64,000 bases of DNA from Polyangiaceae bacterium. Its GTDB lineage: Bacteria; Myxococcota_A; Polyangia; Polyangiales; Polyangiaceae. The notes beneath the pieces were generated by a model. That model saw only the letters and a list, made by a program, of their open reading frames with translations, was not told the DNA's origin and ran no database searches. Each line of letters starts with the position of its first letter. Position 1 is the stretch's first letter. The position numbers and the translations under genes were made by a program. Location of the stretch: NCBI GenBank assembly GCA_035439005.1, contig DAORJJ010000001.1, positions 182 through 64,181 of the forward strand, written 5' to 3'. Positions 1-64,000 of this stretch are shown here, one piece after another.

Positions 1-614
1 GCGACCTCGAGCAGCTCGAGGAGCGGCGCGTCGCTCCCCGCGGCGAGCGCCTCGAGCGCGGCGAGCCGCCCCTCGTCGAGCTCCGCGCGCGCCACGAGCG
101 CCTCGCCCAGCCCTGGCAGAAACTGCGCGCCCGCGCGGCCCTCGTACTCGGCGCCAAGCCGCGCGCGCATCGGCCGGCAGCGCGCCCAGAGCGGCGCGAG
201 CGTCGCGGCGTGCGCCGGCATGCGCTCCACGAGCGCGACCGCGATCCGATCGCACACCTGCTCCTCGATGAACGAGCTCTCCGCGGCCACGCCGAGCGAG
301 TAGCGCAGGTGGTGCGCGAGCTCGTGGCAGACGATGAGCGGGAGCGCGACCTCGTAGAAGGCCACGGCCTCGTCGAGATCGGCGCAGCCCATCACGCGGC
401 AGAAGAAGAGCCAGCGCAGGCGGTCGCGGCCGCTCTCGACGACCGGAGGACAGAAGAGGATTTGCCCGGTGTCGTGGCGGTATCCGGGGCACGGGTGGCC
501 GTCGAGGGCGACCGTGAGCCCGGGATCGGGCGCGAGGCCGTAGTTGTCGAGCAGCGGGCGCGTCGCCTCGACGATGGCGCGCGCGCGCGACAGCCAGGTG
601 TCGGCGTCGCTCAT
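1..614 (-). CDS. HExxH zinc-metallopeptidase-like protein (C-terminus runs off the window)
   Basis: Own translation of the minus strand from the ATG at 612-614, which forms an ATGA overlap with the stop of the upstream ORF at 611-613. It reads MSDADTWLSRARAIVEATRPLLDNYGL...ALPLIVCHELAHHLRYSLG, where HELAH is an HExxH motif. GC3 is high. It is absent from the ORF track because there is no stop inside the window. Confidence 0.5.
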   Translation of the reverse strand, partial: MSDADTWLSRARAIVEATRPLLDNYGLAPDPGLTVALDGHPCPGYRHDTGQILFCPPVVESGRDRLRWLFFCRVMGCADLDEAVAFYEVALPLIVCHELAHHLRYSLGVAAESSFIEEQVCDRIAVALVERMPAHAATLAPLWARCRPMRARLGAEYEGRAGAQFLPGLGEALVARAELDEGRLAALEALAAGSDAPLLELLEV

Positions 615-1723
615 GCGGCGCGGGGGCCGAGCGCGGCCGGGAGGCGCCGGCCGAGGTGGAGCTCGAGCGCCGCGTGGCACGCCCCGTACACGGAGGCGAC
701 GATCGCCAGCGGCGGGCTCATGTGGTCGGCGCCGAGCACGATGCCTTCGGCCGGCACGCGGGCCCGCAGCGCTGCGGCCCGGGAGAGCTCCACCCCGAGG
801 CCGAAGAGCGCGGCGCGGCCGCGGCACCGCGGCGGCAGCGTCTCGAGGGCCCGCACAAGCTCCACCGCGAGGCGCTCCACCGCCAGCTCGAAGAAGCCCC
901 GCGCGAGCGCGAGGAGCTCCTCCTCGGTCGCGAGCTCCCGATCGAGGTTCACCGCCTCGGCGAGCGCCGCGAGCGCCGTCGCGCGGGCCGGGTGCATTCC
1001 AAACAAACTGAGCTTCGCGGCCTCTTCCGGCGGGAGCAGGCCGAGCAGCGAGGAGACGTTGTCGAACCGCACGCCCCGGGGAATGACTGGATACGATCGA
1101 CCGCCCAGGTCGACGCGCGCCGCGAGCGCCTCGAGCGGCGTGCTCTGCGCGCCTATCCACACGAACTTCCCATGGCGCAGGCGGTGATCGAGCGGCCCGC
1201 GGGGCTCGGCGAGCGCGGCCGGATCGACCGCGCCGTCGACCAACGGGTTCACCTGCGAGGTGTCCCCGCCGGTGTCGATCACGAGGCCGCACGCGGGCTC
1301 GCCCATGACCGGGAGGCGCGCGGCGAGGTGCGCCGCGCCCACGCCGTTCGTGAAGGCCACGCGCTCCGCGGAGGCCGCCACCTCGGCGGCCGGAGTGGGC
1401 ACTCCATCGAGGCCGAGGGCGAACACCGCGGCGCGCGGGAGCGCCTTCTGGAGCACGTCCATCGTGTGCTCGGCGCCCTCTCGGTACGAGGGATACGCGT
1501 AGCCCGACGACATCACGCACACGGCCACGCGGACATCGAGCCCAGCGGTCACCTCGGCGATCGCCGCGGGCAGCCCGGCCTCGAAGTCGGCGTGGCGCGC
1601 CCGCGCGCGCCGCGCGTCGTACGGGAGCGGCCGGCTCGTCCACCGCACGGTGAGGTCGTCGGCGTCCGCGAGGCAGAGCTTGACCTTCGCGTTCCCGACG
1701 TCGATGCCCAGGGCGTACGGCAC
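611..1723 (-). CDS. hydantoinase/oxoprolinase-family (ASKHA-fold) ATPase-like protein
   Basis: 370-aa ORF. The N-terminal YALGIDVGNAKVK phosphate-1-like motif and the internal LVIDTGGDTS motif are typical of sugar-kinase/actin-fold ATPases of the hydantoinase A / H4MPT-linked C1-transfer type. Confidence 0.6.
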   Translation of the reverse strand: MPYALGIDVGNAKVKLCLADADDLTVRWTSRPLPYDARRARARHADFEAGLPAAIAEVTAGLDVRVAVCVMSSGYAYPSYREGAEHTMDVLQKALPRAAVFALGLDGVPTPAAEVAASAERVAFTNGVGAAHLAARLPVMGEPACGLVIDTGGDTSQVNPLVDGAVDPAALAEPRGPLDHRLRHGKFVWIGAQSTPLEALAARVDLGGRSYPVIPRGVRFDNVSSLLGLLPPEEAAKLSLFGMHPARATALAALAEAVNLDRELATEEELLALARGFFELAVERLAVELVRALETLPPRCRGRAALFGLGVELSRAAALRARVPAEGIVLGADHMSPPLAIVASVYGACHAALELHLGRRLPAALGPRAA

Positions 1724-1733
1724 GGCCGCGCGA

Positions 1734-1967
1734 TCAGCAGGCGGCGCGGCGCTTGTCGGGATCGGTCTCGGCCTTGTATTCGGCGGCGAACGCGCGGAGA
1801 TCGTCGGCGGTCATGCCGCGCAAGGTCTCGACCTCGGCGTCGGTCAGCGTCGCGCCGACCGACGCGACGGTGGCGCGAGGATCGCGGAGCAGGAGCTCGA
1901 GGAAGGCGGCGTCGGTGAGCGCGCGGTCGAAGAGTTGGTCCATGTGCGTCGTCTTCATGTCAGCCAC
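1734..1967 (-). CDS. 77-aa NHLP/Nif11-like leader-type small protein (candidate RiPP precursor)
   Basis: The sequence MDQLFDRALTDAAFLELLLRDPRATVASVGATLTDAEVETL resembles the helical leader of nitrile-hydratase-leader-peptide (NHLP) clan precursors. It ends in KRRAAC. The start overlaps the stop of the upstream gene by 8 nt. Confidence 0.45.
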   Translation of the reverse strand: MADMKTTHMDQLFDRALTDAAFLELLLRDPRATVASVGATLTDAEVETLRGMTADDLRAFAAEYKAETDPDKRRAAC

Positions 1968-2469
1968 CTTCTTTCTTCGGACGGAGCGCCCGGGTCTGTT
2001 CCACGAGCGCAGAGAGCGCGCCGCCGATCTGGGTCCAATCGGCGACGCGCCGCCGGGGGAGGCCCCCGAGGATGGGATCGCTCGCGACCGCGGCGTCCAC
2101 GTCGACGTCGGTCGTGATGACCGACGACAGGTTCCCCTTCACCATCCAGTGCTGGAGAAAGCGCAGCGAGGTCCCCGCGAGGCCGACGAGCGGCGTGCCG
2201 CGCGCGCAGAGCCAGCCGGCCTCGCTCGCGCAGTCGACGCCGAACGCGTCGAGCAGCAGGAGGCCCGCGTCGCAGCGCTCCATCTCGTCGATGCAGCGCT
2301 GGTAGATCGCGCGCGGGTACTCGGGGTGGGCGCGGTGCACCGGCGCGAACTCCTGCGGGAGCACGAGCTCGAAGTCGCCCTCGGGGAGCGCCTGGCGCAG
2401 CCGCGTGTTGAGGGGCCCGTTCGCGAGGCTCGCCGACAGATAGATGACGAGCCTGCCCCCGGGACGCAT
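1960..2469 (-). CDS. nucleoside 2-deoxyribosyltransferase-like protein
   Basis: The internal ATG at 2467-2469 gives MRPGGRLVIYLSASLANGPL...LLLLDAFGVDCASEAGWLCARGTPLVGL. The IYLSA / D..G..SEAGW..A.G.P layout matches the NDT fold. The upstream extension of the track ORF is Arg/Ala-rich junk. Confidence 0.5.
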   Translation of the reverse strand: MRPGGRLVIYLSASLANGPLNTRLRQALPEGDFELVLPQEFAPVHRAHPEYPRAIYQRCIDEMERCDAGLLLLDAFGVDCASEAGWLCARGTPLVGLAGTSLRFLQHWMVKGNLSSVITTDVDVDAAVASDPILGGLPRRRVADWTQIGGALSALVEQTRALRPKKEGG

Positions 2470-2521
2470 CGCGTGAGTATGCCCACGTTCGCCGGGGAGA
2501 TCCAGGCGGGCGTCTCCACGC

Positions 2522-3943
2522 TCAGCGGCGACGCCGCGACGCGCGCAGGCGCGCCACGACGAGGCCGAGCGCGCCGAGCGCGCCCAGCGTGGCGGCGAGC
2601 GCGCCGCGCGAGGCCGCCCCAGGGCCGGAAGAGGCCGCGCAGCTGCTCGGGCGGAGACGCGGGAGCTCGTCGCCCTCGTCGACGCCGCCGCCGGGCACCC
2701 CACCGGGCTCCAGGTTGGGCGGGCAGGGCGTGACGGGCGGGCACGTGGGCCGGTTGGTCTCGTTCGTGACCCGCCGGCTCGTCCCGATGAAGCTCTGGTC
2801 GCGCGCGGCCGCGAGGACGAGGTCCTCGGTGAGCGCCGCGTGCGCGAGATCGGCGCGGAGGCGCGTGGCGCGAAAGCTCGAGCCGAGCCCCGGCGGCATG
2901 AGCGCGGCGAGGTCGTCTTCGCGGACCTCGTAGGCGGTCCGCGCGGGCTTGCCGTCCGCGGCGGGCACGGCCGTGTATTCGTCGTCGGCGGCGTTGCGAA
3001 CGCGCGTGGCGACGGTGGCCTGGAGCGTCGTCGCGCTCGACTCGAGCTCCCACCCGCGGCCGCCCGCGGCCCCCGACTTCTGCGCGCGCAGCGCCTGGAA
3101 GTTGCTCTGGTCGTTGCGCCAGTCCCACACGAGCTCGTCGGCGGCGATCCCGAACACGGGGAAGTTCGTGGGCTCGTAGCGCCCCTCCGCGAGCACCCAG
3201 AGCGTGATGCCCACGACGGCCCCAGTGCCCGCCGCCACCATGCGGAGCGGGAGCACGACCGAGGCGCCCGCCGTCGTCACGCGCACGGGGCGCATCGCGC
3301 GCACCGTCGCGCCGGGCAGGAGCTTCATCGCGAGGAAGTTGAAGTGCTCATTCACATACGCCGCCACGATCGGCTTCACGTCGTTGGGGATCGTGAAGCC
3401 GTTGTCGGCGAGCCACGCGTTGAGCGCCTGCGGATCGGTCGACTGGAGCTGGACGGTCTGGTAGGGCCCGACCACTTCGCTCTTCGTCACGGTCACCGGG
3501 GGCGGTGGGGGCGCGCTCGTCCCGGTCGCGGTGGCGGTCGCCGCCGGGGCTCCGGCCGCGCCGCCGAAGCCGCACATCGGCTGGGGGGGACAAACAGGCC
3601 GCGGGGGCGGGACGATGCTCACGGCGGTCTCTGCGTCGAGCGCCCTGAACACGGCGTCGGCCGAGAGCCCGACTTGCGCCTCTCCCGTGATGGGCAGCAC
3701 CCACGCGAACGCCTCGGGCGCGCCCTGATACCGAATTTGGTCGTAGAGCGTCGACTGGCCTTGTCCCACCGAGAGCACCATGCGGTGATCGGTCACCACG
3801 GTGGACGTCTCGGGCTTCGAGGGTATCGGCGGCGGCACGAAGCACCCCCCGCAGGCCGCGGCCGGCGCCGCGTAGAGCGCCGAGGCGAGGACGAGCGCGG
3901 CGACCGGCAGACACAGCGAGACGCGATGCGAAAGTCGAAGCAT
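2522..3943 (-). CDS. DUF2330 domain-containing secreted protein with C-terminal membrane anchor
   Basis: A signal peptide (LCLPVAALVLASALYAAPAAA) is followed by CGGCFVPP, as in DUF2330 proteins. The C-terminus has a hydrophobic helix plus an RRRR tail. Confidence 0.65.
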   Translation of the reverse strand: MLRLSHRVSLCLPVAALVLASALYAAPAAACGGCFVPPPIPSKPETSTVVTDHRMVLSVGQGQSTLYDQIRYQGAPEAFAWVLPITGEAQVGLSADAVFRALDAETAVSIVPPPRPVCPPQPMCGFGGAAGAPAATATATGTSAPPPPPVTVTKSEVVGPYQTVQLQSTDPQALNAWLADNGFTIPNDVKPIVAAYVNEHFNFLAMKLLPGATVRAMRPVRVTTAGASVVLPLRMVAAGTGAVVGITLWVLAEGRYEPTNFPVFGIAADELVWDWRNDQSNFQALRAQKSGAAGGRGWELESSATTLQATVATRVRNAADDEYTAVPAADGKPARTAYEVREDDLAALMPPGLGSSFRATRLRADLAHAALTEDLVLAAARDQSFIGTSRRVTNETNRPTCPPVTPCPPNLEPGGVPGGGVDEGDELPRLRPSSCAASSGPGAASRGALAATLGALGALGLVVARLRASRRRR

Positions 3944-4052
3944 CCGTCCACGCTAGCAGCTCCATCAGGCCACGCCCGCCGCGTCGGGTCACGGCGGGTC
4001 CGCGCGGGCTCTCTTCGCACCCGCGGCGCGCTTCGAGTACGCTCGCCGCAGC

Positions 4053-4862
4053 ATGCGAACCGCTCACGCCTTTGCGGCAGCCTCGAGCCTCGTCGCCGCC
4101 GCGCTCGTCGCCGGCTGCGGGGGCAGCTCCCTGGTGCTGAAGAGCCCGCTCGCGGACAAGTGCACCGACGCGGGCCTGAAGCGCTGCGACGAGCTCACCG
4201 AGGGCGTGCTCGCGTACGTCGAGGGCGACCGCGCCGGGGGCACGGTGCGCATCCAGCGCGTGGTGCTCGACAACGACGCCGCGCGCGTGAAGAAGCTCGC
4301 GGGGCTGCTCCGGGGCGCCGCGAGCGCGCCGGGCCTCGGCTCCTTCAAGGCGCAGCTCGAGGAGGTCGCGGCGCTCCTCGACACGGGCGGGTCCGCCGCC
4401 GCGGGCTCGCCGGCGCCCGACCCAGACGCCAAAGCCGACGCCAAGTCCGAGGCCAAGGCGGACGCGAAGGCCGACGCGCGGGGCGGCGCCACCGACGACG
4501 CGCGCACCAAGACGGTGACGGCGATCCTCGCGGGTCACCCGCGCGCGTACGCGTGCGCCCCGCTGGGCAAGACGACGCAGGCGTACGCGGGCTCCACCTG
4601 CCTCCGCCTCGGCATCGGTCCGCTGGTCGTCTCCGACCTCGTGACGAGCGCCTCGTGCCCCGGCGACATCTTGGTCATGGCCGGGCCGTCCGACGCCCCC
4701 GCGTGGGTGGTCGGCATCGTCCCGCCGCGCGAGCGGTTCGCGATGCACGGGGCGCGCCTCGTGGTCGCGCCCGAGGACGAGCTCGTCGTCGCCGTCCACT
4801 CGGCGACAGCGCTCCCGCGGGACGCCTCGTGCGGTGTCACTGTGTCGATGCGGCGCCCCTGA
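4053..4862 (+). CDS. hypothetical lipoprotein
   Basis: Signal peptide with lipobox LVAGC, high GC3, and a repetitive KADAKSEAKADAKAD segment. Confidence 0.55.
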   Translation: MRTAHAFAAASSLVAAALVAGCGGSSLVLKSPLADKCTDAGLKRCDELTEGVLAYVEGDRAGGTVRIQRVVLDNDAARVKKLAGLLRGAASAPGLGSFKAQLEEVAALLDTGGSAAAGSPAPDPDAKADAKSEAKADAKADARGGATDDARTKTVTAILAGHPRAYACAPLGKTTQAYAGSTCLRLGIGPLVVSDLVTSASCPGDILVMAGPSDAPAWVVGIVPPRERFAMHGARLVVAPEDELVVAVHSATALPRDASCGVTVSMRRP

Positions 4863-4866
4863 CGCG

Positions 4867-5622
4867 TCAGCCGCCGAGCTTGGCGAGCATCTGCCGGGCG
4901 TAGTCGGCCTGCGCGCGGAGGCCGGGCGGCGGCCCGAGCGCGAGGAACCGCCGGAACGAGTCGCGCGCGGGGCCGACCTGGCCGAGCGAGGCCTCGGCGT
5001 TGGCCTTGTTGAACCAGGCGTGGAGCGACGCGCCGTCGATGGCGAGCGCCCGCGTGTACGCGTCGAGCGCCTCGGGCAGGCGCCCCATGCGGCCGAGGAC
5101 GTGCCCGCGGTCGCAGTGCGCGCGCGCGTGCCTCGGCGCGAGGGCGAGGACGGCGTCGTAGGCCGCGAGCGACTCCGGCAGCCGCCCCTGCGTCTCGAGG
5201 AGATCGGCCTTCTCGAACCACGCGTCGACGAGGGCGCGGTCGATCGCGAGCGCCTGCTCGAGCGTGGCCAGGGCCGGAGCGTGGCGGCCCATCTGCTTCT
5301 GGTGCTGCGCCTTGGCGAGCAAGAGGTGCGGCGCGGTCTCGATCGCGAGGGCCTCGTCGAACGCCGCGAGCGCCTCCTCGGCGCGACCGGCCTCGACCAG
5401 GGCGACGACCTTGTCGCACGCGCGGTCGAAGAGCGCCTTGCGCTGGGCCGGCGTGAGCTGCGCCGCGCGCATCGCGTCGAGCTTGGCGCCGACGGCCGCC
5501 GCCGGGTCGTCCCCGCCGACCACCGCGGTGTGGATCTCCCGGGTCGCCGCGCCGCAATACATGCACTTCGTGCGGCCCGGCGCCGGCCGCGAGCACGCGC
5601 TGCACACCACCTTGACGTTCAT
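4867..5622 (-). CDS. zinc-ribbon plus TPR-repeat protein
   Basis: The start is moved to the ATG at 5620-5622, which is preceded by GGGAG. The N-terminal motif is CSAC...CMYC, followed by several 34-aa TPR-like repeats (A..A...AL.I.P....AW..KA). Confidence 0.6.
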   Translation of the reverse strand: MNVKVVCSACSRPAPGRTKCMYCGAATREIHTAVVGGDDPAAAVGAKLDAMRAAQLTPAQRKALFDRACDKVVALVEAGRAEEALAAFDEALAIETAPHLLLAKAQHQKQMGRHAPALATLEQALAIDRALVDAWFEKADLLETQGRLPESLAAYDAVLALAPRHARAHCDRGHVLGRMGRLPEALDAYTRALAIDGASLHAWFNKANAEASLGQVGPARDSFRRFLALGPPPGLRAQADYARQMLAKLGG

Positions 5623-5749
5623 GCCGTGCTCCCTTCGGTCGCTTGGCACAGGCCTTCGTTCGCCCCTTCGGGGCTCACTCCCAGGTTCGACATGCGCCCC
5701 TCCTCGACTGCCACGTACGCATCCCTACGATGCCCCATTCGCGCGCGCC

Positions 5750-6727
5750 TCACACCTCATTTCGGGGTCGATTGCCCTCTTCGCCCCGGCGCGCCTCGAC
5801 GAACGGGTAGGCGTCGCGCAGCGCGGCCGCCACGGCCTCGAGGGCGGGCCCGAGCGGCGAGCGCTTGCGCCACACGACCGCGAGCGTGCGGAAGGCCCCC
5901 GGGCCGCGGAGCGGCCGGACGCACAGCCGCGCGCGGCGCGCCTCGACCTCCACCGCGAGCGCCGGCAGGAGCGTGATCCCCGCGCCGCCCGCGACCATCT
6001 GCACCAGGGTCGAGAGGCTCGTCGCGCGGAACTCCCCCTCGCGCACGCCCGCGGCGCCGCAGGCCTCGAGCGCCTGCTCGCGGAAGCAGTGGCCCTCGTC
6101 GAGCAGGAGCAGCTCCTCGCCGCGCAGCTCGGCCTGCGCGACCGCCACGTCTCTCTTCGCGGGCCTGGCGAGCGCGTGACCAGGGGGCGTCACGAGCACG
6201 AAGGGATCCTCCGCGATCACGGCGCGCTCCAGGTCGCGGTCTGCGTCCCCGAGCTCGGCCTCGAGGGCGAGCACCGCGCCCTCGAGCTCGCCGTCGCGCA
6301 GCCTGCGCACGAGCACCTCGGTCTTCTCCTCGAGCCAGGCGACGCGCAGGCGGGGCAGGCGCTTGCGCAGCTTCGGGGTCGCGCGCGGGAGCAGGTACGG
6401 CGACACCGTGGGGATGACCCCGAGGCGCACGGTGCCGGCGAGCGGATCCTGGATGCGCAGGGCCGCCTGCACGAGGTCGTCGGCGCCGACGAGGAGCCGC
6501 CGCGCGCGCTCGACGACCTCCCGCCCAGCCTCGGTGATCAGCACCCGGCCCCCGCCGCGCTCGAAGAGAGGCACGCCGAGGGCGCCCTCCACCTGCGCGA
6601 GCTGCGCGCTCAGCGTGGGCTGCGACACGCGGCAGCGGGCGGCGGCGCGGTGGAACGACAGCTCGTCGGCGACCGCCACCACGTACTGGAGCTGGCGCAG
6701 CGTGAAGGGGTGCGGCCCGGCGCTCAA
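5750..6727 (-). CDS. oxyR: LysR-family hydrogen-peroxide sensor OxyR
   Basis: The N-terminal LysR HTH is LRQLQYVVAVADELSFHRAAARCRVSQPTLSAQL. The redox-Cys region LLLLDEGHCFREQALEACG...FRATSLSTLVQMVAGGAGITLLP closely parallels E. coli OxyR around C199/C208. Confidence 0.85.
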   Translation of the reverse strand: MSAGPHPFTLRQLQYVVAVADELSFHRAAARCRVSQPTLSAQLAQVEGALGVPLFERGGGRVLITEAGREVVERARRLLVGADDLVQAALRIQDPLAGTVRLGVIPTVSPYLLPRATPKLRKRLPRLRVAWLEEKTEVLVRRLRDGELEGAVLALEAELGDADRDLERAVIAEDPFVLVTPPGHALARPAKRDVAVAQAELRGEELLLLDEGHCFREQALEACGAAGVREGEFRATSLSTLVQMVAGGAGITLLPALAVEVEARRARLCVRPLRGPGAFRTLAVVWRKRSPLGPALEAVAAALRDAYPFVEARRGEEGNRPRNEV

Positions 6728-6796
6728 GGCGCGCTCCTCGCGGACATCGCCCGATAGTACCCCACTATCGAACGGAGCGTGTCCATCGACGCACGC

Positions 6797-8848
6797 TCAG
6801 CCGCGACGCTTCGGAGGCGAGAGCGCCACGAGGTCGTCGCGGACGCGGCGCAGCGCCGCGGCGGGCGCGTCGACGGGGCCGACCCGCGGCCAGAGCGCGC
6901 AGCCGAGGGCCTCGGCGACGCGCGCGGCGGCGGCGAGCGCGCGCCCGGGATCCGCCGTCACGAGCGTCACCACCGGCGACTCGAACGACAGCCTCGCGTC
7001 GAACGGCTCCTCGAGCTCGGCGCGCAGCCCCGCGCGCGCGCCCTCGAGGCTCGGCTTCGGCTCGCGGTAGCCCGTGTAAAACGTGCAAGTTACACGCACA
7101 CGCGCGCCCGCGACGACCGTCACGTTGGCCCCCGCGCGCTGGAGCCGGGCGGCCAGGCGCGGCCGGGCCCGCGCCACGCGGAGCAGCAGGCTGTGCTTGG
7201 ACGCGGCCACGAGCCCCTCGTCCGGCGAGAGCCGCGCCGCCGCCTCCGCAGCCGTCCGCTCGTCGAAGAACCGCGCCCACAGCCACGCCCCTGGCCCGCC
7301 GTCGCGGCCGCGCGCGAGCGAAGGGAGGAGCCGCGGCACGGAGAGGTCGGTCTCGGCGACGAGCTCGCCGGCGATCGTCGCCCCGAGGGAGGCCGCGAGC
7401 GCGTCGAGGTCGCGCCCGTAGGCGCCGAGCGAGGCGTCGCCCTGGCCAAAGACCCGCAGGGCCCCGTACGCGTCCTGGCCGTGGCGCGTGAACGGGGCCT
7501 CGAGCCGCGCCTCGGCGGCGGCGCGGGCGCGCGCGGGATCGGGCGCGCGCAGGCCGACGAGGAGCTGGATCTGCCCGTGCTCGTGGACGCCGTTGTAGAC
7601 CGCGCGCCCGCCGCGCCGCCAGAGCAGCTCGCGGAGCGAGGGGTAGTCGTCCGCGAGCGTGGAGTCGGTGTGGAGCAGCACGGCCCGCCCGAGCGCGAGC
7701 ATGGCGTCCGGCGCGTACTCGTTCGCCTGCGGGGTGACGCCCTCGGCGCGGAGGAGCGCGTCCCACGCCGGGGAGTAGCGCTCCCCCGCCGCGAACCCCG
7801 GCAGGAGCGCGTCGACGTACGCGCGCGCGTCGGCGGCCTCGTCGAAGCGCCCCACGAGCACGCAGTCGCCGCTGTTGTTGCCGGAGAACGCCCGGTAGAC
7901 GCGCACACCGTCCGAGAGCGAACTCGCGGCCTCGGACCCACGCGCGCACCCTCGGCGCGGCGACGGCGCCGATAGGCGCGCGCGCTCGTGGCGCCACACG
8001 GCGAGCACGTCGTCCGCCGTGTCCGCGGGGAAGCCCTCGTCGGAGAACGAGCACGCGCGCACCCTGCGGTCGGGATCGAGCGTCACGAAGTCGAGCCCCG
8101 CGCCGCACCCGCCGAGCGAGGCGAGCGGCAGCGGGTCGAGGCGGCGGCCGAGGCACACGCTGAGCCGCGCCGGCAGCCGGCTCTCGGCCACGATCTCGGC
8201 GAGCGCGGCGTCGTGCTCGACGCCCAGGTGGAGGGCGCGGTCGGGCCCCACGTACGAGAGCAGCGCCACGTCCCGCGCCCCGGCGCGTCGCAGCCGCTCG
8301 AGCACCGACGGCAGGGCCGCGAGGCGCTCGGGGATCACGAGCACGTTGGCCGCGGCGCGCACGCCGCCGTCGGCGAGCCGCGCCACGCGGTCCTCCCACG
8401 GGGTGTCGTCGTACACCGACACGCGCACCTCCCCTACCCTCCCGCGGAGCCGCGCGACCCGCGCGTCGTCCAGCAACACGCCGTTGGTGGTGAGGTGCAC
8501 GGCGAGCGGCGTCTCGTCGTGGAGGCGGTCCAAGAGCCGAGAGAGCCCGCGGAACGCGAGCGGCTCCCCGCCGCCGAGCGACACCTCCAGCACGCGGCGC
8601 GCGGCGAGATCGCGGAGCAGATCGGCGGCCGAGTCCGCCGTCCACGAGGTCGCCACGCTCGGATCGCGCGAGCAGAAGGCGCACGCGAGGTTGCACGCGT
8701 GCGACAGCGAGAGCATGACCACCCGCGGCGAGACCTGGGTGAGCGCGCGCGTCTCGGGCCCGTCCCAGCGGACGTGGGCGCCCGTCGACGGCTGAAACCA
8801 CGACATCGCGCCGTCGAGGGGGAACGCACGGAACGCCGCGGTGGCCAT
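6797..8848 (-). CDS. radical SAM protein fused to a ~380-aa uncharacterised C-terminal domain
   Basis: It has the CNLACAFC (CxxxCxxC) radical-SAM cluster motif, a GGGEP motif, and a partial SPASM-like CGAG...RVRAC segment. The start is set to the ATG at 8846-8848 (MATAAFRAF). I do not recognise the C-terminal half. Confidence 0.65.
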   Translation of the reverse strand: MATAAFRAFPLDGAMSWFQPSTGAHVRWDGPETRALTQVSPRVVMLSLSHACNLACAFCSRDPSVATSWTADSAADLLRDLAARRVLEVSLGGGEPLAFRGLSRLLDRLHDETPLAVHLTTNGVLLDDARVARLRGRVGEVRVSVYDDTPWEDRVARLADGGVRAAANVLVIPERLAALPSVLERLRRAGARDVALLSYVGPDRALHLGVEHDAALAEIVAESRLPARLSVCLGRRLDPLPLASLGGCGAGLDFVTLDPDRRVRACSFSDEGFPADTADDVLAVWRHERARLSAPSPRRGCARGSEAASSLSDGVRVYRAFSGNNSGDCVLVGRFDEAADARAYVDALLPGFAAGERYSPAWDALLRAEGVTPQANEYAPDAMLALGRAVLLHTDSTLADDYPSLRELLWRRGGRAVYNGVHEHGQIQLLVGLRAPDPARARAAAEARLEAPFTRHGQDAYGALRVFGQGDASLGAYGRDLDALAASLGATIAGELVAETDLSVPRLLPSLARGRDGGPGAWLWARFFDERTAAEAAARLSPDEGLVAASKHSLLLRVARARPRLAARLQRAGANVTVVAGARVRVTCTFYTGYREPKPSLEGARAGLRAELEEPFDARLSFESPVVTLVTADPGRALAAAARVAEALGCALWPRVGPVDAPAAALRRVRDDLVALSPPKRRG

Positions 8849-8978
8849 CGGCCCACGGTACCAGAGCCCACGCGCCGCCGCGGAGCCCGCCCCGAACCCC
8901 TTCCCCCCGCCGCTGGCTCGTACCGGGAGGCGGGCGATCTCCCGCCCTCCGGAGGAGCCCCGCGCGGGCGATCGGACC

Positions 8979-9143
8979 ATGCTGAAACTTGCGCTCTACA
9001 TCCTGGGAGGCGCCCTCCTCGGCTTCGCCTACCACCGCCTCGTGGGCTGTCGCTCGGGCGCGTGCCTCATCACGGCGAATCCCTACGTGTCCACGCTCTA
9101 CGGCGCCGTGATGGGGTATCTGCTGTCCGGCGGCCTGCGCTGA
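8979..9143 (+). CDS. small two-helix membrane protein (DUF6132-like)
   Basis: The internal ATG at 8979 gives MLKLALYILGGALLGFAYHRLVGCRSGACLITANPYVSTLYGAVMGYLLSGGLR. This matches the C..G.C small-membrane-protein pattern. It lies directly upstream of the ars genes. Confidence 0.45.
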   Translation: MLKLALYILGGALLGFAYHRLVGCRSGACLITANPYVSTLYGAVMGYLLSGGLR

Positions 9144-9212
9144 GCCGCGCGGCGATGGGCCCACCCGAGGCCCGTTGACCGCGCGCGGAGACTCTTCTAT
9201 CGTCTCTTCACG

Positions 9213-9560
9213 ATGAAACCAACGCCGCGAGCGGCCGCGCTCTGCTGCCCGCCCGCCGACGATCGGCCCGATCTGCGCCCCATCGAGGGGGACCTCGCCG
9301 ACGAGGAGCTGGCGAGCCTCTGCAAGGCGCTCGGGCACCCCGCGCGCGTGAAGATCTTGCGGCTCCTCGTGCGCAAGAACGCCTGCATTTGCGCTGACAT
9401 CGTGGACGAGCTGCCGCTCGCGCAGTCCACCGTGTCGCAGCACCTCAAGGTGCTGAAGGACGCGGGCCTCATCCGCGGCGACGTCGACGGGCCCCGCGTC
9501 TGCTACTGCATCGAGCCTCGGGCGCTCCGGCGCCTCAAGGCCCTCGTGGGGGGCGTGTGA
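9213..9560 (+). CDS. arsR: ArsR/SmtB-family metalloregulator
   Basis: [11 protein letters not shown]...CICADIV...[19 protein letters not shown] is a canonical ArsR winged HTH with a Cys pair. It is followed by acr3 and arsC. Confidence 0.85.
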
Positions 9561-9666
9561 GGCGCCTCGCTCGCCCACGGCCATCGTCCATCGCCGATGG
9601 CCAAAGACGAGTCCTCCTGTCCGTGATCCGCCGCGTCTCCGCGCGCCCCCCGAGGCCCTGCCCCCG

Positions 9667-10777
9667 ATGACCCACGCCAAGGCCGGGCTGCTCGGCAAGC
9701 TCTCGTTCCTGGATCGCGGCCTGACGCTGTGGATCTTCGCGGCCATGGGCCTCGGCGTCGGGCTCGGGTTCGTCGCGCCGGGCTTCACCACGGCGCTGAA
9801 CAAGATGAGCGTGGGCACGACGTCGATCCCCATCGCGGTCGGCCTCGTGCTCATGATGTATCCGCCGCTCGCGAAGGTCCGCTACGAGGAGCTCGGGAAG
9901 GTCTTCCGCGACAAGCGGGTCCTCGCGCTCTCGCTCGTGCAGAACTGGGTCATCGGGCCGCTCTTGATGTTCGGGCTCGCGGTCGTGTTCCTCCGCGACA
10001 AGCCCGAGTACATGCTGGGCCTCATCCTCATCGGGCTCGCGCGCTGCATCGCGATGGTCATCGTCTGGAACGACCTCGCCAAGGGCGACACCGAGTACTG
10101 CGCCGGCCTCGTCGCCCTCAACTCGATCTTCCAGGTGCTGTTCTTCTCGGTCTACGCGTACTTCTTCGCCACCCTGCTGCCGACCTGGCTTGGGCTCGAG
10201 GGCGCGATCGTGCACGTCGGCATCGGCGAGATCGCCAAGAGCGTCGCCATCTACCTCGGCGTGCCCTTCGCCGCAGGGTTCCTCACGCGGCGGCTGCTCG
10301 TCCGCGCGAAGGGCCGCGACTGGTACGAGAAGACCTTCGTGCCGCGCATCAGCCCCGTCACGCTGGTCTCCCTGCTGTTCACCATCGTGGTGATGTTCTC
10401 GCTGAAGGGCGAGGCGATCGTTCAGCTCCCGCTCGACGTCGTCCGCGTCGCCGTCCCGCTGCTCATCTACTTCGTGGTGATGTTCGCCGTGTCGTTCTTC
10501 ATGAGCCGGCGGGTCGGCGCGAGCTACCCGCAGACCGCGACGCTCTCCTTCACCGCCGCGTCCAACAACTTCGAGCTCGCCATCGCCGTCGCCATCGCGA
10601 GCTTCGGCATCCACAGCGGCGCCGCCTTCGCGGCGGTCATCGGCCCGCTGGTCGAGGTGCCCGTGCTGATCGGCCTCGTGAACGTCGCGCTCTGGGGGCA
10701 GCGGCGCTTCTTCCCGAACACTCCGCTCGAGATCGCGGCGCCCGCGTGCGCGACCGACGCGGCGCGAGGACCTGACC

Positions 10778-10785
<8 letters not shown>
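9667..10785 (+). CDS. acr3: ACR3-family arsenite efflux transporter
   Basis: 372-aa polytopic membrane protein. [20 protein letters not shown]...[15 protein letters not shown]...[12 protein letters not shown] are ACR3 signatures. Confidence 0.9.
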
Positions 10786-11647
<862 letters not shown>

Positions 11648-11719
11648 CGGACCGCGGGGGCCGCGGCGCCTCTCCGCGCGATTGACGCGTGCAACGTGCG
11701 TATCCCATAGTTGCATGTC

Positions 11720-12706
11720 ATGGAATCGCACGATCTCGGGCTCCTGGTCTCGCTCGACGCCCTCCTCCAGGAGGGCAGCGTCACCGGAGCGGCGCGCCGC
11801 GTCGGCCTCTCGACCCCCGCGATGAGCCACGCGCTCGCGCGGATCCGCGAGCGGCTCGCCGATCCGATCCTCGTGCGGTCCGGGCGCGGCATGTTGCTCA
11901 CGCCGCGCGCCATCGCGCTCAAGGCGCAGGTCCACACGGTGGTGACCGAGGCGCGGCGCGCGTTGGAGCCGGAGCGCCCGTTCGTGCCCAGCGAGCTCGA
12001 GCGCACCTTCGTGGTGCACGCGACCGACTACGTGCTCTCCGTGCTCGGCGCCGCGGTCGATCGCCTCCTGCGGGAGGAGGCGCCGAGGGTGTGCGTGCGG
12101 TTCGTGCCCAACACGCCCGACGATCCCGCGCTCCTCCGAGACCAGGGCTCGGACCTCGCCGTGGGCATCTACGGCGAGCTGCCGCAGGAGATGCGGCACC
12201 GCCAGCTGCTCACCGATCGCTTCGTGTGCGTCGTGCGCCGCGGGCACCCGTGCACGCGACGGCGCTTCACGCTGGGGCAGTTCGTCGCGCTCCCCCACCT
12301 CCAGGTCGCCCCCCGCGGCAAGCCCGGCGGCTACCTCGACGACGTGCTCGCGGCCCGGGGCATGTCGCGCACCGTCGCGCGCGCCGTGCCCCACTTCCTC
12401 ACGGCGCTGCACCTCGCCGCCGAGACCGACTACGTGCTCACGATCTCCGAGCGCATCGCGAGGCGCTTCGCGGCGCCGCTCGCGCTCACGCTGCTCGAGG
12501 TGCCGGTGAAGCTCCGGCCCTACGCGCTCAGCCTCGTCTGGCACCCGCGCATGGACGGGGACGCCGCGCACCAGTTCCTCCGCGAGGTCTTCCTGCGCGC
12601 CGCGCGGGAGGCCGCCGGCGATCGCCACGAGGCGCCGCGCACGCGCCTCGACGCGACGGACCCCACCTCCGGCCAGACGCGCAAGCGGCGCAAGCGCGCT
12701 CCGTAG
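11720..12706 (+). CDS. LysR-family transcriptional regulator
   Basis: The HTH is LVSLDALLQEGSVTGAARRVGLSTPAMSHALARIR. The C-terminal part is a substrate-binding domain. The start is set to the ATG at 11720. Confidence 0.8.
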   Translation: MESHDLGLLVSLDALLQEGSVTGAARRVGLSTPAMSHALARIRERLADPILVRSGRGMLLTPRAIALKAQVHTVVTEARRALEPERPFVPSELERTFVVHATDYVLSVLGAAVDRLLREEAPRVCVRFVPNTPDDPALLRDQGSDLAVGIYGELPQEMRHRQLLTDRFVCVVRRGHPCTRRRFTLGQFVALPHLQVAPRGKPGGYLDDVLAARGMSRTVARAVPHFLTALHLAAETDYVLTISERIARRFAAPLALTLLEVPVKLRPYALSLVWHPRMDGDAAHQFLREVFLRAAREAAGDRHEAPRTRLDATDPTSGQTRKRRKRAP

Positions 12707-12815
12707 TTGCAGCGTTTGCAACTCTTGATTCATTACTGTCGCGTTGCCGGTGGTGTGCGCCGGCTCGATAGTTGTTTGCGCCAGGACATCCCGTCCCCCC
12801 AAAGGAGCGAACGAC

Positions 12816-13586
12816 ATGAGCCTCAGAGACGCAAACCCCTCGAGCAAGAGCAAGCCCAAGCGCGTCGCGATCGTCATCGCGAACCCGACGACCTCCACCA
12901 CGACCGGGTGGCCCGTGGGCTTCTGGTGGTCGGAGCTGACGCACCCGTACTTCGCGTTCCACGAGGCGGGGTACGAGGTCGAGCTCTTCAGCCCCGCGGG
13001 CGGCAAGTGCGAGGCGGACGGCATGTCCGACCCGCGCGACGCGAGCGGCTACTCGGCCTCCGACCTCATCAGCATGGGCTTCCTCCACACCCCGAGCCTC
13101 GCCTCGCTCGTCGAGAACACGCGGCCCGTCTCGGAGATCGACGTCGCGCGCTTCGACGCGCTGGTGGTCGCCGGGGGCCAGGCGCCGATGTTCAGCTTCG
13201 AGGGGGCCACGGGGCTCCACCAGAAGTTCGTGGAGTTCTACGAGGCCGGAAAGATCGCCAGCGCGCTCTGCCACGGCGTGGCGCTCTTGCGGTACGCGAG
13301 GCTCTCGAGCGGCGAGCTGCTCGCGAAGGGCAAGACGGTCACAGGGTTCGCGAACGTCGAGGAGGACTTCGCCGACGAGGCCGTGTGGGGCATGGGCGCG
13401 CTGCCGAGGGACAAGCACCTCATGCCCTGGCGCATCGAAGACGAGCTCAGGCGGCTCGGCGCGAACTTCGTGCAGGCGGGCATGTGGCGCGGCTTCGCCG
13501 TGCGCGACGGCAACCTCATCACCGGCCAGCAGAACTTCTCGGGCACCGAGACCGCGAACCTCATCATCGAGACCCTCGGCCGCTGA
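12816..13586 (+). CDS. DJ-1/PfpI-family (type 1 glutamine amidotransferase-like) protein
   Basis: The ATG at 12816 is preceded by AAAGGAG. It has VAIVIANP..., FDALVVAGGQ, and the nucleophile elbow ALCHG. Confidence 0.8.
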   Translation: MSLRDANPSSKSKPKRVAIVIANPTTSTTTGWPVGFWWSELTHPYFAFHEAGYEVELFSPAGGKCEADGMSDPRDASGYSASDLISMGFLHTPSLASLVENTRPVSEIDVARFDALVVAGGQAPMFSFEGATGLHQKFVEFYEAGKIASALCHGVALLRYARLSSGELLAKGKTVTGFANVEEDFADEAVWGMGALPRDKHLMPWRIEDELRRLGANFVQAGMWRGFAVRDGNLITGQQNFSGTETANLIIETLGR

Positions 13587-13616
13587 GCGCGGCCCCACCG
13601 AGCAGGAGCCCGCGCC

Positions 13617-14507
13617 ATGGCCACGGACGCGATCACGCACAGAGCGCTCGTCGACGCGTACTTCGACGGATGGAATGCCCACGACGCCGCGGCGGTCGCG
13701 CGCACGTTCGCCCCGCAGGGCACGTACGAGGACCCGACGACCGCCGGCGCGGTCCCGGGCGCGGACATCGCGCGCGTCGTCGCGCCGCTCTGCGCCGCCT
13801 TCCCCGATCTCGCGTTCGAGCGCTCCGCGCCGGTCGGGCATGGGGAGCGCTACGCGGTCGAGTGGGTCATGCGCGGGCACAACCGCGGCCCGCTCGGCCC
13901 GGGCCTCCTCCCCACCGAGCGGCCGGTCGCGCTGCGCGGGGTGGACGTCTTCGAGGTGGGCGACGACGGCCTCCGCGCGGTCCGCGGGTACTTCGACCAG
14001 AAGGCGTTCGTCGAGAGCTTCGGGCTCATGGCGCTCGTGCAGCCGGTCGAGCAGGGCGCCGCGACGTACGGCTACTCGATGCGCGTCGCGTCGGGGAACC
14101 CCAAGCCCCCGGGCGTGGTCGCGCTCACGTGGATTCAGGGCGCCAGCGAGGCGGAGAAGGAGCGCATCCGCGCGCACGCGCGCGACAACGTGCGGGACTT
14201 CCTGGCGGAGCCCGGGTTCATCTCGATCGTCACGGGGTTCACGGGGCTGCGAGGCTTCACGGTGACGGCCTGGGAGGACGAGGCGTCGATGAAGCGCGCG
14301 CTCTCCAAGCACCACGCTGTGGCGATGAGGGAGCTCTTCAGCGAGAACTTCGTCGCCTCGGTGTGGACGAGCGTGTGGACGCCGACGCGCATGAACCGGC
14401 TCTGGGTCCGCTGCCCCGCGTGCGGCTCCCTCGAGGACGTGAACGACGACCACAGGAGCTGCAGCAAGTGCAGCGCCCCGATGCCCGAGCGCCCCGCGTT
14501 CTGGTGA
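13617..14507 (+). CDS. SnoaL-like/ester-cyclase domain protein with C-terminal ABM-like domain and zinc ribbon
   Basis: The N-terminal part, LVDAYFDGWNAHDAAAV...YEDP, is NTF2/SnoaL-like. The C-terminus carries CPACG...CSKC. Confidence 0.55.
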   Translation: MATDAITHRALVDAYFDGWNAHDAAAVARTFAPQGTYEDPTTAGAVPGADIARVVAPLCAAFPDLAFERSAPVGHGERYAVEWVMRGHNRGPLGPGLLPTERPVALRGVDVFEVGDDGLRAVRGYFDQKAFVESFGLMALVQPVEQGAATYGYSMRVASGNPKPPGVVALTWIQGASEAEKERIRAHARDNVRDFLAEPGFISIVTGFTGLRGFTVTAWEDEASMKRALSKHHAVAMRELFSENFVASVWTSVWTPTRMNRLWVRCPACGSLEDVNDDHRSCSKCSAPMPERPAFW

Positions 14508-14573
14508 CGACGCGAGCGGAGCGGGGGTGTCGACCGGCGCCGCAGAGTGCCCAAGAGTGGTAAGACCCGCCTC

Positions 14574-15161
14574 ATGGGACTCCTGACCTTCAGCATCAAC
14601 GTCACGCTGGACGGCTGCCTCGACCACCGGGAGGGGATCGCCGACGACGAGACCCACGCCTTCTTCACCCGCCTCATGGACGAGGGCGGGGCGATGCTCT
14701 GGGGCCGGGCCACGTACGAGCTGATGGAAGAGTACTGGCCGGCGGTCGCCCGCGGCGACGTGGAGGCGCCGCCGGCGCTGCGCGAGTGGGCGGTCAAGCT
14801 CGAGGCCAAGCCGAAGTACGTCGTGTCGACGACGCGGACGCACTTCCCGTGGGCCAACACTCACGCCCTCGCCACGCACGCCCTCGCCGCTCACGCCCTC
14901 GGCGGTGAGCTGCGCGAGGGCGTACAGCGCCTCAAAGACGCGACCCCGGCCGGCGTGCTCCTCGGGAGCGGCAAGCTCGCGGTCGCGCTGGAGCGCCTGG
15001 AGCTGATTGACGAGTACCGCTTGCTCGTTCACCCCAGGATCGCCGGCCACGGCCCGACACTGTACGAGGCCGGACTGCCCAGCACGCGGAGGCTCGAGCT
15101 GCTCTCGGCGACGCCGCTCCGGAACGGCGCGGTGGCGATGCACTACCGGCGCGCGGGGTGA
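14574..15161 (+). CDS. dihydrofolate-reductase-family (RibD C-terminal domain) protein
   Basis: LLTFSINVTLDGC...GRATYELM...KYVVSTT...LLGSGKLAVALERLELIDEYRLLVHP fits the RibD_C pattern. It contains an in-frame 3 x 15-bp tandem repeat. Confidence 0.7.
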   Translation: MGLLTFSINVTLDGCLDHREGIADDETHAFFTRLMDEGGAMLWGRATYELMEEYWPAVARGDVEAPPALREWAVKLEAKPKYVVSTTRTHFPWANTHALATHALAAHALGGELREGVQRLKDATPAGVLLGSGKLAVALERLELIDEYRLLVHPRIAGHGPTLYEAGLPSTRRLELLSATPLRNGAVAMHYRRAG

Positions 15162-15185
15162 GGGGGCCGACCTGAGCGCGCGCCC

Positions 15186-15734
15186 TCACTTGCAGTAGCC
15201 GTAGCGCGCGTCTTCGCCGGCGATGCACGTGCCCGAGGCGCACACGGGCGCGGTCAGATCGCACAGCACGATCGCGGGGGCGGCGCACGAGGTCGGCGCG
15301 ACGCAGTCGACCCGCGTGAACTCGGGCGGCGCCCCGCCGTCGTCGAGGCGCCGGAAGGCGCAGCACACCGCGCCGCCGACGCAGCTCGCGGAGGACGTGC
15401 AGCCGACGATCACCCCGCCGCCCTTGCAGCCGCCCGCGCGCGCCTCGCACGCCGTGTCGTCGGGGTACAGGAAGGCCGTCGTGCTCGTGCAGCACATCTG
15501 GTCGGCGGCGCACGCGCCGGCGCCGCAGGTGAAGCTCGGCCGCGCCGCGTCCGCGCCGGCGTCGCGAGGGGCGCTGGCGTCGAGCGGGGCGCTGGCGTCG
15601 GCGGGGGTGCTGGCGTCGGTCGGCGTGACCGTGGCACCGCCGTCGTCGCTCTTTCGCGCGACGGGTTCGTCGCCCGTGCAGGCGAACAACACAAACGCGA
15701 CGGTCCACGCGGCGGCGGCGCTCGAAGCCCTCAT
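15186..15734 (-). CDS. secreted Cys-rich lipoprotein
   Basis: The internal ATG at 15732-15734 gives MRASSAAAAWTVAFVLFAC (lipobox). The mature part has 18 Cys. The longer track ORF is an Arg-rich extension. Confidence 0.5.
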   Translation of the reverse strand: MRASSAAAAWTVAFVLFACTGDEPVARKSDDGGATVTPTDASTPADASAPLDASAPRDAGADAARPSFTCGAGACAADQMCCTSTTAFLYPDDTACEARAGGCKGGGVIVGCTSSASCVGGAVCCAFRRLDDGGAPPEFTRVDCVAPTSCAAPAIVLCDLTAPVCASGTCIAGEDARYGYCK

Positions 15735-15876
15735 GAGGCGATGTTCGCACGCCGGCCCGCCGAGCGCGACGGCTCCGCGTTGGGCGCTCGTTCGATGTCT
15801 CCGTCCGGGCGCGTGGGGCGTCGGCGACCCGCCGCCCCAGATGCCGAGAGTGCGAGCGTGTGTCCGCGACGACGCT

Positions 15877-16773
15877 TCAGCGCTGCTCGGCTGCCCACGC
15901 GTCGAAGTAGGCGACCGCGCGGTCGATGAAGAGGCGCATGGGTGGGGGCATGAACTCGCGATCCACGAACACGAGGTTGAGGGGAGTCTCGGAGCCGACG
16001 ACGTCCTCGAGCACGGGGACGAGGGTCCCCTTTCGAAGCTGCTTGTAGACCGCGCCTTTGGGCAACAGCGCCAGCCCGAGCCCCCTCTCCGCGGCGGAGA
16101 TGGTGAGGTCGAGCGCGCTGGTCGCGAACCGAGCAAACACGGGCGTCGAGCCTCCGCTCAACAGTGGCCACGCCGAGACGGGGTTCTCGCCGCCGCCAAA
16201 GCCGACGATGCAGTCGTGTTCGGCGAGGGCGGCGGCGCGGCGCGGTGTCCCGCGTCGCTCGAGGTACGCCGGCGAGGCGACCGCCAGCGAATGCGTGGAC
16301 CACAGGTGGCGCACGACCAACGACTCGTTCGCGACGCGGCCGAAGCGAATGGCGACGTCGATCCCCTCGGCGACGAGATCGACGTGGCGTGGAGTCAGGC
16401 TCACTTGGAGGCGGACGAAAGGGAACTCCTCGGCGAAGCGCACGAAGAGCCCCGCGTGCGCCATCCGGTCATCGGGGACCGAGACGCGCAGCGAGCCCCG
16501 GGGCACGTCGTCGAGCAGGCGGACCGCCTCGAGGGCCGCGCGCGCCTCCGAGACCACCCGGCTCGCGCGACCGTAGAGCTCCTCGCCCGCGGGCGTGAGG
16601 ACCAGGCGGCGCGTCTGTCGGTGCATGAGCCGCACGCCGAGCTCGGTCTCGAGGGCGGAGAGGCGCCGGCTCAGGCTCGTTCGCTGGAGCTGCAGCGCCC
16701 GCGCCGCCTCGGAGACGCTGCCGGCGTCGACGATCGCCACGAACTCGCAGAGCCGATCCAGGCTGGGGTTCAT
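15877..16773 (-). CDS. LysR-family transcriptional regulator
   Basis: The HTH is LCEFVAIVDAGSVSEAARALQLQRTSLSRRLSALE. It is divergent from the NmrA-GST-pirin-QOR operon. Confidence 0.8.
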   Translation of the reverse strand: MNPSLDRLCEFVAIVDAGSVSEAARALQLQRTSLSRRLSALETELGVRLMHRQTRRLVLTPAGEELYGRASRVVSEARAALEAVRLLDDVPRGSLRVSVPDDRMAHAGLFVRFAEEFPFVRLQVSLTPRHVDLVAEGIDVAIRFGRVANESLVVRHLWSTHSLAVASPAYLERRGTPRRAAALAEHDCIVGFGGGENPVSAWPLLSGGSTPVFARFATSALDLTISAAERGLGLALLPKGAVYKQLRKGTLVPVLEDVVGSETPLNLVFVDREFMPPPMRLFIDRAVAYFDAWAAEQR

Positions 16774-16861
16774 CTGTGCTTCCATCGCGCAGGTGGTGTG
16801 CAATTAGCACGACTTGTGCTGCCAGGACACATCTTTAGGATGCACTCGAGGAGAGCACCCC

Positions 16862-17776
16862 ATGACGGATTCGAGACCCATCATCGTTGTTTTCGGCGCC
16901 ACGGGACGGCAGGGAGGTGGCGTCGTCCGCGCCCTCCGGGCCCAGGGGAAATTCCGAGTGCGCGCCGTGAGCCGAGACCGAGCCCGGGCCGCGAGGCTCG
17001 AGGCGGACGAGGTCGTCGCCGCGGACCTGACGGCGCCGGAGACGTTGGTCGCGGCGTTCGCGGGCGCACACGGCGCCTTCGTCGTCACGAACTTCTGGGA
17101 GGGGCCCGGAGTCGATGAGCTCGCGCAAGCGAAGGCGGCTGTCGAGGCCGCGAAGGCCGCCGGCGTGAAGCACTTCGTCTGGTCGACGCTGCCGAACGTG
17201 GAGAAGATCTCGGGCGGGAAGTTCGATGCCAAACACTTCACGCAGAAGGCGAAGGTGGACGCGCTGGTGAGCGACGCGGGCTTCCCGCGGCACACCTTCG
17301 TGGAGGCACCGATGTATTTCCAGAACCTGGCTGGCCAGATGGGCGCGCAGCCCCAGGGGGACGGGAGCAAGCTCTGGGCGATGCCGATGGCGGCCGACGC
17401 CCGCGTGATGCACCTGGGGGATGTGGGTGAGCTCGGCGACGTCGTGGCCGGGGCCTTCGCGAACCCCGAGCGCGTCGGGAGTGGTCAACACCTCTCGCTG
17501 GCGGGCGACCTCTTGAGCTGGAACGACATCGTCCGGACTCTCAACGAGCAGGGCCACAACGTCCGCTTCCAGACGGTGCCGGGTGAGGCGTTCGACCAGT
17601 TCTTCCCGGGGGCCCCGGAGCTCCGACAGATGATGAACTACTTCGAAGCGCACACGTACTTCGGGCCCGACGCCGAGGCGAAGATCGCGCTGGCCAAGGA
17701 GGTGGCGCTCGCGCCGCCCACCTCGTTCGCCGAGTGGGCGCGCGCCAACATGCCGGCAGAGCAGAGGCCGCGATGA
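16862..17776 (+). CDS. NmrA-family NAD(P)-binding protein
   Basis: IIVVFGATGRQGGGVV is a Rossmann GxxGxxG motif, and KHFVWSTL...KHFTQKAKVD follows the NmrA layout. Confidence 0.8.
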   Translation: MTDSRPIIVVFGATGRQGGGVVRALRAQGKFRVRAVSRDRARAARLEADEVVAADLTAPETLVAAFAGAHGAFVVTNFWEGPGVDELAQAKAAVEAAKAAGVKHFVWSTLPNVEKISGGKFDAKHFTQKAKVDALVSDAGFPRHTFVEAPMYFQNLAGQMGAQPQGDGSKLWAMPMAADARVMHLGDVGELGDVVAGAFANPERVGSGQHLSLAGDLLSWNDIVRTLNEQGHNVRFQTVPGEAFDQFFPGAPELRQMMNYFEAHTYFGPDAEAKIALAKEVALAPPTSFAEWARANMPAEQRPR

Positions 17777-18399
17777 CGACGACCCTCTTCTTCCGCCCCG
17801 GGAGCTGCGCCCTGGCGCCGCACACGGTCCTGAAGTGGACGGGGCTCCCCCACCAGGTCAAGAAGGCCGCGCGCAACGACCCCGAGCTCCTCGCGATCAG
17901 CCCCGCGGGCGTGGTGCCGGCGCTCATCACGAGCGACGGCCGCCCGCTGACCCAATGCTCGGCGATCTTGCAGCACATCGCCCTGGCGGCGGGCCGCGCC
18001 GAGCTGCTGGGGGACGGCGACGCGGCCCGTCGAGACGAGGTCGCCATGTGGCTAGGGTTCTTCACCGGGGACTTCCACCCGAGCTTCTGGCCCTATTTCG
18101 CGCCGATGCAGTACCTCGATGAGGAGGGGGTGGAGCACCATCCCGCCGTGATCCGCGCCGCCCACAAGCTGATCGGCCGCGGCCTCTCCAAGCTCGACGC
18201 GCACCTGCGCGGTCGCGACCAGCTCGTCGGCAGCGAAAAGACGGTCGTCGACGCCTACGCGGTGCCGATGTTGCGCTGGGCGAAGGGCATCCGAGAGCTC
18301 GACTTCCAGGCGTACGAGCACGTCGCGCGCTTCTACCGAGGCATGGCGGAGGACGCGGGCGTGCGCGAAGCGATGGCGGAGCACGGGATCTCCCCATGA
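17773..18399 (+). CDS. glutathione S-transferase
   Basis: There is an ATGA overlap with the upstream stop. SPAGVVPAL...LTQCSAILQHI is a GST N-terminal motif, followed by an alpha-helical C-terminal domain. Confidence 0.75.
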   Translation: MTTTLFFRPGSCALAPHTVLKWTGLPHQVKKAARNDPELLAISPAGVVPALITSDGRPLTQCSAILQHIALAAGRAELLGDGDAARRDEVAMWLGFFTGDFHPSFWPYFAPMQYLDEEGVEHHPAVIRAAHKLIGRGLSKLDAHLRGRDQLVGSEKTVVDAYAVPMLRWAKGIRELDFQAYEHVARFYRGMAEDAGVREAMAEHGISP

Positions 18400-19247
18400 C
18401 CACGGCGGCTCGCGCGACAGGGAGCGTCTTTACCCAGCGAACGCGCGGACAGAAGATGGGGCCCATCACCCGCTTGATCTCGCCAGGCGATCGTCTCGCG
18501 GAGCGGCTGAAGCCGTTCGTCTTCCTCGACGCGGTGGACCTCCGCACGGGTGGACCGTTCAGGTTCGACTGGCATCCGCACTCCGGGATCGCGACGGTCA
18601 CCCTCCACTTCGAGGGCGAGTCGTGGACCGAGGAGTCGGACCAGAGCGTCCACGCGCTGCCGGCCGGCGGAGTGGAGTGGGTCTGCGCAGGCCAGGGCAT
18701 CTGGCACCGCGGCGGAGCGAAGGCAGGGAACGCCGTCCGCGGGTTTCAGCTCTGGTTGGCGTTGGGAGAAGACGAGGAGCTCCAGCCCAGCGCGTCCGCG
18801 ACCTTTCCGCCGGCCGAGCTCCCCACGAGCGGGGCCGTTCGGGTCGTTCTTGGCGAGTTCGACGGAATGCGGAGTCCCGTGCCCGCTCCGCCGCACGTGA
18901 CCTATCTGCAGGTCTCGCTCGAGGCCGGGCAGCAGGTCACGTTCGCGCCTCGCGCCGAAGACGCCGCGTTTCTCGCGGTCCTCCGAGGGGAGGTCGAGGT
19001 CCTCGGCGCGGGGTCGCGGGACTCCCTCGCAGGGCCGGAGCTTGGAGTGCTCGGGCCTTCCGAGGGCCCGGTCGTGGCGGTCGCGCGAGCGGCGACAGAG
19101 CTCGTCTATGGAGCAGCGCCACCGCATCCACACGACCTCATCCTCGGCAGGTACTCCGTGCACACGAGCGCCTCGGCGTTGAGGCGCGGAGAGGGCGAGA
19201 TCGAGAGGCTCCGGGCGGAGGGCCTCGGGGGGCAACGAAGACGCTAA
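18396..19247 (+). CDS. pirin-family protein
   Basis: There is an ATGA overlap with the GST stop. FDWHPHSGIATVTLHFEG is a cupin metal motif, followed by FQLWLAL. Confidence 0.8.
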   Translation: MTTAARATGSVFTQRTRGQKMGPITRLISPGDRLAERLKPFVFLDAVDLRTGGPFRFDWHPHSGIATVTLHFEGESWTEESDQSVHALPAGGVEWVCAGQGIWHRGGAKAGNAVRGFQLWLALGEDEELQPSASATFPPAELPTSGAVRVVLGEFDGMRSPVPAPPHVTYLQVSLEAGQQVTFAPRAEDAAFLAVLRGEVEVLGAGSRDSLAGPELGVLGPSEGPVVAVARAATELVYGAAPPHPHDLILGRYSVHTSASALRRGEGEIERLRAEGLGGQRRR

Positions 19248-19290
19248 TCCCAGACGCCCAGGTGACGTGCAGAGAAAGCTGAAGAGGAAC

Positions 19291-20271
19291 ATGCGAGCCA
19301 TCGTTGCGACACGGCCGGGCGGACCGGAGGTGAAGATCATCGAGACTCCGGAGCCCGATGCCGGTCCGGGCGAAGTGAAGATCAAGGTCCACGCCTTTGG
19401 GCTGAACAAAGCCGAGAGCTACTACCGCAGTGGCCACTACGGGATGATGAACTCGGGCCTCGCCCTGGGTTACGAGGCGGTGGGTGAGGTCGTCCACGAT
19501 CCGAGCGGCGTGTTGTCGCCGGGGCAGAGGGTGGCGACAGCCATGGGTGGCATGATGACCCAGCGTCACGGTGGCTATGCCGAGTTCATCACCGTCGGCG
19601 CGGGCAATGTGATCCCGATAACCAGCCGGCTCGAGGACGCCGAGCTCGCGGCGCTCCCCGAGGTGTACCTGACGGCGTGGGGCGCGCTTCAACGAAGCCT
19701 GCGGATCGCCCGAGGCCAGCACCTCTTGGTCCGCGGCGCGACGTCCAGCCTCGGGTTGGCCGCGGTGGCCTACGCGAAGATGCGAGGGCTCGCGACGATC
19801 GCGACGTCCCGCAGGCCTCAGGGGGTCGAGAGGCTGCAGGCCTTTGGCGCTGACCACGTCGTCCTCGACGACGGCCGGATTCGCGAGCGCGTGCGCGCGC
19901 TCCAGCCCCAGGGCGTGGAGCACGCGATGGAGATCGTGGGGGCGACGACGCTCGTGGACACGGCCAGCTGCCTCGAGCCTTGGGGAGAGGTCGTCGTGGT
20001 CGGGCTGTTGGGGGGCCCGCCTATCCTCAACAACTTCAACCTCATGATGGACGTCCCCAACGGGGCGAAGCTCAGCTTCTTCAACAGCCAGCTGCTGGGC
20101 TCCGAAGCCCTGCCCCTGACCGACGCCCCCCTCGACGCGATCGCGGACGAGGTGGCCGCGGGCCGCATTCCCTCCTCCCTGGCCAAGGTGTTCTCCTTCG
20201 CGGAGATCGAGGAGGCTCATCGTCTGCTCGACAGCGGAGAGGCCGGGGGCAAGATCGTCGTGACGATCTGA
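19291..20271 (+). CDS. zinc-type alcohol dehydrogenase / quinone oxidoreductase (MDR family)
   Basis: MRAIVATRPGGPEVKIIETPEPDAGPGEVKIKVHAFGLN, followed by LLVRGATSSLGLAAV (nucleotide-binding motif). Confidence 0.8.
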   Translation: MRAIVATRPGGPEVKIIETPEPDAGPGEVKIKVHAFGLNKAESYYRSGHYGMMNSGLALGYEAVGEVVHDPSGVLSPGQRVATAMGGMMTQRHGGYAEFITVGAGNVIPITSRLEDAELAALPEVYLTAWGALQRSLRIARGQHLLVRGATSSLGLAAVAYAKMRGLATIATSRRPQGVERLQAFGADHVVLDDGRIRERVRALQPQGVEHAMEIVGATTLVDTASCLEPWGEVVVVGLLGGPPILNNFNLMMDVPNGAKLSFFNSQLLGSEALPLTDAPLDAIADEVAAGRIPSSLAKVFSFAEIEEAHRLLDSGEAGGKIVVTI

Positions 20272-20390
20272 AGAGCGAGGCCCGCCACTCACACGCAGCG
20301 GTTACGGCTGTTCTCTTCCGAGGCCGGGAGGGCAAGAACACGTGGCTCTCGTCGGCGCTGTGGCGGCGCTCGGGCTCGATCGCTTCGCGC

Positions 20391-21986
20391 TCACGGCGCC
20401 CCCAAGGCGCGGTCGAGCTCGGCGCGGAGCGCGTGGAACCGCTTGTGCTCGACCCTCAGCGCCGCGACCCAGCGCGCCGTGTCCGCCGTGGGGTCGCACG
20501 CGACGCAGGCCCGGACGAGCTGGGCTGCGTGGCCATAGTGACGGCGCCGCTTCTGCTCCGTGACGCCGGCCAGGCGGGTCTCGGTGGCCTCTCGCATGGC
20601 GAGGGCGACGGCGCGCTGGGCCTCGGCGTTCGGGATGCGGGTCACGCCCGCCGACTCCAAGAGCTGCTCGACATCGGGCGCGGCGAGGCGCGGCTCGTCG
20701 TCGTCCGCCGTCATCGCCTCGAGCGCTTCGAGGTCTATCCCGTGATACCCCATGAGCGCGGTGCGCTGCGACGGCGGCTTTTTCCCACCCAGCAGCCCCG
20801 CGAACAGCGAGAACAGCAGGGGGCCGGGGTGCTCGCCGTCCGACCACCCCAGTCCGGGCGACGCCGCCAGGAGCGCCGCGGCCGGCTCGATCTCCCCTTT
20901 GAGAAGGTGGAGGAACGCACGCTGCCGAGCCGCTTCTTTCGGGCACGCGAGGAGCGCCTCCGACGCCCGTCGCCGCAAGGCAGCGTTGGTGCGCGCCGAA
21001 CCGAGCCAGCGGCGAAGGCGCAGCATGGTGGGACCGGCGCGCCATGCACGCTCGAGCCACGCCGAGAGGTCTGTGCGCCCGAGGCGCTGCGCCGCCAGCG
21101 CGGCCCCGTCGAGCAGCTCGCCTCGCGCGTAGTCCTGGTCCGCCACGAGCCCGGCTGCCTCCTCGAACGCCGGAAGCGCGGCCTCCCAGTCGCCGGCGTC
21201 GACCAGGCTCGCGCACCACGCGCGGAGATCGTCGGCGCGCTTCGTGGTCCGCGCGATCTTCGCCAGCCCGTCCGATCCATCCAGGCGCTGGACGACCTCG
21301 CGGAGCCATCGGTCCTCGTCGGAGTCCCAGAGACGTGCGCGTCTTCTGGCCGGCCTCTGCTCGAGGAGGGCGCGCCAGGCGGGCAGAAACCCGTCGAGCC
21401 CGGGCAGCGGCTCCACGGCCACGCGCTCGAGCTCCCCGAGGGGCTCCCAGAAGTGGCCAAGCCCCCGCACGGCTTGGATCGCCGCGAGGACCGCGCCGGC
21501 GCGCTCTGCGGGAGGAGAGAGCATGTACGTCGACGCGGCGTACTGGGCCGCGCACGCGGCGGCGTCCGTGCCGAGCACCTCGTCGACGAGCTCGTCCTGG
21601 CCGAGGTCGATGTCCACGTCGGCTATGGGGAGCAACAGCGCCGCGAAGATGCGGTGGGCCGCGGAGTAGTCCTTCTGGAGGAACGCGCAGGACGCGCGGC
21701 GAAGGTGCTCGTCCACGTCGGAGGGCTCCGCGCGCCCGGCTCGCACCCCCGCTGTCGCGAAGGCGAGCGCGTCCGTGACCTCGTCGTCGCGGAGCGCCGC
21801 TGGCGCCCACCCGGAGCCTCCGCGCGCCGCGCGCTCGATCAGGGCATGGATCGCGCTGTTGCGAGCCTTGTCGTCCAGCTGGAGCAACATCTCGCGCACG
21901 ACCTCGCGCAGAGCGTCCGCGGACAACGCGGCGAGCGCCGAGGCGACGTCGCGTGCGGGCTCGGCAGGCGTCGATCGCCGTCTCAT
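20391..21986 (-). CDS. hypothetical protein (alpha-helical, ~530 aa)
   Basis: Long ORF with high GC3 and non-junk composition. The ATG at 21984-21986 is used as the start. I recognise no family. Confidence 0.45.
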   Translation of the reverse strand: MRRRSTPAEPARDVASALAALSADALREVVREMLLQLDDKARNSAIHALIERAARGGSGWAPAALRDDEVTDALAFATAGVRAGRAEPSDVDEHLRRASCAFLQKDYSAAHRIFAALLLPIADVDIDLGQDELVDEVLGTDAAACAAQYAASTYMLSPPAERAGAVLAAIQAVRGLGHFWEPLGELERVAVEPLPGLDGFLPAWRALLEQRPARRRARLWDSDEDRWLREVVQRLDGSDGLAKIARTTKRADDLRAWCASLVDAGDWEAALPAFEEAAGLVADQDYARGELLDGAALAAQRLGRTDLSAWLERAWRAGPTMLRLRRWLGSARTNAALRRRASEALLACPKEAARQRAFLHLLKGEIEPAAALLAASPGLGWSDGEHPGPLLFSLFAGLLGGKKPPSQRTALMGYHGIDLEALEAMTADDDEPRLAAPDVEQLLESAGVTRIPNAEAQRAVALAMREATETRLAGVTEQKRRRHYGHAAQLVRACVACDPTADTARWVAALRVEHKRFHALRAELDRALGAP

Positions 21987-22375
21987 CGCGACGCCCCCCA
22001 CCCGTCGTGGGCGCCGTTCACGCTCGCCTCGAGCCGCAGCGCGTGCTCCGCAGCCTCACGCGCGCGGGCCGGCTCGGCGCGGAGGTTCTGGTCTGCGGGC
22101 GTGTCGTCCGGTCGATGTCGACGCCGTTCTCCATGGCCCGCTCCATCATGCGCCACCGCCGTGGCGGGGACCAGACGGAAGGAGCGAGAGCGAAGTGGCA
22201 GCGCGCGCGCGGGATGGTGACGGCGTCGGCGCTCTCACGGGGGGGGTGAACTTACAAACGTCCGCCGACGCGGCGCGCCCGTGTGTCTCTCTCCCCACCG
22301 GCAGGCGGCGCTCGCGACGGTGGACGCTCCCGGCTCGGTCTGAGATGCTGACGACGCAACCCCCTGAGGTCCCCG

Positions 22376-22666
22376 ATGGAAGCGGGCCGAGCAAGATCAC
22401 TGAGCTTCCCGAACTTCGCGCTGCTCGACTCGCCGCTGCTTGTCTACGAGGAGCCAGACGCTGGGGAGTCGATGTTTCCGCAGGACATCAAGAGACACTT
22501 CTGGGAGAGCGTGAAGGCATCGTTCACCGACGCGCGGGTCATCATCGTCGAGCACTGCCAGCAGCTTCCCGGTGACGGTACGCTCGATGGCGTGAAGGTG
22601 GAGCTGTTCACCGGTAACGACCAGGGGCGGCGCGGCTTCATCCCGCAGCAGACGGCAGGCGCATGA
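22376..22666 (+). pseudogene. C-terminal fragment of a P-loop (ABC/SMC/DUF3732-like) ATPase
   Basis: Only ~96 aa remain. LLVYEEPDAG is Walker-B-like and ARVIIVEHC is H-loop-like. No Walker A or N-terminal body is present upstream. The surrounding DNA is noticeably lower in GC. Confidence 0.4.
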
Positions 22667-23736
22667 CCCGCAAGAAGAAGCCGACCCCCTCCCTCGTGCG
22701 CTCCTCCGCAGCCGAGTACCTCACCTTCGTGGCGGCCAGCGGCGCGGGCGGCGTGGAGGCTGTCTACGCCGACGAGAACGTGTGGCTCAGCCAGAAGATG
22801 ATGGCGCAGCTCTACGACGTCGAGGTCCCGACCATCAACTACCACCTGAAGAAGGTGTTCGAGGACAGCGAGCTGGGGGAGGACGCAGTTATTCGAAATC
22901 TTCGAATAACTGCCGCCGACGGCAAGACCTACGACACCAAGCACTACAACCTCTCGGCCATCATCGCCGTCGGGTACAAGGTCAACTCCGAGCGCGCGGT
23001 GCAGTTTCGCAAGTGGGCCACGCGCGTCGTCGAGGAGTTCACCGTCAAGGGCTTCGCGATGGACGACGAGCGCCTCAAGCGCGGCGGCTCCGTCCTGAGC
23101 GATCGCTACTTCGAAGAGCAGCTCCAGCGCGTCCGCGAGATCCGTCTGTCGGAGCGCAAATTCTACCAGAAGATCACCGACATCTACGCCACGTCGGTCG
23201 ACTACGACGTGACCGCCCAGGCCACGAAGCGCTTCTTCGCGACGGTACAGAACAAGCTGCACTGGGCCATCCACGGGCAGACCGCCGCCGAGGTCATCGT
23301 CGATCGCGCTGACGCGACCAAGGACCACATGGGGCTCCACACCTGGACCGACGCGCCCCACGGGAAGATCCAGAGGTTCGACGTGGTGGTGGCCAAGAAC
23401 TACCTGACGGAGCCGGAGCTTGCGCAGCTCTCGCGCCTGGTGAACGCCTACCTCGACGTCGCCGAGGACATGGCGCTGCGCAAGCTCCCCATGACCATGC
23501 AGGACTGGGAGGCGCGGCTGAACCGCTTCCTCGCCGCGACCGATCGCGAGGTGCTTCAGGACGCCGGCAAGGTGACCGCCGAGATCGCGAGGGCGCACGC
23601 CGAGAGCGAGTTCGAGAAGTACCGCATCGTGCAGGACCGCCTCTTCGAGAGCGACTTTGATCGCGTCGTGGCCGAGACCAAGCGCCTCGGTGAGGGCGCG
23701 GCGAAGGGCACGCCCCGCAAGAGGAGGAAGCCGTGA
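22663..23736 (+). CDS. rhuM: RhuM-family virulence-associated protein
   Basis: WLSQKMMAQLYDV...INYHLKKVF...IRNLRITAADGKTYDTKHYNLSAIIAVGYKVNSERAVQFRKWAT is the conserved RhuM core. Confidence 0.8.
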   Translation: MTRKKKPTPSLVRSSAAEYLTFVAASGAGGVEAVYADENVWLSQKMMAQLYDVEVPTINYHLKKVFEDSELGEDAVIRNLRITAADGKTYDTKHYNLSAIIAVGYKVNSERAVQFRKWATRVVEEFTVKGFAMDDERLKRGGSVLSDRYFEEQLQRVREIRLSERKFYQKITDIYATSVDYDVTAQATKRFFATVQNKLHWAIHGQTAAEVIVDRADATKDHMGLHTWTDAPHGKIQRFDVVVAKNYLTEPELAQLSRLVNAYLDVAEDMALRKLPMTMQDWEARLNRFLAATDREVLQDAGKVTAEIARAHAESEFEKYRIVQDRLFESDFDRVVAETKRLGEGAAKGTPRKRRKP

Positions 23737-23810
23737 CCCGCGGCGCGAGGACGGGGCGTTGTTCGCTCTTGACCCTGCGCCGCGTTTGGGGGTAGAAGAC
23801 CCGCAGATTT

Positions 23811-23886
23811 TCCGACTTAGCTCAGTTGGTAGAGCAGGCGGCTGTTAACCGCCGGGTCGCAGGTTCGAGTCCTGCAGTCGGAGCCA
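23811..23886 (+). tRNA. tRNA-Asn (anticodon GUU)
   Basis: Folds as a cloverleaf of 76 nt.
- Acceptor stem: TCCGACT/AGTCGGA.
- D stem: GCTC/GAGC.
- Anticodon stem: GGCGG/CCGCC, with loop CTGTTAA.
- T stem: GCAGG/CCTGC, with loop TTCGAGT.
- 3' end: discriminator G plus encoded CCA. Confidence 0.95.
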
Positions 23887-25126
23887 TGGTTACGCACACT
23901 TGCGGGTGACTTGGGCCGCTACCTGGTCCAAGCAGCCCGTCGAGCGCCGGGAACGGTGCGCCAACGGTCGCGCCTCGGAAGGTTGCTCCCACCTTGACGT
24001 ACTTGTCGGTGGTCGCCAGGTCGACGTGACCAAGCTCTCGCCGCAACGTGAGCGGGTCGACACCTTCGAGCACGCGCCACGTCGCGTAGGAGTCCCGCGC
24101 GCTGCGGAAGTCGGCCTCTTCCTCCGTGGCCGTCGAGGCGAAGAGCCTTGCCCTCGTCACGCCTGCTAGTCGGAGGTCGAGGCGGAACCGCACAGCGATC
24201 TTCCTCCACGAGACCTCAACGACGAGCGCATGCGCGGGACGGCGGCGCGTGAGAACCGCGGCAAGCTCGGGTCGGAGCGGCACGACGCGCACACCCTCGC
24301 TCGTCTTCGGCGCCTTCACCGCGCGCGTCTCGGGGTCCCATGCCTTCGTCACGCGGATGACGCCGGCGGCGCGGTCGATGTCGCCATGGGTGAGGGCCCG
24401 CAGCTCGTTCGGCCGGAGCCCGGTGTAGAGCGCGAGCGCGTAAGCGAGGCGGAAGTCACGATCGACCTTCTCGCACGCGAGCAACGCGGCGGCCTCGCTC
24501 GGGTAGAGCCACGGTCGCTCACGCGAGGCGCCGTCACGCGGCGGCAGGATGCCCACGTAGAGCGGCGACGAGTGTACGCGCAGCGTCCGATCCTTCGCGG
24601 CGTGCGCGGCCCTCATGGCGCTCGTAAGGGTCGACCACACGTTCGCGGCCGTGGCGCAGCGCATGCGGCCCTCGGAGATCGCGAGGTCGAGCGCATCGCG
24701 AACGTCCTCGAGATCGTCGCGGGTCAAGGTGGCCACGGGCTTCGCGCCGATGACCGGAGCGATCCACGTCTTCCACGAGCTCGCGCTCACGCGCCGGTGA
24801 CCTTCGCCGCATTCCTTCGTTTCGAGGTACCGCCCGAACCACGCATTCACCGTCTCGCTCGGGTGCGCCTGCTTGGTCTTGGCGGCCTCTTCGCGCTGGC
24901 GTTCGACCTTCGCCCTGAACACCACGCGCTCAACGTCCTCGCGCGCTTGGAGCCTCGCGATCCACTTCGCCGCGTCGGCTCGACTTACGCCCGCGGGTGC
25001 GTCGAGGCGGGCCGACTTGCTGCCGTCCGCCAGCCGGAGGCGGCCCACGTAAGCGATCGTCCCATCGGCGTAGCGGCGCTCTTCGAGGGTGCCCTTACGC
25101 GCTCCGCGCGGTCGTGCCTTCGTCAT
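23822..25126 (-). CDS. int: tyrosine recombinase (phage-type integrase)
   Basis: It has ALYTGLRPNELRALTHGDID, FRSARDSYATW, and LGHVDLATTDKYV with the catalytic Tyr. The reading frame only terminates inside the antisense tRNA, because the gene abuts att. The start is set to the ATG at 25124-25126. Confidence 0.85.
   Translation of the reverse strand: MTKARPRGARKGTLEERRYADGTIAYVGRLRLADGSKSARLDAPAGVSRADAAKWIARLQAREDVERVVFRAKVERQREEAAKTKQAHPSETVNAWFGRYLETKECGEGHRRVSASSWKTWIAPVIGAKPVATLTRDDLEDVRDALDLAISEGRMRCATAANVWSTLTSAMRAAHAAKDRTLRVHSSPLYVGILPPRDGASRERPWLYPSEAAALLACEKVDRDFRLAYALALYTGLRPNELRALTHGDIDRAAGVIRVTKAWDPETRAVKAPKTSEGVRVVPLRPELAAVLTRRRPAHALVVEVSWRKIAVRFRLDLRLAGVTRARLFASTATEEEADFRSARDSYATWRVLEGVDPLTLRRELGHVDLATTDKYVKVGATFRGATVGAPFPALDGLLGPGSGPSHPQVCVTMAPTAGLEPATRRLTAACSTN
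23864..23887. repeat. attL core (tRNA-Asn 3' end) of island 1
   Basis: The 24-bp sequence ttcgagtcctgcagtcggagccat is repeated exactly at 36567-36590. Confidence 0.85.
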
Positions 25127-25158
25127 GGTGCCCACCGTGTCTCTCGTCCTCGCTCCGG

Positions 25159-25461
25159 TCAACGTCGAGCGCCCGCACGCGTGCGCTTGGCGAGGGCGGC
25201 GAGCTCGTCGTGGGGCTCCCCGTGCGCGTCGTTCGCGACCTTCGGGGCCGCGTCGACCAACGCAAGGATCGCGCTCCGCTTGGCGTACGTCTTCCGCCCG
25301 ATCTTCCTGGTCGGGATCTCGCCGCTCGCGACCAGTGCGCGGGCGCTCGACACCTCCAAGCCGAACGGGAAGCAGACGAGCTCGTCGGGCGCCGTCGTCG
25401 TGGCTCCGAGTAGGTTCGCCAGTGCTCGCGCGAGGTCTTGGACTGCATCACTCTTGCTCAT
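25159..25461 (-). CDS. excisionase-like HTH DNA-binding protein
   Basis: 100 aa, located immediately upstream of int. ARALVASGEIPTRKIGRKTYAKRSAILALV resembles the excisionase/AlpA-type winged helix. Confidence 0.5.
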   Translation of the reverse strand: MSKSDAVQDLARALANLLGATTTAPDELVCFPFGLEVSSARALVASGEIPTRKIGRKTYAKRSAILALVDAAPKVANDAHGEPHDELAALAKRTRAGARR

Positions 25462-25599
25462 GTCTCTCGTCTCCCAGTAGGCCCGCCGTCGACGTCGAGC
25501 CCGGATGCTGGTTCCGAACCCGACGCCGAGAGCGCGCGGTCACACACTCATGGTCACGCTGCGCGAGCTGTCACGAAGCGCCGCCGCTCGCGTAGGTGC

Positions 25600-26436
25600 T
25601 CACTTGGCGGCCTCGGCCGTTCTGCGGGAAATCATCCTGTCCACGGACGTGCGGCGAGCCTCATACGCTCGCGCGATCTCGAGCTTCTCCGCGTGCTCCG
25701 CGGCGAGTCGCGCGAGCTCCTCCCTGTGCGCCTGCTCGCGCTGCGCGGCCTCTTGGGCGCCGACTTGGCGGGCCCTCTCGGCCTCCAGTTTCTCGCGCCG
25801 TGCCTTCTCCTCGCGCTCGCGAAGCTCCATCTCGAGTCGCACACGGATCTCGAGGGCGGCCGCGCGAACCCTACGAATGCGCTCGCCGTTGCTCTTCCTC
25901 GGTCTCGGGCCGTCGGTGAGGCGCGCGGCGAGGTGCTGCAGCGTCTCTCCCAGGTGGGCGCCGTGCGGTATGCCATGCGGCGCGGGGAGCCCGGCCGCGA
26001 TGCAGCTCTGCGCCTCGAGCTCGTGGGCGCGCTGCGCCTCCGCCATCGTGGTGTCCATGGCGGTCTGGAGCTCCGCCATCGCGGCGCGGTGTCTGGCGTT
26101 CTCCGCGTCGACGGCCGCGTATCCGGAGGACAGCGCCGAGTGCAGACGCGTCAGGCTCCACGGCGCGTCGGGGTTCGCCTGCGCGCGGGCGTGCACGAGC
26201 CGCGCCTCGGCCTCGGAAAGCTCTTGCTCGGCGGCGAGGGTGTCGCCCTCCGCGTCGAGTTCCGCGAGGCGGTCATCGGTGGAGATCGGCGCGCTGTCCT
26301 GCCGCGCGTGGTGCCGCGCCTGGATGTCCTGCCGCACGGCGCGCTCGGCGGCGATGGCGGCCTCGTGAGCGGTGCGAGCGGCCCGATAGGTTGCGGTGAG
26401 GGCGTCGACGTCGACGGGGTTCTTGGGGGTTCTCAT
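25600..26436 (-). CDS. hypothetical coiled-coil protein
   Basis: 278 aa with a charged heptad-like C-terminus (EMELREREEKARREKLEAERARQ). No family recognised. Confidence 0.45.
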   Translation of the reverse strand: MRTPKNPVDVDALTATYRAARTAHEAAIAAERAVRQDIQARHHARQDSAPISTDDRLAELDAEGDTLAAEQELSEAEARLVHARAQANPDAPWSLTRLHSALSSGYAAVDAENARHRAAMAELQTAMDTTMAEAQRAHELEAQSCIAAGLPAPHGIPHGAHLGETLQHLAARLTDGPRPRKSNGERIRRVRAAALEIRVRLEMELREREEKARREKLEAERARQVGAQEAAQREQAHREELARLAAEHAEKLEIARAYEARRTSVDRMISRRTAEAAK

Positions 26437-26445
26437 TGTTGGGTC

Positions 26446-26631
26446 CTACGGCGTGAAGTGAGCGTTGAGCGCCGCGATGATCTCGGCGCGGGTTGCGTGG
26501 AGAGGGAGCCCGAGGCGTCGACGGGCGAGCTCGAGCAGGGTGGGAGAGAGGGTGTCGGGCGAGGGCTCCGGCGACTTCTTGACGAGGCGCGTGGTGGAGC
26601 ACTTGCGGTCCCCGAATGGGTAGACACTCAT
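26446..26631 (-). CDS. hypothetical small protein (61 aa)
   Basis: The internal ATG at 26629-26631 gives MSVYPFGDRKCSTTRLVKK...LELARRRLGLPLHATRAEIIAALNAHFTP. The upstream part of the track ORF is Arg-rich junk. Confidence 0.35.
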   Translation of the reverse strand: MSVYPFGDRKCSTTRLVKKSPEPSPDTLSPTLLELARRRLGLPLHATRAEIIAALNAHFTP

Positions 26632-26636
26632 CGCGG

Positions 26637-26825
26637 TCACCCTTGCCTGTCGGTTTGGGCGGCGGCCGCCTCGAGGGTGGCGACGTGACCCTCCAGCGCC
26701 TTGATCTGCTCGTCGTGGGCGACGGCCACGGCGGAGAGCTTGTCGCCCAGCGCGGCGAGCGACTGGAGCAGACTGAGCGCGTCGGCGAGCGTCGCGGGCG
26801 CGGAGCCCGTAGCGGGCGCGCTCAT
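26637..26825 (-). CDS. hypothetical small coiled-coil protein (62 aa)
   Basis: ATG at 26823-26825 with an ATGA overlap with the upstream stop. Sequence: MSAPATGSAPATLADALSLLQSLAALGDKLSAV... Confidence 0.35.
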   Translation of the reverse strand: MSAPATGSAPATLADALSLLQSLAALGDKLSAVAVAHDEQIKALEGHVATLEAAAAQTDRQG

Positions 26826-27415
26826 CGGCCACCTCTGAGCGCTGCGGCGGCGAGCGACATGGCCTCGCGCTCCGCGCGGCGGCGGTCGAGTTGGGCGGCC
26901 TTGGCCGCGGCGGCCTTGCGATCGCGCTCGTCTCTCAATTTCAAATACACGCGCTCGTCGGTGCCGAACTCGCGGCAGTACTCGCGCTCGCGGGCCGTGA
27001 GCGTTCCGGGCGCGGGCGGCGCGTTCGCGGTGCGCTTGGTCAGCTCCGCGATCGCCCTCTGCACCTTCGCGGCGGCGACGGGGTAGCCCGAGACGAGACC
27101 GACGAGCGAGGCGCGTTGGGCGGGCGGTACGCTCGCGACCCACGAGACGATCGCCTCGTCGCTGAGCAGGTTCACGCGTTCGGCGAGGTCGCCGCCCCCC
27201 GCGGTCTTGGCCTTGCTGGCGAGGGTGGCGGAGCGGTGATCGATCGGCGGCGGTGTGTGTCGAGGTGCCATGGTGGCGGGTCCTTTCGGGATCTCATCGA
27301 GTCTCGCGACACCGGCCCCGCGACATGCGCGAACGGCGGCGGAGACGGTCTCGTGGTCGGAGTCGGCGGGTAGGCCGACGGCGAGGGCGTACAGGCGGAG
27401 GTCATCCGGGGTCAC
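26822..27415 (-). CDS. hypothetical protein
   Basis: GTG at 27413-27415 forms a GTGA overlap with the upstream stop. Composition is sensible from VTPDDLRLYALAVGLP onward. Confidence 0.4.
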   Translation of the reverse strand: MTPDDLRLYALAVGLPADSDHETVSAAVRACRGAGVARLDEIPKGPATMAPRHTPPPIDHRSATLASKAKTAGGGDLAERVNLLSDEAIVSWVASVPPAQRASLVGLVSGYPVAAAKVQRAIAELTKRTANAPPAPGTLTAREREYCREFGTDERVYLKLRDERDRKAAAAKAAQLDRRRAEREAMSLAAAALRGGR

Positions 27416-27924
27416 GCGGCCTCGCGGGCGCACAGCGCCACGACGGCGCGGAGCGCGAAGACGAGCGCGCGGAGCTCGCGACCGTGGATCGGCACGGGGG
27501 GCGAGCCATCGCCGCGCCCGAAGCGCAGGCAGATCCCACGCTGGCCCTCGTCGGTCGCCGTCCACACTCGGACAGGCGGCCGCGGGCCGGATGCGCCGAT
27601 CTCGACGTCGACGTCTTCCCCGGCCTCATGCCGGGCGATCGCCTCGAGTGCGGCCGGCGCGGTGTCGCCGAAGAGGTACACGGCACCCTCGCGCGGACAC
27701 GCCCGGCTCGTGCGGTAGCCCGCACGGACCAGCGGCCGTGCGCCGGGCGCGTGCAGTACCACGATCGTGTACGCCCGCGCGCCGATCGGCCGGAGGGAGA
27801 GGGTGGTCGAAGGTCTCTCGAGCGCGAGCGCGAACTCGGGGCGCGTGGCCGTCGTGGGCATGTCCTCGCGTGCGATGCGGGCGGTACGGTTCGGCCTGCG
27901 CGGCAGGCCGTCATGGGTGCTCAT
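27412..27924 (-). CDS. hypothetical protein (170 aa; third of three tandem genes with a related C-terminal motif)
   Basis: ATG at 27922-27924 with an ATGA overlap. The C-terminus reads HGRELRALVFALRAV. Confidence 0.4.
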   Translation of the reverse strand: MSTHDGLPRRPNRTARIAREDMPTTATRPEFALALERPSTTLSLRPIGARAYTIVVLHAPGARPLVRAGYRTSRACPREGAVYLFGDTAPAALEAIARHEAGEDVDVEIGASGPRPPVRVWTATDEGQRGICLRFGRGDGSPPVPIHGRELRALVFALRAVVALCAREAA

Positions 27925-28385
27925 GGTGTCCTCGTGATCGTGGTGAGTGCCCTCGAGAGGGCGTCGAGCTCCGCGCCCGCAACCGGTACGGGGCGCGGCC
28001 CGACGCGTAGGCGCTGGGTCGCGCGGATGCGCAGCGCGAGGCCGGGCTCGCCGTCTCGCAGCTCGGAGCGCACGCGCAGCGATCGGCACCCCGGGAGGTC
28101 TCCGTGGTAGAGCCTCATGTCGACGACGCGGCCGGCGCGAACGTCGCCGATGGCGGCGAGGATGACGGGGAGCCACGCGCGGTACAGGCGCAGCGGGTAG
28201 GTCAGTGCGCCGAAGCGGCGGTACTCCATGACCAGGTCTGCGCCGGCGCGCACGAGGGTCCGCGTCCAGCCGACTCCGATCTCGGGTAGGGCGTGGTCCC
28301 GCACCTCGGCCACGCGGGCCGGCGGCGGAGCCACGACGCGAAGCGTGTAGAACACCTCGGGTGTGTGGCGACGAGCGGCGCTCAC
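27921..28385 (-). CDS. hypothetical protein (154 aa; second of three tandem genes)
   Basis: GTG at 28383-28385 forms a GTGA overlap with the upstream stop. The C-terminus reads AGAELDALSRAL. Confidence 0.4.
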   Translation of the reverse strand: MSAARRHTPEVFYTLRVVAPPPARVAEVRDHALPEIGVGWTRTLVRAGADLVMEYRRFGALTYPLRLYRAWLPVILAAIGDVRAGRVVDMRLYHGDLPGCRSLRVRSELRDGEPGLALRIRATQRLRVGPRPVPVAGAELDALSRALTTITRTP

Positions 28386-28756
28386 GTGGCACCCCGGGCG
28401 TCCGCCACGGCGCGGGCGAGGGCGTCGAGCTCCTCGGCCTCCGCCCCGAAGCCATGCACGAGCACACCATGCTCGTATCGGCCCACGAGCACGCGAGGCG
28501 TCGAGTCCGCGATGATCTCGAGGTGCGCTCCGCGCGGACGCGGCAGGGTGGCCACGCGGACGAACGCGGGGCGGCCGCACGTTGCGATTGCGCACGCGAC
28601 CGCCATGTGGTCGAGGTCCTCGCCGCGCAGCACGTGCGAGGCGAGCATGCCACCGGCGCGGCGCACCTCTAGGCGCACGGTAGAGCCGGTGCGAGAGATC
28701 GTGCGCTCGACGTTGGCTCGCGCGTGCGTCGTCGTGGAGTAGCAGGTGCGGGTCAT
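28382..28756 (-). CDS. hypothetical protein (124 aa; first of three tandem genes)
   Basis: There is an ATGA overlap with the upstream stop. The C-terminus reads GAEAEELDALARAV. Confidence 0.4.
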   Translation of the reverse strand: MTRTCYSTTTHARANVERTISRTGSTVRLEVRRAGGMLASHVLRGEDLDHMAVACAIATCGRPAFVRVATLPRPRGAHLEIIADSTPRVLVGRYEHGVLVHGFGAEAEELDALARAVADARGAT

Positions 28757-29340
28757 GACGTGGGCTCCTCGGCCTCGGGCTCCTCGGCCGGGAAGTGCGC
28801 GGCCTGGACCGTCGCGAGCTCGCCGGAGGCCCCGACGAGCACGGCGCGGGCGCGGGCGAGGTGCCCCGGCTCGCCGTCATCGGTCGACACGAGGGCGACG
28901 CACGCGAGGGCTCGGCGTACGTGCTCCGGGGCGGCGAGCTCCGCGAGACACGCGGCGGGCACGCGGGCAAACACGACGTCGGCGCCGTCGTCGGCGGGCG
29001 CGTCTAGGAGCTCCGCGAGCCACTCGACCATGGGCTCCTCGGCCTCGGGCTCCGGCTCGTCGGCGGCCTGCTGCAGCAACGCCGCGAGGCGCGAGGCGTC
29101 GGCCTCCGACTGCACCGGCGGCGGCGGCGCTACCGGGCGGGCCATCGCGCGTACAGCCTTGCTCGAGCTGCGGACGTTGCCGCGGAGCTCCTGATAGCGG
29201 CGCCCGACCGTCGCGGCGCTGATGTCGTGGCCAGCGGCGCGGAGGCGGCGGGCCGTCTCGGGCGCGGGTACACCGGCCCGGCAGTAGTGCTCTAGCAGTG
29301 CTTCGCCGTTGTGCGACATCTTCTTACGTCGTGGTGCCAT
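28753..29340 (-). CDS. HTH-domain protein with acidic C-terminal half
   Basis: The N-terminal part, LLEHYCRAGVPAPETARRLRAAGHDISAATVGRRY, looks like a small-terminase/transposase-type HTH. It is the first gene downstream of the iteron region. Confidence 0.45.
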   Translation of the reverse strand: MAPRRKKMSHNGEALLEHYCRAGVPAPETARRLRAAGHDISAATVGRRYQELRGNVRSSSKAVRAMARPVAPPPPVQSEADASRLAALLQQAADEPEPEAEEPMVEWLAELLDAPADDGADVVFARVPAACLAELAAPEHVRRALACVALVSTDDGEPGHLARARAVLVGASGELATVQAAHFPAEEPEAEEPTS

Positions 29341-29658
29341 ATGCGTTCTTGTAATCCAATGTCCTACAGGTAAACCGATGTGATATGATGTGAGTTTGGG
29401 CCGAAAAACTCATCTGCCGCCGACAAAGTGCACCCGGAAGCCCCAATGTAGGTAGGTGTATACCGGGTGCATGATGCACTCATCGTGTGTCGGAATCGCT
29501 CCACGATGCCCCAGGAACGCCTTGCGGCCCCGGGGTGACACCTCGGGCCGTCCGGCCGGCAAAGACGCGCGAGGGTGGCAGTGGTGCGGCGCCCCCTCGA
29601 GTCCAGTCGCCTTCGTGGTGCAGGCAACTCCGGTCATGACGCCCGGGGTTGAGGGAGC

Positions 29659-29868
29659 GGTTCCGTCCCGGTTCGCGTCCCGGTTCGTCTCGGGTGTGCG
29701 AGTCGTCCCGAGTCGTCCCGAGTCGTTCCCGGGACGACCCGTGTCCAGTCGTCTTCGAGTCGTCCCCCGTCCCCCCTTCTTAGGGGGACGGGACGACTCG
29801 ACAGAGGACGGGGGGCTCGGGATGGCGCCGGAGTGAGTGAGAGGTTGGTTGGTGTCGGGGACGACTCG
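29659..29868. repeat. iteron array plus stem-loop (candidate replication origin of island 1)
   Basis: The 10-mer GAGTCGTCCC occurs directly at 29700, 29710, 29720 (variant) and 29757. Its inverted form GGGACGACTC occurs at 29731 (partial), 29790 and 29858. There are also GGTTCnnGTCCC repeats at 29659-29690. A 17-20-bp stem-loop sits at 29757-29799. Confidence 0.5.
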
Positions 29869-29873
29869 AGGGC

Positions 29874-31379
29874 TCATGACTGCCCCCTAAGCCGGATGGT
29901 CTGGTCACGCTGGGAGCCTTCGATCGCGACCTCGCCCGACGAGACGAGGAACCCAAGCGCCTTGACCACAAGGTCTCGCTTCATTCCGAGCGCGTCCCGA
30001 AGGTCACCCCGTGAACCGCGGAAGCTGCCTCCGACGCTGGCGAGGTGCTTCTTGATCGCGGCCTGTGCGCGCTCGTCAGCGGAGGCCGACGCCGAAGCGC
30101 GCTCCTCCTCTCGCCGCTCCTCCATCTGCTCGCCCTCGAGGTGCACGAGGCGGAGCCCCCAGCGTGGATCGATGGCGTCGGCCACGTCTTCGGAGTCGAG
30201 GCCGAAGGTGTCGAGCGTGGTACCCATGAGCCGGTCCTTCTCGTGCTCCACAACAGTCGGTTGGCCCTTCTCGCCACCGAAGATGTAGATCGAATCGGCC
30301 GCATCGAAGATGGCGGCGGAACCGCGAAGCGAGAACTTCCCGCCCGACTTCTCGCCCATTGCGGGCTTGCGGGCGTGATGGATCAAGACGACGGCGACGT
30401 CGGCCCGCTTGGCCTCTTCGCCTAGAACATCGATGTACTCACGGATCTCTGAGCTGTTTTCGTCCACCCGCGGGGTAGCGGCGCGGAGCGAGTCCACGAT
30501 GACGAGGCCGGCCTTCGACTCCGCTAGCATCCTCCGGATCGTCTCGCGCGCGCTCGCGTCCGTCAGGCGAAACCGCGGGAACGTCGCAACCGAGATCCCA
30601 CACTGCTGCAGGTTGAGCCCGGCCGCCCGGGCGAGGCGCTGGTACCGCTCGCGCGTGATGCGGGTTCCCTGCTCATAGTCCACGTGGAGCACGTTGGCGC
30701 GCACGGTCGAGTACACGCCGAGTGCTCGCGTACCTGACGCGACGGCGAGCGCAAGCGCTTGCGCGAACATGGTCTTGCGGCTGAAGCCGTAGCCTCCCAC
30801 TAGGATGACGGCCCCGCGCGCGATGCGCAGCCCCTCGCAGATCCACGAGATCGGGGGCAGTGGCTCCGCGAGCTCCGCGGCGGGCTCCAGACGGTAGAGC
30901 CTCGAGTCGGCGGAGGTCACCCCCAGCGCGTCGAAGGTCTCGCGCAGCTCGCCCATGACATCGTCTGACGTGTCGTTGGGCAGGTAGCACCGGAGCATCG
31001 CGCGGCGCGCGGCATCGATGACGCGCCGACGCTTGGCGAGCTCGCGCACGATCTTGGCGTACCGCGAGACGCAGACGCCGGCCCCGTGACAGTAGTCGAC
31101 GCGATCGAGCACCTCGGCCGACACCATCGTGTGGTGGCCGGTCTCTTTGAGCTTCGTGCGAATGGTGTGACCGCTGATGCGCTCACCCTCCGCGTCGAGC
31201 TCGAGCATCGCGCGGAACACTGCTCGATGCGAGCCGAGGTAGAAGTCATCCACCCGCACGTCGGTCTGGGCGCGCTCGGTTCCGTCGGCGCCGAGCGAGT
31301 AGAGCAACGCGATCTCGGCCTCCTCGTCGTGCGGCGGAGGTTGACCCTCGCCGGGGTCGACCATGCGGGGTAGCGCCAT
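29874..31379 (-). CDS. DnaB-N-terminal-domain / RecA-like (AAA_25/RepA-type) replicative helicase
   Basis: PPHDEEAEIALLYSL...FYLGSHRAVFRAMLEL matches the DnaB N-terminal domain. The C-terminal half has the P-loop-like GGYGFSRKT and the Walker B LVIVDSLRAA. The start is set to the ATG at 31377-31379. Confidence 0.7.
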   Translation of the reverse strand: MALPRMVDPGEGQPPPHDEEAEIALLYSLGADGTERAQTDVRVDDFYLGSHRAVFRAMLELDAEGERISGHTIRTKLKETGHHTMVSAEVLDRVDYCHGAGVCVSRYAKIVRELAKRRRVIDAARRAMLRCYLPNDTSDDVMGELRETFDALGVTSADSRLYRLEPAAELAEPLPPISWICEGLRIARGAVILVGGYGFSRKTMFAQALALAVASGTRALGVYSTVRANVLHVDYEQGTRITRERYQRLARAAGLNLQQCGISVATFPRFRLTDASARETIRRMLAESKAGLVIVDSLRAATPRVDENSSEIREYIDVLGEEAKRADVAVVLIHHARKPAMGEKSGGKFSLRGSAAIFDAADSIYIFGGEKGQPTVVEHEKDRLMGTTLDTFGLDSEDVADAIDPRWGLRLVHLEGEQMEERREEERASASASADERAQAAIKKHLASVGGSFRGSRGDLRDALGMKRDLVVKALGFLVSSGEVAIEGSQRDQTIRLRGQS

Positions 31380-31405
31380 AGCCGTAGCAGGGCCGCGGAG
31401 GTTGC

Positions 31406-31678
31406 TCACGTGGCGGCCGCCTCGCCGAACAGACTCGCCTGTCGGGGCTCCGGCTCCCCGTCGTCGAGCGCGAGAGAGGCCTCGAACGCCTGGCACTCGG
31501 CCTCGAGGCGCGCGCACTCGGCCTTCAGCGCGTCGAGCTGAGCGCGGGCGCTGGTGAGGTGTCGCCGGCGGAGCTCCGGCGAGCTGCAGGCGTCGGCCAT
31601 CGAGAGGGCCGTGCGCACGTTGCCGGAGGTGACGAGCCGTCCGTAGTTGCTTTTTGGCTGAGAAGGTGTATCTTTCAC
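31406..31678 (-). CDS. hypothetical small coiled-coil protein
   Basis: GTG at 31676-31678 is preceded by GGAG at a 6-nt spacing. Sequence includes ARAQLDALKAECARLEAECQAFE. Confidence 0.35.
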   Translation of the reverse strand: MKDTPSQPKSNYGRLVTSGNVRTALSMADACSSPELRRRHLTSARAQLDALKAECARLEAECQAFEASLALDDGEPEPRQASLFGEAAAT

Positions 31679-31760
31679 GGGTGTCTCCAAGCGCCCGCCT
31701 CCCTGGTCCGGAGTGCGGGCGCGCCCTATTTGGGCGTCCCGCGCGAGCGCGTGTGTGGTG

Positions 31761-31964
31761 TCAGGTAGCGGCGGCCTCGGCGCGGTAGGCGCGCCATGCG
31801 GCGATGGTGCGAGCCACGCGCACGCCAGCGCGGCCACGGACAGGGAGCCCGGCCAAAGCCCGCACGACCGTCTTGGGGTGGACGTCGGCCCGGTTGGCGA
31901 TGACGGCGACAACCTCGTCGGTGATGGGGCCGGGAGCGGTCGGGGCTGGTTCGTCGGGGCTCAT
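31761..31964 (-). CDS. small HTH-like DNA-binding protein (67 aa)
   Basis: Sequence includes ITDEVVAVIANRADVHPKTVVRALAGLPV. Confidence 0.4.
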   Translation of the reverse strand: MSPDEPAPTAPGPITDEVVAVIANRADVHPKTVVRALAGLPVRGRAGVRVARTIAAWRAYRAEAAAT

Positions 31965-31997
31965 GCCCCTTAGGCGTCATGGCGACCCCAGAAATCT

Positions 31998-32828
31998 TCA
32001 CTCGCGCCGTTTCTGGGTGCGCTTGCGCGACTTCGCGACGTAGTTGTGCGCCTCTTCTTCGATGGCCTCCGCGGGCGTCATTCCGACCCTTGCGCGCGCT
32101 GGCCAGTTGCCTTGGAGAACCGACATGACGGCGCCTTCGGTGGGCGTGTCGCCGAAGATGCGGGCCTCTCCAGTGACAGGATCCTCGTACTGAAACCGCG
32201 ACATTCCGGAGGCGCGAAGGTCCGTGATGGGACTGTCGGCCGCCCATGCCTGCAGCTTCGCGACGTCGACGGCGAGCGCGAGCTCCGGCTCCCTCTCCAC
32301 CTGCCTTAGAACCGCCTTCGCGGCCTTCCGGCGGGCGGCGCGGCGCTCGAAATACACGAGCGCATCCTTGGGCATCGCGAGCCACGCGACCGCGACGGGG
32401 CTAGAGCCCGTGGCCCTCAAGAGTCGCTTGCGGCACTCGTGGATCGTTGCGGCCCGTAAGCCCTCCTTCGTCTCGGGTCGCGGAGGTCCGCGCCAAAGGT
32501 CCGCGAGGGTCTCAGACTCGGTGGACGGCTCGTCGGCGCGAGGCTTGCCGATCCACCGGTTGCCGTCCCCAAGGTTGCGGGCTTGCGCGAGCTCGCCTCG
32601 CCTGTCTGCCGTGCGCGCCCACGACATCGCGAGACGCTTGGTGTCGCGCTTGACGAGGCCGGAGAACTTGCGCTCCCCGTCCCAGCGTCGACGCGCGAGA
32701 ACTAGCGCCTCGCTCACGATCTGGTCATGGTCGGGGGCGAGTCGCGAGAACTCCTCGGACAAGAGCTTCGCGGCGGCGCGGCGCGCCGCGTCGATCTCCG
32801 CGCGGGTTGGCTCTCGCGGGGCACTCAC
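31998..32828 (-). CDS. hypothetical protein
   Basis: GTG at 32826-32828 forms a GTGA overlap with the upstream stop. 276 aa, no family recognised. Confidence 0.4.
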   Translation of the reverse strand: MSAPREPTRAEIDAARRAAAKLLSEEFSRLAPDHDQIVSEALVLARRRWDGERKFSGLVKRDTKRLAMSWARTADRRGELAQARNLGDGNRWIGKPRADEPSTESETLADLWRGPPRPETKEGLRAATIHECRKRLLRATGSSPVAVAWLAMPKDALVYFERRAARRKAAKAVLRQVEREPELALAVDVAKLQAWAADSPITDLRASGMSRFQYEDPVTGEARIFGDTPTEGAVMSVLQGNWPARARVGMTPAEAIEEEAHNYVAKSRKRTQKRRE

Positions 32829-33103
32829 TCCGCGGCCCCCTCGGCCTCGTCGTCGGCCTCCGGCCCCATGAGCTCGCGGAGCCACGCGGTCACGCGCGCG
32901 ACCTCCGCCTCACGATCGGCGGCGGCTCGGATCGCGTCGAGCTTGCGGTTTTCGGCGACGGCGGCGAGGTACGCGCGGCGGTACTCCTCGCGGGTCCCGC
33001 GCTCGCGGGTGCGAGCGAACGCACGCCACGCGCGGTACATGGGGCGGAGCCCTGGGTGCACCGTCCGGAGGTCGGGGGATCCTTCGGGGCGCCGGCGGCT
33101 CAC
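32825..33103 (-). CDS. hypothetical small protein
   Basis: GTGA overlap at 33100-33103. Composition is sensible only from this start onward. Confidence 0.3.
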   Translation of the reverse strand: MSRRRPEGSPDLRTVHPGLRPMYRAWRAFARTRERGTREEYRRAYLAAVAENRKLDAIRAAADREAEVARVTAWLRELMGPEADDEAEGAAE

Positions 33104-33309
33104 GGTGACACCTCCTTGGCCACGGCGCGCAGCCGGTCCCGCACGGCCCACAGGATCTCGCACGTCTCGCCGGCATCCAGGCCGTGCTCGATGGCGAGCA
33201 TGAGCGCGGAGAGGGTGCTCGCGGCTCCCTCGATGGCGATGGCGTGCGCCTCGCTCGCGGTGATGTGACCGACCGGCGCGGCGGGCGGCGGAGGCTTGCG
33301 AGCGCTCAC
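33100..33309 (-). CDS. hypothetical small protein
   Basis: GTGA overlap at 33306-33309. Sequence: VSARKPPPPAAPVGHITASEAHAIAIEGAASTLSALMLAIEHG... Confidence 0.3.
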   Translation of the reverse strand: MSARKPPPPAAPVGHITASEAHAIAIEGAASTLSALMLAIEHGLDAGETCEILWAVRDRLRAVAKEVSP

Positions 33310-33719
33310 GTGCCCACCTCCCACGCCGCGATGGCGGCCCGTGCGGCCTCGCGCTCCGCGGTGCGCCTGTCGGCGTCCTCGGCCTCCCTCGCGAGAGACC
33401 CGAGCCCGACGACGGCGAGGGCGAGCACGACGCGCTCGGCGTAGTCGACCAGCCCGGCGAGCTGACGTGGGAGCCGACCCGCGGCTTCTGCGGGCCGCGC
33501 ACCCTGCAACATCGCGATGAACACGCCGGCGTGTCGGCCGGTGACCGTCGAGCCGTCCGGGGTGACGAGGGTCACCGGCTCCGGGGTGACGCTCATGAGC
33601 GCGTCGGCCTCGTGGTCGCACGCGAGGGAGGCCGAGACGTAGACGTCCTCGCTCGAGAGGTAGACCAGGATCCCACCCTCGACTCGGCGGGGCGCCGTCA
33701 CGTTCACGGGGCCGCTCAC
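33306..33719 (-). CDS. hypothetical protein (137 aa)
   Basis: ORF with high GC3 and a 4-nt overlap with both neighbours. Confidence 0.4.
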   Translation of the reverse strand: MSGPVNVTAPRRVEGGILVYLSSEDVYVSASLACDHEADALMSVTPEPVTLVTPDGSTVTGRHAGVFIAMLQGARPAEAAGRLPRQLAGLVDYAERVVLALAVVGLGSLAREAEDADRRTAEREAARAAIAAWEVGT

Positions 33720-33925
33720 GTGCCCACCTTCTCTCCGGAAAGTGCGCTAGAAGTAGCGGACTTCTTCCCGGCGTTCGGGTAGGTGCTCGCGGTCGGGCAC
33801 GTCGGCCGGTAGGGCACCGGCATCTCGTCGGGCGCGGGGCTGGTAGGCCAGTAGGCGATCGGGGTGATCGGGGTGTCTTGCCGCGTGCGCTGCGCGCGGC
33901 TCTTGGGTGTGCTAGTCTGGTCCAT
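33716..33925 (-). CDS. hypothetical small protein (69 aa)
   Basis: ATG preceded by AGGAG at an 8-nt spacing. Confidence 0.4.
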   Translation of the reverse strand: MDQTSTPKSRAQRTRQDTPITPIAYWPTSPAPDEMPVPYRPTCPTASTYPNAGKKSATSSALSGEKVGT

Positions 33926-34062
33926 GCTGATGTCTCCTGTTCGGGGCTAAGGCAACCGTGCGGCTCGCCGTGTCACCGGCGGGCCGTGCCTCTTTTGTCT
34001 GTGGGCGTCATGCCCACGCGTCGATCCCTCTCCGGGGAGAGAGACCGATGCGCGGGCGTGAC

Positions 34063-34755
34063 TCATGCGGCGAGGCGAGCAGCGCGCAGCCCGCGCATCC
34101 ACCGTCGGTGTGCGGGGTGCTCCCATCGGCGCCAGTTGAGCGGGTGCGCCTCGGCCAGCGCCTCGAGCTCGTCGGGTCCGAGGGTGCCGTGCTCCAACAG
34201 TGCGGCGGCCACGGCGCGAACGGCGGGCCAGTGCGCCGCGAGGAAAGCCTTCGTCGCGAGGAACTCGCGCGTGAGGGCGCGCGTGGACGTGGCGTCACTG
34301 GCGCGCGGGTAGGCGATCCACAGCGCCTCCTGTGCACTGGCGTAGTCCCTGGTCCAACACGATGCGCATTCGAGCCACACGAGAAGGTCGCCCTCGCACT
34401 CTGCGAGCTCGTCATCTGGAGCGAAGCGGCGGGCCCCGGTGAGCACCTCTTCGGCCGCGACGCCCGCGAGGTGTACGCGCACCTCGAGCAGCGCCATACC
34501 CCGCCTGAACCCTAGCGCGTGGCCAAGCTCGCGCGCCCGGCGGTCGCGAGCCGCCAGCGCATAGGTCGCCTGTCGCATGTGCCCCCACGAGCGGCCGGGC
34601 GTCGGCACGATCGTCAGCAGGCGCGGCCGCTCGGGTGCTGCCGTCGAGCCGCGCCAGCGCCACGCCGCTAGCAGGTGTCCGGCCTCGTGATACGCGGTGA
34701 GGGTGCGCTCGGCCTCGCGTTGGGCCTTCGTGCGGCGCTTCGGCTTCGGTCTCAC
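34063..34755 (-). CDS. stand-alone HExxH metalloprotease (FtsH/M41-like catalytic motif)
   Basis: TAYHEAGHLLAA mirrors the FtsH VAYHEAGHAL zinc site. GTG start preceded by GAGGAG. It lies immediately downstream of the cI-like repressor gene. Confidence 0.55.
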   Translation of the reverse strand: MRPKPKRRTKAQREAERTLTAYHEAGHLLAAWRWRGSTAAPERPRLLTIVPTPGRSWGHMRQATYALAARDRRARELGHALGFRRGMALLEVRVHLAGVAAEEVLTGARRFAPDDELAECEGDLLVWLECASCWTRDYASAQEALWIAYPRASDATSTRALTREFLATKAFLAAHWPAVRAVAAALLEHGTLGPDELEALAEAHPLNWRRWEHPAHRRWMRGLRAARLAA

Positions 34756-34871
34756 AGGCTGGTCTCCTCGGGCGCACGCCTCCGCCGGGCGACTTGCCCG
34801 CGCGATGCGTGACCCGTAGGAGTGTTCTTAACTTCGCATCACGATCGCGTCAACCGCAATCGGATATAAAG

Positions 34872-35468
34872 TCACTCGCCAACGATCACGATCTCTGAAT
34901 CGTCGACGTCCTCAACATCGGCGACCGCATCGCCGGCCGCGGCCGGCTCGACGTGGCGGCGGAGGGTGTCCAGCGTCCAGCGGAGGCGGTTCACCTCTTC
35001 GGCCAACTCCATGGTCGCGTGCATCCGGGAGACCAGATCCAGGGCGCGAAGCATGGTCTTCCGGTCCTCGGCCGCGTAGCCCCACGTCTTCGCGGCGAAG
35101 ACCGCCACGAGCACGTCGCGGGCGTCGGCGCTCGGCGCCCACCGGGCCGACACGTGCGCGGCCATCTCGTCTACCCCGGCCAGCGTCAGGACCGCGGCCC
35201 TCTCCGCTGGCTTGCGGCGCTCGCGCTTCACGGCGACGTCAACAGTGCGGCGAAGGTGCTGGCGCACTTCCTCGTCGGGGCGACCGGCCAGCTTCGCGGC
35301 GTCGAGCAGCGTTTGCGGGGCGAGGCGGCCGGTATTGAGCGCGGAGCTGACGCGCGACTGATTGATCCCCAGCTCGCGGGCGAGCTCGCGCTGGGAGCGC
35401 GTCGCGAGCAACTCCCGGAAGATGCTCTGCACGTAGTCGCGTGTTTCCGGGGGTACTCCGCGAGCCAT
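34872..35468 (-). CDS. cI-like HTH (XRE-type) repressor
   Basis: The internal ATG gives MARGVPPETRDYVQSIFRELLATRSQRELARELGINQSRVSSAL (HTH). It is divergent from a cro-like gene. Confidence 0.6.
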   Translation of the reverse strand: MARGVPPETRDYVQSIFRELLATRSQRELARELGINQSRVSSALNTGRLAPQTLLDAAKLAGRPDEEVRQHLRRTVDVAVKRERRKPAERAAVLTLAGVDEMAAHVSARWAPSADARDVLVAVFAAKTWGYAAEDRKTMLRALDLVSRMHATMELAEEVNRLRWTLDTLRRHVEPAAAGDAVADVEDVDDSEIVIVGE

Positions 35469-35475
35469 GCCCCGA

Positions 35476-35504
35476 ACCTTAGGCGCGATGCGCGAGCCAT
35501 GCAA
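35476..35504 (-). promoter_or_regulatory. candidate sigma70-type promoter of the cI-like operon (near-leaderless)
   Basis: On the minus strand: TTGCAT, 17 nt, TAAGGT. The -10 element ends 7 nt before the ATG. Confidence 0.3.
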
Positions 35505-35511
35505 GCGCGGC

Positions 35512-35540
35512 TTGACGGGCCACAAAACCAGCGCTACGAT
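35512..35540 (+). promoter_or_regulatory. candidate sigma70-type promoter of the cro-like gene (near-leaderless)
   Basis: TTGACG, 17 nt, TACGAT. The -10 element ends 9 nt before the ATG at 35550. It lies back-to-back with the cI-side promoter. Confidence 0.35.
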
Positions 35541-35549
35541 CGATCTCCG

Positions 35550-35795
35550 ATGCGCACGAAGCCCCGAACGCGAGCCGCAATCGAGCTTGCCAGAATCATG
35601 ACGGCGCGGCGCCTGACACAGCAGGCGGTCGCCGATCTGCTCTCCCAGCGCGTGGGCCGTCGGGTCTCGCAATCCAGCGTGAACCGTGCTCTCACTGGCA
35701 CCTCGCCGGGCGGTGACCTCCTGTCGGCGTACGCGGTGCTCTTCGGGCTCGACGTCGCGTTGTGGAGCGAGCCCGCCGACTCGCAGGCGGCCTAG
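35550..35795 (+). CDS. cro-like HTH protein (81 aa)
   Basis: The HTH is AAIELARIMTARRLTQQAVADLLSQRVGRRVSQSSVNRAL. It is the only plus-strand gene of island 1. Confidence 0.55.
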   Translation: MRTKPRTRAAIELARIMTARRLTQQAVADLLSQRVGRRVSQSSVNRALTGTSPGGDLLSAYAVLFGLDVALWSEPADSQAA

Positions 35796-36566
35796 GTCTA
35801 GAGGTCGCGGCGCACCGTAGAAGCGCCGACAGGTCGCGGTGGACGATGCCGCGGGCGCGACCTTTCCGGCCACGGACCGGAAACCCCGGGGAATCCCGTT
35901 GCGCGCGCGGCGAGCGCGCACGTAAACCCGCAGGAAACGGACGGGCGCGAAACCGGGGGCGGGGTTTTTCTCGACGTTTTGGCTCGGCCGCGAGAAGAAA
36001 CACGGGCTTTCTGGGTGGGGCGGCGCGCAGTCCTCACGGCGAACTTATGATGCGGACCAATCTGGCCCGCATCGAGACGGGCTCGTTCGCGTCGAAGCAT
36101 GGTGGGTATTGCCCACCATGAACAATTCCGCGGTTTTGCACTGAGCGGTGCAGAACCTCCCGGTGCTCCCACGTCGCCCTCTCTGGCCTCCATCGGGCCA
36201 CCCCGGACCGTTGCCAGTGTGGCTGGCAACGCCTGGCGAGGTGCGTCCGCGTCATGCGGGTGCAATGACGGCCGCGGGCGAGTCACCCGCATGACGCGGA
36301 CGGCTGGCGTTGGGCGGGTGTCGCCTTCACCGGCTCGTCGTGTTCTACTTCGAGGCTCGGCGGCGCTCGAGCTCGTCACGGACGGCGGCCGCGAGCACCG
36401 GGCGCAGAGCGTCGAGGAAGGCCGCGGTGAGAGGGTCGGAGGCCTCGGAAATCTGGTCCGGACCAGGTCCCAAACCGGCCTCTAGTTGGCATTGTTCGTT
36501 GGGTATCGCCGCGCTCGACGGGTCGGAAACATCGGGAAGCATGGGGGTGCTCTCTTTCGGTGTCGA

Positions 36567-36590
36567 TTCGAGTCCTGCAGTCGGAGCCAT
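36567..36590. repeat. attR core of island 1 (copy of the tRNA-Asn 3' end)
   Basis: Exact 24-bp copy of 23864-23887. It is followed by the tRNA's presumed original terminator. Confidence 0.85.
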
Positions 36591-36712
36591 TCAAGCGGGG
36601 TCGCGGAAACGCGACCCCGCACTTTTTAACAGCGGCCTCGGAGAGCGATCTCCGGGGCCGTTGCGTTTCTCCCCCACGTTTCCGCGACCTTCGACGCTCG
36701 GCGAGCACGACG
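36582..36712. repeat. left ~130-bp direct repeat flanking island 2
   Basis: The sequence cggagccattcaagcggggtcgcggaaacgcgaccccgc...gcgagcacgacg recurs at 42262-42391 with about 8 differences. Confidence 0.85.
36595..36627 (+). terminator. rho-independent terminator (original tRNA-Asn terminator)
   Basis: 11-bp GC stem (GCGGGGTCGCG / CGCGACCCCGC) with a GAAA loop, followed by a TTTTT tract. A degenerate copy sits at about 42275-42307. Confidence 0.7.
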
Positions 36713-36875
36713 CGCGCGTGGACAGCGTTCGCGCAGAGAGCGCCGCCGGCGTGAAGGAGCGCGCGCCGAGGGCGTTCTGGACGGCGTTCGCGCTCTCTCT
36801 TCTGGCCCGCGGGGAGAGAGGAACCGAGAGCGTTTAACAGCGGAGCCCGTTTTCGCGGGACGGAGCCGCTGATGG

Positions 36876-37961
36876 TTAACTGGCCAGCGCATCGGCGCCC
36901 TCCATCGACGTCGCGAAGGGGCACAGCGCGGGCGCGCAGCCCGCGCACGGAGCGGCGCGTCCGGAGCAAGCGTCCCCTCGCGCCACGCGGTTGGACTTCG
37001 AGCAGAACGCGTAGAGCGCCTGCTGGACGAGCCTCGGCGAGTAGCTCGGAAGGTCCGGCCGGAACTCGCGCAGGTCGAGCTGGGCGGCCTGCTCGCGCAC
37101 CCACCGCTCGCGCGCGTCGTAGGTCTTGGCTGCACCCGGCTCGCGAAGCGCGTCCACTGCACGCGCGACGTTCGTGTCCACCACGACGAGGTCGTTGCCG
37201 TCGATGTCGGGGAACCACGGCGTGAGCCCCGGAGCGAGCGCCGGCGTGGAGAGCGCGCTCACGAACATGGTCGCGAGTCTGCGCCCGACCCGGTGGACGC
37301 GCGCGAAGCGCTCCACGAGTCGCGCGGCTCGCTTCGCTGGCGAGGCCTCGTCGCGGCAGACCTCGGCGAGCACCTCGCGCACGCCGCCGTCCTTCCAGAG
37401 CCGAAGCCACGCGGAGGTGGGCAGCTTGCCCATGTCCCCCATGCGGTTGAAGACGGCCGTGGCGTCTTTCACGTGGCAGGCCGTGCCGGGGCACCTACCG
37501 CAGTCGACGGCCTCGCCGACCTTCGCGACGTCGCAGCCCTCCTCGAACGCGTCGGCCGTGCGCAGCACGGGGCACTCGTGCCGAGCGATCGACCGCTTCA
37601 CGGTGGCGGCGTCCGCGACCACGCGCATCGATGCGCGCGGGAGCGACTGCTGCTGCCGCATGATGACCACGTCGCGCAGCGCCTGGTACATCGAGAGCGT
37701 GACGAAGAGGCCGAAGATAGCGGCGTCGCCACCCGCCGCGAGTTGGTCGGGAGCGACGGCGAACGCGCCCACGCGGCTGGGGTCGCAGTAGAAGGGCAAG
37801 CGCTCGACTTGCCCCTCGTCGAAGTACCAGGCCACGGCGCGCGTCAGCTCGCGAACGGGTTTCGGCACAACAGGTCTCCTGCCAGTCACCGAGGTCCGTC
37901 GCCGTGCCACTGCTACCTGCAGGCCAAGCACGGACAGCGCCGCGAGCCGTTCATCCTTCAC
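36876..37961 (-). CDS. EndoIII/MutY-superfamily-like (HhH, [4Fe-4S] cluster loop) protein
   Basis: - HhH-like segment: VHRVGRRLATMFVSAL.
- VVVDTNVARAV, which parallels EndoIII IAVDTHIFRV.
- C-terminal Cys cluster: C-x6-C-x2-C-x4-C (CSGRAAPCAGCAPALC).
- An extra central Cys cluster: C..C-x10-C-x2-C-x4-C.
- GTGA overlap with the HEPN stop. Confidence 0.45.
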   Translation of the reverse strand: MKDERLAALSVLGLQVAVARRRTSVTGRRPVVPKPVRELTRAVAWYFDEGQVERLPFYCDPSRVGAFAVAPDQLAAGGDAAIFGLFVTLSMYQALRDVVIMRQQQSLPRASMRVVADAATVKRSIARHECPVLRTADAFEEGCDVAKVGEAVDCGRCPGTACHVKDATAVFNRMGDMGKLPTSAWLRLWKDGGVREVLAEVCRDEASPAKRAARLVERFARVHRVGRRLATMFVSALSTPALAPGLTPWFPDIDGNDLVVVDTNVARAVDALREPGAAKTYDARERWVREQAAQLDLREFRPDLPSYSPRLVQQALYAFCSKSNRVARGDACSGRAAPCAGCAPALCPFATSMEGADALAS

Positions 37962-38683
37962 GTGTGGCCTCCTGGCGGCGGTGCTCCCGGTAGCGCGGGA
38001 GTTGGAGCAGCTGCCGCCGGCGGTGGCGCTCGCCGAAAGCTCGCCGCCTGGACTGCCGTGCCGAGCACCCCCTCAAGCGCCTCCATCAGGCGGAGTACGA
38101 GGTTGCGGTAGTCCTCGATGTCCGAGTCGTCGAGCGCCTGCTCGCGACCGCCATGGGCGATGTTGTTTCGCCGATTCACCAGGGCATCGAGCTTCTGGCG
38201 GTGGTCGCGCATCGGTTCGATGTCGAGGCACAAGCATCGTGCGAGGCCTTCGAGGACCTTGAAGAACAGGTTCGACTTCGTGTCGATCTCGCGCTCTCTT
38301 TGCTCAAACGCCAGCACGTCGGTGAGACTGCCAAGAAACCGCTCGATGACTTCGACCTTCCGTTCGTGGGTCAGTTCTCCCGAGAGCTTGCGGAAGGACC
38401 CGGACCACGAGTAGGCGAGCAAGTTCGCGTGGACGTCGCGTTGGGCCACGGCGCTGCGTTCGAGGAACTCCACGTAGAGCTGCAGAGCCTCCTTCGCGAA
38501 CCCCTCCCAGTGCGCGTAGAGCATCGGGATCGCCATTGCGCATGCCCGCTGATGCAAGACGGTATCCTTGTGCGCGGCCACTACGCGGACGGTCTCAGTG
38601 AGCGCCGTGCGGCGGCGATCGAGGCAGTCCGCGATGGCCCCGCGCAACGCCGTCTCGGGATCGGGAGCAGGATTCGGTGGCAC
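37958..38683 (-). CDS. HEPN-domain protein (MAE_28990/MAE_18760-like, DUF262-associated type)
   Basis: LVNRRNNIAHGG contains the HEPN Rx4H motif. GTG at 38681-38683 is preceded by GGGAG and lies 2 nt after the DUF262 stop. An alternative ATG start (MAIPMLY) lies further in. Confidence 0.6.
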   Translation of the reverse strand: MPPNPAPDPETALRGAIADCLDRRRTALTETVRVVAAHKDTVLHQRACAMAIPMLYAHWEGFAKEALQLYVEFLERSAVAQRDVHANLLAYSWSGSFRKLSGELTHERKVEVIERFLGSLTDVLAFEQREREIDTKSNLFFKVLEGLARCLCLDIEPMRDHRQKLDALVNRRNNIAHGGREQALDDSDIEDYRNLVLRLMEALEGVLGTAVQAASFRRAPPPAAAAPTPALPGAPPPGGHT

Positions 38684-38685
38684 CG

Positions 38686-39828
38686 CTACGCTCCCGAGAC
38701 GATGCGTTCCGCCGTTGCTAGTCTCTGAAGCAGCCGCGGCTTTGTGTTCCCACCCGAGCCGACGGCCGCCTTGAAGTCCTCGTCGGTCTTCACCGCGTTG
38801 AGACGTGCAGCGCGGTCTTCCTTGCTCAATGGCTCGAACGTCGCGATGTGTCGTGCGACCGCGACCGTGAGCGCCTCGAAGACGTAGACAGAGAACGCCC
38901 CCTGCGCCTTCCCATCTCGAACGTGGCGCCACGACTCATCGCCAAGGGCTCCCGTGATCGCACGGATCGCGCGCTTAAAGAGAGACGCCTCGACCTCCCG
39001 ATCGAACGCGGCTTCGCCATCCACGACCTTGTGGACGTACTCGGTGATGAACGGCTCGACGTCATGCTTGAACTCGTTGATGTCGTTCTTGAGAGCAAAG
39101 AAACGAAGAACCAAGCCGCGATCGTAGAGCGACTTCTGCTGGTTCTCCGAAAGACCAAGAAACGTTTGCAGCGGTTCGAGCTGTGCAAGCCCGTCGAAAA
39201 AGGTCATCAGGTCCGGAGCCTCAGCCCTGAAGATGCAGTTCCGGATTTCCTGGTCGGTCAACCGGGCGCCCCCGGTATTGAGTCGCTCGAACAGGTCGTA
39301 CTTCATGCGGCGACCGCTTCCGACCTTGACGACTTCCACGCGGCAACCAGCCCGTCGAATCGACAGGCGCGTTCGAAGTGTGAGATCCTCGAAGCACTTT
39401 CCGTCGAGGGAAGGGAGCGAGGCTCCCTCATCTGCCGCTAGTCGCGACGGGGGCACGGCGACGGCGTCGGCGTCTCGTAACACGCCAAAGAACTCAAGAA
39501 CCGTCGAAAGGCGCTGAAGGCCGTCCACCAGCTCCCAGACGCCATGCTCCGTCTCCGCAACGAAGATCGCCGGCGTCGGAATGCCCAGCAGGATCGATTC
39601 GATGAAACGGCCCTTTTGCGCCTGCGTCCATCGGAACAGGCGCTGGTACGCAGGTGCCACGACCAGTTCCTCGCGCTCGTACATGTTGGCGAATTCGCCG
39701 AACGTCATGTCTAGCTTGTCCGTTCGGATGTCGGACCGCTTGCTGTCGATCTGCTCGTCGAGGGATAGCGCCTTGAACTCCGCGCCGCGCGTCTTCTTCA
39801 TGGCATTCCGTTCCTCTTTGTCGGTCAC
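38686..39828 (-). CDS. DUF262 (ParB-like/GmrSD N-terminal) domain protein lacking a DUF1524 nuclease half
   Basis: YQRLFRWTQAQKGRFIESILLGIPTPAIFV...WELVDGLQRLST carries the DGQQR-type motif. 380 aa. GTGA overlap with the MTase stop. An alternative ATG lies at 39801. Confidence 0.8.
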   Translation of the reverse strand: MTDKEERNAMKKTRGAEFKALSLDEQIDSKRSDIRTDKLDMTFGEFANMYEREELVVAPAYQRLFRWTQAQKGRFIESILLGIPTPAIFVAETEHGVWELVDGLQRLSTVLEFFGVLRDADAVAVPPSRLAADEGASLPSLDGKCFEDLTLRTRLSIRRAGCRVEVVKVGSGRRMKYDLFERLNTGGARLTDQEIRNCIFRAEAPDLMTFFDGLAQLEPLQTFLGLSENQQKSLYDRGLVLRFFALKNDINEFKHDVEPFITEYVHKVVDGEAAFDREVEASLFKRAIRAITGALGDESWRHVRDGKAQGAFSVYVFEALTVAVARHIATFEPLSKEDRAARLNAVKTDEDFKAAVGSGGNTKPRLLQRLATAERIVSGA

Positions 39829-41135
39829 GACCGTCGCTCCAGCACGACCACAGCCTCGCGGTAGTGCTTCTCTGCGCGGTGCTTTCGCGAGTGCGGATTG
39901 ATCTGAGACATGGCTCGTCGCACTTCCACAGCGGATGCGACCTGCCCTTCGAAGCCGACCGCTCGAGCGCAGTCGACGTAGAGTTCGGGGAGGTCCACCG
40001 GGATCTCCTTGTAGTAGGAGCTCTGGACCACGAGAACCGCTGCGCCACGTCCGCGAACCACACGGTAAATCTCCCGCAGGGACTTCATCACGTCGTCAAA
40101 ATACTGCCAGTACGTGCGGAAGTAGTACGAGTGCGATGCTTTGCTCGGATGCTCCTGGATCCGCGTGAGGACGCCCCTGACCGCGTCTGGCCAGTCCGAC
40201 GGTGTGGAGGGCAGGTCCTGGGTGCGCGAGAGCGGCGTTCCCATGGACGTTCGACGCAGCTTCTCGAAGAACGCGCTTTCGACGCCAACGCCGAGTGCGG
40301 CCAACTCAAAGGATGCACTGACGATGTAGTCGATGCGCGTGCAGTACGGAGGCGACGTGAGGACTACATCGACCGAACCATCGGACAGCGGAAGCGAGCG
40401 GCAGTCCGCCACGCCCAGCTCTCCGTTCCACGCACGAGGAGGGGCCGTCGAAGCCGAGGAGTTGAGGTCTTCAGCCATCGCGGCCACGTGCTCTACCCAC
40501 CTGGAGCCAAAGTTGCGCCCGGAACGGCGACGCTCTTCACTTGGCCGGATCCATGTGGGATTCGATCCGTGCTTCACCGAGGCGAAGCTGCGCGCGGTTC
40601 TGATCAGTGCGAGCAGCAAGAAGGCAGCCAAAGGCGGGAGCCCGTCGCGCCCCGGCTCGAGCACCGTGCCAGACGGCGTGCTCGCGAGCTCAGCAAGCAG
40701 GGTACCTTCAATTCCTCGATACTGAGCGACCGACGAAGGTCCCAACCAGGCGAGGAGCGGATCATTCGCTCCGGGTAGTCTGGCCGGCGTCGACGCAAGT
40801 CGCCTCGCAAGTCCCGTCACGTGAAGTGCATCTTCAGGGTGCGCCAACTTCGCGGCCGAAACGATCGAGAGCACAGGGTTGATGTCAAAGCCGAACGCCG
40901 TGTGGCCGAGGCGGTGTGCGATCGACGTCGTGGTGCCGCTCCCGTTCCAGGGATCGAGTACGCGAAGCGACCCGGCTTCGCTGAGGCCGCTGAGAAGGTC
41001 TTCGACGAAACCGCCTGCGTAGCCCGCGTAGTATGGGAACCACCCTTGGGTCCCGACGCGCTCTGAGCCCGTCCGTTTGGCATCGAGCTGGAGCTTCCAC
41101 GCAAGCTTCAACACGGACTCGGCGACGTTCGGCAT
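39825..41135 (-). CDS. DNA amino-methyltransferase (motif I before motif IV; SPPY type, probably N4-cytosine)
   Basis: VLDPWNGSGTT is AdoMet motif I. About 230 aa later, VVLTSPPYCTRIDY is motif IV. The start is set to the ATG at 41133-41135. The upstream part of the track ORF is junk. Confidence 0.8.
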   Translation of the reverse strand: MPNVAESVLKLAWKLQLDAKRTGSERVGTQGWFPYYAGYAGGFVEDLLSGLSEAGSLRVLDPWNGSGTTTSIAHRLGHTAFGFDINPVLSIVSAAKLAHPEDALHVTGLARRLASTPARLPGANDPLLAWLGPSSVAQYRGIEGTLLAELASTPSGTVLEPGRDGLPPLAAFLLLALIRTARSFASVKHGSNPTWIRPSEERRRSGRNFGSRWVEHVAAMAEDLNSSASTAPPRAWNGELGVADCRSLPLSDGSVDVVLTSPPYCTRIDYIVSASFELAALGVGVESAFFEKLRRTSMGTPLSRTQDLPSTPSDWPDAVRGVLTRIQEHPSKASHSYYFRTYWQYFDDVMKSLREIYRVVRGRGAAVLVVQSSYYKEIPVDLPELYVDCARAVGFEGQVASAVEVRRAMSQINPHSRKHRAEKHYREAVVVLERRS

Positions 41136-41152
41136 GGGTCTCGGCACCCCTT

Positions 41153-41430
41153 TCACGTCAGCGCCAGCACTTTCATCGCCGCCGTCTTCGGGTCGCCGAA
41201 GAAGATCGGGTCGACGTGCTCCATGATGTCGGCGCTGACATCGAGGGTCGGGTAAGGATCCCCCTGCGCACCGGTGCAGGGTACCCGGACCTAGCTCTGC
41301 CAACAAGACCCGACTAGAGTCGAGAACAATGGATGTGCGCCATTGTCCTACACCGCGGACTGGTTTCATCCAGGATTCTCGCTGCTGCCTGCACCGAGGC
41401 CGCGAGGTTCGAGATGTTCTTGACGGTCAC
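41153..41430 (-). pseudogene. remnant of the AbiEii toxin gene (internal deletion)
   Basis: GTGA overlap with the abiEi stop. The first ~20 codons (VTVKNISNLAASVQAAARIL) look like an AbiEii/DUF1814 N-terminus, followed by frame breaks. A short C-terminal piece (DIMEHVDPIFFGDPKTAAMKVLALT*) ends at 41153. Only ~280 bp are present where ~900 bp would be expected. Confidence 0.4.
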
Positions 41431-42032
41431 AGCGAAGCCTCCAGGTAGGGTCGCATCGCGCGCTCGACGTGGCGCATGCGGGCGTACCTCAGGAGGACGT
41501 CGAGCTTCTTCTTGCGGTGCTCGCGCCACAGTTTCAGCGCCTCCAGCACGACGTCCATGCCGAGCTGGTTCCGGTAGCGGAAGCAGTCGACGAGGGTCTT
41601 CTCCGGGTCGTAGATGCGAACCGGGACGCCGTCGAGCTCCTGCGTCTCGATCCCCTCGTGGAACGCGGGCCCCGAGAACCAGTAGAAGCGCGTCGGCGGG
41701 TAGTCGAGGCGCGGTTTCGTCTTGCCTCGCGCGAGCGCCACGTCGATCACATGCGGCACCTGCGTCGTCAGCTCGTGGAACGAGAGCGCCGAGACTAGGC
41801 AGACCACGCCCTGCGGGACGCGCTTGGCCACCGTGACGAGGTCCGGATGAGCGAGTGGCTCGAGCGACGCGAGGCGGTACACCCCTCGGGAGACCGCTTC
41901 TAGGACGCCTTCGTCGCGCATGGCGTAGAGCGCCTTACGGTTGATGCCGAGGCGCAGCGCTTCGGCCATACGGAGGCCGCCACCATGCTGGCGGAACAGC
42001 TCGACCTCACGCTCGTAGACCCTGGCATTCAC
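41427..42032 (-). CDS. abiEi: AbiEi-family type IV antitoxin / transcriptional regulator
   Basis: LRMAEALRLGINRKALYAMRDEGVLEAVSRGVYRL is a winged HTH. The C-terminal AbiEi_4-like region is PQGVVCLVSALSFHELTTQVP...VRIYDPEKTLVDCFRY. Confidence 0.75.
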   Translation of the reverse strand: MNARVYEREVELFRQHGGGLRMAEALRLGINRKALYAMRDEGVLEAVSRGVYRLASLEPLAHPDLVTVAKRVPQGVVCLVSALSFHELTTQVPHVIDVALARGKTKPRLDYPPTRFYWFSGPAFHEGIETQELDGVPVRIYDPEKTLVDCFRYRNQLGMDVVLEALKLWREHRKKKLDVLLRYARMRHVERAMRPYLEASL

Positions 42033-42261
42033 GGGGACATATTGCCTTCAAACATATGCTAAGTGAAGTGATTTTGTCCCCAGATTCAGCCCCGAGGGGG
42101 CTGGGCCTGCGGCGCGGGACAGAGCAAATCTGCGAGCGCGTCCCAGCGCGACGTGCCCAACCGCCTGGATTCGCAAGCGTTCGCACTTCCGGGACGGTGC
42201 GAGCGGAGCGAACCCGTCCCGCCGAGAGCGCCGCGAACGGGTTTGCAACCAGCTCCCAACC

Positions 42262-42391
42262 CGGAGCCATTCACGCGGGGTCCGCGGAAACGCACCCCGC
42301 ATTTTTTGACAGCGGCCTCGGAGAGCGATCTCCGGGGCCGTTGCGTTCTTCCCCACGTTTCCGCGACCTTCGACGCTCCGCGAGCACGACG
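42262..42391. repeat. right ~130-bp direct repeat flanking island 2
   Basis: About 94% identical to 36582-36712 by hand alignment. It retains only the last 8-9 nt of the tRNA (cggagcca). Confidence 0.85.
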
Positions 42392-42465
42392 TGCGGAAGG
42401 CCGAGGTGTACGCGCACCGCTATGCGAACTTCCGTGAAGGGCTGCGCGTGGACCACGCCCTCCCC

Positions 42466-44535
42466 TCACTCCCGCCCGAAGAGCCTCATCAGCCACGCCC
42501 AGAAGCCCGTGGCCTTCGGCTTGGCGACGCCGCGCTGGGAGGGTGGCGGCCGCGCGCCGACGCTCTTCGGGGGCAGCTTCGCGCCGACGCGGTCGCGGCC
42601 GAGGCGCTCGAGGACCTCGTCGGAGGTCTGCTGCGTCGTGAGCTCGTGCGTGGTCTCGAGGCCGGTCGAGAGGTTCTTCGTGGTGACCGTGAGGATGCAC
42701 TCGTTGCTGAGCGAGAAGGTCACCTCGAGCTTCTGCGGGGCGTTCGGATCGTCCTCGGCGCCCTCGCCGGCCTTCCGCCCCGAGCTCGCGGCGAGCGGCG
42801 CGACCGGGCACGTGAACGCGCCCAAGAACTCGTTCGACTTGGCGTATTGCGCGTCGCCCTGGAACACCGCGACCTCGAGCGGCTCGCCGGGCGCCGCCTC
42901 GAGCTGGAGCTTCGCCTCGGCGGGGAGCGTCGCGTTGCGCGCGAGCACGATCTTCATGAGCCCGTCGGGCTCGGCGATGCCGATGGGCAGCGGCAGCACG
43001 TCGGAGAGCACGGGCGCGTCGGCCTTGTCGTACATGGTGGCGAGGATCGCCGCGCCGAGCGCCACCACCTCGTCGGGGTGCACCCGCTTCGACGCCTTTC
43101 GCCCGAAGTGCTCCTCCACCATCGCGATCACGAAGGGCATGCGCGTCTGGCCGCCGACCAGGAGCACGTCGTCGATGTCGCGAGGCTTCAGCCCCGCGAT
43201 CGCCAGCGCGTCGTCGCAGATGCGCATGGTGCGCTCGACGACGGGCTTCGCGCGCGCCTCGAACTCCTCCCGCTTGACCGTGTAGTTTACATCGATCGTG
43301 GTCTTCTCGACGCCGGTCACGCGCAGGTTCGGCACGGACGCGGTGGCGGTGCGCTGCTCGGAGAGGGTGTGCTTGAGCTCCCTCGCGGCGGCGAGGATGC
43401 GCTCCTCGCCGCGGCGGTCGAGGCCCAGGCGATCGCCGTGCTCGGCGGTGAGGCGCTCGCGCAAGAGCGCGGCGAGGGCGTTGTCGATGTCGACGCCCCC
43501 GAGGAACATGTCGCCGGCGGTCGCCAGCACGCGGTACACGCTGCCCTCGAGCGAGAGGATCGACACGTCGAACGTGCCGCCGCCGAGGTCGAACACCAGG
43601 ATCTTCTTGCGCTCGCCGCTGCCGTGGCCGAACACGAGGCCCGCCGCGGTGGGCTCGTTCACGATGCGCATGAGGTCGAGCCCCGCGCGCTGCGCGGCCG
43701 TGCGCACGGCGCTGCGCTGGTTCTCGGTGAACGCCGCCGGCACGGTGACCACCACCCGCGTGACGGGGCGGCGCAGCTCCGACTCGGCGACCTTCTTGAT
43801 CTCCGCGAGGATGCAGGCCGCGATCTCGGTGGGCGAGAGCACGCGCTCGCCGAGCTTGATGGCGACCATGCCGTCCGGATCGGCGGTGAGCCCAAACTTC
43901 ACGTGAGCGTTGAGCTGCGCGGCCAGGCTGCTCGTGTAGGTGCGGCCGATGATGCGCTTCGAGCCGTACACCACGTTCTCGGGCTCGAGCACCATGCGGC
44001 GCTCGGCCAGGTGCCCCGCGACCGGCAGGCCCTGGTCGTCGAACGTGACCATCGACGGGATGGTGTTGTAGCCGAGGCGCGAGCGGATGACCTTGGGCTC
44101 GCCGTTCTCCACGATGGCGGCGCAGGTGTACGTGGTGCCGAGATCGATGCCCACCACCGGCGCGCTCGCGTCGATCGCCTTGCGCGGCGGCGGCGGCGCC
44201 GGGGCGCGCTCGAGGGCGTGGCGCACGTCCTCGCCGCAGCCCACCTCCACCCGCACCACCTGGAGGAGCATGCCGGTGCGGCCCTCCTCGCTCACCGTGC
44301 CTACGACGAGCACGTCGGCCGCGCAGATGCGCACGCGCCCCTCGCGCGTGAGGGCCTCGAGCTTCATGGCCGTGCCCACCGGCGGGGCCTGGGGGTTCGG
44401 GAGGAAGATGCCCTCGGGGCTCGTGTTGCTCGTGAGGATGCGCGCGAGCTCCGCGTCGTCCGCCGCGAAGACCCGGAACACCCCCGCCGCTCGGCCGGCG
44501 CCGTCCGCGCTGATGCGCCTTGAACTATCGCTCAC
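42466..44535 (-). CDS. Hsp70-family protein with ~120-aa PilZ-like N-terminal extension
   Basis: VVGIDLGTTYTCAA, VVTVPAAFTENQR, ILVFDLGGGTFDVSIL and DDVLLVGGQTRMP are Hsp70 ATPase motifs. The N-terminal extension contains NTSPEG, which fits the (D/N)xSxxG PilZ motif. Confidence 0.85.
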   Translation of the reverse strand: MSDSSRRISADGAGRAAGVFRVFAADDAELARILTSNTSPEGIFLPNPQAPPVGTAMKLEALTREGRVRICAADVLVVGTVSEEGRTGMLLQVVRVEVGCGEDVRHALERAPAPPPPRKAIDASAPVVGIDLGTTYTCAAIVENGEPKVIRSRLGYNTIPSMVTFDDQGLPVAGHLAERRMVLEPENVVYGSKRIIGRTYTSSLAAQLNAHVKFGLTADPDGMVAIKLGERVLSPTEIAACILAEIKKVAESELRRPVTRVVVTVPAAFTENQRSAVRTAAQRAGLDLMRIVNEPTAAGLVFGHGSGERKKILVFDLGGGTFDVSILSLEGSVYRVLATAGDMFLGGVDIDNALAALLRERLTAEHGDRLGLDRRGEERILAAARELKHTLSEQRTATASVPNLRVTGVEKTTIDVNYTVKREEFEARAKPVVERTMRICDDALAIAGLKPRDIDDVLLVGGQTRMPFVIAMVEEHFGRKASKRVHPDEVVALGAAILATMYDKADAPVLSDVLPLPIGIAEPDGLMKIVLARNATLPAEAKLQLEAAPGEPLEVAVFQGDAQYAKSNEFLGAFTCPVAPLAASSGRKAGEGAEDDPNAPQKLEVTFSLSNECILTVTTKNLSTGLETTHELTTQQTSDEVLERLGRDRVGAKLPPKSVGARPPPSQRGVAKPKATGFWAWLMRLFGRE

Positions 44536-44663
44536 GAGAGCATGGTACGGGCGTCCGGCGCGGGAGCGTTAGGGGGAAATCCGCCCCCGACCCGCGACGA
44601 CGGCGCCCCGAGCGGTGCTAGACTCCCCACTTCGCCGACCGCTCCCCGGCGCCCAGGAACATT

Positions 44664-45449
44664 ATGCCGCGCACGCCTCGCTCGCTTCGCACGCCTCGCT
44701 CGTCTGCCTCGTCTGCCTCGTCCGGTCTCGCACGCCTCGCGCGCTTCGCTCGCTTCGTGGCGGTCGCCGCGGTGCCGCTGAGCTCCGTGTACGCCTGCAC
44801 CACGAACGGCACCGCCATCCCCGACGAGGACGCGAGCAGCACCACGGTGCCCCGCACCGACGGCGCCTCGCCCCCCACCGACTCGGCCACCGGCGACGCG
44901 GCCCGCCCCGACGCCCCCGCCAGCTTCGACCCCACGAAGGTGTGCGCGCAAGAGCTCGAGTATTTCGCCGCGTGCAAGGCGCCGCCGAACGACATCAACT
45001 GCACCGCCGCGAAGTTCGAGGCGTGGTGCACGCTGAACCAGGCCGCCACCGACAGCGCGCAGCGGGTGCGCGCGCGCGCCGCGTGCCTCGACGTGAAGCA
45101 CTGCGATCCGAACCTCCTGAAGGACTGCCTCTACAAGTCGTACAACACGCAGCAGCAGACCCCGGCGCAGGCGAAGCTCGTGGCCGACTACTGCGCCACC
45201 TGCGAGCCCGGCGACGGCACCTGCCCGACCCGCAAGATCGCCTACGACGCGGCCAAGGGCCCAAACTCCATCGACGACGTGTACCTCGCCGCGTGGGAGC
45301 TCTCGGAGGCGCTCACCGTGGCCATCGACCAGAAGTGCACCGGCCCCGCCATCGCCGACGCGGGCGCCGACGCGGGCAGCTGCCAGAAGCGCTTCGGCAA
45401 CTGCGCGGGCAGCCTCTTCGTCGACGCTCTCCCCGACTGCCCAAAATGA
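44664..45449 (+). CDS. secreted Cys-rich lipoprotein
   Basis: Repetitive basic n-region, lipobox SVYAC, and 14 Cys in the mature part. Confidence 0.5.
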   Translation: MPRTPRSLRTPRSSASSASSGLARLARFARFVAVAAVPLSSVYACTTNGTAIPDEDASSTTVPRTDGASPPTDSATGDAARPDAPASFDPTKVCAQELEYFAACKAPPNDINCTAAKFEAWCTLNQAATDSAQRVRARAACLDVKHCDPNLLKDCLYKSYNTQQQTPAQAKLVADYCATCEPGDGTCPTRKIAYDAAKGPNSIDDVYLAAWELSEALTVAIDQKCTGPAIADAGADAGSCQKRFGNCAGSLFVDALPDCPK

Positions 45450-45817
45450 GCGGGTCGGTCGACAGCGACGCGCTCTACGACCGCCTCGCAGAGATCGCCG
45501 CCCAGCTCGTCGAGGACCCGCAGCACACGGCCGTGATCGCGCGCGTGCTCGACGGGCCGCAGGGAGCGTTCGCCGAGGTGTCGGAGCTCGCGGCGCCCTC
45601 GTCGATGGTGCGCATCGAGCTCGGCCGGCTGCGGCGCCTGCACGGCATCCGCCTCATGGCCACCCACCTCCCCTGCCCCGACGGGCACCCGCACGGCCCC
45701 ACGGACGAGCCCCCGGTAGGAGTCTCCATGGTTGTATTCTACATCCCAGAGCTGGCGGCCATCGCCGAGACCGCTCTGCTCGATCGCGCGCGCATCTTCG
45801 AGCTGACGCGGTCATGA
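45446..45817 (+). CDS. hypothetical protein (123 aa)
   Basis: ATGA overlap with the upstream stop. High GC3. Confidence 0.4.
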   Translation: MSGSVDSDALYDRLAEIAAQLVEDPQHTAVIARVLDGPQGAFAEVSELAAPSSMVRIELGRLRRLHGIRLMATHLPCPDGHPHGPTDEPPVGVSMVVFYIPELAAIAETALLDRARIFELTRS

Positions 45818-47022
45818 GCGCCGCCGCCCTCGCCGCCGCCACGACGCCCGGCCCCGTGCTCATCGACGGGACGAGCACCGATCTCGAGGCCGCCGGCCAC
45901 TTCTCCGGCGGGCCGAGCTTCCTCCTCGGAGTGCTCCTCTTGCTGTGCGGGGGCGGCGCCGTCCTCGCCGCGCTCTTCGCGCACGCGCGCGCGCTCGCGG
46001 CGCGAGGCCGACGGGAGGCCGACGCCATCACCCGCCCGGGCGCCTTGTTCGCGGGCCCCTCGAAGGTGGTCCGCGGCAGGGTCTCGCTCGCCGAGGGCGC
46101 GACCGCGGCGGTGCGCGTGCTCGTCAAGCAGCGGGTGAAGAACCACACGTCGAAGAACTCGAAGTGGCACACCTGGGAGGAGACCGAGCGCGTGGTCGAG
46201 GCGCAGCCCTTCTACCTGACGCGCCTCGACGACCCGGAGGGCGGCGCCACGGCCGACGGCGGCGCCGACAGCGGTGAGACCATCCTCGTCGAGCCGAGCC
46301 ACGACGTGTTCGTGGTCGACACCCTCGAGACGCGCGCGGTGCCGAGCACCGTCACGCGGCGCGAGCGCGTGTGCGAGGTGAGCGAGGGCGAGGTCTTCTC
46401 CGCGTACGGCACCCTCGTCCGCGGCGCGCACCCGCGGGCGCGGAGCGCCTACCGCGACGGCGCCCAGGGCTGGATCCTGAAGCCGCCGCGCGCCGGCAAG
46501 ATGGTGCTCGCGTCGGGCACGATCGACGCGCGCTACAGCGGCCGCGTCTCGTTCGTGCGCGGGTGGGGCACCGTGCTCACCCTCGCGTGGGCCGTGTTCA
46601 ACCTGTTCGTCACCGTGCCCTTCCTGGCGGCCACGGCCTTCGGCGAGCACGAGATCGCCGAGGTCACCAGCCAGCGCACGTGGACCACGCGCAACAAGAA
46701 CTCGACCACGCACCACTACGCGGTGCGGGTGCTCACCGAGAGCGGCTACCGCTTCGAGCGCGAGATCTCGTCGCGCGCGTACTACCACCTCGAGAAGCAG
46801 CGCCTCGCGACGGGCGTGCGCGTGCCCGTGGTCCACGCGCTCGGGTGGGAGCGCGCCTCGTACCTCGGCGACGCGCCGACGATGAGCGGCCTCGCCCTCG
46901 TCCTCGGGCTCGTCGCCGCGGGCATCAGCGCGCTGCTCTTCTACTCGGGGTATCGCGGCGCGTACGCCTGGTACGACAAGGACCGCCTCTCCGAGCAGGG
47001 CGGCAAGGGCCACCTGCCTTGA
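45814..47022 (+). CDS. hypothetical membrane protein
   Basis: ATGA overlap with the upstream stop. It has three predicted TM helices: FLLGVLLLLCGGGAVLAALFA, TVLTLAWAVFNLFVTVPFLAA and LALVLGLVAAGISALLFY. Confidence 0.5.
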   Translation: MSAAALAAATTPGPVLIDGTSTDLEAAGHFSGGPSFLLGVLLLLCGGGAVLAALFAHARALAARGRREADAITRPGALFAGPSKVVRGRVSLAEGATAAVRVLVKQRVKNHTSKNSKWHTWEETERVVEAQPFYLTRLDDPEGGATADGGADSGETILVEPSHDVFVVDTLETRAVPSTVTRRERVCEVSEGEVFSAYGTLVRGAHPRARSAYRDGAQGWILKPPRAGKMVLASGTIDARYSGRVSFVRGWGTVLTLAWAVFNLFVTVPFLAATAFGEHEIAEVTSQRTWTTRNKNSTTHHYAVRVLTESGYRFEREISSRAYYHLEKQRLATGVRVPVVHALGWERASYLGDAPTMSGLALVLGLVAAGISALLFYSGYRGAYAWYDKDRLSEQGGKGHLP

Positions 47023-47047
47023 GCAGGCGCGCGCGCCGCGTGGCTCG

Positions 47048-48409
<1,362 letters not shown>

Positions 48410-48554
48410 GAGGCCATCGTACGCGACCTCGCAACTATTTCGTACCCCGGAAGAACATCATCACACTTGCTTGAATGTATTCATAAATTCACACGCTACT
48501 CCTTGCGATGTCGACGCCCGAGGCGCGCGCCGCGAGACGCGATAGCCTGCGCGG

Positions 48555-49754
48555 GTGAAGACCGGCACAGACCGCCTCGCGGACGATCCGCGCCTCGCCT
48601 CCCGCCTCCCCGACCGCGGCTTCGCGCTGCTCGCGCACCCCGCCTCGGTCACCGCCGACCTCGAGCACGTGAGCGCCCTGCTCGCGCGCCTCAACCGCCG
48701 CCCGCGCGTCATCCTCGGGCCCGAGCACGGCTACGGCGGCGAGGCGCAGGACATGATCGGCGTGACCGACGCACGCGATCTCCACGGCACGCCCATCCGC
48801 AGCCTCTACGGCGCCGAGCTCTCCGACCTGTCGCCGCGCCCCGAGGACCTCGAGGGCTGCGAGCTCGTGGTCATCGACCTCCAAGACGTGGGCTCGCGCT
48901 ACTACACGTTCGTGTGGACCGCGGTGCTCGTGCTCCGCGTCGCCGCGAAGCTCGGGGTGCCCACGCTCGTGCTCGACCGGCCGAACCCGCTCGGGAAGGC
49001 CCAACGCGAGGGGCGCTCGCTCGACCCGCGTTTCCGCTCCTTCGTCGGGCTCGAGCCCGTGCCGGTGCGCCACGGGCTCACGCTCGGCGAGGTGTGCGCG
49101 TGGCGCGCGGAGGTGGAGGGGCTGCCCGAGGGCGCGCTCACGATCGTGCCGTGCGAGCGCGTGGACGACGCGGCGACGGCCCGCGACTGGGACCGCCCGT
49201 TCGTGATGACCTCGCCGAACATGCCCACCAGCGAGACGGCGCTCGTGTACCCGGGCGGATGCCTCCTCGAGGGCACGAACCTCTCCGACGGGCGCGGCAC
49301 GACCCGGCCGTTCGAGCTCACCGGCGCGCCCTGGGTCGACGGCGAGCGCCTCGCGCGCGGCCTCCACGCGACGGGCCTGCCAGGCTTCCGCGCGCGCCCC
49401 GTCACGTTCCAGCCCACGTTCCACAAACACGCCGGGCAGCTCTGCGGGGGCGTGCAGGTCCACGTGACCGACGCGCGCGCGTTCCGCCCGTACGCCACGT
49501 ACCTCGCGCTCGTGGCCCTCGCGCAGCAGGCGCACCCCGAGCACTTCCGCTTCCGCACCGAGCGCTACGAGTTCGTGGACGACATCCCCGCGTTCGATCT
49601 CCTCACCGGGCGCGACGAGGCGCGCGCCCGCATCCTCGCCGGCGACGAGCCGCGCGCGATCGCGGAGGCCGAGAGCGCCCTCGGCCCCGACGACCACGCG
49701 ACGGTCGCCCTCGCCGAGCGCGCGGCGAAGGCGCGGCACGTGCGCCTCGCCTGA
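48555..49754 (+). CDS. DUF1343 / NamZ-like exo-beta-N-acetylmuramidase family protein
   Basis: GTG start. GPEHGYGGEAQD...IRSLYG...VIDLQDVGSRYYTFVWT...LDRPNPLG are DUF1343 signatures. Confidence 0.8.
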   Translation: MKTGTDRLADDPRLASRLPDRGFALLAHPASVTADLEHVSALLARLNRRPRVILGPEHGYGGEAQDMIGVTDARDLHGTPIRSLYGAELSDLSPRPEDLEGCELVVIDLQDVGSRYYTFVWTAVLVLRVAAKLGVPTLVLDRPNPLGKAQREGRSLDPRFRSFVGLEPVPVRHGLTLGEVCAWRAEVEGLPEGALTIVPCERVDDAATARDWDRPFVMTSPNMPTSETALVYPGGCLLEGTNLSDGRGTTRPFELTGAPWVDGERLARGLHATGLPGFRARPVTFQPTFHKHAGQLCGGVQVHVTDARAFRPYATYLALVALAQQAHPEHFRFRTERYEFVDDIPAFDLLTGRDEARARILAGDEPRAIAEAESALGPDDHATVALAERAAKARHVRLA

Positions 49755-49782
49755 CGAGCGACGCGACGCCCCGACCACGCGC

Positions 49783-50136
49783 TCACACGAGGCCAAACTC
49801 GCGCAGAGTGAGGCCGACCACCACGCTGGCCGCGTTCGCCAGGAGCGACAGGAGGCAGGCGCGACGCCACGGCACGCGGACCGTGAGCGCGAGGAACGCA
49901 GCCTCCACCGCCCACGCGAACGCCTCGGAGACCGCGGCCATCTGGAGGTAGCTCACGCCGTGCTCCTGCAGCCTCGGGAACGCGAACCACACGAACGGGT
50001 GGGTGATCGCGGAGGGCGCGAGCGCGGCCCACACCGGGACCCGCCCCACGCGGCGGTAGATGGGCGCCTCGACGGCCTGCGTCAGGACGAAGGCGCGCGC
50101 CCACGCGGCGATGTACGCCGGCTGAAAGAGGTCCAC
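49783..50136 (-). CDS. small hydrophobic membrane protein
   Basis: GTG at 50134-50136 gives 117 aa with 3-4 hydrophobic helices. The upstream part of the track ORF is junk. Confidence 0.35.
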   Translation of the reverse strand: MDLFQPAYIAAWARAFVLTQAVEAPIYRRVGRVPVWAALAPSAITHPFVWFAFPRLQEHGVSYLQMAAVSEAFAWAVEAAFLALTVRVPWRRACLLSLLANAASVVVGLTLREFGLV

Positions 50137-50188
50137 GCGCCCGAGCCTACCAGGCCCGCCGCGCCGCCGCGGTGGTACACTCGTACCC

Positions 50189-51220
50189 GTGAGCCGCATC
50201 ACCGTCATCGGGGCCGGGGCCTGGGGAACCGCGATCGCCACGCACCTCGCGCGGCGTCGCCACGACGTCACGCTCTGGGCGCACGAGCCGGAGGTCGCGC
50301 GCGACGTGCGCGAGGCGCGCGAGAACAAGCTGTATCTTCCAGGTATCGAGCTGCCGGCTTCGCTCCGCGTGAGCCACGACTACGCGGAGGCCCTCGCTGG
50401 CGCGGAGATCGTGGTGCTCGTGCCGCCCTCGGCGTTCTTCCGCGACATCGTGGGGCACGTGGCGCCCCTGCTCGGCGCGGAGGCGCGCGTGCTCGTGGCC
50501 ACCAAGGGCCTCGATGAGGGCTCGCTGAAGCTGATGAGCGAGGTGCTCGCCGAGTGCGCGCCGTCGCTCGAGCCCTCACGCGTCGCCTTCATGTCGGGGC
50601 CGAATTTCGCGAAGGAGGTGGCGAGCGGCCTGCCCACCGACTCGGTGGTGGCGTCGAGCGACCTCGCCTGCGCCGAGGCCCTCCAGGAGGCGCTGCACTC
50701 GCCCACGTTCCGCGTGTACACGAGCACAGATCCGGTGGGCGTCCAGGTGGGTGGCGCCATCAAGAACGTCATCGCGGTGGCCACGGGCACGTGCGACGGC
50801 CTCGGGCTCGGGCTCAACGCGCGGGCCGCGCTCATGACGCGCGGCCTCTCCGAGATGGCGCGCCTCGGCGTCGCCCTCGGCGCCGATCCCCTCACGTTCA
50901 TGGGCATGGCGGGCATGGGCGATCTGGTCCTCACGTGCACCGGCGCCCTGTCGCGCAACCGCACGCTCGGGCTCAAGGTGGCCGAGGGCGTCGATCCGGC
51001 GGAGTACGTCCGGTCCCAGCGCAGCGTGGCCGAGGGCTACAACACGTCGGCCGCGGCCCACGCGCTCGGCGCCAAGCTCGGCGTCGAGATGCCCATCACC
51101 GACGAGGTGTTCGCGGTGCTCCACGAGGGGCGCCCGCTCGGCGAGGCGCTGAAGAACCTGCTCGTCCGCGGCTCCAAGTCCGAGCTCTACGGGATCGCTC
51201 TGCCCAGCGCGCCGCCGTAG
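50189..51220 (+). CDS. gpsA: NAD(P)H-dependent glycerol-3-phosphate dehydrogenase
   Basis: ITVIGAGAWGTAIA, ENKLYLPG, SGPNFAKEV, GGAIKNVIAVA and GDLVLTCTG..SRNR are all GpsA motifs. Confidence 0.9.
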   Translation: MSRITVIGAGAWGTAIATHLARRRHDVTLWAHEPEVARDVREARENKLYLPGIELPASLRVSHDYAEALAGAEIVVLVPPSAFFRDIVGHVAPLLGAEARVLVATKGLDEGSLKLMSEVLAECAPSLEPSRVAFMSGPNFAKEVASGLPTDSVVASSDLACAEALQEALHSPTFRVYTSTDPVGVQVGGAIKNVIAVATGTCDGLGLGLNARAALMTRGLSEMARLGVALGADPLTFMGMAGMGDLVLTCTGALSRNRTLGLKVAEGVDPAEYVRSQRSVAEGYNTSAAAHALGAKLGVEMPITDEVFAVLHEGRPLGEALKNLLVRGSKSELYGIALPSAPP

Positions 51221-51282
51221 CTCGCCCCGCGCCCGCTCGCAGAAAAGATGACGGTGGGCCAAAATAGTTCGAGAAGAGGGTC

Positions 51283-52134
51283 ATGCGCCCCGCTCGCGCC
51301 ACGCCATCCCCGCTCCCGCGCTCGCTGCCCCGCGCGCCCGCGGCCGCGTGGGCGCTGGCCGTCGCTTGGGGCTTCCTCGCGTGCGGGTGCCGCGCGGGGC
51401 GAGGCGCGGACGAAGACGCCGAGGCGCTCCCCGCGAGCGCGGCGGTGGCCCACGAGGCGGAGGCGCCGCGCGCCGTCACGCCCCACACGCGCGAGGCGGC
51501 CGAGGCCGCGGGAGAGCGCTTCGTCGCCGACTGGTTCTCGTTCGCGCTGGCCGACGTGACGCTGTCGCTGTTCGATCTCCACGGCACGCGCGATCTCCAG
51601 GCGGCCCTTGGCGGCCGCGGCGCGCTCTTCGCCACGAACGCCGGCTTCTTCGACACGCGCGACGCGCCGCTCGGGCTCTCGGTGAGCGGCGGCGTCCGGC
51701 GCTCGCGGTTCTCTCGGCCACTCTCCGGCGGCGTGCTCGAGGTCACGGGCGCCCAGGCCGCCGTGCTCGAGACCGAGGCCTACGACGCCGCGCGCGCGCC
51801 CGAGTTCGCGGTGCAGTGCCGGCCGCGGCTCGTGGTCGCGGGCAAGGCGAACGTGCGCCGCGACGACGGCAAGCGCGCGGAGCGCACCGCCGTGTGCCTG
51901 CGCGACGGCGGCCGCACCGTCGCGTTCGTGCTCGCGAAGGACGCCGAGCGGGGCCCCTCTCTCTACGCGCTCGGCCGCTACCTCGAGGCGAAGGGCTGCG
52001 GCGACGCGCTCTCGCTCGACGGCGGCCCGTCTACCGGTGCGGCCTTCCTCGGCCCCCGCGGCCGCGAGGAGCTCGCCCTGCGCGGGCCCATCCAGCAAGC
52101 CATCGTCGTCTCCGCGCGCGAGCCCGCGCCGTGA
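51283..52134 (+). CDS. phosphodiester glycosidase family (DUF2233) lipoprotein
   Basis: Lipobox FLACGC, then ATNAGFF, RTAVCL and LSLDGGPST. Confidence 0.65.
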   Translation: MRPARATPSPLPRSLPRAPAAAWALAVAWGFLACGCRAGRGADEDAEALPASAAVAHEAEAPRAVTPHTREAAEAAGERFVADWFSFALADVTLSLFDLHGTRDLQAALGGRGALFATNAGFFDTRDAPLGLSVSGGVRRSRFSRPLSGGVLEVTGAQAAVLETEAYDAARAPEFAVQCRPRLVVAGKANVRRDDGKRAERTAVCLRDGGRTVAFVLAKDAERGPSLYALGRYLEAKGCGDALSLDGGPSTGAAFLGPRGREELALRGPIQQAIVVSAREPAP

Positions 52135-52159
52135 GCCGCCCCGTCGTGAGGAGCCCTCC

Positions 52160-54691
52160 ATGAGCCGCAAGAGCCTGTCCTGCACGCCCCGCGCGCGCCT
52201 CGCGCCCCGCGGCGTCACCGCGTCCATCGCGCTGGCGCTCGCCGCGCTCCACTGCCGGGAGGCCCCGCCCTCTCCGATCACGCCACGCGCGCCCCTCGCG
52301 GCGCCGCCCGCCGACGCCGCGGCCGCCGCGCCGGCCAGGCCTCACGCCCTCGAGAGCCACCGGCGCGCGCCCCACGCGTACGGCCGCGCGGGCGATCTCG
52401 TCGTGCCGACGTCACGTGCATTCTACACTTTTTCGGCCCTCGAGGACGGGGCCGGCAAGAAGCCCCTCCGTGGGGCGCTCCTCGACGCCGATCTGGACGC
52501 GCGCGACGACGAGGATCCGCTCCTGTGGCTCCGCCCCGCCTGGGCCGCCCCCGACGGCGCATTGCACGCGCTGGTCGCGGCGCCGAGGGAGATCGCCTGC
52601 GCCGGCGGCGCGCGCGGCGTCGAGGTGACAGGCACCGTCGACGGCGTCGCGCTCACCTCCACCGCGTGCCCCGCGCCCGACGGCGCGCTCACGCTCACCC
52701 TGCGCGCGGACGGGCTCCCGGCGGGCGCCAAGCTCGCGCAGGAGCTCGGCCCGGGCCCCTCTCCCGTCGTCCTCGACCAAGGCGGCGCGGCGTGGGAGGG
52801 CACGCTCCCGTTCGCCGCCCTCGCCGTCGAGGGGCCTCGCAGCACGCTGGTGCTCGAGGCCGCGGGGCGCGCGACCCGCCGCCTCGTGCACATCGCGAAG
52901 GAGGTCTTCCCGAGCCCCGTCGCGCTCACCTACGAGGGAGCGCTCGCCACCGTGCGCGTGAGCCTCGTCGCGGAGAGGCCCGCCACGGCGCTCGGAGCGC
53001 TCACCTTCCCGACCGTCGCGCTCACGCTGCGCATGCCCGGCGCGCGCGGTTCGGCGCTCTTCCTCGACGCGGACGGCGCCCCGATCAGCCGCCTCGACGT
53101 GCCCGAAGAGGGCGCGAAGCTGCGCGTCCCCGCGGGGTTCGCCGCGGAGGTCGTGCTCCGCGACGCCTCGGGCCAGCGCTGCGCGCGCGCGCGGCTGGGC
53201 GATCCGGCGCTCGGGGCGGCGGTCTGCCCGCGGGCGGCGCGGCTGTCGCTCGCGGTGCGCCTCGCCGGCCCGGACGGCGCCGTCCCCGCGCCGTTCCACG
53301 CGCTCGTCTACGGCGAGGACGGCACCCCCGATCCCGAGCTCGTCGATCTCGGGCCTCGCGGCGACAAGCTGGCGCGTGTGGCGGAGCGCAACAACCTGTA
53401 CTCGCTCGACGGCGGCGGCGAGCTCGGCCTCCCCCCGGGCAGCTACCACGTGCTCGTCGCGCGCGGCCTCGAGAGCACGATGGAGGAGCGGCACCTGAAG
53501 CTCGCTGCCGGGGCCACCGAGCGGCTCGCGCTCGACCTGCGCCGCGTGCTGCCGAGCGACGTGGTCTCGGCCGATTTCCACCTGCACGCCTCGCCGAGCC
53601 CCGACTCCACCGTGTCGCTCGCGCAGCGCGTGACGACGCTCGCGTGCGAGGGGCTCGCGTTCGCCGTGGCGACCGACCACAACCGGATCACCGACTACGC
53701 CCCCGCGATGGGCCAGCTCGCGCCGACGCCGCCGTCGCTCCTGCCCGGGCTCGCGATCGGCGACGAGATCACCTCCTCCGGCGCGCGCCTCTGGGGGCAC
53801 TTCAACGCCTACCCCCTCCCCGCGGCCACGCTCGCCCCGGAGGACGCCGCGATCCCCTATTTCGACGTCGCCCCGCGCGAGCTGTTCGCGGGCGCGCGGC
53901 GTGCGGGCGCCGCGATCGTGCAGGTGAACCACCCGCGCATGCCGCCGCGCATCGGCTACTTCAACCAGGCCGAGCTCGACGCTACGACCGGGCGCGCGGG
54001 CGCCGAGTTCTCCGAGGACTTCGACGCCGTCGAGGCCCACAACGGCATCTGGCTCGAGTCGCCGGAGCGGGTGCGCGAGGCGCTGCGCGACCTCGTGGGC
54101 CTCGCGCGCCGCGGCAAGAAGGTGGCCGCCACCGGCAACAGCGACTCGCACAAGCTCGTGCTCGAGGAGCCGGGTTACCCGCGCACGTTCGTGCTGCTCG
54201 ACCCCAAGACCGCGACGCGCGAGCCCCTGGAGCAGCGCGTGATCACGGCCGTCAAGCAGCGCCACACGGTGGTGAGCTCGGGCGCCTTCATCGACGCGCG
54301 CCTCGACGGGATGCTGCCTGGCGACGTGGTCACGCCGCGTGGAAAGACGATGAAGCTCCACGTGCGCGTGGTCGCGCCCGCGTGGGTGCCCGTCGAGACG
54401 GTGGAGATCTGGCTCGACGACGGCGTGGCGCGGTCCTTCGCTGTCACCGCCGCCGCCGCGGGCGACGGCGTGCGCTTCGAGGCCGACGTGACGCTCCCGG
54501 TGGAGCGCGACCGCGACCGGACAGTGACCGTATGGGTCGAGGCGAAGCGCCCGCTGCCACGCGTGCTCCACGAGGCCGACGCGCGGGCCATCGCCTTCGC
54601 GACGCCCTTCTACGTGGACGCGGACCGCGACGGACAGGTGCGCATTGGGCCCGCAGGACCGCACGGACCGAAGCGCGCGAGAGAAAAGTAA
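52160..54691 (+). CDS. CehA/McbA-family (PHP-domain) metallohydrolase, secreted
   Basis: ATG at 52160 preceded by GAGGAG. ADFHLHASPSPDS, VATDHN, GHFNAYP, VNHP and GNSDSHK are PHP-type metal ligand motifs in the C-terminal half. Confidence 0.6.
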   Translation: MSRKSLSCTPRARLAPRGVTASIALALAALHCREAPPSPITPRAPLAAPPADAAAAAPARPHALESHRRAPHAYGRAGDLVVPTSRAFYTFSALEDGAGKKPLRGALLDADLDARDDEDPLLWLRPAWAAPDGALHALVAAPREIACAGGARGVEVTGTVDGVALTSTACPAPDGALTLTLRADGLPAGAKLAQELGPGPSPVVLDQGGAAWEGTLPFAALAVEGPRSTLVLEAAGRATRRLVHIAKEVFPSPVALTYEGALATVRVSLVAERPATALGALTFPTVALTLRMPGARGSALFLDADGAPISRLDVPEEGAKLRVPAGFAAEVVLRDASGQRCARARLGDPALGAAVCPRAARLSLAVRLAGPDGAVPAPFHALVYGEDGTPDPELVDLGPRGDKLARVAERNNLYSLDGGGELGLPPGSYHVLVARGLESTMEERHLKLAAGATERLALDLRRVLPSDVVSADFHLHASPSPDSTVSLAQRVTTLACEGLAFAVATDHNRITDYAPAMGQLAPTPPSLLPGLAIGDEITSSGARLWGHFNAYPLPAATLAPEDAAIPYFDVAPRELFAGARRAGAAIVQVNHPRMPPRIGYFNQAELDATTGRAGAEFSEDFDAVEAHNGIWLESPERVREALRDLVGLARRGKKVAATGNSDSHKLVLEEPGYPRTFVLLDPKTATREPLEQRVITAVKQRHTVVSSGAFIDARLDGMLPGDVVTPRGKTMKLHVRVVAPAWVPVETVEIWLDDGVARSFAVTAAAAGDGVRFEADVTLPVERDRDRTVTVWVEAKRPLPRVLHEADARAIAFATPFYVDADRDGQVRIGPAGPHGPKRAREK

Positions 54692-54808
54692 CCACGCGGG
54701 CGCGACGCGCCATCGTCACGCGCCCGCTACGACGATTTATCGTGCTCGAGACCGAAGTTCGACGCGGATGGAATGCGGGCGTCACCGTGGCGCCTCATGC
54801 TGTGAGTC

Positions 54809-55882
54809 ATGCGATGGCGTCCTCTCTTGGTCGGTCTGCTGGGCCTGTCCGTGGTCGGACACGGGGCCGGCCACGCGCTGGCCGAGCCGCGCGTCCCCGA
54901 GGTCCAGTCGGCGTTCTCGCGCACGCTCCCGCGGGGTCGGGTGCTGGCGCGCACCTCGCCCGAGCCGGTGGTCATCGTCGCGATCGACGGCGCGCGGCCG
55001 CGCGAGGTCTTCGAGGGCGAAGACCCGGCGCGCGTCCATGGTCGCCCGCCTCGCTCGGGCCGCGAGCTCATGCCCAACTTGTACGCGCTCGCCGACGTGG
55101 GCCGGCTCTTGGGGAGCGACGAGGCGGTCGTGGCCTCGGGCCCGGCGTACGTCTCGCTGCCGGGCTACACCGAGATGTTCACGGGGGCGCCCGGCCGCTG
55201 CGCCTCGAATGACTGCGGCCGCACGCGAGCGCCGACGCTGGTTGACGCGGCGGTCCTCGCGGGCCTGCGCGCGTCGGTCGTGACCTCGTGGGAGCGAATC
55301 TGCCTCGCCGCCGCGCAGGATCCCGACCTGCTCGACGCGTCGTGCGGGCGGCACGAGGGCCACCTCGACTCCGAAGGCGACGCGCTGATCGAGGCGCTCC
55401 TCGAGCGCGACGCGGGGCTCTCGCCGCTGCCCGGCGCCGCCGACTACCGCCCCGACTGGGCCACCGCGGAGCTCGCGATCCGCGTGCTGGAGGCGAAGCG
55501 CCCCGACGTGCTCTTCGTCGGGCTGGGCGACACCGACGAGCTCGCGCACGCCGGGAACTACGCCGGCTACGTCGCCGCGCTGGTCCGCGCCGACGCGTTC
55601 CTCGGCGCCCTGCGCGCCACGCTCGCCGCCGAGGGCGCGCGCGGACGGAACACGACCGTGATGGTCGTGACGGACCACGGGCGCTCGCACGGCTTCCGGG
55701 ACCACGGCGCGGCGTTCCCCGAGTCGCGGTTCGGGTTCTTGCTCGTGTCGGGCCCGCGCGTGCCCCGCGGCGAGGGCCCGGGCGCCGACGTGACGCTCGC
55801 CGACGTGGGCCGCGGCGCCGGCCGCTTGCTCGGCGTCGGCGGCGAGGACACGCCGTTCACCGAGTGGCTCACGAGCCGCTGA
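54809..55882 (+). CDS. alkaline-phosphatase-superfamily protein (type I phosphodiesterase/nucleotide pyrophosphatase-like)
   Basis: Signal peptide, then VIVAIDGARP, LPGYTEMFTG, DTDELAHAGNY and VVTDHG. Confidence 0.65.
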   Translation: MRWRPLLVGLLGLSVVGHGAGHALAEPRVPEVQSAFSRTLPRGRVLARTSPEPVVIVAIDGARPREVFEGEDPARVHGRPPRSGRELMPNLYALADVGRLLGSDEAVVASGPAYVSLPGYTEMFTGAPGRCASNDCGRTRAPTLVDAAVLAGLRASVVTSWERICLAAAQDPDLLDASCGRHEGHLDSEGDALIEALLERDAGLSPLPGAADYRPDWATAELAIRVLEAKRPDVLFVGLGDTDELAHAGNYAGYVAALVRADAFLGALRATLAAEGARGRNTTVMVVTDHGRSHGFRDHGAAFPESRFGFLLVSGPRVPRGEGPGADVTLADVGRGAGRLLGVGGEDTPFTEWLTSR

Positions 55883-56001
55883 GCCGACTCTCCCAAGAAG
55901 GTACGGGTTCGTCACGAGCGCGACACATTCCTCGGGTCTATTGCGCCCGCACGGCGGTCGGCGACGGAACGTCCCCGCCCACCGCTGGACCAGGAGTCGA
56001 G

Positions 56002-57212
<1,211 letters not shown>

Positions 57213-57216
<4 letters not shown>

Positions 57217-58349
57217 CGCCCCCGACCCCGACGCGAGAGCCCGGCGCTCCGCGCCTGGGAGATCTCGACCGAAAAGCAGAGGCGTCCGCCATCGCCGCGC
57301 GGTGGGCGGAGCGCACCCAGACGCGCCAGGCCGGCCGCGACGGCGCATGCGATCCCGCGCTGCGCTCGCACTACGCGCAGACTACACGCATCGCGGGGGC
57401 GCGCATCGCGTCGACCACGGACGGCGTCGGGACCAAGGTGGAGATCGCCGAGCGCACCCGTATCTACGACACGCTCGCGTTCGATCTCGTCGCGATGGTC
57501 GTGGACGATCTGGCCGCCGCCGGCGCCTCGCCGGTGGCGTTGACCAACGTGCTCGACGTCGACCGCATCGACGTGCCCACGGTCGACGCGCTCATGCGCG
57601 GGCTCGCCGGCGCGGCCGTCGCCGCCGACGTCGCCGTGACCGGCGGCGAGATCGCCGAGCTCGGGTCCCGCGTGGGAGGCTTCGGTGAGGGCATGCACTT
57701 CAACTGGTGCGCCACCGCCATCGGGCACTACCCCGAGGGCCGCGAGCCGCTCACCGGCGCGAACGTGCGTCCCGGAGACGCGCTCGTCGCGCTGGAGAGC
57801 CCGGGGTTCCGCTCGAACGGCTTCTCGCTCTTGCGCGGCACTCTCCAGCGGGCGTTCGGGGACGACTGGCACGACGCGCCGGGGCCCGGCGCCACCTGGG
57901 GCGAGCTCGCGCTCCTGCCCTCCGTCATCTACGCGCCGCTCGTGGAGAGCCTGCTCGCGGCGGGCGTCGCGCTCACCGGCGCCGCCCACGTCACCGGCGG
58001 CGGCGTGCCCAACAAGCTCGGCCGCGTGCTGCGCGCGACGGGGCTCGGCGCGCACCTCACGTCGCCGTGCGAGCCTCCGCCGTACGTGCTCGAGGCGCAG
58101 CGGCTCGGCGACATCGACGACGCCAGCGCCTACCGCGCGTGGAACATGGGCCAGGGCTTCCTCCTGGTCGTGCGCCCCGAGGCCGTCGGGGACGCCCTCG
58201 CCGCGTGCGCGGCGCGCGGCATCGTCGGCCGAGAGGCCGGCGTCGTCGACGACAGCGGCGCCATCCGAATCGAGTCGCGCGGCCTGCACGGGGGGCGCCT
58301 GACCTTCCCCACGCCGGCGCGCGCCGCGGACGCGGGGGGCCCCCCGTGA
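57213..58349 (+). CDS. purM: phosphoribosylformylglycinamidine cyclo-ligase (AIR synthase)
   Basis: ATGA overlap with purA. It has STDGVGTKVEIA, DLVAMVVDDL and HVTGGG. Confidence 0.8.
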
Positions 58350-61333
58350 CGCGGGTCATCGCGATCGCGAGCAAGCGCGGCGCCGAGGATCCGCGGGCGC
58401 GCGCGCTCGGAGAGCACGTCTCGCGGGCGCTCGGCAGCGTCACGACCGCGCGATCGGTGCGGGTGTTCGCGACGACCCACGAGGAGGCCTCCGACGAGGA
58501 GCTCGCGGCGTTCGCGCGGGGCGCCCTCGCCGACCCGCTCGTGGACGACGTCGAGGTGAGCGCTCGCCTGTCTCCGGCCGGGGCGCTCAGCTACGTGCAT
58601 CTTGCACGCTTGCCGGGCCTCACCGACGACGAGGCGCGGAGCGCCGAGCTCTCCTGGGCGCTCGTGCGCGGCGAAGCCCCGCCCGACGCCGCGACGTTCT
58701 TCACCGAGGAGCTCGTCGTGTTCGACGAGCCGCTGCCGCCCGAGACCCTGGCGCGGCTCGCGCGCGACGTGCTCGGGAACCCGAACGTCCACGCGCTCTC
58801 GTGGGGCGCGCTCCCGTTCGTGCCCGTCGACCCCAAGCGGGTCGCGCTCACCGCCCACGCGCGCGTCGAGGCGGTGCCGCTGCCCGACACCGACGAGGCC
58901 CTCCTGGCGCTCTCCAAGGAGCGCTCGCTCGGGCTCTCGCTCGCCGAGCTCCGCGCGATCGCCGCGCACCTCGCGGAGCCCGACGTGGCGCGCGCGCGCG
59001 CCGCCGCCGGCTTGCCCGCCGCGCCGACCGACTGCGAGCTCGAGATCTTCGCGCAGACCTGGTCGGAGCACTGCAAGCACAAGGAGTTCAACGCCACCAT
59101 CGCCATCGACGACCGTGAGCGAGGCGAGGCGCGCACGCTGCGCTCGCTCTTCAAGACGTGCGTCAGCGGGCCCACGCGCGAGGTGTGCGCCAAGCTCGAG
59201 GCGCGCGGCCAGGGCTTCGTGGTGGTCGTGTTCGACGACAACGCCGGCGTGGTGCGCGTCGACGAGGACCGCAACCTCACGCTGAAGGTCGAGACCCACA
59301 ACTCGCCGTCGGCGCTCGACCCGTACGGCGGCGCCATCACGGGCATCCTCGGGTGCAACCGCGACGCGGTGGGCACGGGGCGCGGCGGCGGGCGCCTCTA
59401 CTTCAACACCGACGTGCTCTGCTTCGGCACGCCCACCTACGCCGAGCCCCTCCTCCCCGGTCAGCTGCATCCTGCACGCGTCTTCGAGGGGGTCGTGGCG
59501 GGCGTGCGCGACGGCGGCAACAAGTCGGGCGTGCCCACGGTGAACGGCGCGCTCGTCTTCGACGATCGGTACTCCGGCAAGCCCCTCGTGTTCTGCGGCT
59601 CGGCGGCGCTCGTCCCGGCGCGCGTGTCGGTCGACGGGCAGGCAGCGCCGGCCTGGAAGAAGGACGTGCGCCCCGGCGATCACGTCGTCACGGTGGGCGG
59701 CCGCGTGGGCCAGGACGGCATCCACGGGGCGACGTTCTCGTCGAGCGAGCTCGGCGAGGGCCAGAGCCGCGGCGTCGTGCAGGTGGGCAGCCCGTTCACC
59801 CAGAAGCTCGTCGTCGACCTGCTCGAGGAGGCCGCGGCCCTCGGGCTCATCGCGGGGGTGAACGACAGCGGCGCCGGCGGGCTGTCGTCGTCGGCGGGCG
59901 AGCTCGCGCGGCTCACCGGCGGCGCGCGCATCGACACGAGCCTCGTGCCGCTGAAGTACCCGGGCCTGCTCCCCTGGGAGATCTTCGTCTCCGAGTCGCA
60001 GGAGCGCATGACCCTCGCGGTCCGCCCCGCGCACCTCCCGCGGCTGCTCACCCTCGCCGCGGAGCGCGGGGTCGAGGCGCGCGCGATCGGAGAGTTCACG
60101 AGCACGGGCCAGCTCGAGGTCGTCTTCGGGGAGGTGCCCGTCGCGTCGCTCTCGCTCACTTTCCTCCACGACGGCGCGCCGCCGCTCAGCCTCTCCGCGA
60201 TCGTCGAGGCGCCGCGCTCGCGCCCGTGCCGGGCCCACGACCGCTCCCTCGGGCCCCTGCTGCTCGAGGTGCTCGCGTCGCCGAACGTGTGCAGCCGCGA
60301 GGCGGTCGTGAGGGCCTACGACCACGAGGTGAAGGGCAAGACCGTGGTCAAGCCCTACATGGGCGTGGAGGGGCACGCGCCGCAGGACGCGGCCGTCTTG
60401 CTCGTGGACCACGAGGGCCACGAGGGCGTCGCGGTCGCGAGCGGCATCTGCCCACGGTACGGCGATCTCGACCCCTACGCGATGGCGCAGGGCGCGTTCG
60501 ACGAGGCCGTGCGCTCGCTCGTGTCGGTAGGCGCGCGCCTCCCCGGCGACGCGGAGGGCCCGTTCGAGCTCTTCTGCGGGTGCGACAACTTCTGCGTGCC
60601 CGACTCGGTCTTCCACCCCGAGGGGAACCCCGACGGGCGCGAGAAGCTCGGCAAGCTCGTGCGCGTCGCCGAGGGCCTCGCCGAGATGGTGCGCGCCTTC
60701 GAGGTGCCGCTCGTGTCGGGCAAGGACAGCATGAAGAACGATCTGCGGGCGGGCGGGCGGAAGATCAGCGCGCCGCCGACGCTGCTCGTCACGATGGTGG
60801 CGAAGGTGCGCGACGTGCGCCGGGTGGTCACGAGCGAGTGGAAGCGCACGGGCGACGTGGTGTTCTTGGTCGGGGAGACCCACGACGAGCTGGGGCGGTC
60901 GATCGCGCTCTCGGTGCTCCGTGACGAGGGCGGCCTCGCCCCGCGCGTGCGCATCCCCGAGACACGTGCACTCTACACGCTCATGACTACCGCGCACGAG
61001 CGGCGGCTCCTCGCGTCGAGCCACGACGTGAGCGACGGCGGGCTCGCCGTGGCGCTCGCCGAGTGCTGCATCGGCGCGGGGCTCGGCGCCCGCGTGCACG
61101 CCGGCACCGACACGCTCCCGGCGCTCTCGGCGCTGTTCTCCGAGTCGCACGCCCGCTTCGTCGTGTCGGTGCCCGCGGCGCGCGCGGGCGAGGCCGCGGC
61201 GCTCTTCGGCGACCGCGCCACGCGCCTCGGAGAGGTCGGTGGCGACGCCCTCGAGGTGACCTGGCGAGGGGCCCACGTCGTCCGCCTGCCCGTGACCGAC
61301 CTCGCGCGCGCATGGCAGCGGGGGCTCCTGTGA
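58346..61333 (+). CDS. purL: phosphoribosylformylglycinamidine synthase subunit PurL with N-terminal PurS-like region
   Basis: GTGA overlap with purM. The PurL core motifs are ELEIFAQTWSEHCKHKEF, VETHNSPSALDPYGGA and GKDSMKND. About 230 extra N-terminal residues have PurS-like segments. Confidence 0.9.
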   Translation: MTRVIAIASKRGAEDPRARALGEHVSRALGSVTTARSVRVFATTHEEASDEELAAFARGALADPLVDDVEVSARLSPAGALSYVHLARLPGLTDDEARSAELSWALVRGEAPPDAATFFTEELVVFDEPLPPETLARLARDVLGNPNVHALSWGALPFVPVDPKRVALTAHARVEAVPLPDTDEALLALSKERSLGLSLAELRAIAAHLAEPDVARARAAAGLPAAPTDCELEIFAQTWSEHCKHKEFNATIAIDDRERGEARTLRSLFKTCVSGPTREVCAKLEARGQGFVVVVFDDNAGVVRVDEDRNLTLKVETHNSPSALDPYGGAITGILGCNRDAVGTGRGGGRLYFNTDVLCFGTPTYAEPLLPGQLHPARVFEGVVAGVRDGGNKSGVPTVNGALVFDDRYSGKPLVFCGSAALVPARVSVDGQAAPAWKKDVRPGDHVVTVGGRVGQDGIHGATFSSSELGEGQSRGVVQVGSPFTQKLVVDLLEEAAALGLIAGVNDSGAGGLSSSAGELARLTGGARIDTSLVPLKYPGLLPWEIFVSESQERMTLAVRPAHLPRLLTLAAERGVEARAIGEFTSTGQLEVVFGEVPVASLSLTFLHDGAPPLSLSAIVEAPRSRPCRAHDRSLGPLLLEVLASPNVCSREAVVRAYDHEVKGKTVVKPYMGVEGHAPQDAAVLLVDHEGHEGVAVASGICPRYGDLDPYAMAQGAFDEAVRSLVSVGARLPGDAEGPFELFCGCDNFCVPDSVFHPEGNPDGREKLGKLVRVAEGLAEMVRAFEVPLVSGKDSMKNDLRAGGRKISAPPTLLVTMVAKVRDVRRVVTSEWKRTGDVVFLVGETHDELGRSIALSVLRDEGGLAPRVRIPETRALYTLMTTAHERRLLASSHDVSDGGLAVALAECCIGAGLGARVHAGTDTLPALSALFSESHARFVVSVPAARAGEAAALFGDRATRLGEVGGDALEVTWRGAHVVRLPVTDLARAWQRGLL

Positions 61334-62166
61334 CCGCCCTCGTCGTCACCGGCTTCGGCCTGAACTGCGAGGAGGAGTCTGTCGCCGCGTACCGCAAGGC
61401 GGGCGCGCAGGCGCGCGCGGTGCACGCCGCGGACCTCTTCTCGGGCGCCGTGTCGCTGCGCGGCGCCTCGATCGTGCACCTCTCCGGCGGCTTCTCGTTC
61501 GGCGACGATCTCGGCTCGGGGCGCGTGTTCGCCAACCGGGTGCGGCTCGGGCGCCTGCCCTCTGGCTCGACCGTGCTGCGAGAGCTCGCGGCGTTCGTCG
61601 CCGACGGTGGCCTCGTCTTCGGCGTGTGCAACGGCTTCCAGATCTTGGTGCGCGCCGGGCTCCTGCCGAACCTGGGCGGCGCCTTCGAGCCGGAGGTCAC
61701 GCTCGCCCACAACGACTCCGGCCGCTTCGAGGATCGCTGGGTCTCTTGCCTGGCGAGCGCCTCGCCGAGCCCCGCGTTCCGAGGCGCGCCGCGCTTCGAC
61801 CTGCCCGTACGCCACGGCGAGGGGAAGCTCGTCATACGCGACGCCGAGGTCCACGACGCCCTCGTGCGGCAGCGCCTCGTCGCGCTCCAGTACGCCGACG
61901 CCGACGGCCCGCAGCAGGCCTACCCCGCGAACCCGAACGGGTCGACGCTCGCGTGCGCGGCGCTGACCGACCCTTCGGGCCGCGTGCTCGGCGCCATGCC
62001 CCACCCCGAGGCCTACCTCCGGCTGGAGCTGCACCCCGCGTGGCCCACACGCGCGCCGCGCGAGGGCGAGGGCGAGGGCGACGGCGAGCCGGCGGACGGC
62101 CTCCGCGTGTTCCAGAACCTCGTCGCCGCGGCCCGCGCGTGCGGGCGGCTGAAGGACCCCCAATGA
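61330..62166 (+). CDS. purQ: phosphoribosylformylglycinamidine synthase glutaminase subunit
   Basis: GTGA overlap with purL. It has LSGGFSFGDDLG, GVCNGFQIL (nucleophile Cys) and MPHPE. Confidence 0.85.
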   Translation: MTALVVTGFGLNCEEESVAAYRKAGAQARAVHAADLFSGAVSLRGASIVHLSGGFSFGDDLGSGRVFANRVRLGRLPSGSTVLRELAAFVADGGLVFGVCNGFQILVRAGLLPNLGGAFEPEVTLAHNDSGRFEDRWVSCLASASPSPAFRGAPRFDLPVRHGEGKLVIRDAEVHDALVRQRLVALQYADADGPQQAYPANPNGSTLACAALTDPSGRVLGAMPHPEAYLRLELHPAWPTRAPREGEGEGDGEPADGLRVFQNLVAAARACGRLKDPQ

Positions 62167-63836
62167 CGATCGAGACGACCGAGACCCCCACCCCGCCGGC
62201 GCGCGCCGCGACCGACGTGCCCCTCCGACGCGCGCTGCTCACCGTGTGGGACAAGACGGGCCTCGTCGACCTCGCGCGCTGCCTCGCGTCGTTCGGCACC
62301 GAGCTCTACTCCACCGGCAAGACGGCGGCGCTCCTCCGCGAGGCGGGGCTCGAGGTGCGCGACGTGCAGGAGCTCACCGGCCGGCCCGAGGCGTTCGGGG
62401 GCCGCATGAAGACCCTCTCGTACGAGATCGCCTCGGCGCTGCTGTTCGATCGCGAGCGCGACGCGGAGGAGGCGCGCGCCCTCGGCGTCACGCCGATCGA
62501 TCTGCTCGTCGCGAACCTCTACCCGTTCGAGGAGCACCGCGACCGCGGCCTGCCCGCGGACGAACTTGTAGAATACATCGACATCGGCGGCCCCACCCTG
62601 GTGCGCGCGGCGGCGAAGAACTCTCGCTACGTCGCCTCGGTGGTCTCCCCCGTCGACTACCCCGCGCTCATCGACGAGCTCACCGAGAAGCGCGGCGCCC
62701 TCTCGGCCGCGACCCGCCGGCGGCTCATGGCGAGCGCCTTCGAGGCGACCGCGCGCTACGACCGCGCCATCGCCGATCACCTCGCCGGCGAGCAGGGCGA
62801 CCGCGACGAGCGCAGCGAGCGGGGCGCGCCCCCGCTGACGTTCGGGGCGTTCGGCGCGGGCGTCGCGCTCCGCTACGGCGAGAACCCCCACCAGCGCGCC
62901 CGGCTCCACCCGCGCGCCGGCGCCACCTCTCCGACCGAGCTGCTGCTCTCCGGGAAGGAGCTCTCCTACAACAACCTGCTCGACGTCGAGGCGGCGCTGT
63001 CGGCGCTCCGCGGGCACGAGCGCGGCCACGCGTGCGTGGTGGTGAAGCACGGCAACCCCTGCGGCTTCGGGGTCGCCACCACGCCAGCGCAGGCGCTCGA
63101 GCTCGCGTGGGCGGGCGATCCGATCTCCGCCTTCGGCTCGGTCCTGGCGTTCTCGAGCCCCGTCACGCGGGCCGATCTCGCCCCGCTCGCGCTCGACGCG
63201 ACGGACCGCACGGCCCGCCGCTTCGTCGAGGTCGTCGTGGCGCCCGCGTTCGACGAGGGCGCGCTGGCCCTTCTCGCCAGCGCCAAGAACCTGCGCGTGC
63301 TGCCGCTCTCGGTGGACGCGCTCCCCGCCGACGCCGACGCGCGGCTCTGCCTCGGCCACCTGCTCGTCCAGGACCCCGACGACACGCTCTTCGCCTCGTT
63401 GCGGACCGCCACCCGCGCGCCGTTCACGCCCGACGCGGAGCTCGCCGCCTTCGGGATCCGCGCGGCGCGCGCCGTAAAATCGAACGCCATCGCGATCGTC
63501 CGGCGAGCGCCCCACGACGGGCTCCAGATGGTCGGCATGGGCGCGGGGCAGCCGAACCGCGTCGCCTCCGCGAGGCTCGCCGCGGGCCGCGCGCGGGAGA
63601 CCCTCCGCGCGGCCGTCGGCGACGACGACCGGGCGCTCGCCGACGCGATGGGCCAAGCGTACGCGGTCTCCGACGCCTTTCTGCCCTTCGCCGACACCCT
63701 GGAGGTCCTGGCCGAGGCCGGCCTCCGCGTCTTGCTCCAGCCCGGGGGCTCCCTCCGTGACGGCGAGGTCATCGCCCGCGGCGACGCCCTCGGCGTGCAC
63801 GTCGTCATGACGGAGACCCGACACTTCCGCCACTAG
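62163..63836 (+). CDS. purH: bifunctional AICAR transformylase / IMP cyclohydrolase
   Basis: ATGA overlap with purQ. It has RALLTVWDKTGL, STGKTA, GRMKTL, VANLYPFE, IDIGGPTLVRAAAKN, YGENPHQ, GAGQPNRV and a C-terminal HFRH. Confidence 0.9.
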   Translation: MTIETTETPTPPARAATDVPLRRALLTVWDKTGLVDLARCLASFGTELYSTGKTAALLREAGLEVRDVQELTGRPEAFGGRMKTLSYEIASALLFDRERDAEEARALGVTPIDLLVANLYPFEEHRDRGLPADELVEYIDIGGPTLVRAAAKNSRYVASVVSPVDYPALIDELTEKRGALSAATRRRLMASAFEATARYDRAIADHLAGEQGDRDERSERGAPPLTFGAFGAGVALRYGENPHQRARLHPRAGATSPTELLLSGKELSYNNLLDVEAALSALRGHERGHACVVVKHGNPCGFGVATTPAQALELAWAGDPISAFGSVLAFSSPVTRADLAPLALDATDRTARRFVEVVVAPAFDEGALALLASAKNLRVLPLSVDALPADADARLCLGHLLVQDPDDTLFASLRTATRAPFTPDAELAAFGIRAARAVKSNAIAIVRRAPHDGLQMVGMGAGQPNRVASARLAAGRARETLRAAVGDDDRALADAMGQAYAVSDAFLPFADTLEVLAEAGLRVLLQPGGSLRDGEVIARGDALGVHVVMTETRHFRH

Positions 63837-64000
63837 CCCGCCGAAGCCACGCACCGCGCACCACCAAGGGAGACCGACCGTGAAACATCCAAGCGAGCCG
63901 CACGCGACGAAGTGCCTATGCCAACCGACCGAAGGGAGCGCGGCATGCAACATGCGAGCGAGCCAAGCGACCGAAGGGAGGGCGGCATGAACATGCAAGC

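Follow-up and report, generated by a model that had tools for sequence, protein, structure and literature searches.

Gene content and flanks of the locus

Reading of the ORFs in the window, a 64,000-nt stretch of the Polyangiaceae bacterium contig DAORJJ010000001.1, revealed four co-directional minus-strand ORFs at 36876–41135. The four genes encode a DNA methyltransferase (MTase), a DUF262 protein, a HEPN protein and orf361, a protein predicted to resemble endonuclease III (EndoIII). All four, together with the motifs reported for them in the initial annotation, could be found in the sequence. The features of the locus and its surroundings are as follows.

23822–25162: tyrosine integrase, at tRNA-Asn
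36567–36590: 24-nt tRNA-end repeat, immediately left of the cassette
36582–36716, plus strand: 135-bp direct repeat, left copy
36638–36754, plus strand: alpha/beta-hydrolase gene remnant, last ~38 codons, convergent on orf361
36876–37868, minus strand: orf361, predicted HhH-GPD fold, EndoIII-like by predicted structure and motifs, ~319–330 aa (maximal ORF 361 aa, to 37961)
37869–37957, minus strand: probable non-coding spacer from the HEPN stop to the likely orf361 start
37958–38683, minus strand: HEPN protein of the MAE_28990/RiboL-PSP family, 241 aa
38686–39828, minus strand: ParB-like DUF262 (GmrSD_N) protein carrying DGLQR, DUF1524/HNH half absent
39825–41135, minus strand: DNA amino-methyltransferase, 436 aa, first gene of the trio
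41153–41246, minus strand: brxL 3' remnant, last ~30 codons and stop
41427–42032, minus strand: AbiEi antitoxin gene, intact
42262–42395, plus strand: 135-bp direct repeat, right copy, ~91–93% identical to the left copy

The four genes had been described as all joined by GTGA overlaps or a 2-nt gap. Direct reading confirmed the GTGA overlap between the MTase and DUF262 genes and the 2-nt gap between the DUF262 and HEPN genes, and tight coupling was limited to these first three genes only. The DUF262 ORF may start at GTG 39828, within the overlap, or at ATG 39801, which has a Shine-Dalgarno sequence. The overlap proposed between the HEPN gene and orf361 depends on GTG 37961 and was not upheld. 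Homology of orf361 to all relatives starts near residue 38 (~37849), GTG 37868 has an AGGAGA Shine-Dalgarno sequence (37875–37880) 6 nt upstream, and gene calls in 98.5%-identical contigs begin at the equivalent of 37835. A spacer is therefore likelier than translational coupling, and on these sequence features orf361 most likely starts 90–123 nt past the HEPN stop. The segment 37869–37957 was 100% identical to its counterpart in one of those contigs (L090).

A brxL remnant, overlooked in the initial annotation, lies directly upstream of the MTase gene, with its stop 17 nt from the MTase ATG. It showed 93% amino acid identity to residues 651–678 of the 679-residue Archangium BrxL and 90% nucleotide identity. 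Positions 36881–41246 were 98.5% identical to two contigs (L090 and L091) that carry a complete type-1 BREX locus in the order PglX-PglZ-BrxL-MTase-DUF262-HEPN-orf361. The homology stops exactly at 41246, inside brxL, and no further BREX genes were found in the window. The window keeps no more of brxL than its final 94 nt, and the locus is therefore read as what a deletion has left of a type-1 BREX island; sequence comparison shows that the deletion joined a truncated AbiE locus to this brxL end. Identity to L090 was 99.4–99.7% for the trio (99.4% at the nucleotide level for the MTase) and 93–97% for orf361, and GC3 was 0.89 in orf361 against 0.75–0.79 in the trio.

The initial annotation placed the cassette in an integrase-less island beside an Abi-type toxin–antitoxin remnant, and both descriptions held in part. 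No integrase was found in the 5.5-kb segment, but the window carries the tyrosine integrase at tRNA-Asn. The AbiEi gene is intact (PADLOC AbiEi, 1.2e-70; Pfam AbiEi_4), and what is truncated is an AbiEii-like fragment of only ~25 codons resembling the AbiEii N-terminus, which begins at GTG 41430, in overlap with the AbiEi stop, and breaks off after that; HMM searches gave no confirmation of this fragment. The two copies of the 135-bp repeat bracket the segment from orf361 through AbiEi. Within the left copy are the terminal 9 nt of tRNA-Asn and a terminator hairpin, together with an 80-nt stretch from the 3' fragment of the hydrolase gene. The hydrolase remnant was 100% identical at the amino acid level to residues 240–275 of 277 of a hydrolase whose gene is intact in L003, and the fragment, which travels with orf361 in other genomes, also occurs downstream of it in L002, L010 and L073.

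The MTase–DUF262–HEPN trio

Profile searches matched the MTase to Pfam N6_N4_Mtase (1.7e-8) and PADLOC MTase_II (1.4e-22). Motif I (LDPWNGSGTT) and motif IV (TSPPY) were invariant in an alignment with four homologues, and the distance between them was ~199 aa rather than the ~230 aa given earlier. The DUF262 protein had GmrSD_N (PF03235, 1.7e-22) as its sole Pfam domain; no DUF1524 could be found by the Pfam search, in agreement with the initial annotation, and DGLQR was invariant among homologues. It also matched two PADLOC models over their full length, NsnA (1e-58) and PD-T4-2_A (9e-40). The separate HEPN protein with RRNNIAH (Rx4H) was likewise confirmed by its matches to HEPN_MAE_28990 (PF18737, 9e-26) and RiboL-PSP (PF18735, 2e-24) and by the invariance of R172, N173 and H177 in its homologues. 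Public contigs encode an identical 241-aa protein. It is predicted to be the RNase effector of the trio.

Without an accompanying orf361, the trio is found again in Polyangiaceae, Pirellula, Stenotrophomonas and Methylobacterium. It stands alone beside BrxD and a helicase, where an IS element splits it (L004/L005), beside a PglW-like gene (L006), beside resolvases in Stenotrophomonas (L092), where the same 4-nt overlaps are kept, and in Methylobacterium (L094). The trio forms a unit of its own, coupled in translation and mobile between genomes by horizontal transfer, and is often found in or beside BREX loci.

The combination had been presented as an architecture not recognised as a named system. 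Its gene content is exactly that of the MAE_28990 HEPN neighbourhood with a methylase and ParB/DUF262 (Anantharaman et al. 2013), with the HEPN proteins of both in Pfam family PF18737; that report was a comparative-genomics note without name, mechanism, experiment or BREX embedding. DUF262 plus HEPN is also the domain content of PD-T4-2, a validated two-gene anti-T4 system of E. coli (DUF262 and HEPN PF18735; Vassallo et al. 2022), and the trio equals this domain pair with its own methylase. The two share the PD-T4-2_A match, a RiboL-PSP/MAE_28990-type HEPN partner with Rx4H and the lack of a DUF1524 nuclease half. They differ in that the trio adds a tightly coupled SPPY methyltransferase, co-conserved across four phyla, that the PADLOC PD-T4-2_B model gave no match to the HEPN protein, and that NsnA is the higher-scoring model for the DUF262 protein. 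NsnA of Menshen (NsnABC) was its best PADLOC match, covering positions 32–380 of 385, and this near-full-length match implies the same ParB-DUF262 plus C-terminal DNA-binding architecture. In contrast to Menshen, its gene lies beside those of an MTase and a HEPN protein, with no NsnB ATPase and no NsnC inPIN nuclease.

The orf361 family

Searches of Pfam, NCBIfam and PADLOC gave no match for orf361, with HhH-GPD (PF00730) and PF10576 below threshold. The ORF carries VGRRLATMFVSAL, VVVDTNVARAV and the loop C332-x6-C339-x2-C342-x4-C347, and a second invariant Cys4 set is formed by C130, C143, C154 and C162. The top Foldseek matches of an AlphaFold2 model (pLDDT 89.5) were all HhH-GPD glycosylases, including MUTYH, OGG1, AlkA, viral EndoIII and AADT, with probabilities up to 0.99–1.0, and hhalign placed GRK, VDT(H/N) and the Cys4 loop collinear with E. 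coli Nth; the E-values of both were weak (0.01–0.05). These results agree with the earlier EndoIII/HhH-GPD call, and the predicted fold of orf361 is that of an HhH-GPD glycosylase. It shares this fold and the collinear GRK (Lys), VDT(H/N) (Asp) and C-x6-C-x2-C-x4/5-C elements with EndoIII, MutY, OGG1 and the DEMETER-type FeS glycosylases. However, it has no significant sequence similarity to them, possesses ~120 extra N-terminal residues and the second Cys4 set with a beta-hairpin, and occurs in defence islands and not in a housekeeping setting. The putative catalytic Lys and Asp are invariant across close and distant clades, other than in the window, where K228R is unique among 82 copies.

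The family comprises only 172 clusters at 50% identity. Across ~90 loci, orf361 typically closes the gene order behind BREX-1, BREX-3-like, Hma/DUF499, DndFGH-like, Pbe or IetAS systems. The same-strand gene directly upstream was a BREX-3-like 248-aa gene (~11 loci), DUF499/Hma (at least 10), IetS (4), PbeC with a 114-aa gene (3), and also BrxL, DndH/SspG-like genes or lone MTases, with gaps of 2–45 nt. Other cassettes, GAPS in L029 and a kinase in L016, are inserted between orf361 and the core system. In L055, L060, L081 and L096 the copy is divergent from the system, convergent with it or upstream of it, and in L034 and L052 the context is not one of defence. The protein belongs to a small undescribed family whose genes repeatedly stand last, and in the same direction, behind varied defence systems. 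The family's identity of 72–90% across myxobacterial genera is unusual for an effector that faces phages, and a role in repair would match it as well.

By description, the best functional analogy for orf361 is to Dag1/Dag2 and relatives (Getz et al. 2025 preprint), single HhH-superfamily proteins of defence loci that remove modified bases from phage DNA, and to Brig1, a defence DNA glycosylase of the UDG fold (2024). Compared by the same descriptions, orf361 differs in its FeS loop and extra Cys4 module, and it is typically 3'-terminal in large multi-gene systems, whereas Dag occurs as an integron cassette. The logic of an independent effector or cassette within or ending BREX and DUF499/Hma loci is shared with BrxU/GmrSD-type auxiliary effectors (Picton 2021; Payne 2024; BREX survey 2026), which are HNH, REase, TOPRIM or HEPN proteins and not glycosylase-like. 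The text of the BREX survey 2026 contains neither 'glycosylase' nor 'HhH', and no such protein is among its auxiliary nuclease effectors.

Readings of the locus

The cassette is probably a deletion remnant of a type-1 BREX island holding two functionally independent modules, the trio and orf361, and not one four-gene system. The initial annotation had proposed a single undescribed modification-linked defence system in which the MTase marks, DUF262 reads, and HEPN and/or the glycosylase-like protein are effectors. Such a system would fit co-directional, closely spaced genes kept as a block in the 98.5%-identical contigs, and a DUF262 and HEPN pair lies 3.4 kb from one orf361 homologue (L037). 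However, all four genes occur together only in those contigs, inside a complete type-1 BREX; elsewhere no trio locus has orf361, and the trio adjoins none of the ~86 other orf361 loci retrieved. The probable spacer between genes 3 and 4 and the differences in GC3 and divergence also speak against it. Co-conservation elsewhere was what the initial annotation itself expected of a four-gene system, and the reading therefore fails by its own standard; the co-occurrence data largely refute it, it is now very improbable, and a role of orf361 as effector of the trio is not supported. It is unlikely, though clearly less so, that orf361 is a true terminal component or effector of BREX, Hma or Dnd-type systems, acting by base-flipping interrogation or DNA damage, with the trio inserted between it and brxL. 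About 35 loci, in which orf361 adjoins the last core gene on the same strand at a very small distance, favour this, the GAPS and kinase inserts are the embedding pattern it would predict, and the BREX mechanism is still unresolved. Yet the partners are mechanistically unrelated (m6A-based BREX and Hma, PT-sensing DndFGH-like systems, Pbe and the ATPase-protease IetAS), the copies in other orientations or non-defence contexts do not fit, and most BREX and Hma loci in other phyla lack this small family.

Repair genes linked to methylases are known, such as Vsr or Mig.MthI beside m5C methylases and AlkB with DNMTs. A role of orf361 in repair or self-protection, in which it would remove lesions or mis-modified bases made by neighbouring machinery, would accord with the strong purifying selection on it, its EndoIII-like catalytic dyad and FeS loop, and partner systems that mostly modify or nick DNA. 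This role was considered distinctly improbable: the chemistry varies among partners (m6A, PT, none for IetAS) and therefore offers no obvious shared lesion, most genomes that have these systems lack the family, and its position and turnover resemble those of cargo in defence islands. Somewhat more credible, though still doubtful, is a decaying and largely non-functional locus whose four genes express no defence function here. The brxL and AbiEii remnants, the deletion junction, the lost catalytic lysine and the lack of any sigma-70-like promoter found in the region, a weak test in an organism of 72% GC, point in this direction. Against it, none of the four ORFs is disrupted and all other invariant residues are kept, the trio is nearly identical to copies in intact islands and, from its sequence context, appears to stand alone as a unit in other taxa, and a Lys-to-Arg change may remove lyase activity only.

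Under the preferred reading of two independent modules, the gene order of the near-identical contigs, still intact there, would be ancestral. Within the trio, the SPPY methylase would mark host DNA and the ParB-like NTPase/DNA-binding DUF262 protein would survey it; on meeting unmarked or foreign DNA, DUF262 would free the HEPN RNase, which would arrest or abort infection. For the trio, self-marking, sensing and a HEPN effector as first proposed stay a reasonable hypothesis. The orf361 protein would be a stand-alone accessory DNA glycosylase/AP-lyase against phage DNA with non-canonical bases, backing up modification-based systems as GmrSD and BrxU do for BREX and as Dag and Brig do alone. HhH glycosylases have precedent as antiphage genes, and BREX loci have GmrSD and other auxiliary effectors as precedent. 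The strict 3'-terminal, co-directional placement of orf361 could also mean functional dependence on the upstream system. In the window itself, with K228R at the putative Schiff-base lysine and BREX deleted, orf361 may be impaired. The novel part of the locus is the terminal glycosylase-like family.

Gene content and junctions of the cassette

As initially annotated, four co-directional ORFs were present on the minus strand of the window, which has approximately 72% G+C content and is myxobacterial judging from its homologues:

39825–41135, minus: gene 1, MTase, N6_N4-type methyltransferase (Pfam 1.7e-8; PADLOC MTase_II 1.4e-22)
38686–39828, minus: gene 2, DUF262 protein, GmrSD_N (PF03235) with DGLQR
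37958–38683, minus: gene 3, HEPN protein of the MAE_28990/RiboL-PSP family with R172-N173-x3-H177
36876–37961, minus: gene 4, orf361, no Pfam, NCBIfam or PADLOC match

In the MTase, LDPWNGSGTT and TSPPY were both present and invariant among homologues, although their spacing is about 199 aa and not the approximately 230 aa first reported. DGLQR in the DUF262 protein and R172, N173 and H177 of the HEPN Rx4H motif were also invariant among homologues; the reported lack of DUF1524 held for the cassette, where only PF03235 was found, and orf361 carried the EndoIII-like motifs ascribed to it. Translational coupling of all four genes could be retained only in part. The GTGA overlap of MTase and DUF262 and the 2-nt gap between DUF262 and HEPN were read directly, and, for these three genes (the trio), the same 4-nt overlaps were found again in Stenotrophomonas. 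The GTGA overlap of HEPN with orf361, however, is doubtful, since homology starts near residue 38 in every orf361 relative, a candidate GTG start at 37868 is preceded by AGGAGA 6 nt upstream, and the gene calls on near-identical contigs begin at the equivalent of 37835.

Origin of the locus and its flanking DNA

An identical 241-aa HEPN protein was present on four public metagenome contigs, on which the gene order was PglX-PglZ-BrxL-MTase(436)-DUF262-HEPN followed by a 319-aa orf361 homologue. Window positions 36881–41246 were 98.5% identical to two of these four contigs, with the homology breaking off at 41246, a point 94 nt short of the stop codon of brxL. The brxL tail kept in the window showed 93% aa identity to BrxL residues 651–678 of Archangium and ends in a stop codon 17 nt ahead of the ATG of the MTase. 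While the near-identical contigs have the complete type-1 BREX set (brxA-brxB-brxC-pglX-pglZ-brxL), the window retains only 28–31 C-terminal brxL codons, and none of the other BREX genes looked for was present in it. Upstream of the cassette, an intact AbiEi gene is followed by only ~25 codons resembling the AbiEii N-terminus; the HMM check gave no confirmation of this remnant, the peptide being too short. One deletion running from AbiEii into brxL explains both remnants. Judging by the brxL tail, the AbiEii stub and the sister-contig gene order, the cassette is most probably what survives of an island of type-1 BREX that carried the trio embedded between brxL and orf361. The observations behind the initial annotation were largely correct, but its interpretation as a single novel four-gene defence system was not supported; the apparent novelty resolves into two separable modules in a probable BREX-island remnant, which averts the naming of a spurious system.

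The neighbourhood, initially taken to be integrase-less, is not so, because an integrative element with a tyrosine integrase abuts the cassette:

23811–36590: integrative element at tRNA-Asn
23811–23886: tRNA-Asn
23822–25162, minus: tyrosine integrase
29874–31517, minus: DnaB/AAA_25 helicase
34063–34755: short M41-peptidase-like ORF
34872–35921: HTH/sigma-r4 protein
36567–36590: right boundary of the element, where 24 nt of the tRNA 3' end are repeated exactly

A 135-bp direct repeat (copies 36582–36716 and 42262–42395, ~91–93% identical) brackets the region from orf361 through AbiEi. The repeat unit is made up of the terminal 9 nt of tRNA-Asn, a hairpin predicted to be a strong terminator, and 80 nt from the 3' fragment of an abhydrolase gene. 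It may have arisen by att duplication or be the scar of a recombination event; a dispersed repeat family was dropped, as only two copies occur within the window. An Rfam search over 33–45 kb revealed nothing relevant, no promoter emerged from a sigma-70 scan, and apart from the hairpin after the tRNA fragment, terminators did not rise above shuffled sequences. Just upstream of tRNA-Asn lies a RhuM-family virulence protein gene (22663–23736, plus strand; Pfam 1.4e-107). Immediately right of the direct repeat, a gene at 42466–44535 (minus strand), presumably of the core genome, encodes a 689-aa Hsp70-family protein with an N-terminal extension of ~125 aa, and positions 44670–44766, in a GC-rich region, contain short 9-nt-periodic direct repeats (CGCACGCCTCGCTCGCTTCG..., family D1).

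The MTase-DUF262-HEPN trio

The trio occurred without orf361 in several lineages. A scan of genome contigs with the DUF262 protein gave only 3 loci, and the breadth of the trio is that of these plus four context look-ups.

Trio loci, with MTase/DUF262/HEPN identity and setting
Polyangiaceae MAGs: 51/73/63%; adjoins BrxD and a BrxHI-like helicase; split by an IS element
Pirellula: 34/32/31%; adjoins a PglW-like NERD-kinase
Stenotrophomonas maltophilia: 49/65/56%; adjoins resolvases
Methylobacterium: 34/53/38%; a stop codon interrupts the MTase

In the two Polyangiaceae MAG loci (L004 and L005), the IS element (rve transposase and HTH_Tnp_1; L004 3694–5607, L005 6014–7927) lies between the MTase and DUF262 genes, and BrxD and the BrxHI-like helicase lie upstream of the split trio.

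MAE_28990 HEPN genes beside ParB-like and DNA methylase genes were already noted by Anantharaman et al. (2013), and the window trio, with a PF18737 HEPN carrying Rx4H beside a ParB-like gene and a methylase, matches that operon. Comparison with the validated DUF262 and PF18735-HEPN system PD-T4-2 revealed that the window DUF262 protein matches PADLOC PD-T4-2_A (PDLC04027) at 9e-40, over profile positions 44–361 of 363, and that the window HEPN carries PF18735, the Pfam family given for PD-T4-2. In contrast, the PD-T4-2_B model had no match to the window HEPN even at E ≤ 10, and the known system consists of two genes with no methylase, whereas in several phyla the trio has a co-conserved MTase that precedes DUF262 and overlaps it by 4 nt. 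The better PADLOC match of the DUF262 protein was NsnA of Menshen (NsnABC; 1e-58), but Menshen was ruled out because the NsnB ATPase and NsnC inPIN-nuclease are both absent from the cassette, the neighbours of DUF262 being the MTase and HEPN. GmrSD (type IV; also SspE and BrxU) was ruled out by the absence of the DUF1524 His-Me nuclease. The description that suits the trio best is a variant of PD-T4-2 type that bears a methylase; it is an independent module, with its own tightly coupled SPPY methylase, found in at least four phyla and often embedded in BREX. In such a module the MTase would mark self, the DUF262 protein would sense and the HEPN RNase would act, which may provide a tractable model for a ParB-like sensor linking DNA modification state to an RNase.

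The orf361 family and its place in defence operons

The most interesting element of the locus is the terminal, predicted iron-sulfur HhH-GPD family represented by orf361. The family is small: an exhaustive HMMER search of 1.84 billion representatives yielded only 172 clusters at the 50% identity level. Close homologues (72–90% identical) were found in Corallococcus, Archangium, Hyalangium, Chondromyces and MAGs, while a distant clade extends to Planctomycetes. Family-wide invariant residues include Q93, D97, C130, C143, C154, C162, C332, C342 and C347, and K228, D262 and C339 are among the near-invariant ones. With the AlphaFold2 model, which is of high confidence (pLDDT 89.5), the top 35 Foldseek matches in the PDB were all HhH-GPD glycosylases (MUTYH, OGG1, MjOgg and AlkA) at probability ≤0.99, best E-value 0.047 and TM-scores of 0.35–0.55; among viral models, EndoIII and an amino-acid:DNA transferase ranked on top, both with probability 1.0, and Foldseek E-values were weak overall (0.01–0.05). 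An hhalign comparison against a typed-in E. coli Nth sequence gave E 0.051, with GRK, VDT(H/N) and the Cys4 loop collinear, as in the sub-threshold PDB matches, and with D262 and K228 aligned to Nth D138 and K120. In the superfamily the catalytic Asp is expected some 20–35 residues past the HhH, and bifunctional enzymes have a Lys in addition. In the same alignment, the conserved C332-x6-C339-x2-C342-x4-C347 corresponded to the Nth Cys loop, the known [4Fe-4S] loop being C-x6-C-x2-C-x5-C. Pfam, NCBIfam and PADLOC searches at E ≤ 5–10 yielded nothing usable for orf361, PF00730 (HhH-GPD) reached a best, non-significant E-value of 0.074 in 2/34 family members, and a PDB sequence profile search returned only sub-threshold EndoIII matches (E ~2). 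The EndoIII-like assignment initially made is thus supported at the level of fold and motifs but not at Pfam threshold. The modelled protein appears to represent a predicted iron-sulfur, HhH-GPD-fold family undescribed in the literature accessible to search, and lies outside Pfam, NCBIfam and PADLOC coverage.

Context was examined at ~90 loci with orf361 homologues. In ~35 of them the homologue was the next same-strand gene after the last gene of a system, usually with a gap of 2–45 nt, and recognisable defence genes could be counted in ~34/40 loci for which 3 kb or more of sequence was available upstream (our own tally); a few loci were divergent, convergent or without relation to defence.

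Systems preceding orf361 homologues
BREX-3-like operon (PglY, N6_N4 MTase, SNF2, PglZ, 248-aa gene)
Type-1 BREX
DUF1156-DUF499 (Hma/'BR')
IetAS
Pbe (PbeC and a 114-aa gene)
DndFGH/SspFGH-like module
Lone MTases

A GTPase-associated system (GAPS; GASH and GAP1-N1) lies between BrxL and the homologue in one locus (L029 3613–9953), and a Ser/Thr kinase with a 402-aa protein between DUF499 and the homologue in another (L016 7039–9977); these insertions after the last core gene resemble the way in which the trio is placed in the window lineage. In a further locus (L096 11080–12159, minus strand), the gene after a DndH-like one encodes a 359-aa protein that matches no family, and it converges on the homologue. 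Assignment of orf361 to DruD of Druantia was rejected, as the PF14236 (DruA-domain) proteins that distant homologues follow are SspG/DndH-like by PADLOC and no DruD match was obtained. No orf361 relatives were found by a scan of IMG/VR viral contigs or by tblastn against PLSDB plasmids.

GC3 was 0.89 in orf361 against 0.75–0.79 in the trio, and identity to the sister contigs was 93–97% against 99.4–99.7%. Together with an alpha/beta-hydrolase 3' fragment, orf361 showed 83–91% nt identity to Archangium and a deltaproteobacterial MAG. The fragment (last ~38 codons) lies downstream of orf361 or its homologue at:

36638–36754 in the window
11111–11247 in locus L002
5040–5150 in locus L010
933–1031 in locus L073

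The hydrolase gene is intact only in locus L003, and the fragment accompanies orf361 in distant genomes including Archangium, which suggests that the block spread by transfer together with flanking DNA. The GC3 gap, the divergence gap and the travelling hydrolase fragment point to horizontal transfer and to recombination, orf361 forming a junction. A fixed chromosomal anchor was rejected, since the far-side neighbours vary (abhydrolase/arg genes, transposases and kinases). The mosaic divergence and travelling flank fragments give a picture of cassettes being swapped beside a conserved anchor gene.

As regards function, where all claims on orf361 are inferential, the most parsimonious reading would be a stand-alone accessory glycosylase/AP-lyase-like defence gene riding the 3' end of larger operons. 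Such a gene would be analogous to the GmrSD/BrxU-type auxiliaries in BREX loci, and the likeness to the Dag defence glycosylases of the HhH superfamily, which act against phages with modified bases, is an analogy of fold and context only. The auxiliaries listed in a 2026 BREX survey are of the HNH, REase, HKD, TOPRIM, HEPN, PIN and Schlafen kinds and include no glycosylase. The recurrent placement directly after the last gene would also suit a gene that belongs to BREX/Hma-type systems as their terminal component, a reading considered improbable beside the diversity of systems preceding the family. Likewise unlikely is the wider reading in which the family is an undescribed FeS EndoIII-like base-flipping enzyme that acts as a movable terminal effector or sensor in many immune systems based on DNA modification (BREX types 1 and 3, DUF499/Hma, DndFGH/Ssp-like and Pbe). 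It would then carry out a step of DNA damage or modification reading for which these systems have no known gene of their own, with the trio as a cassette embedded upstream. A repair or self-protection role of orf361 is less likely still.

That the window locus is a decaying remnant is rather unlikely, though somewhat less so than these alternatives. Codon 228 of orf361 (37280–37278) is AGA, with Arg replacing the Lys aligned to the EndoIII Schiff-base lysine, and this K228R change is confined to the window copy; of the 82 copies, the other 81 have Lys, those of the 98.5%-identical sister contigs among them.

The stand-alone accessory gene is the preferred reading of a family that, in Myxococcota and Planctomycetota, is characteristically the last gene in defence systems of at least six kinds. 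A distinction between an anti-phage glycosylase that acts independently and a functional part of BREX/Hma would bear on the question of the BREX effector.
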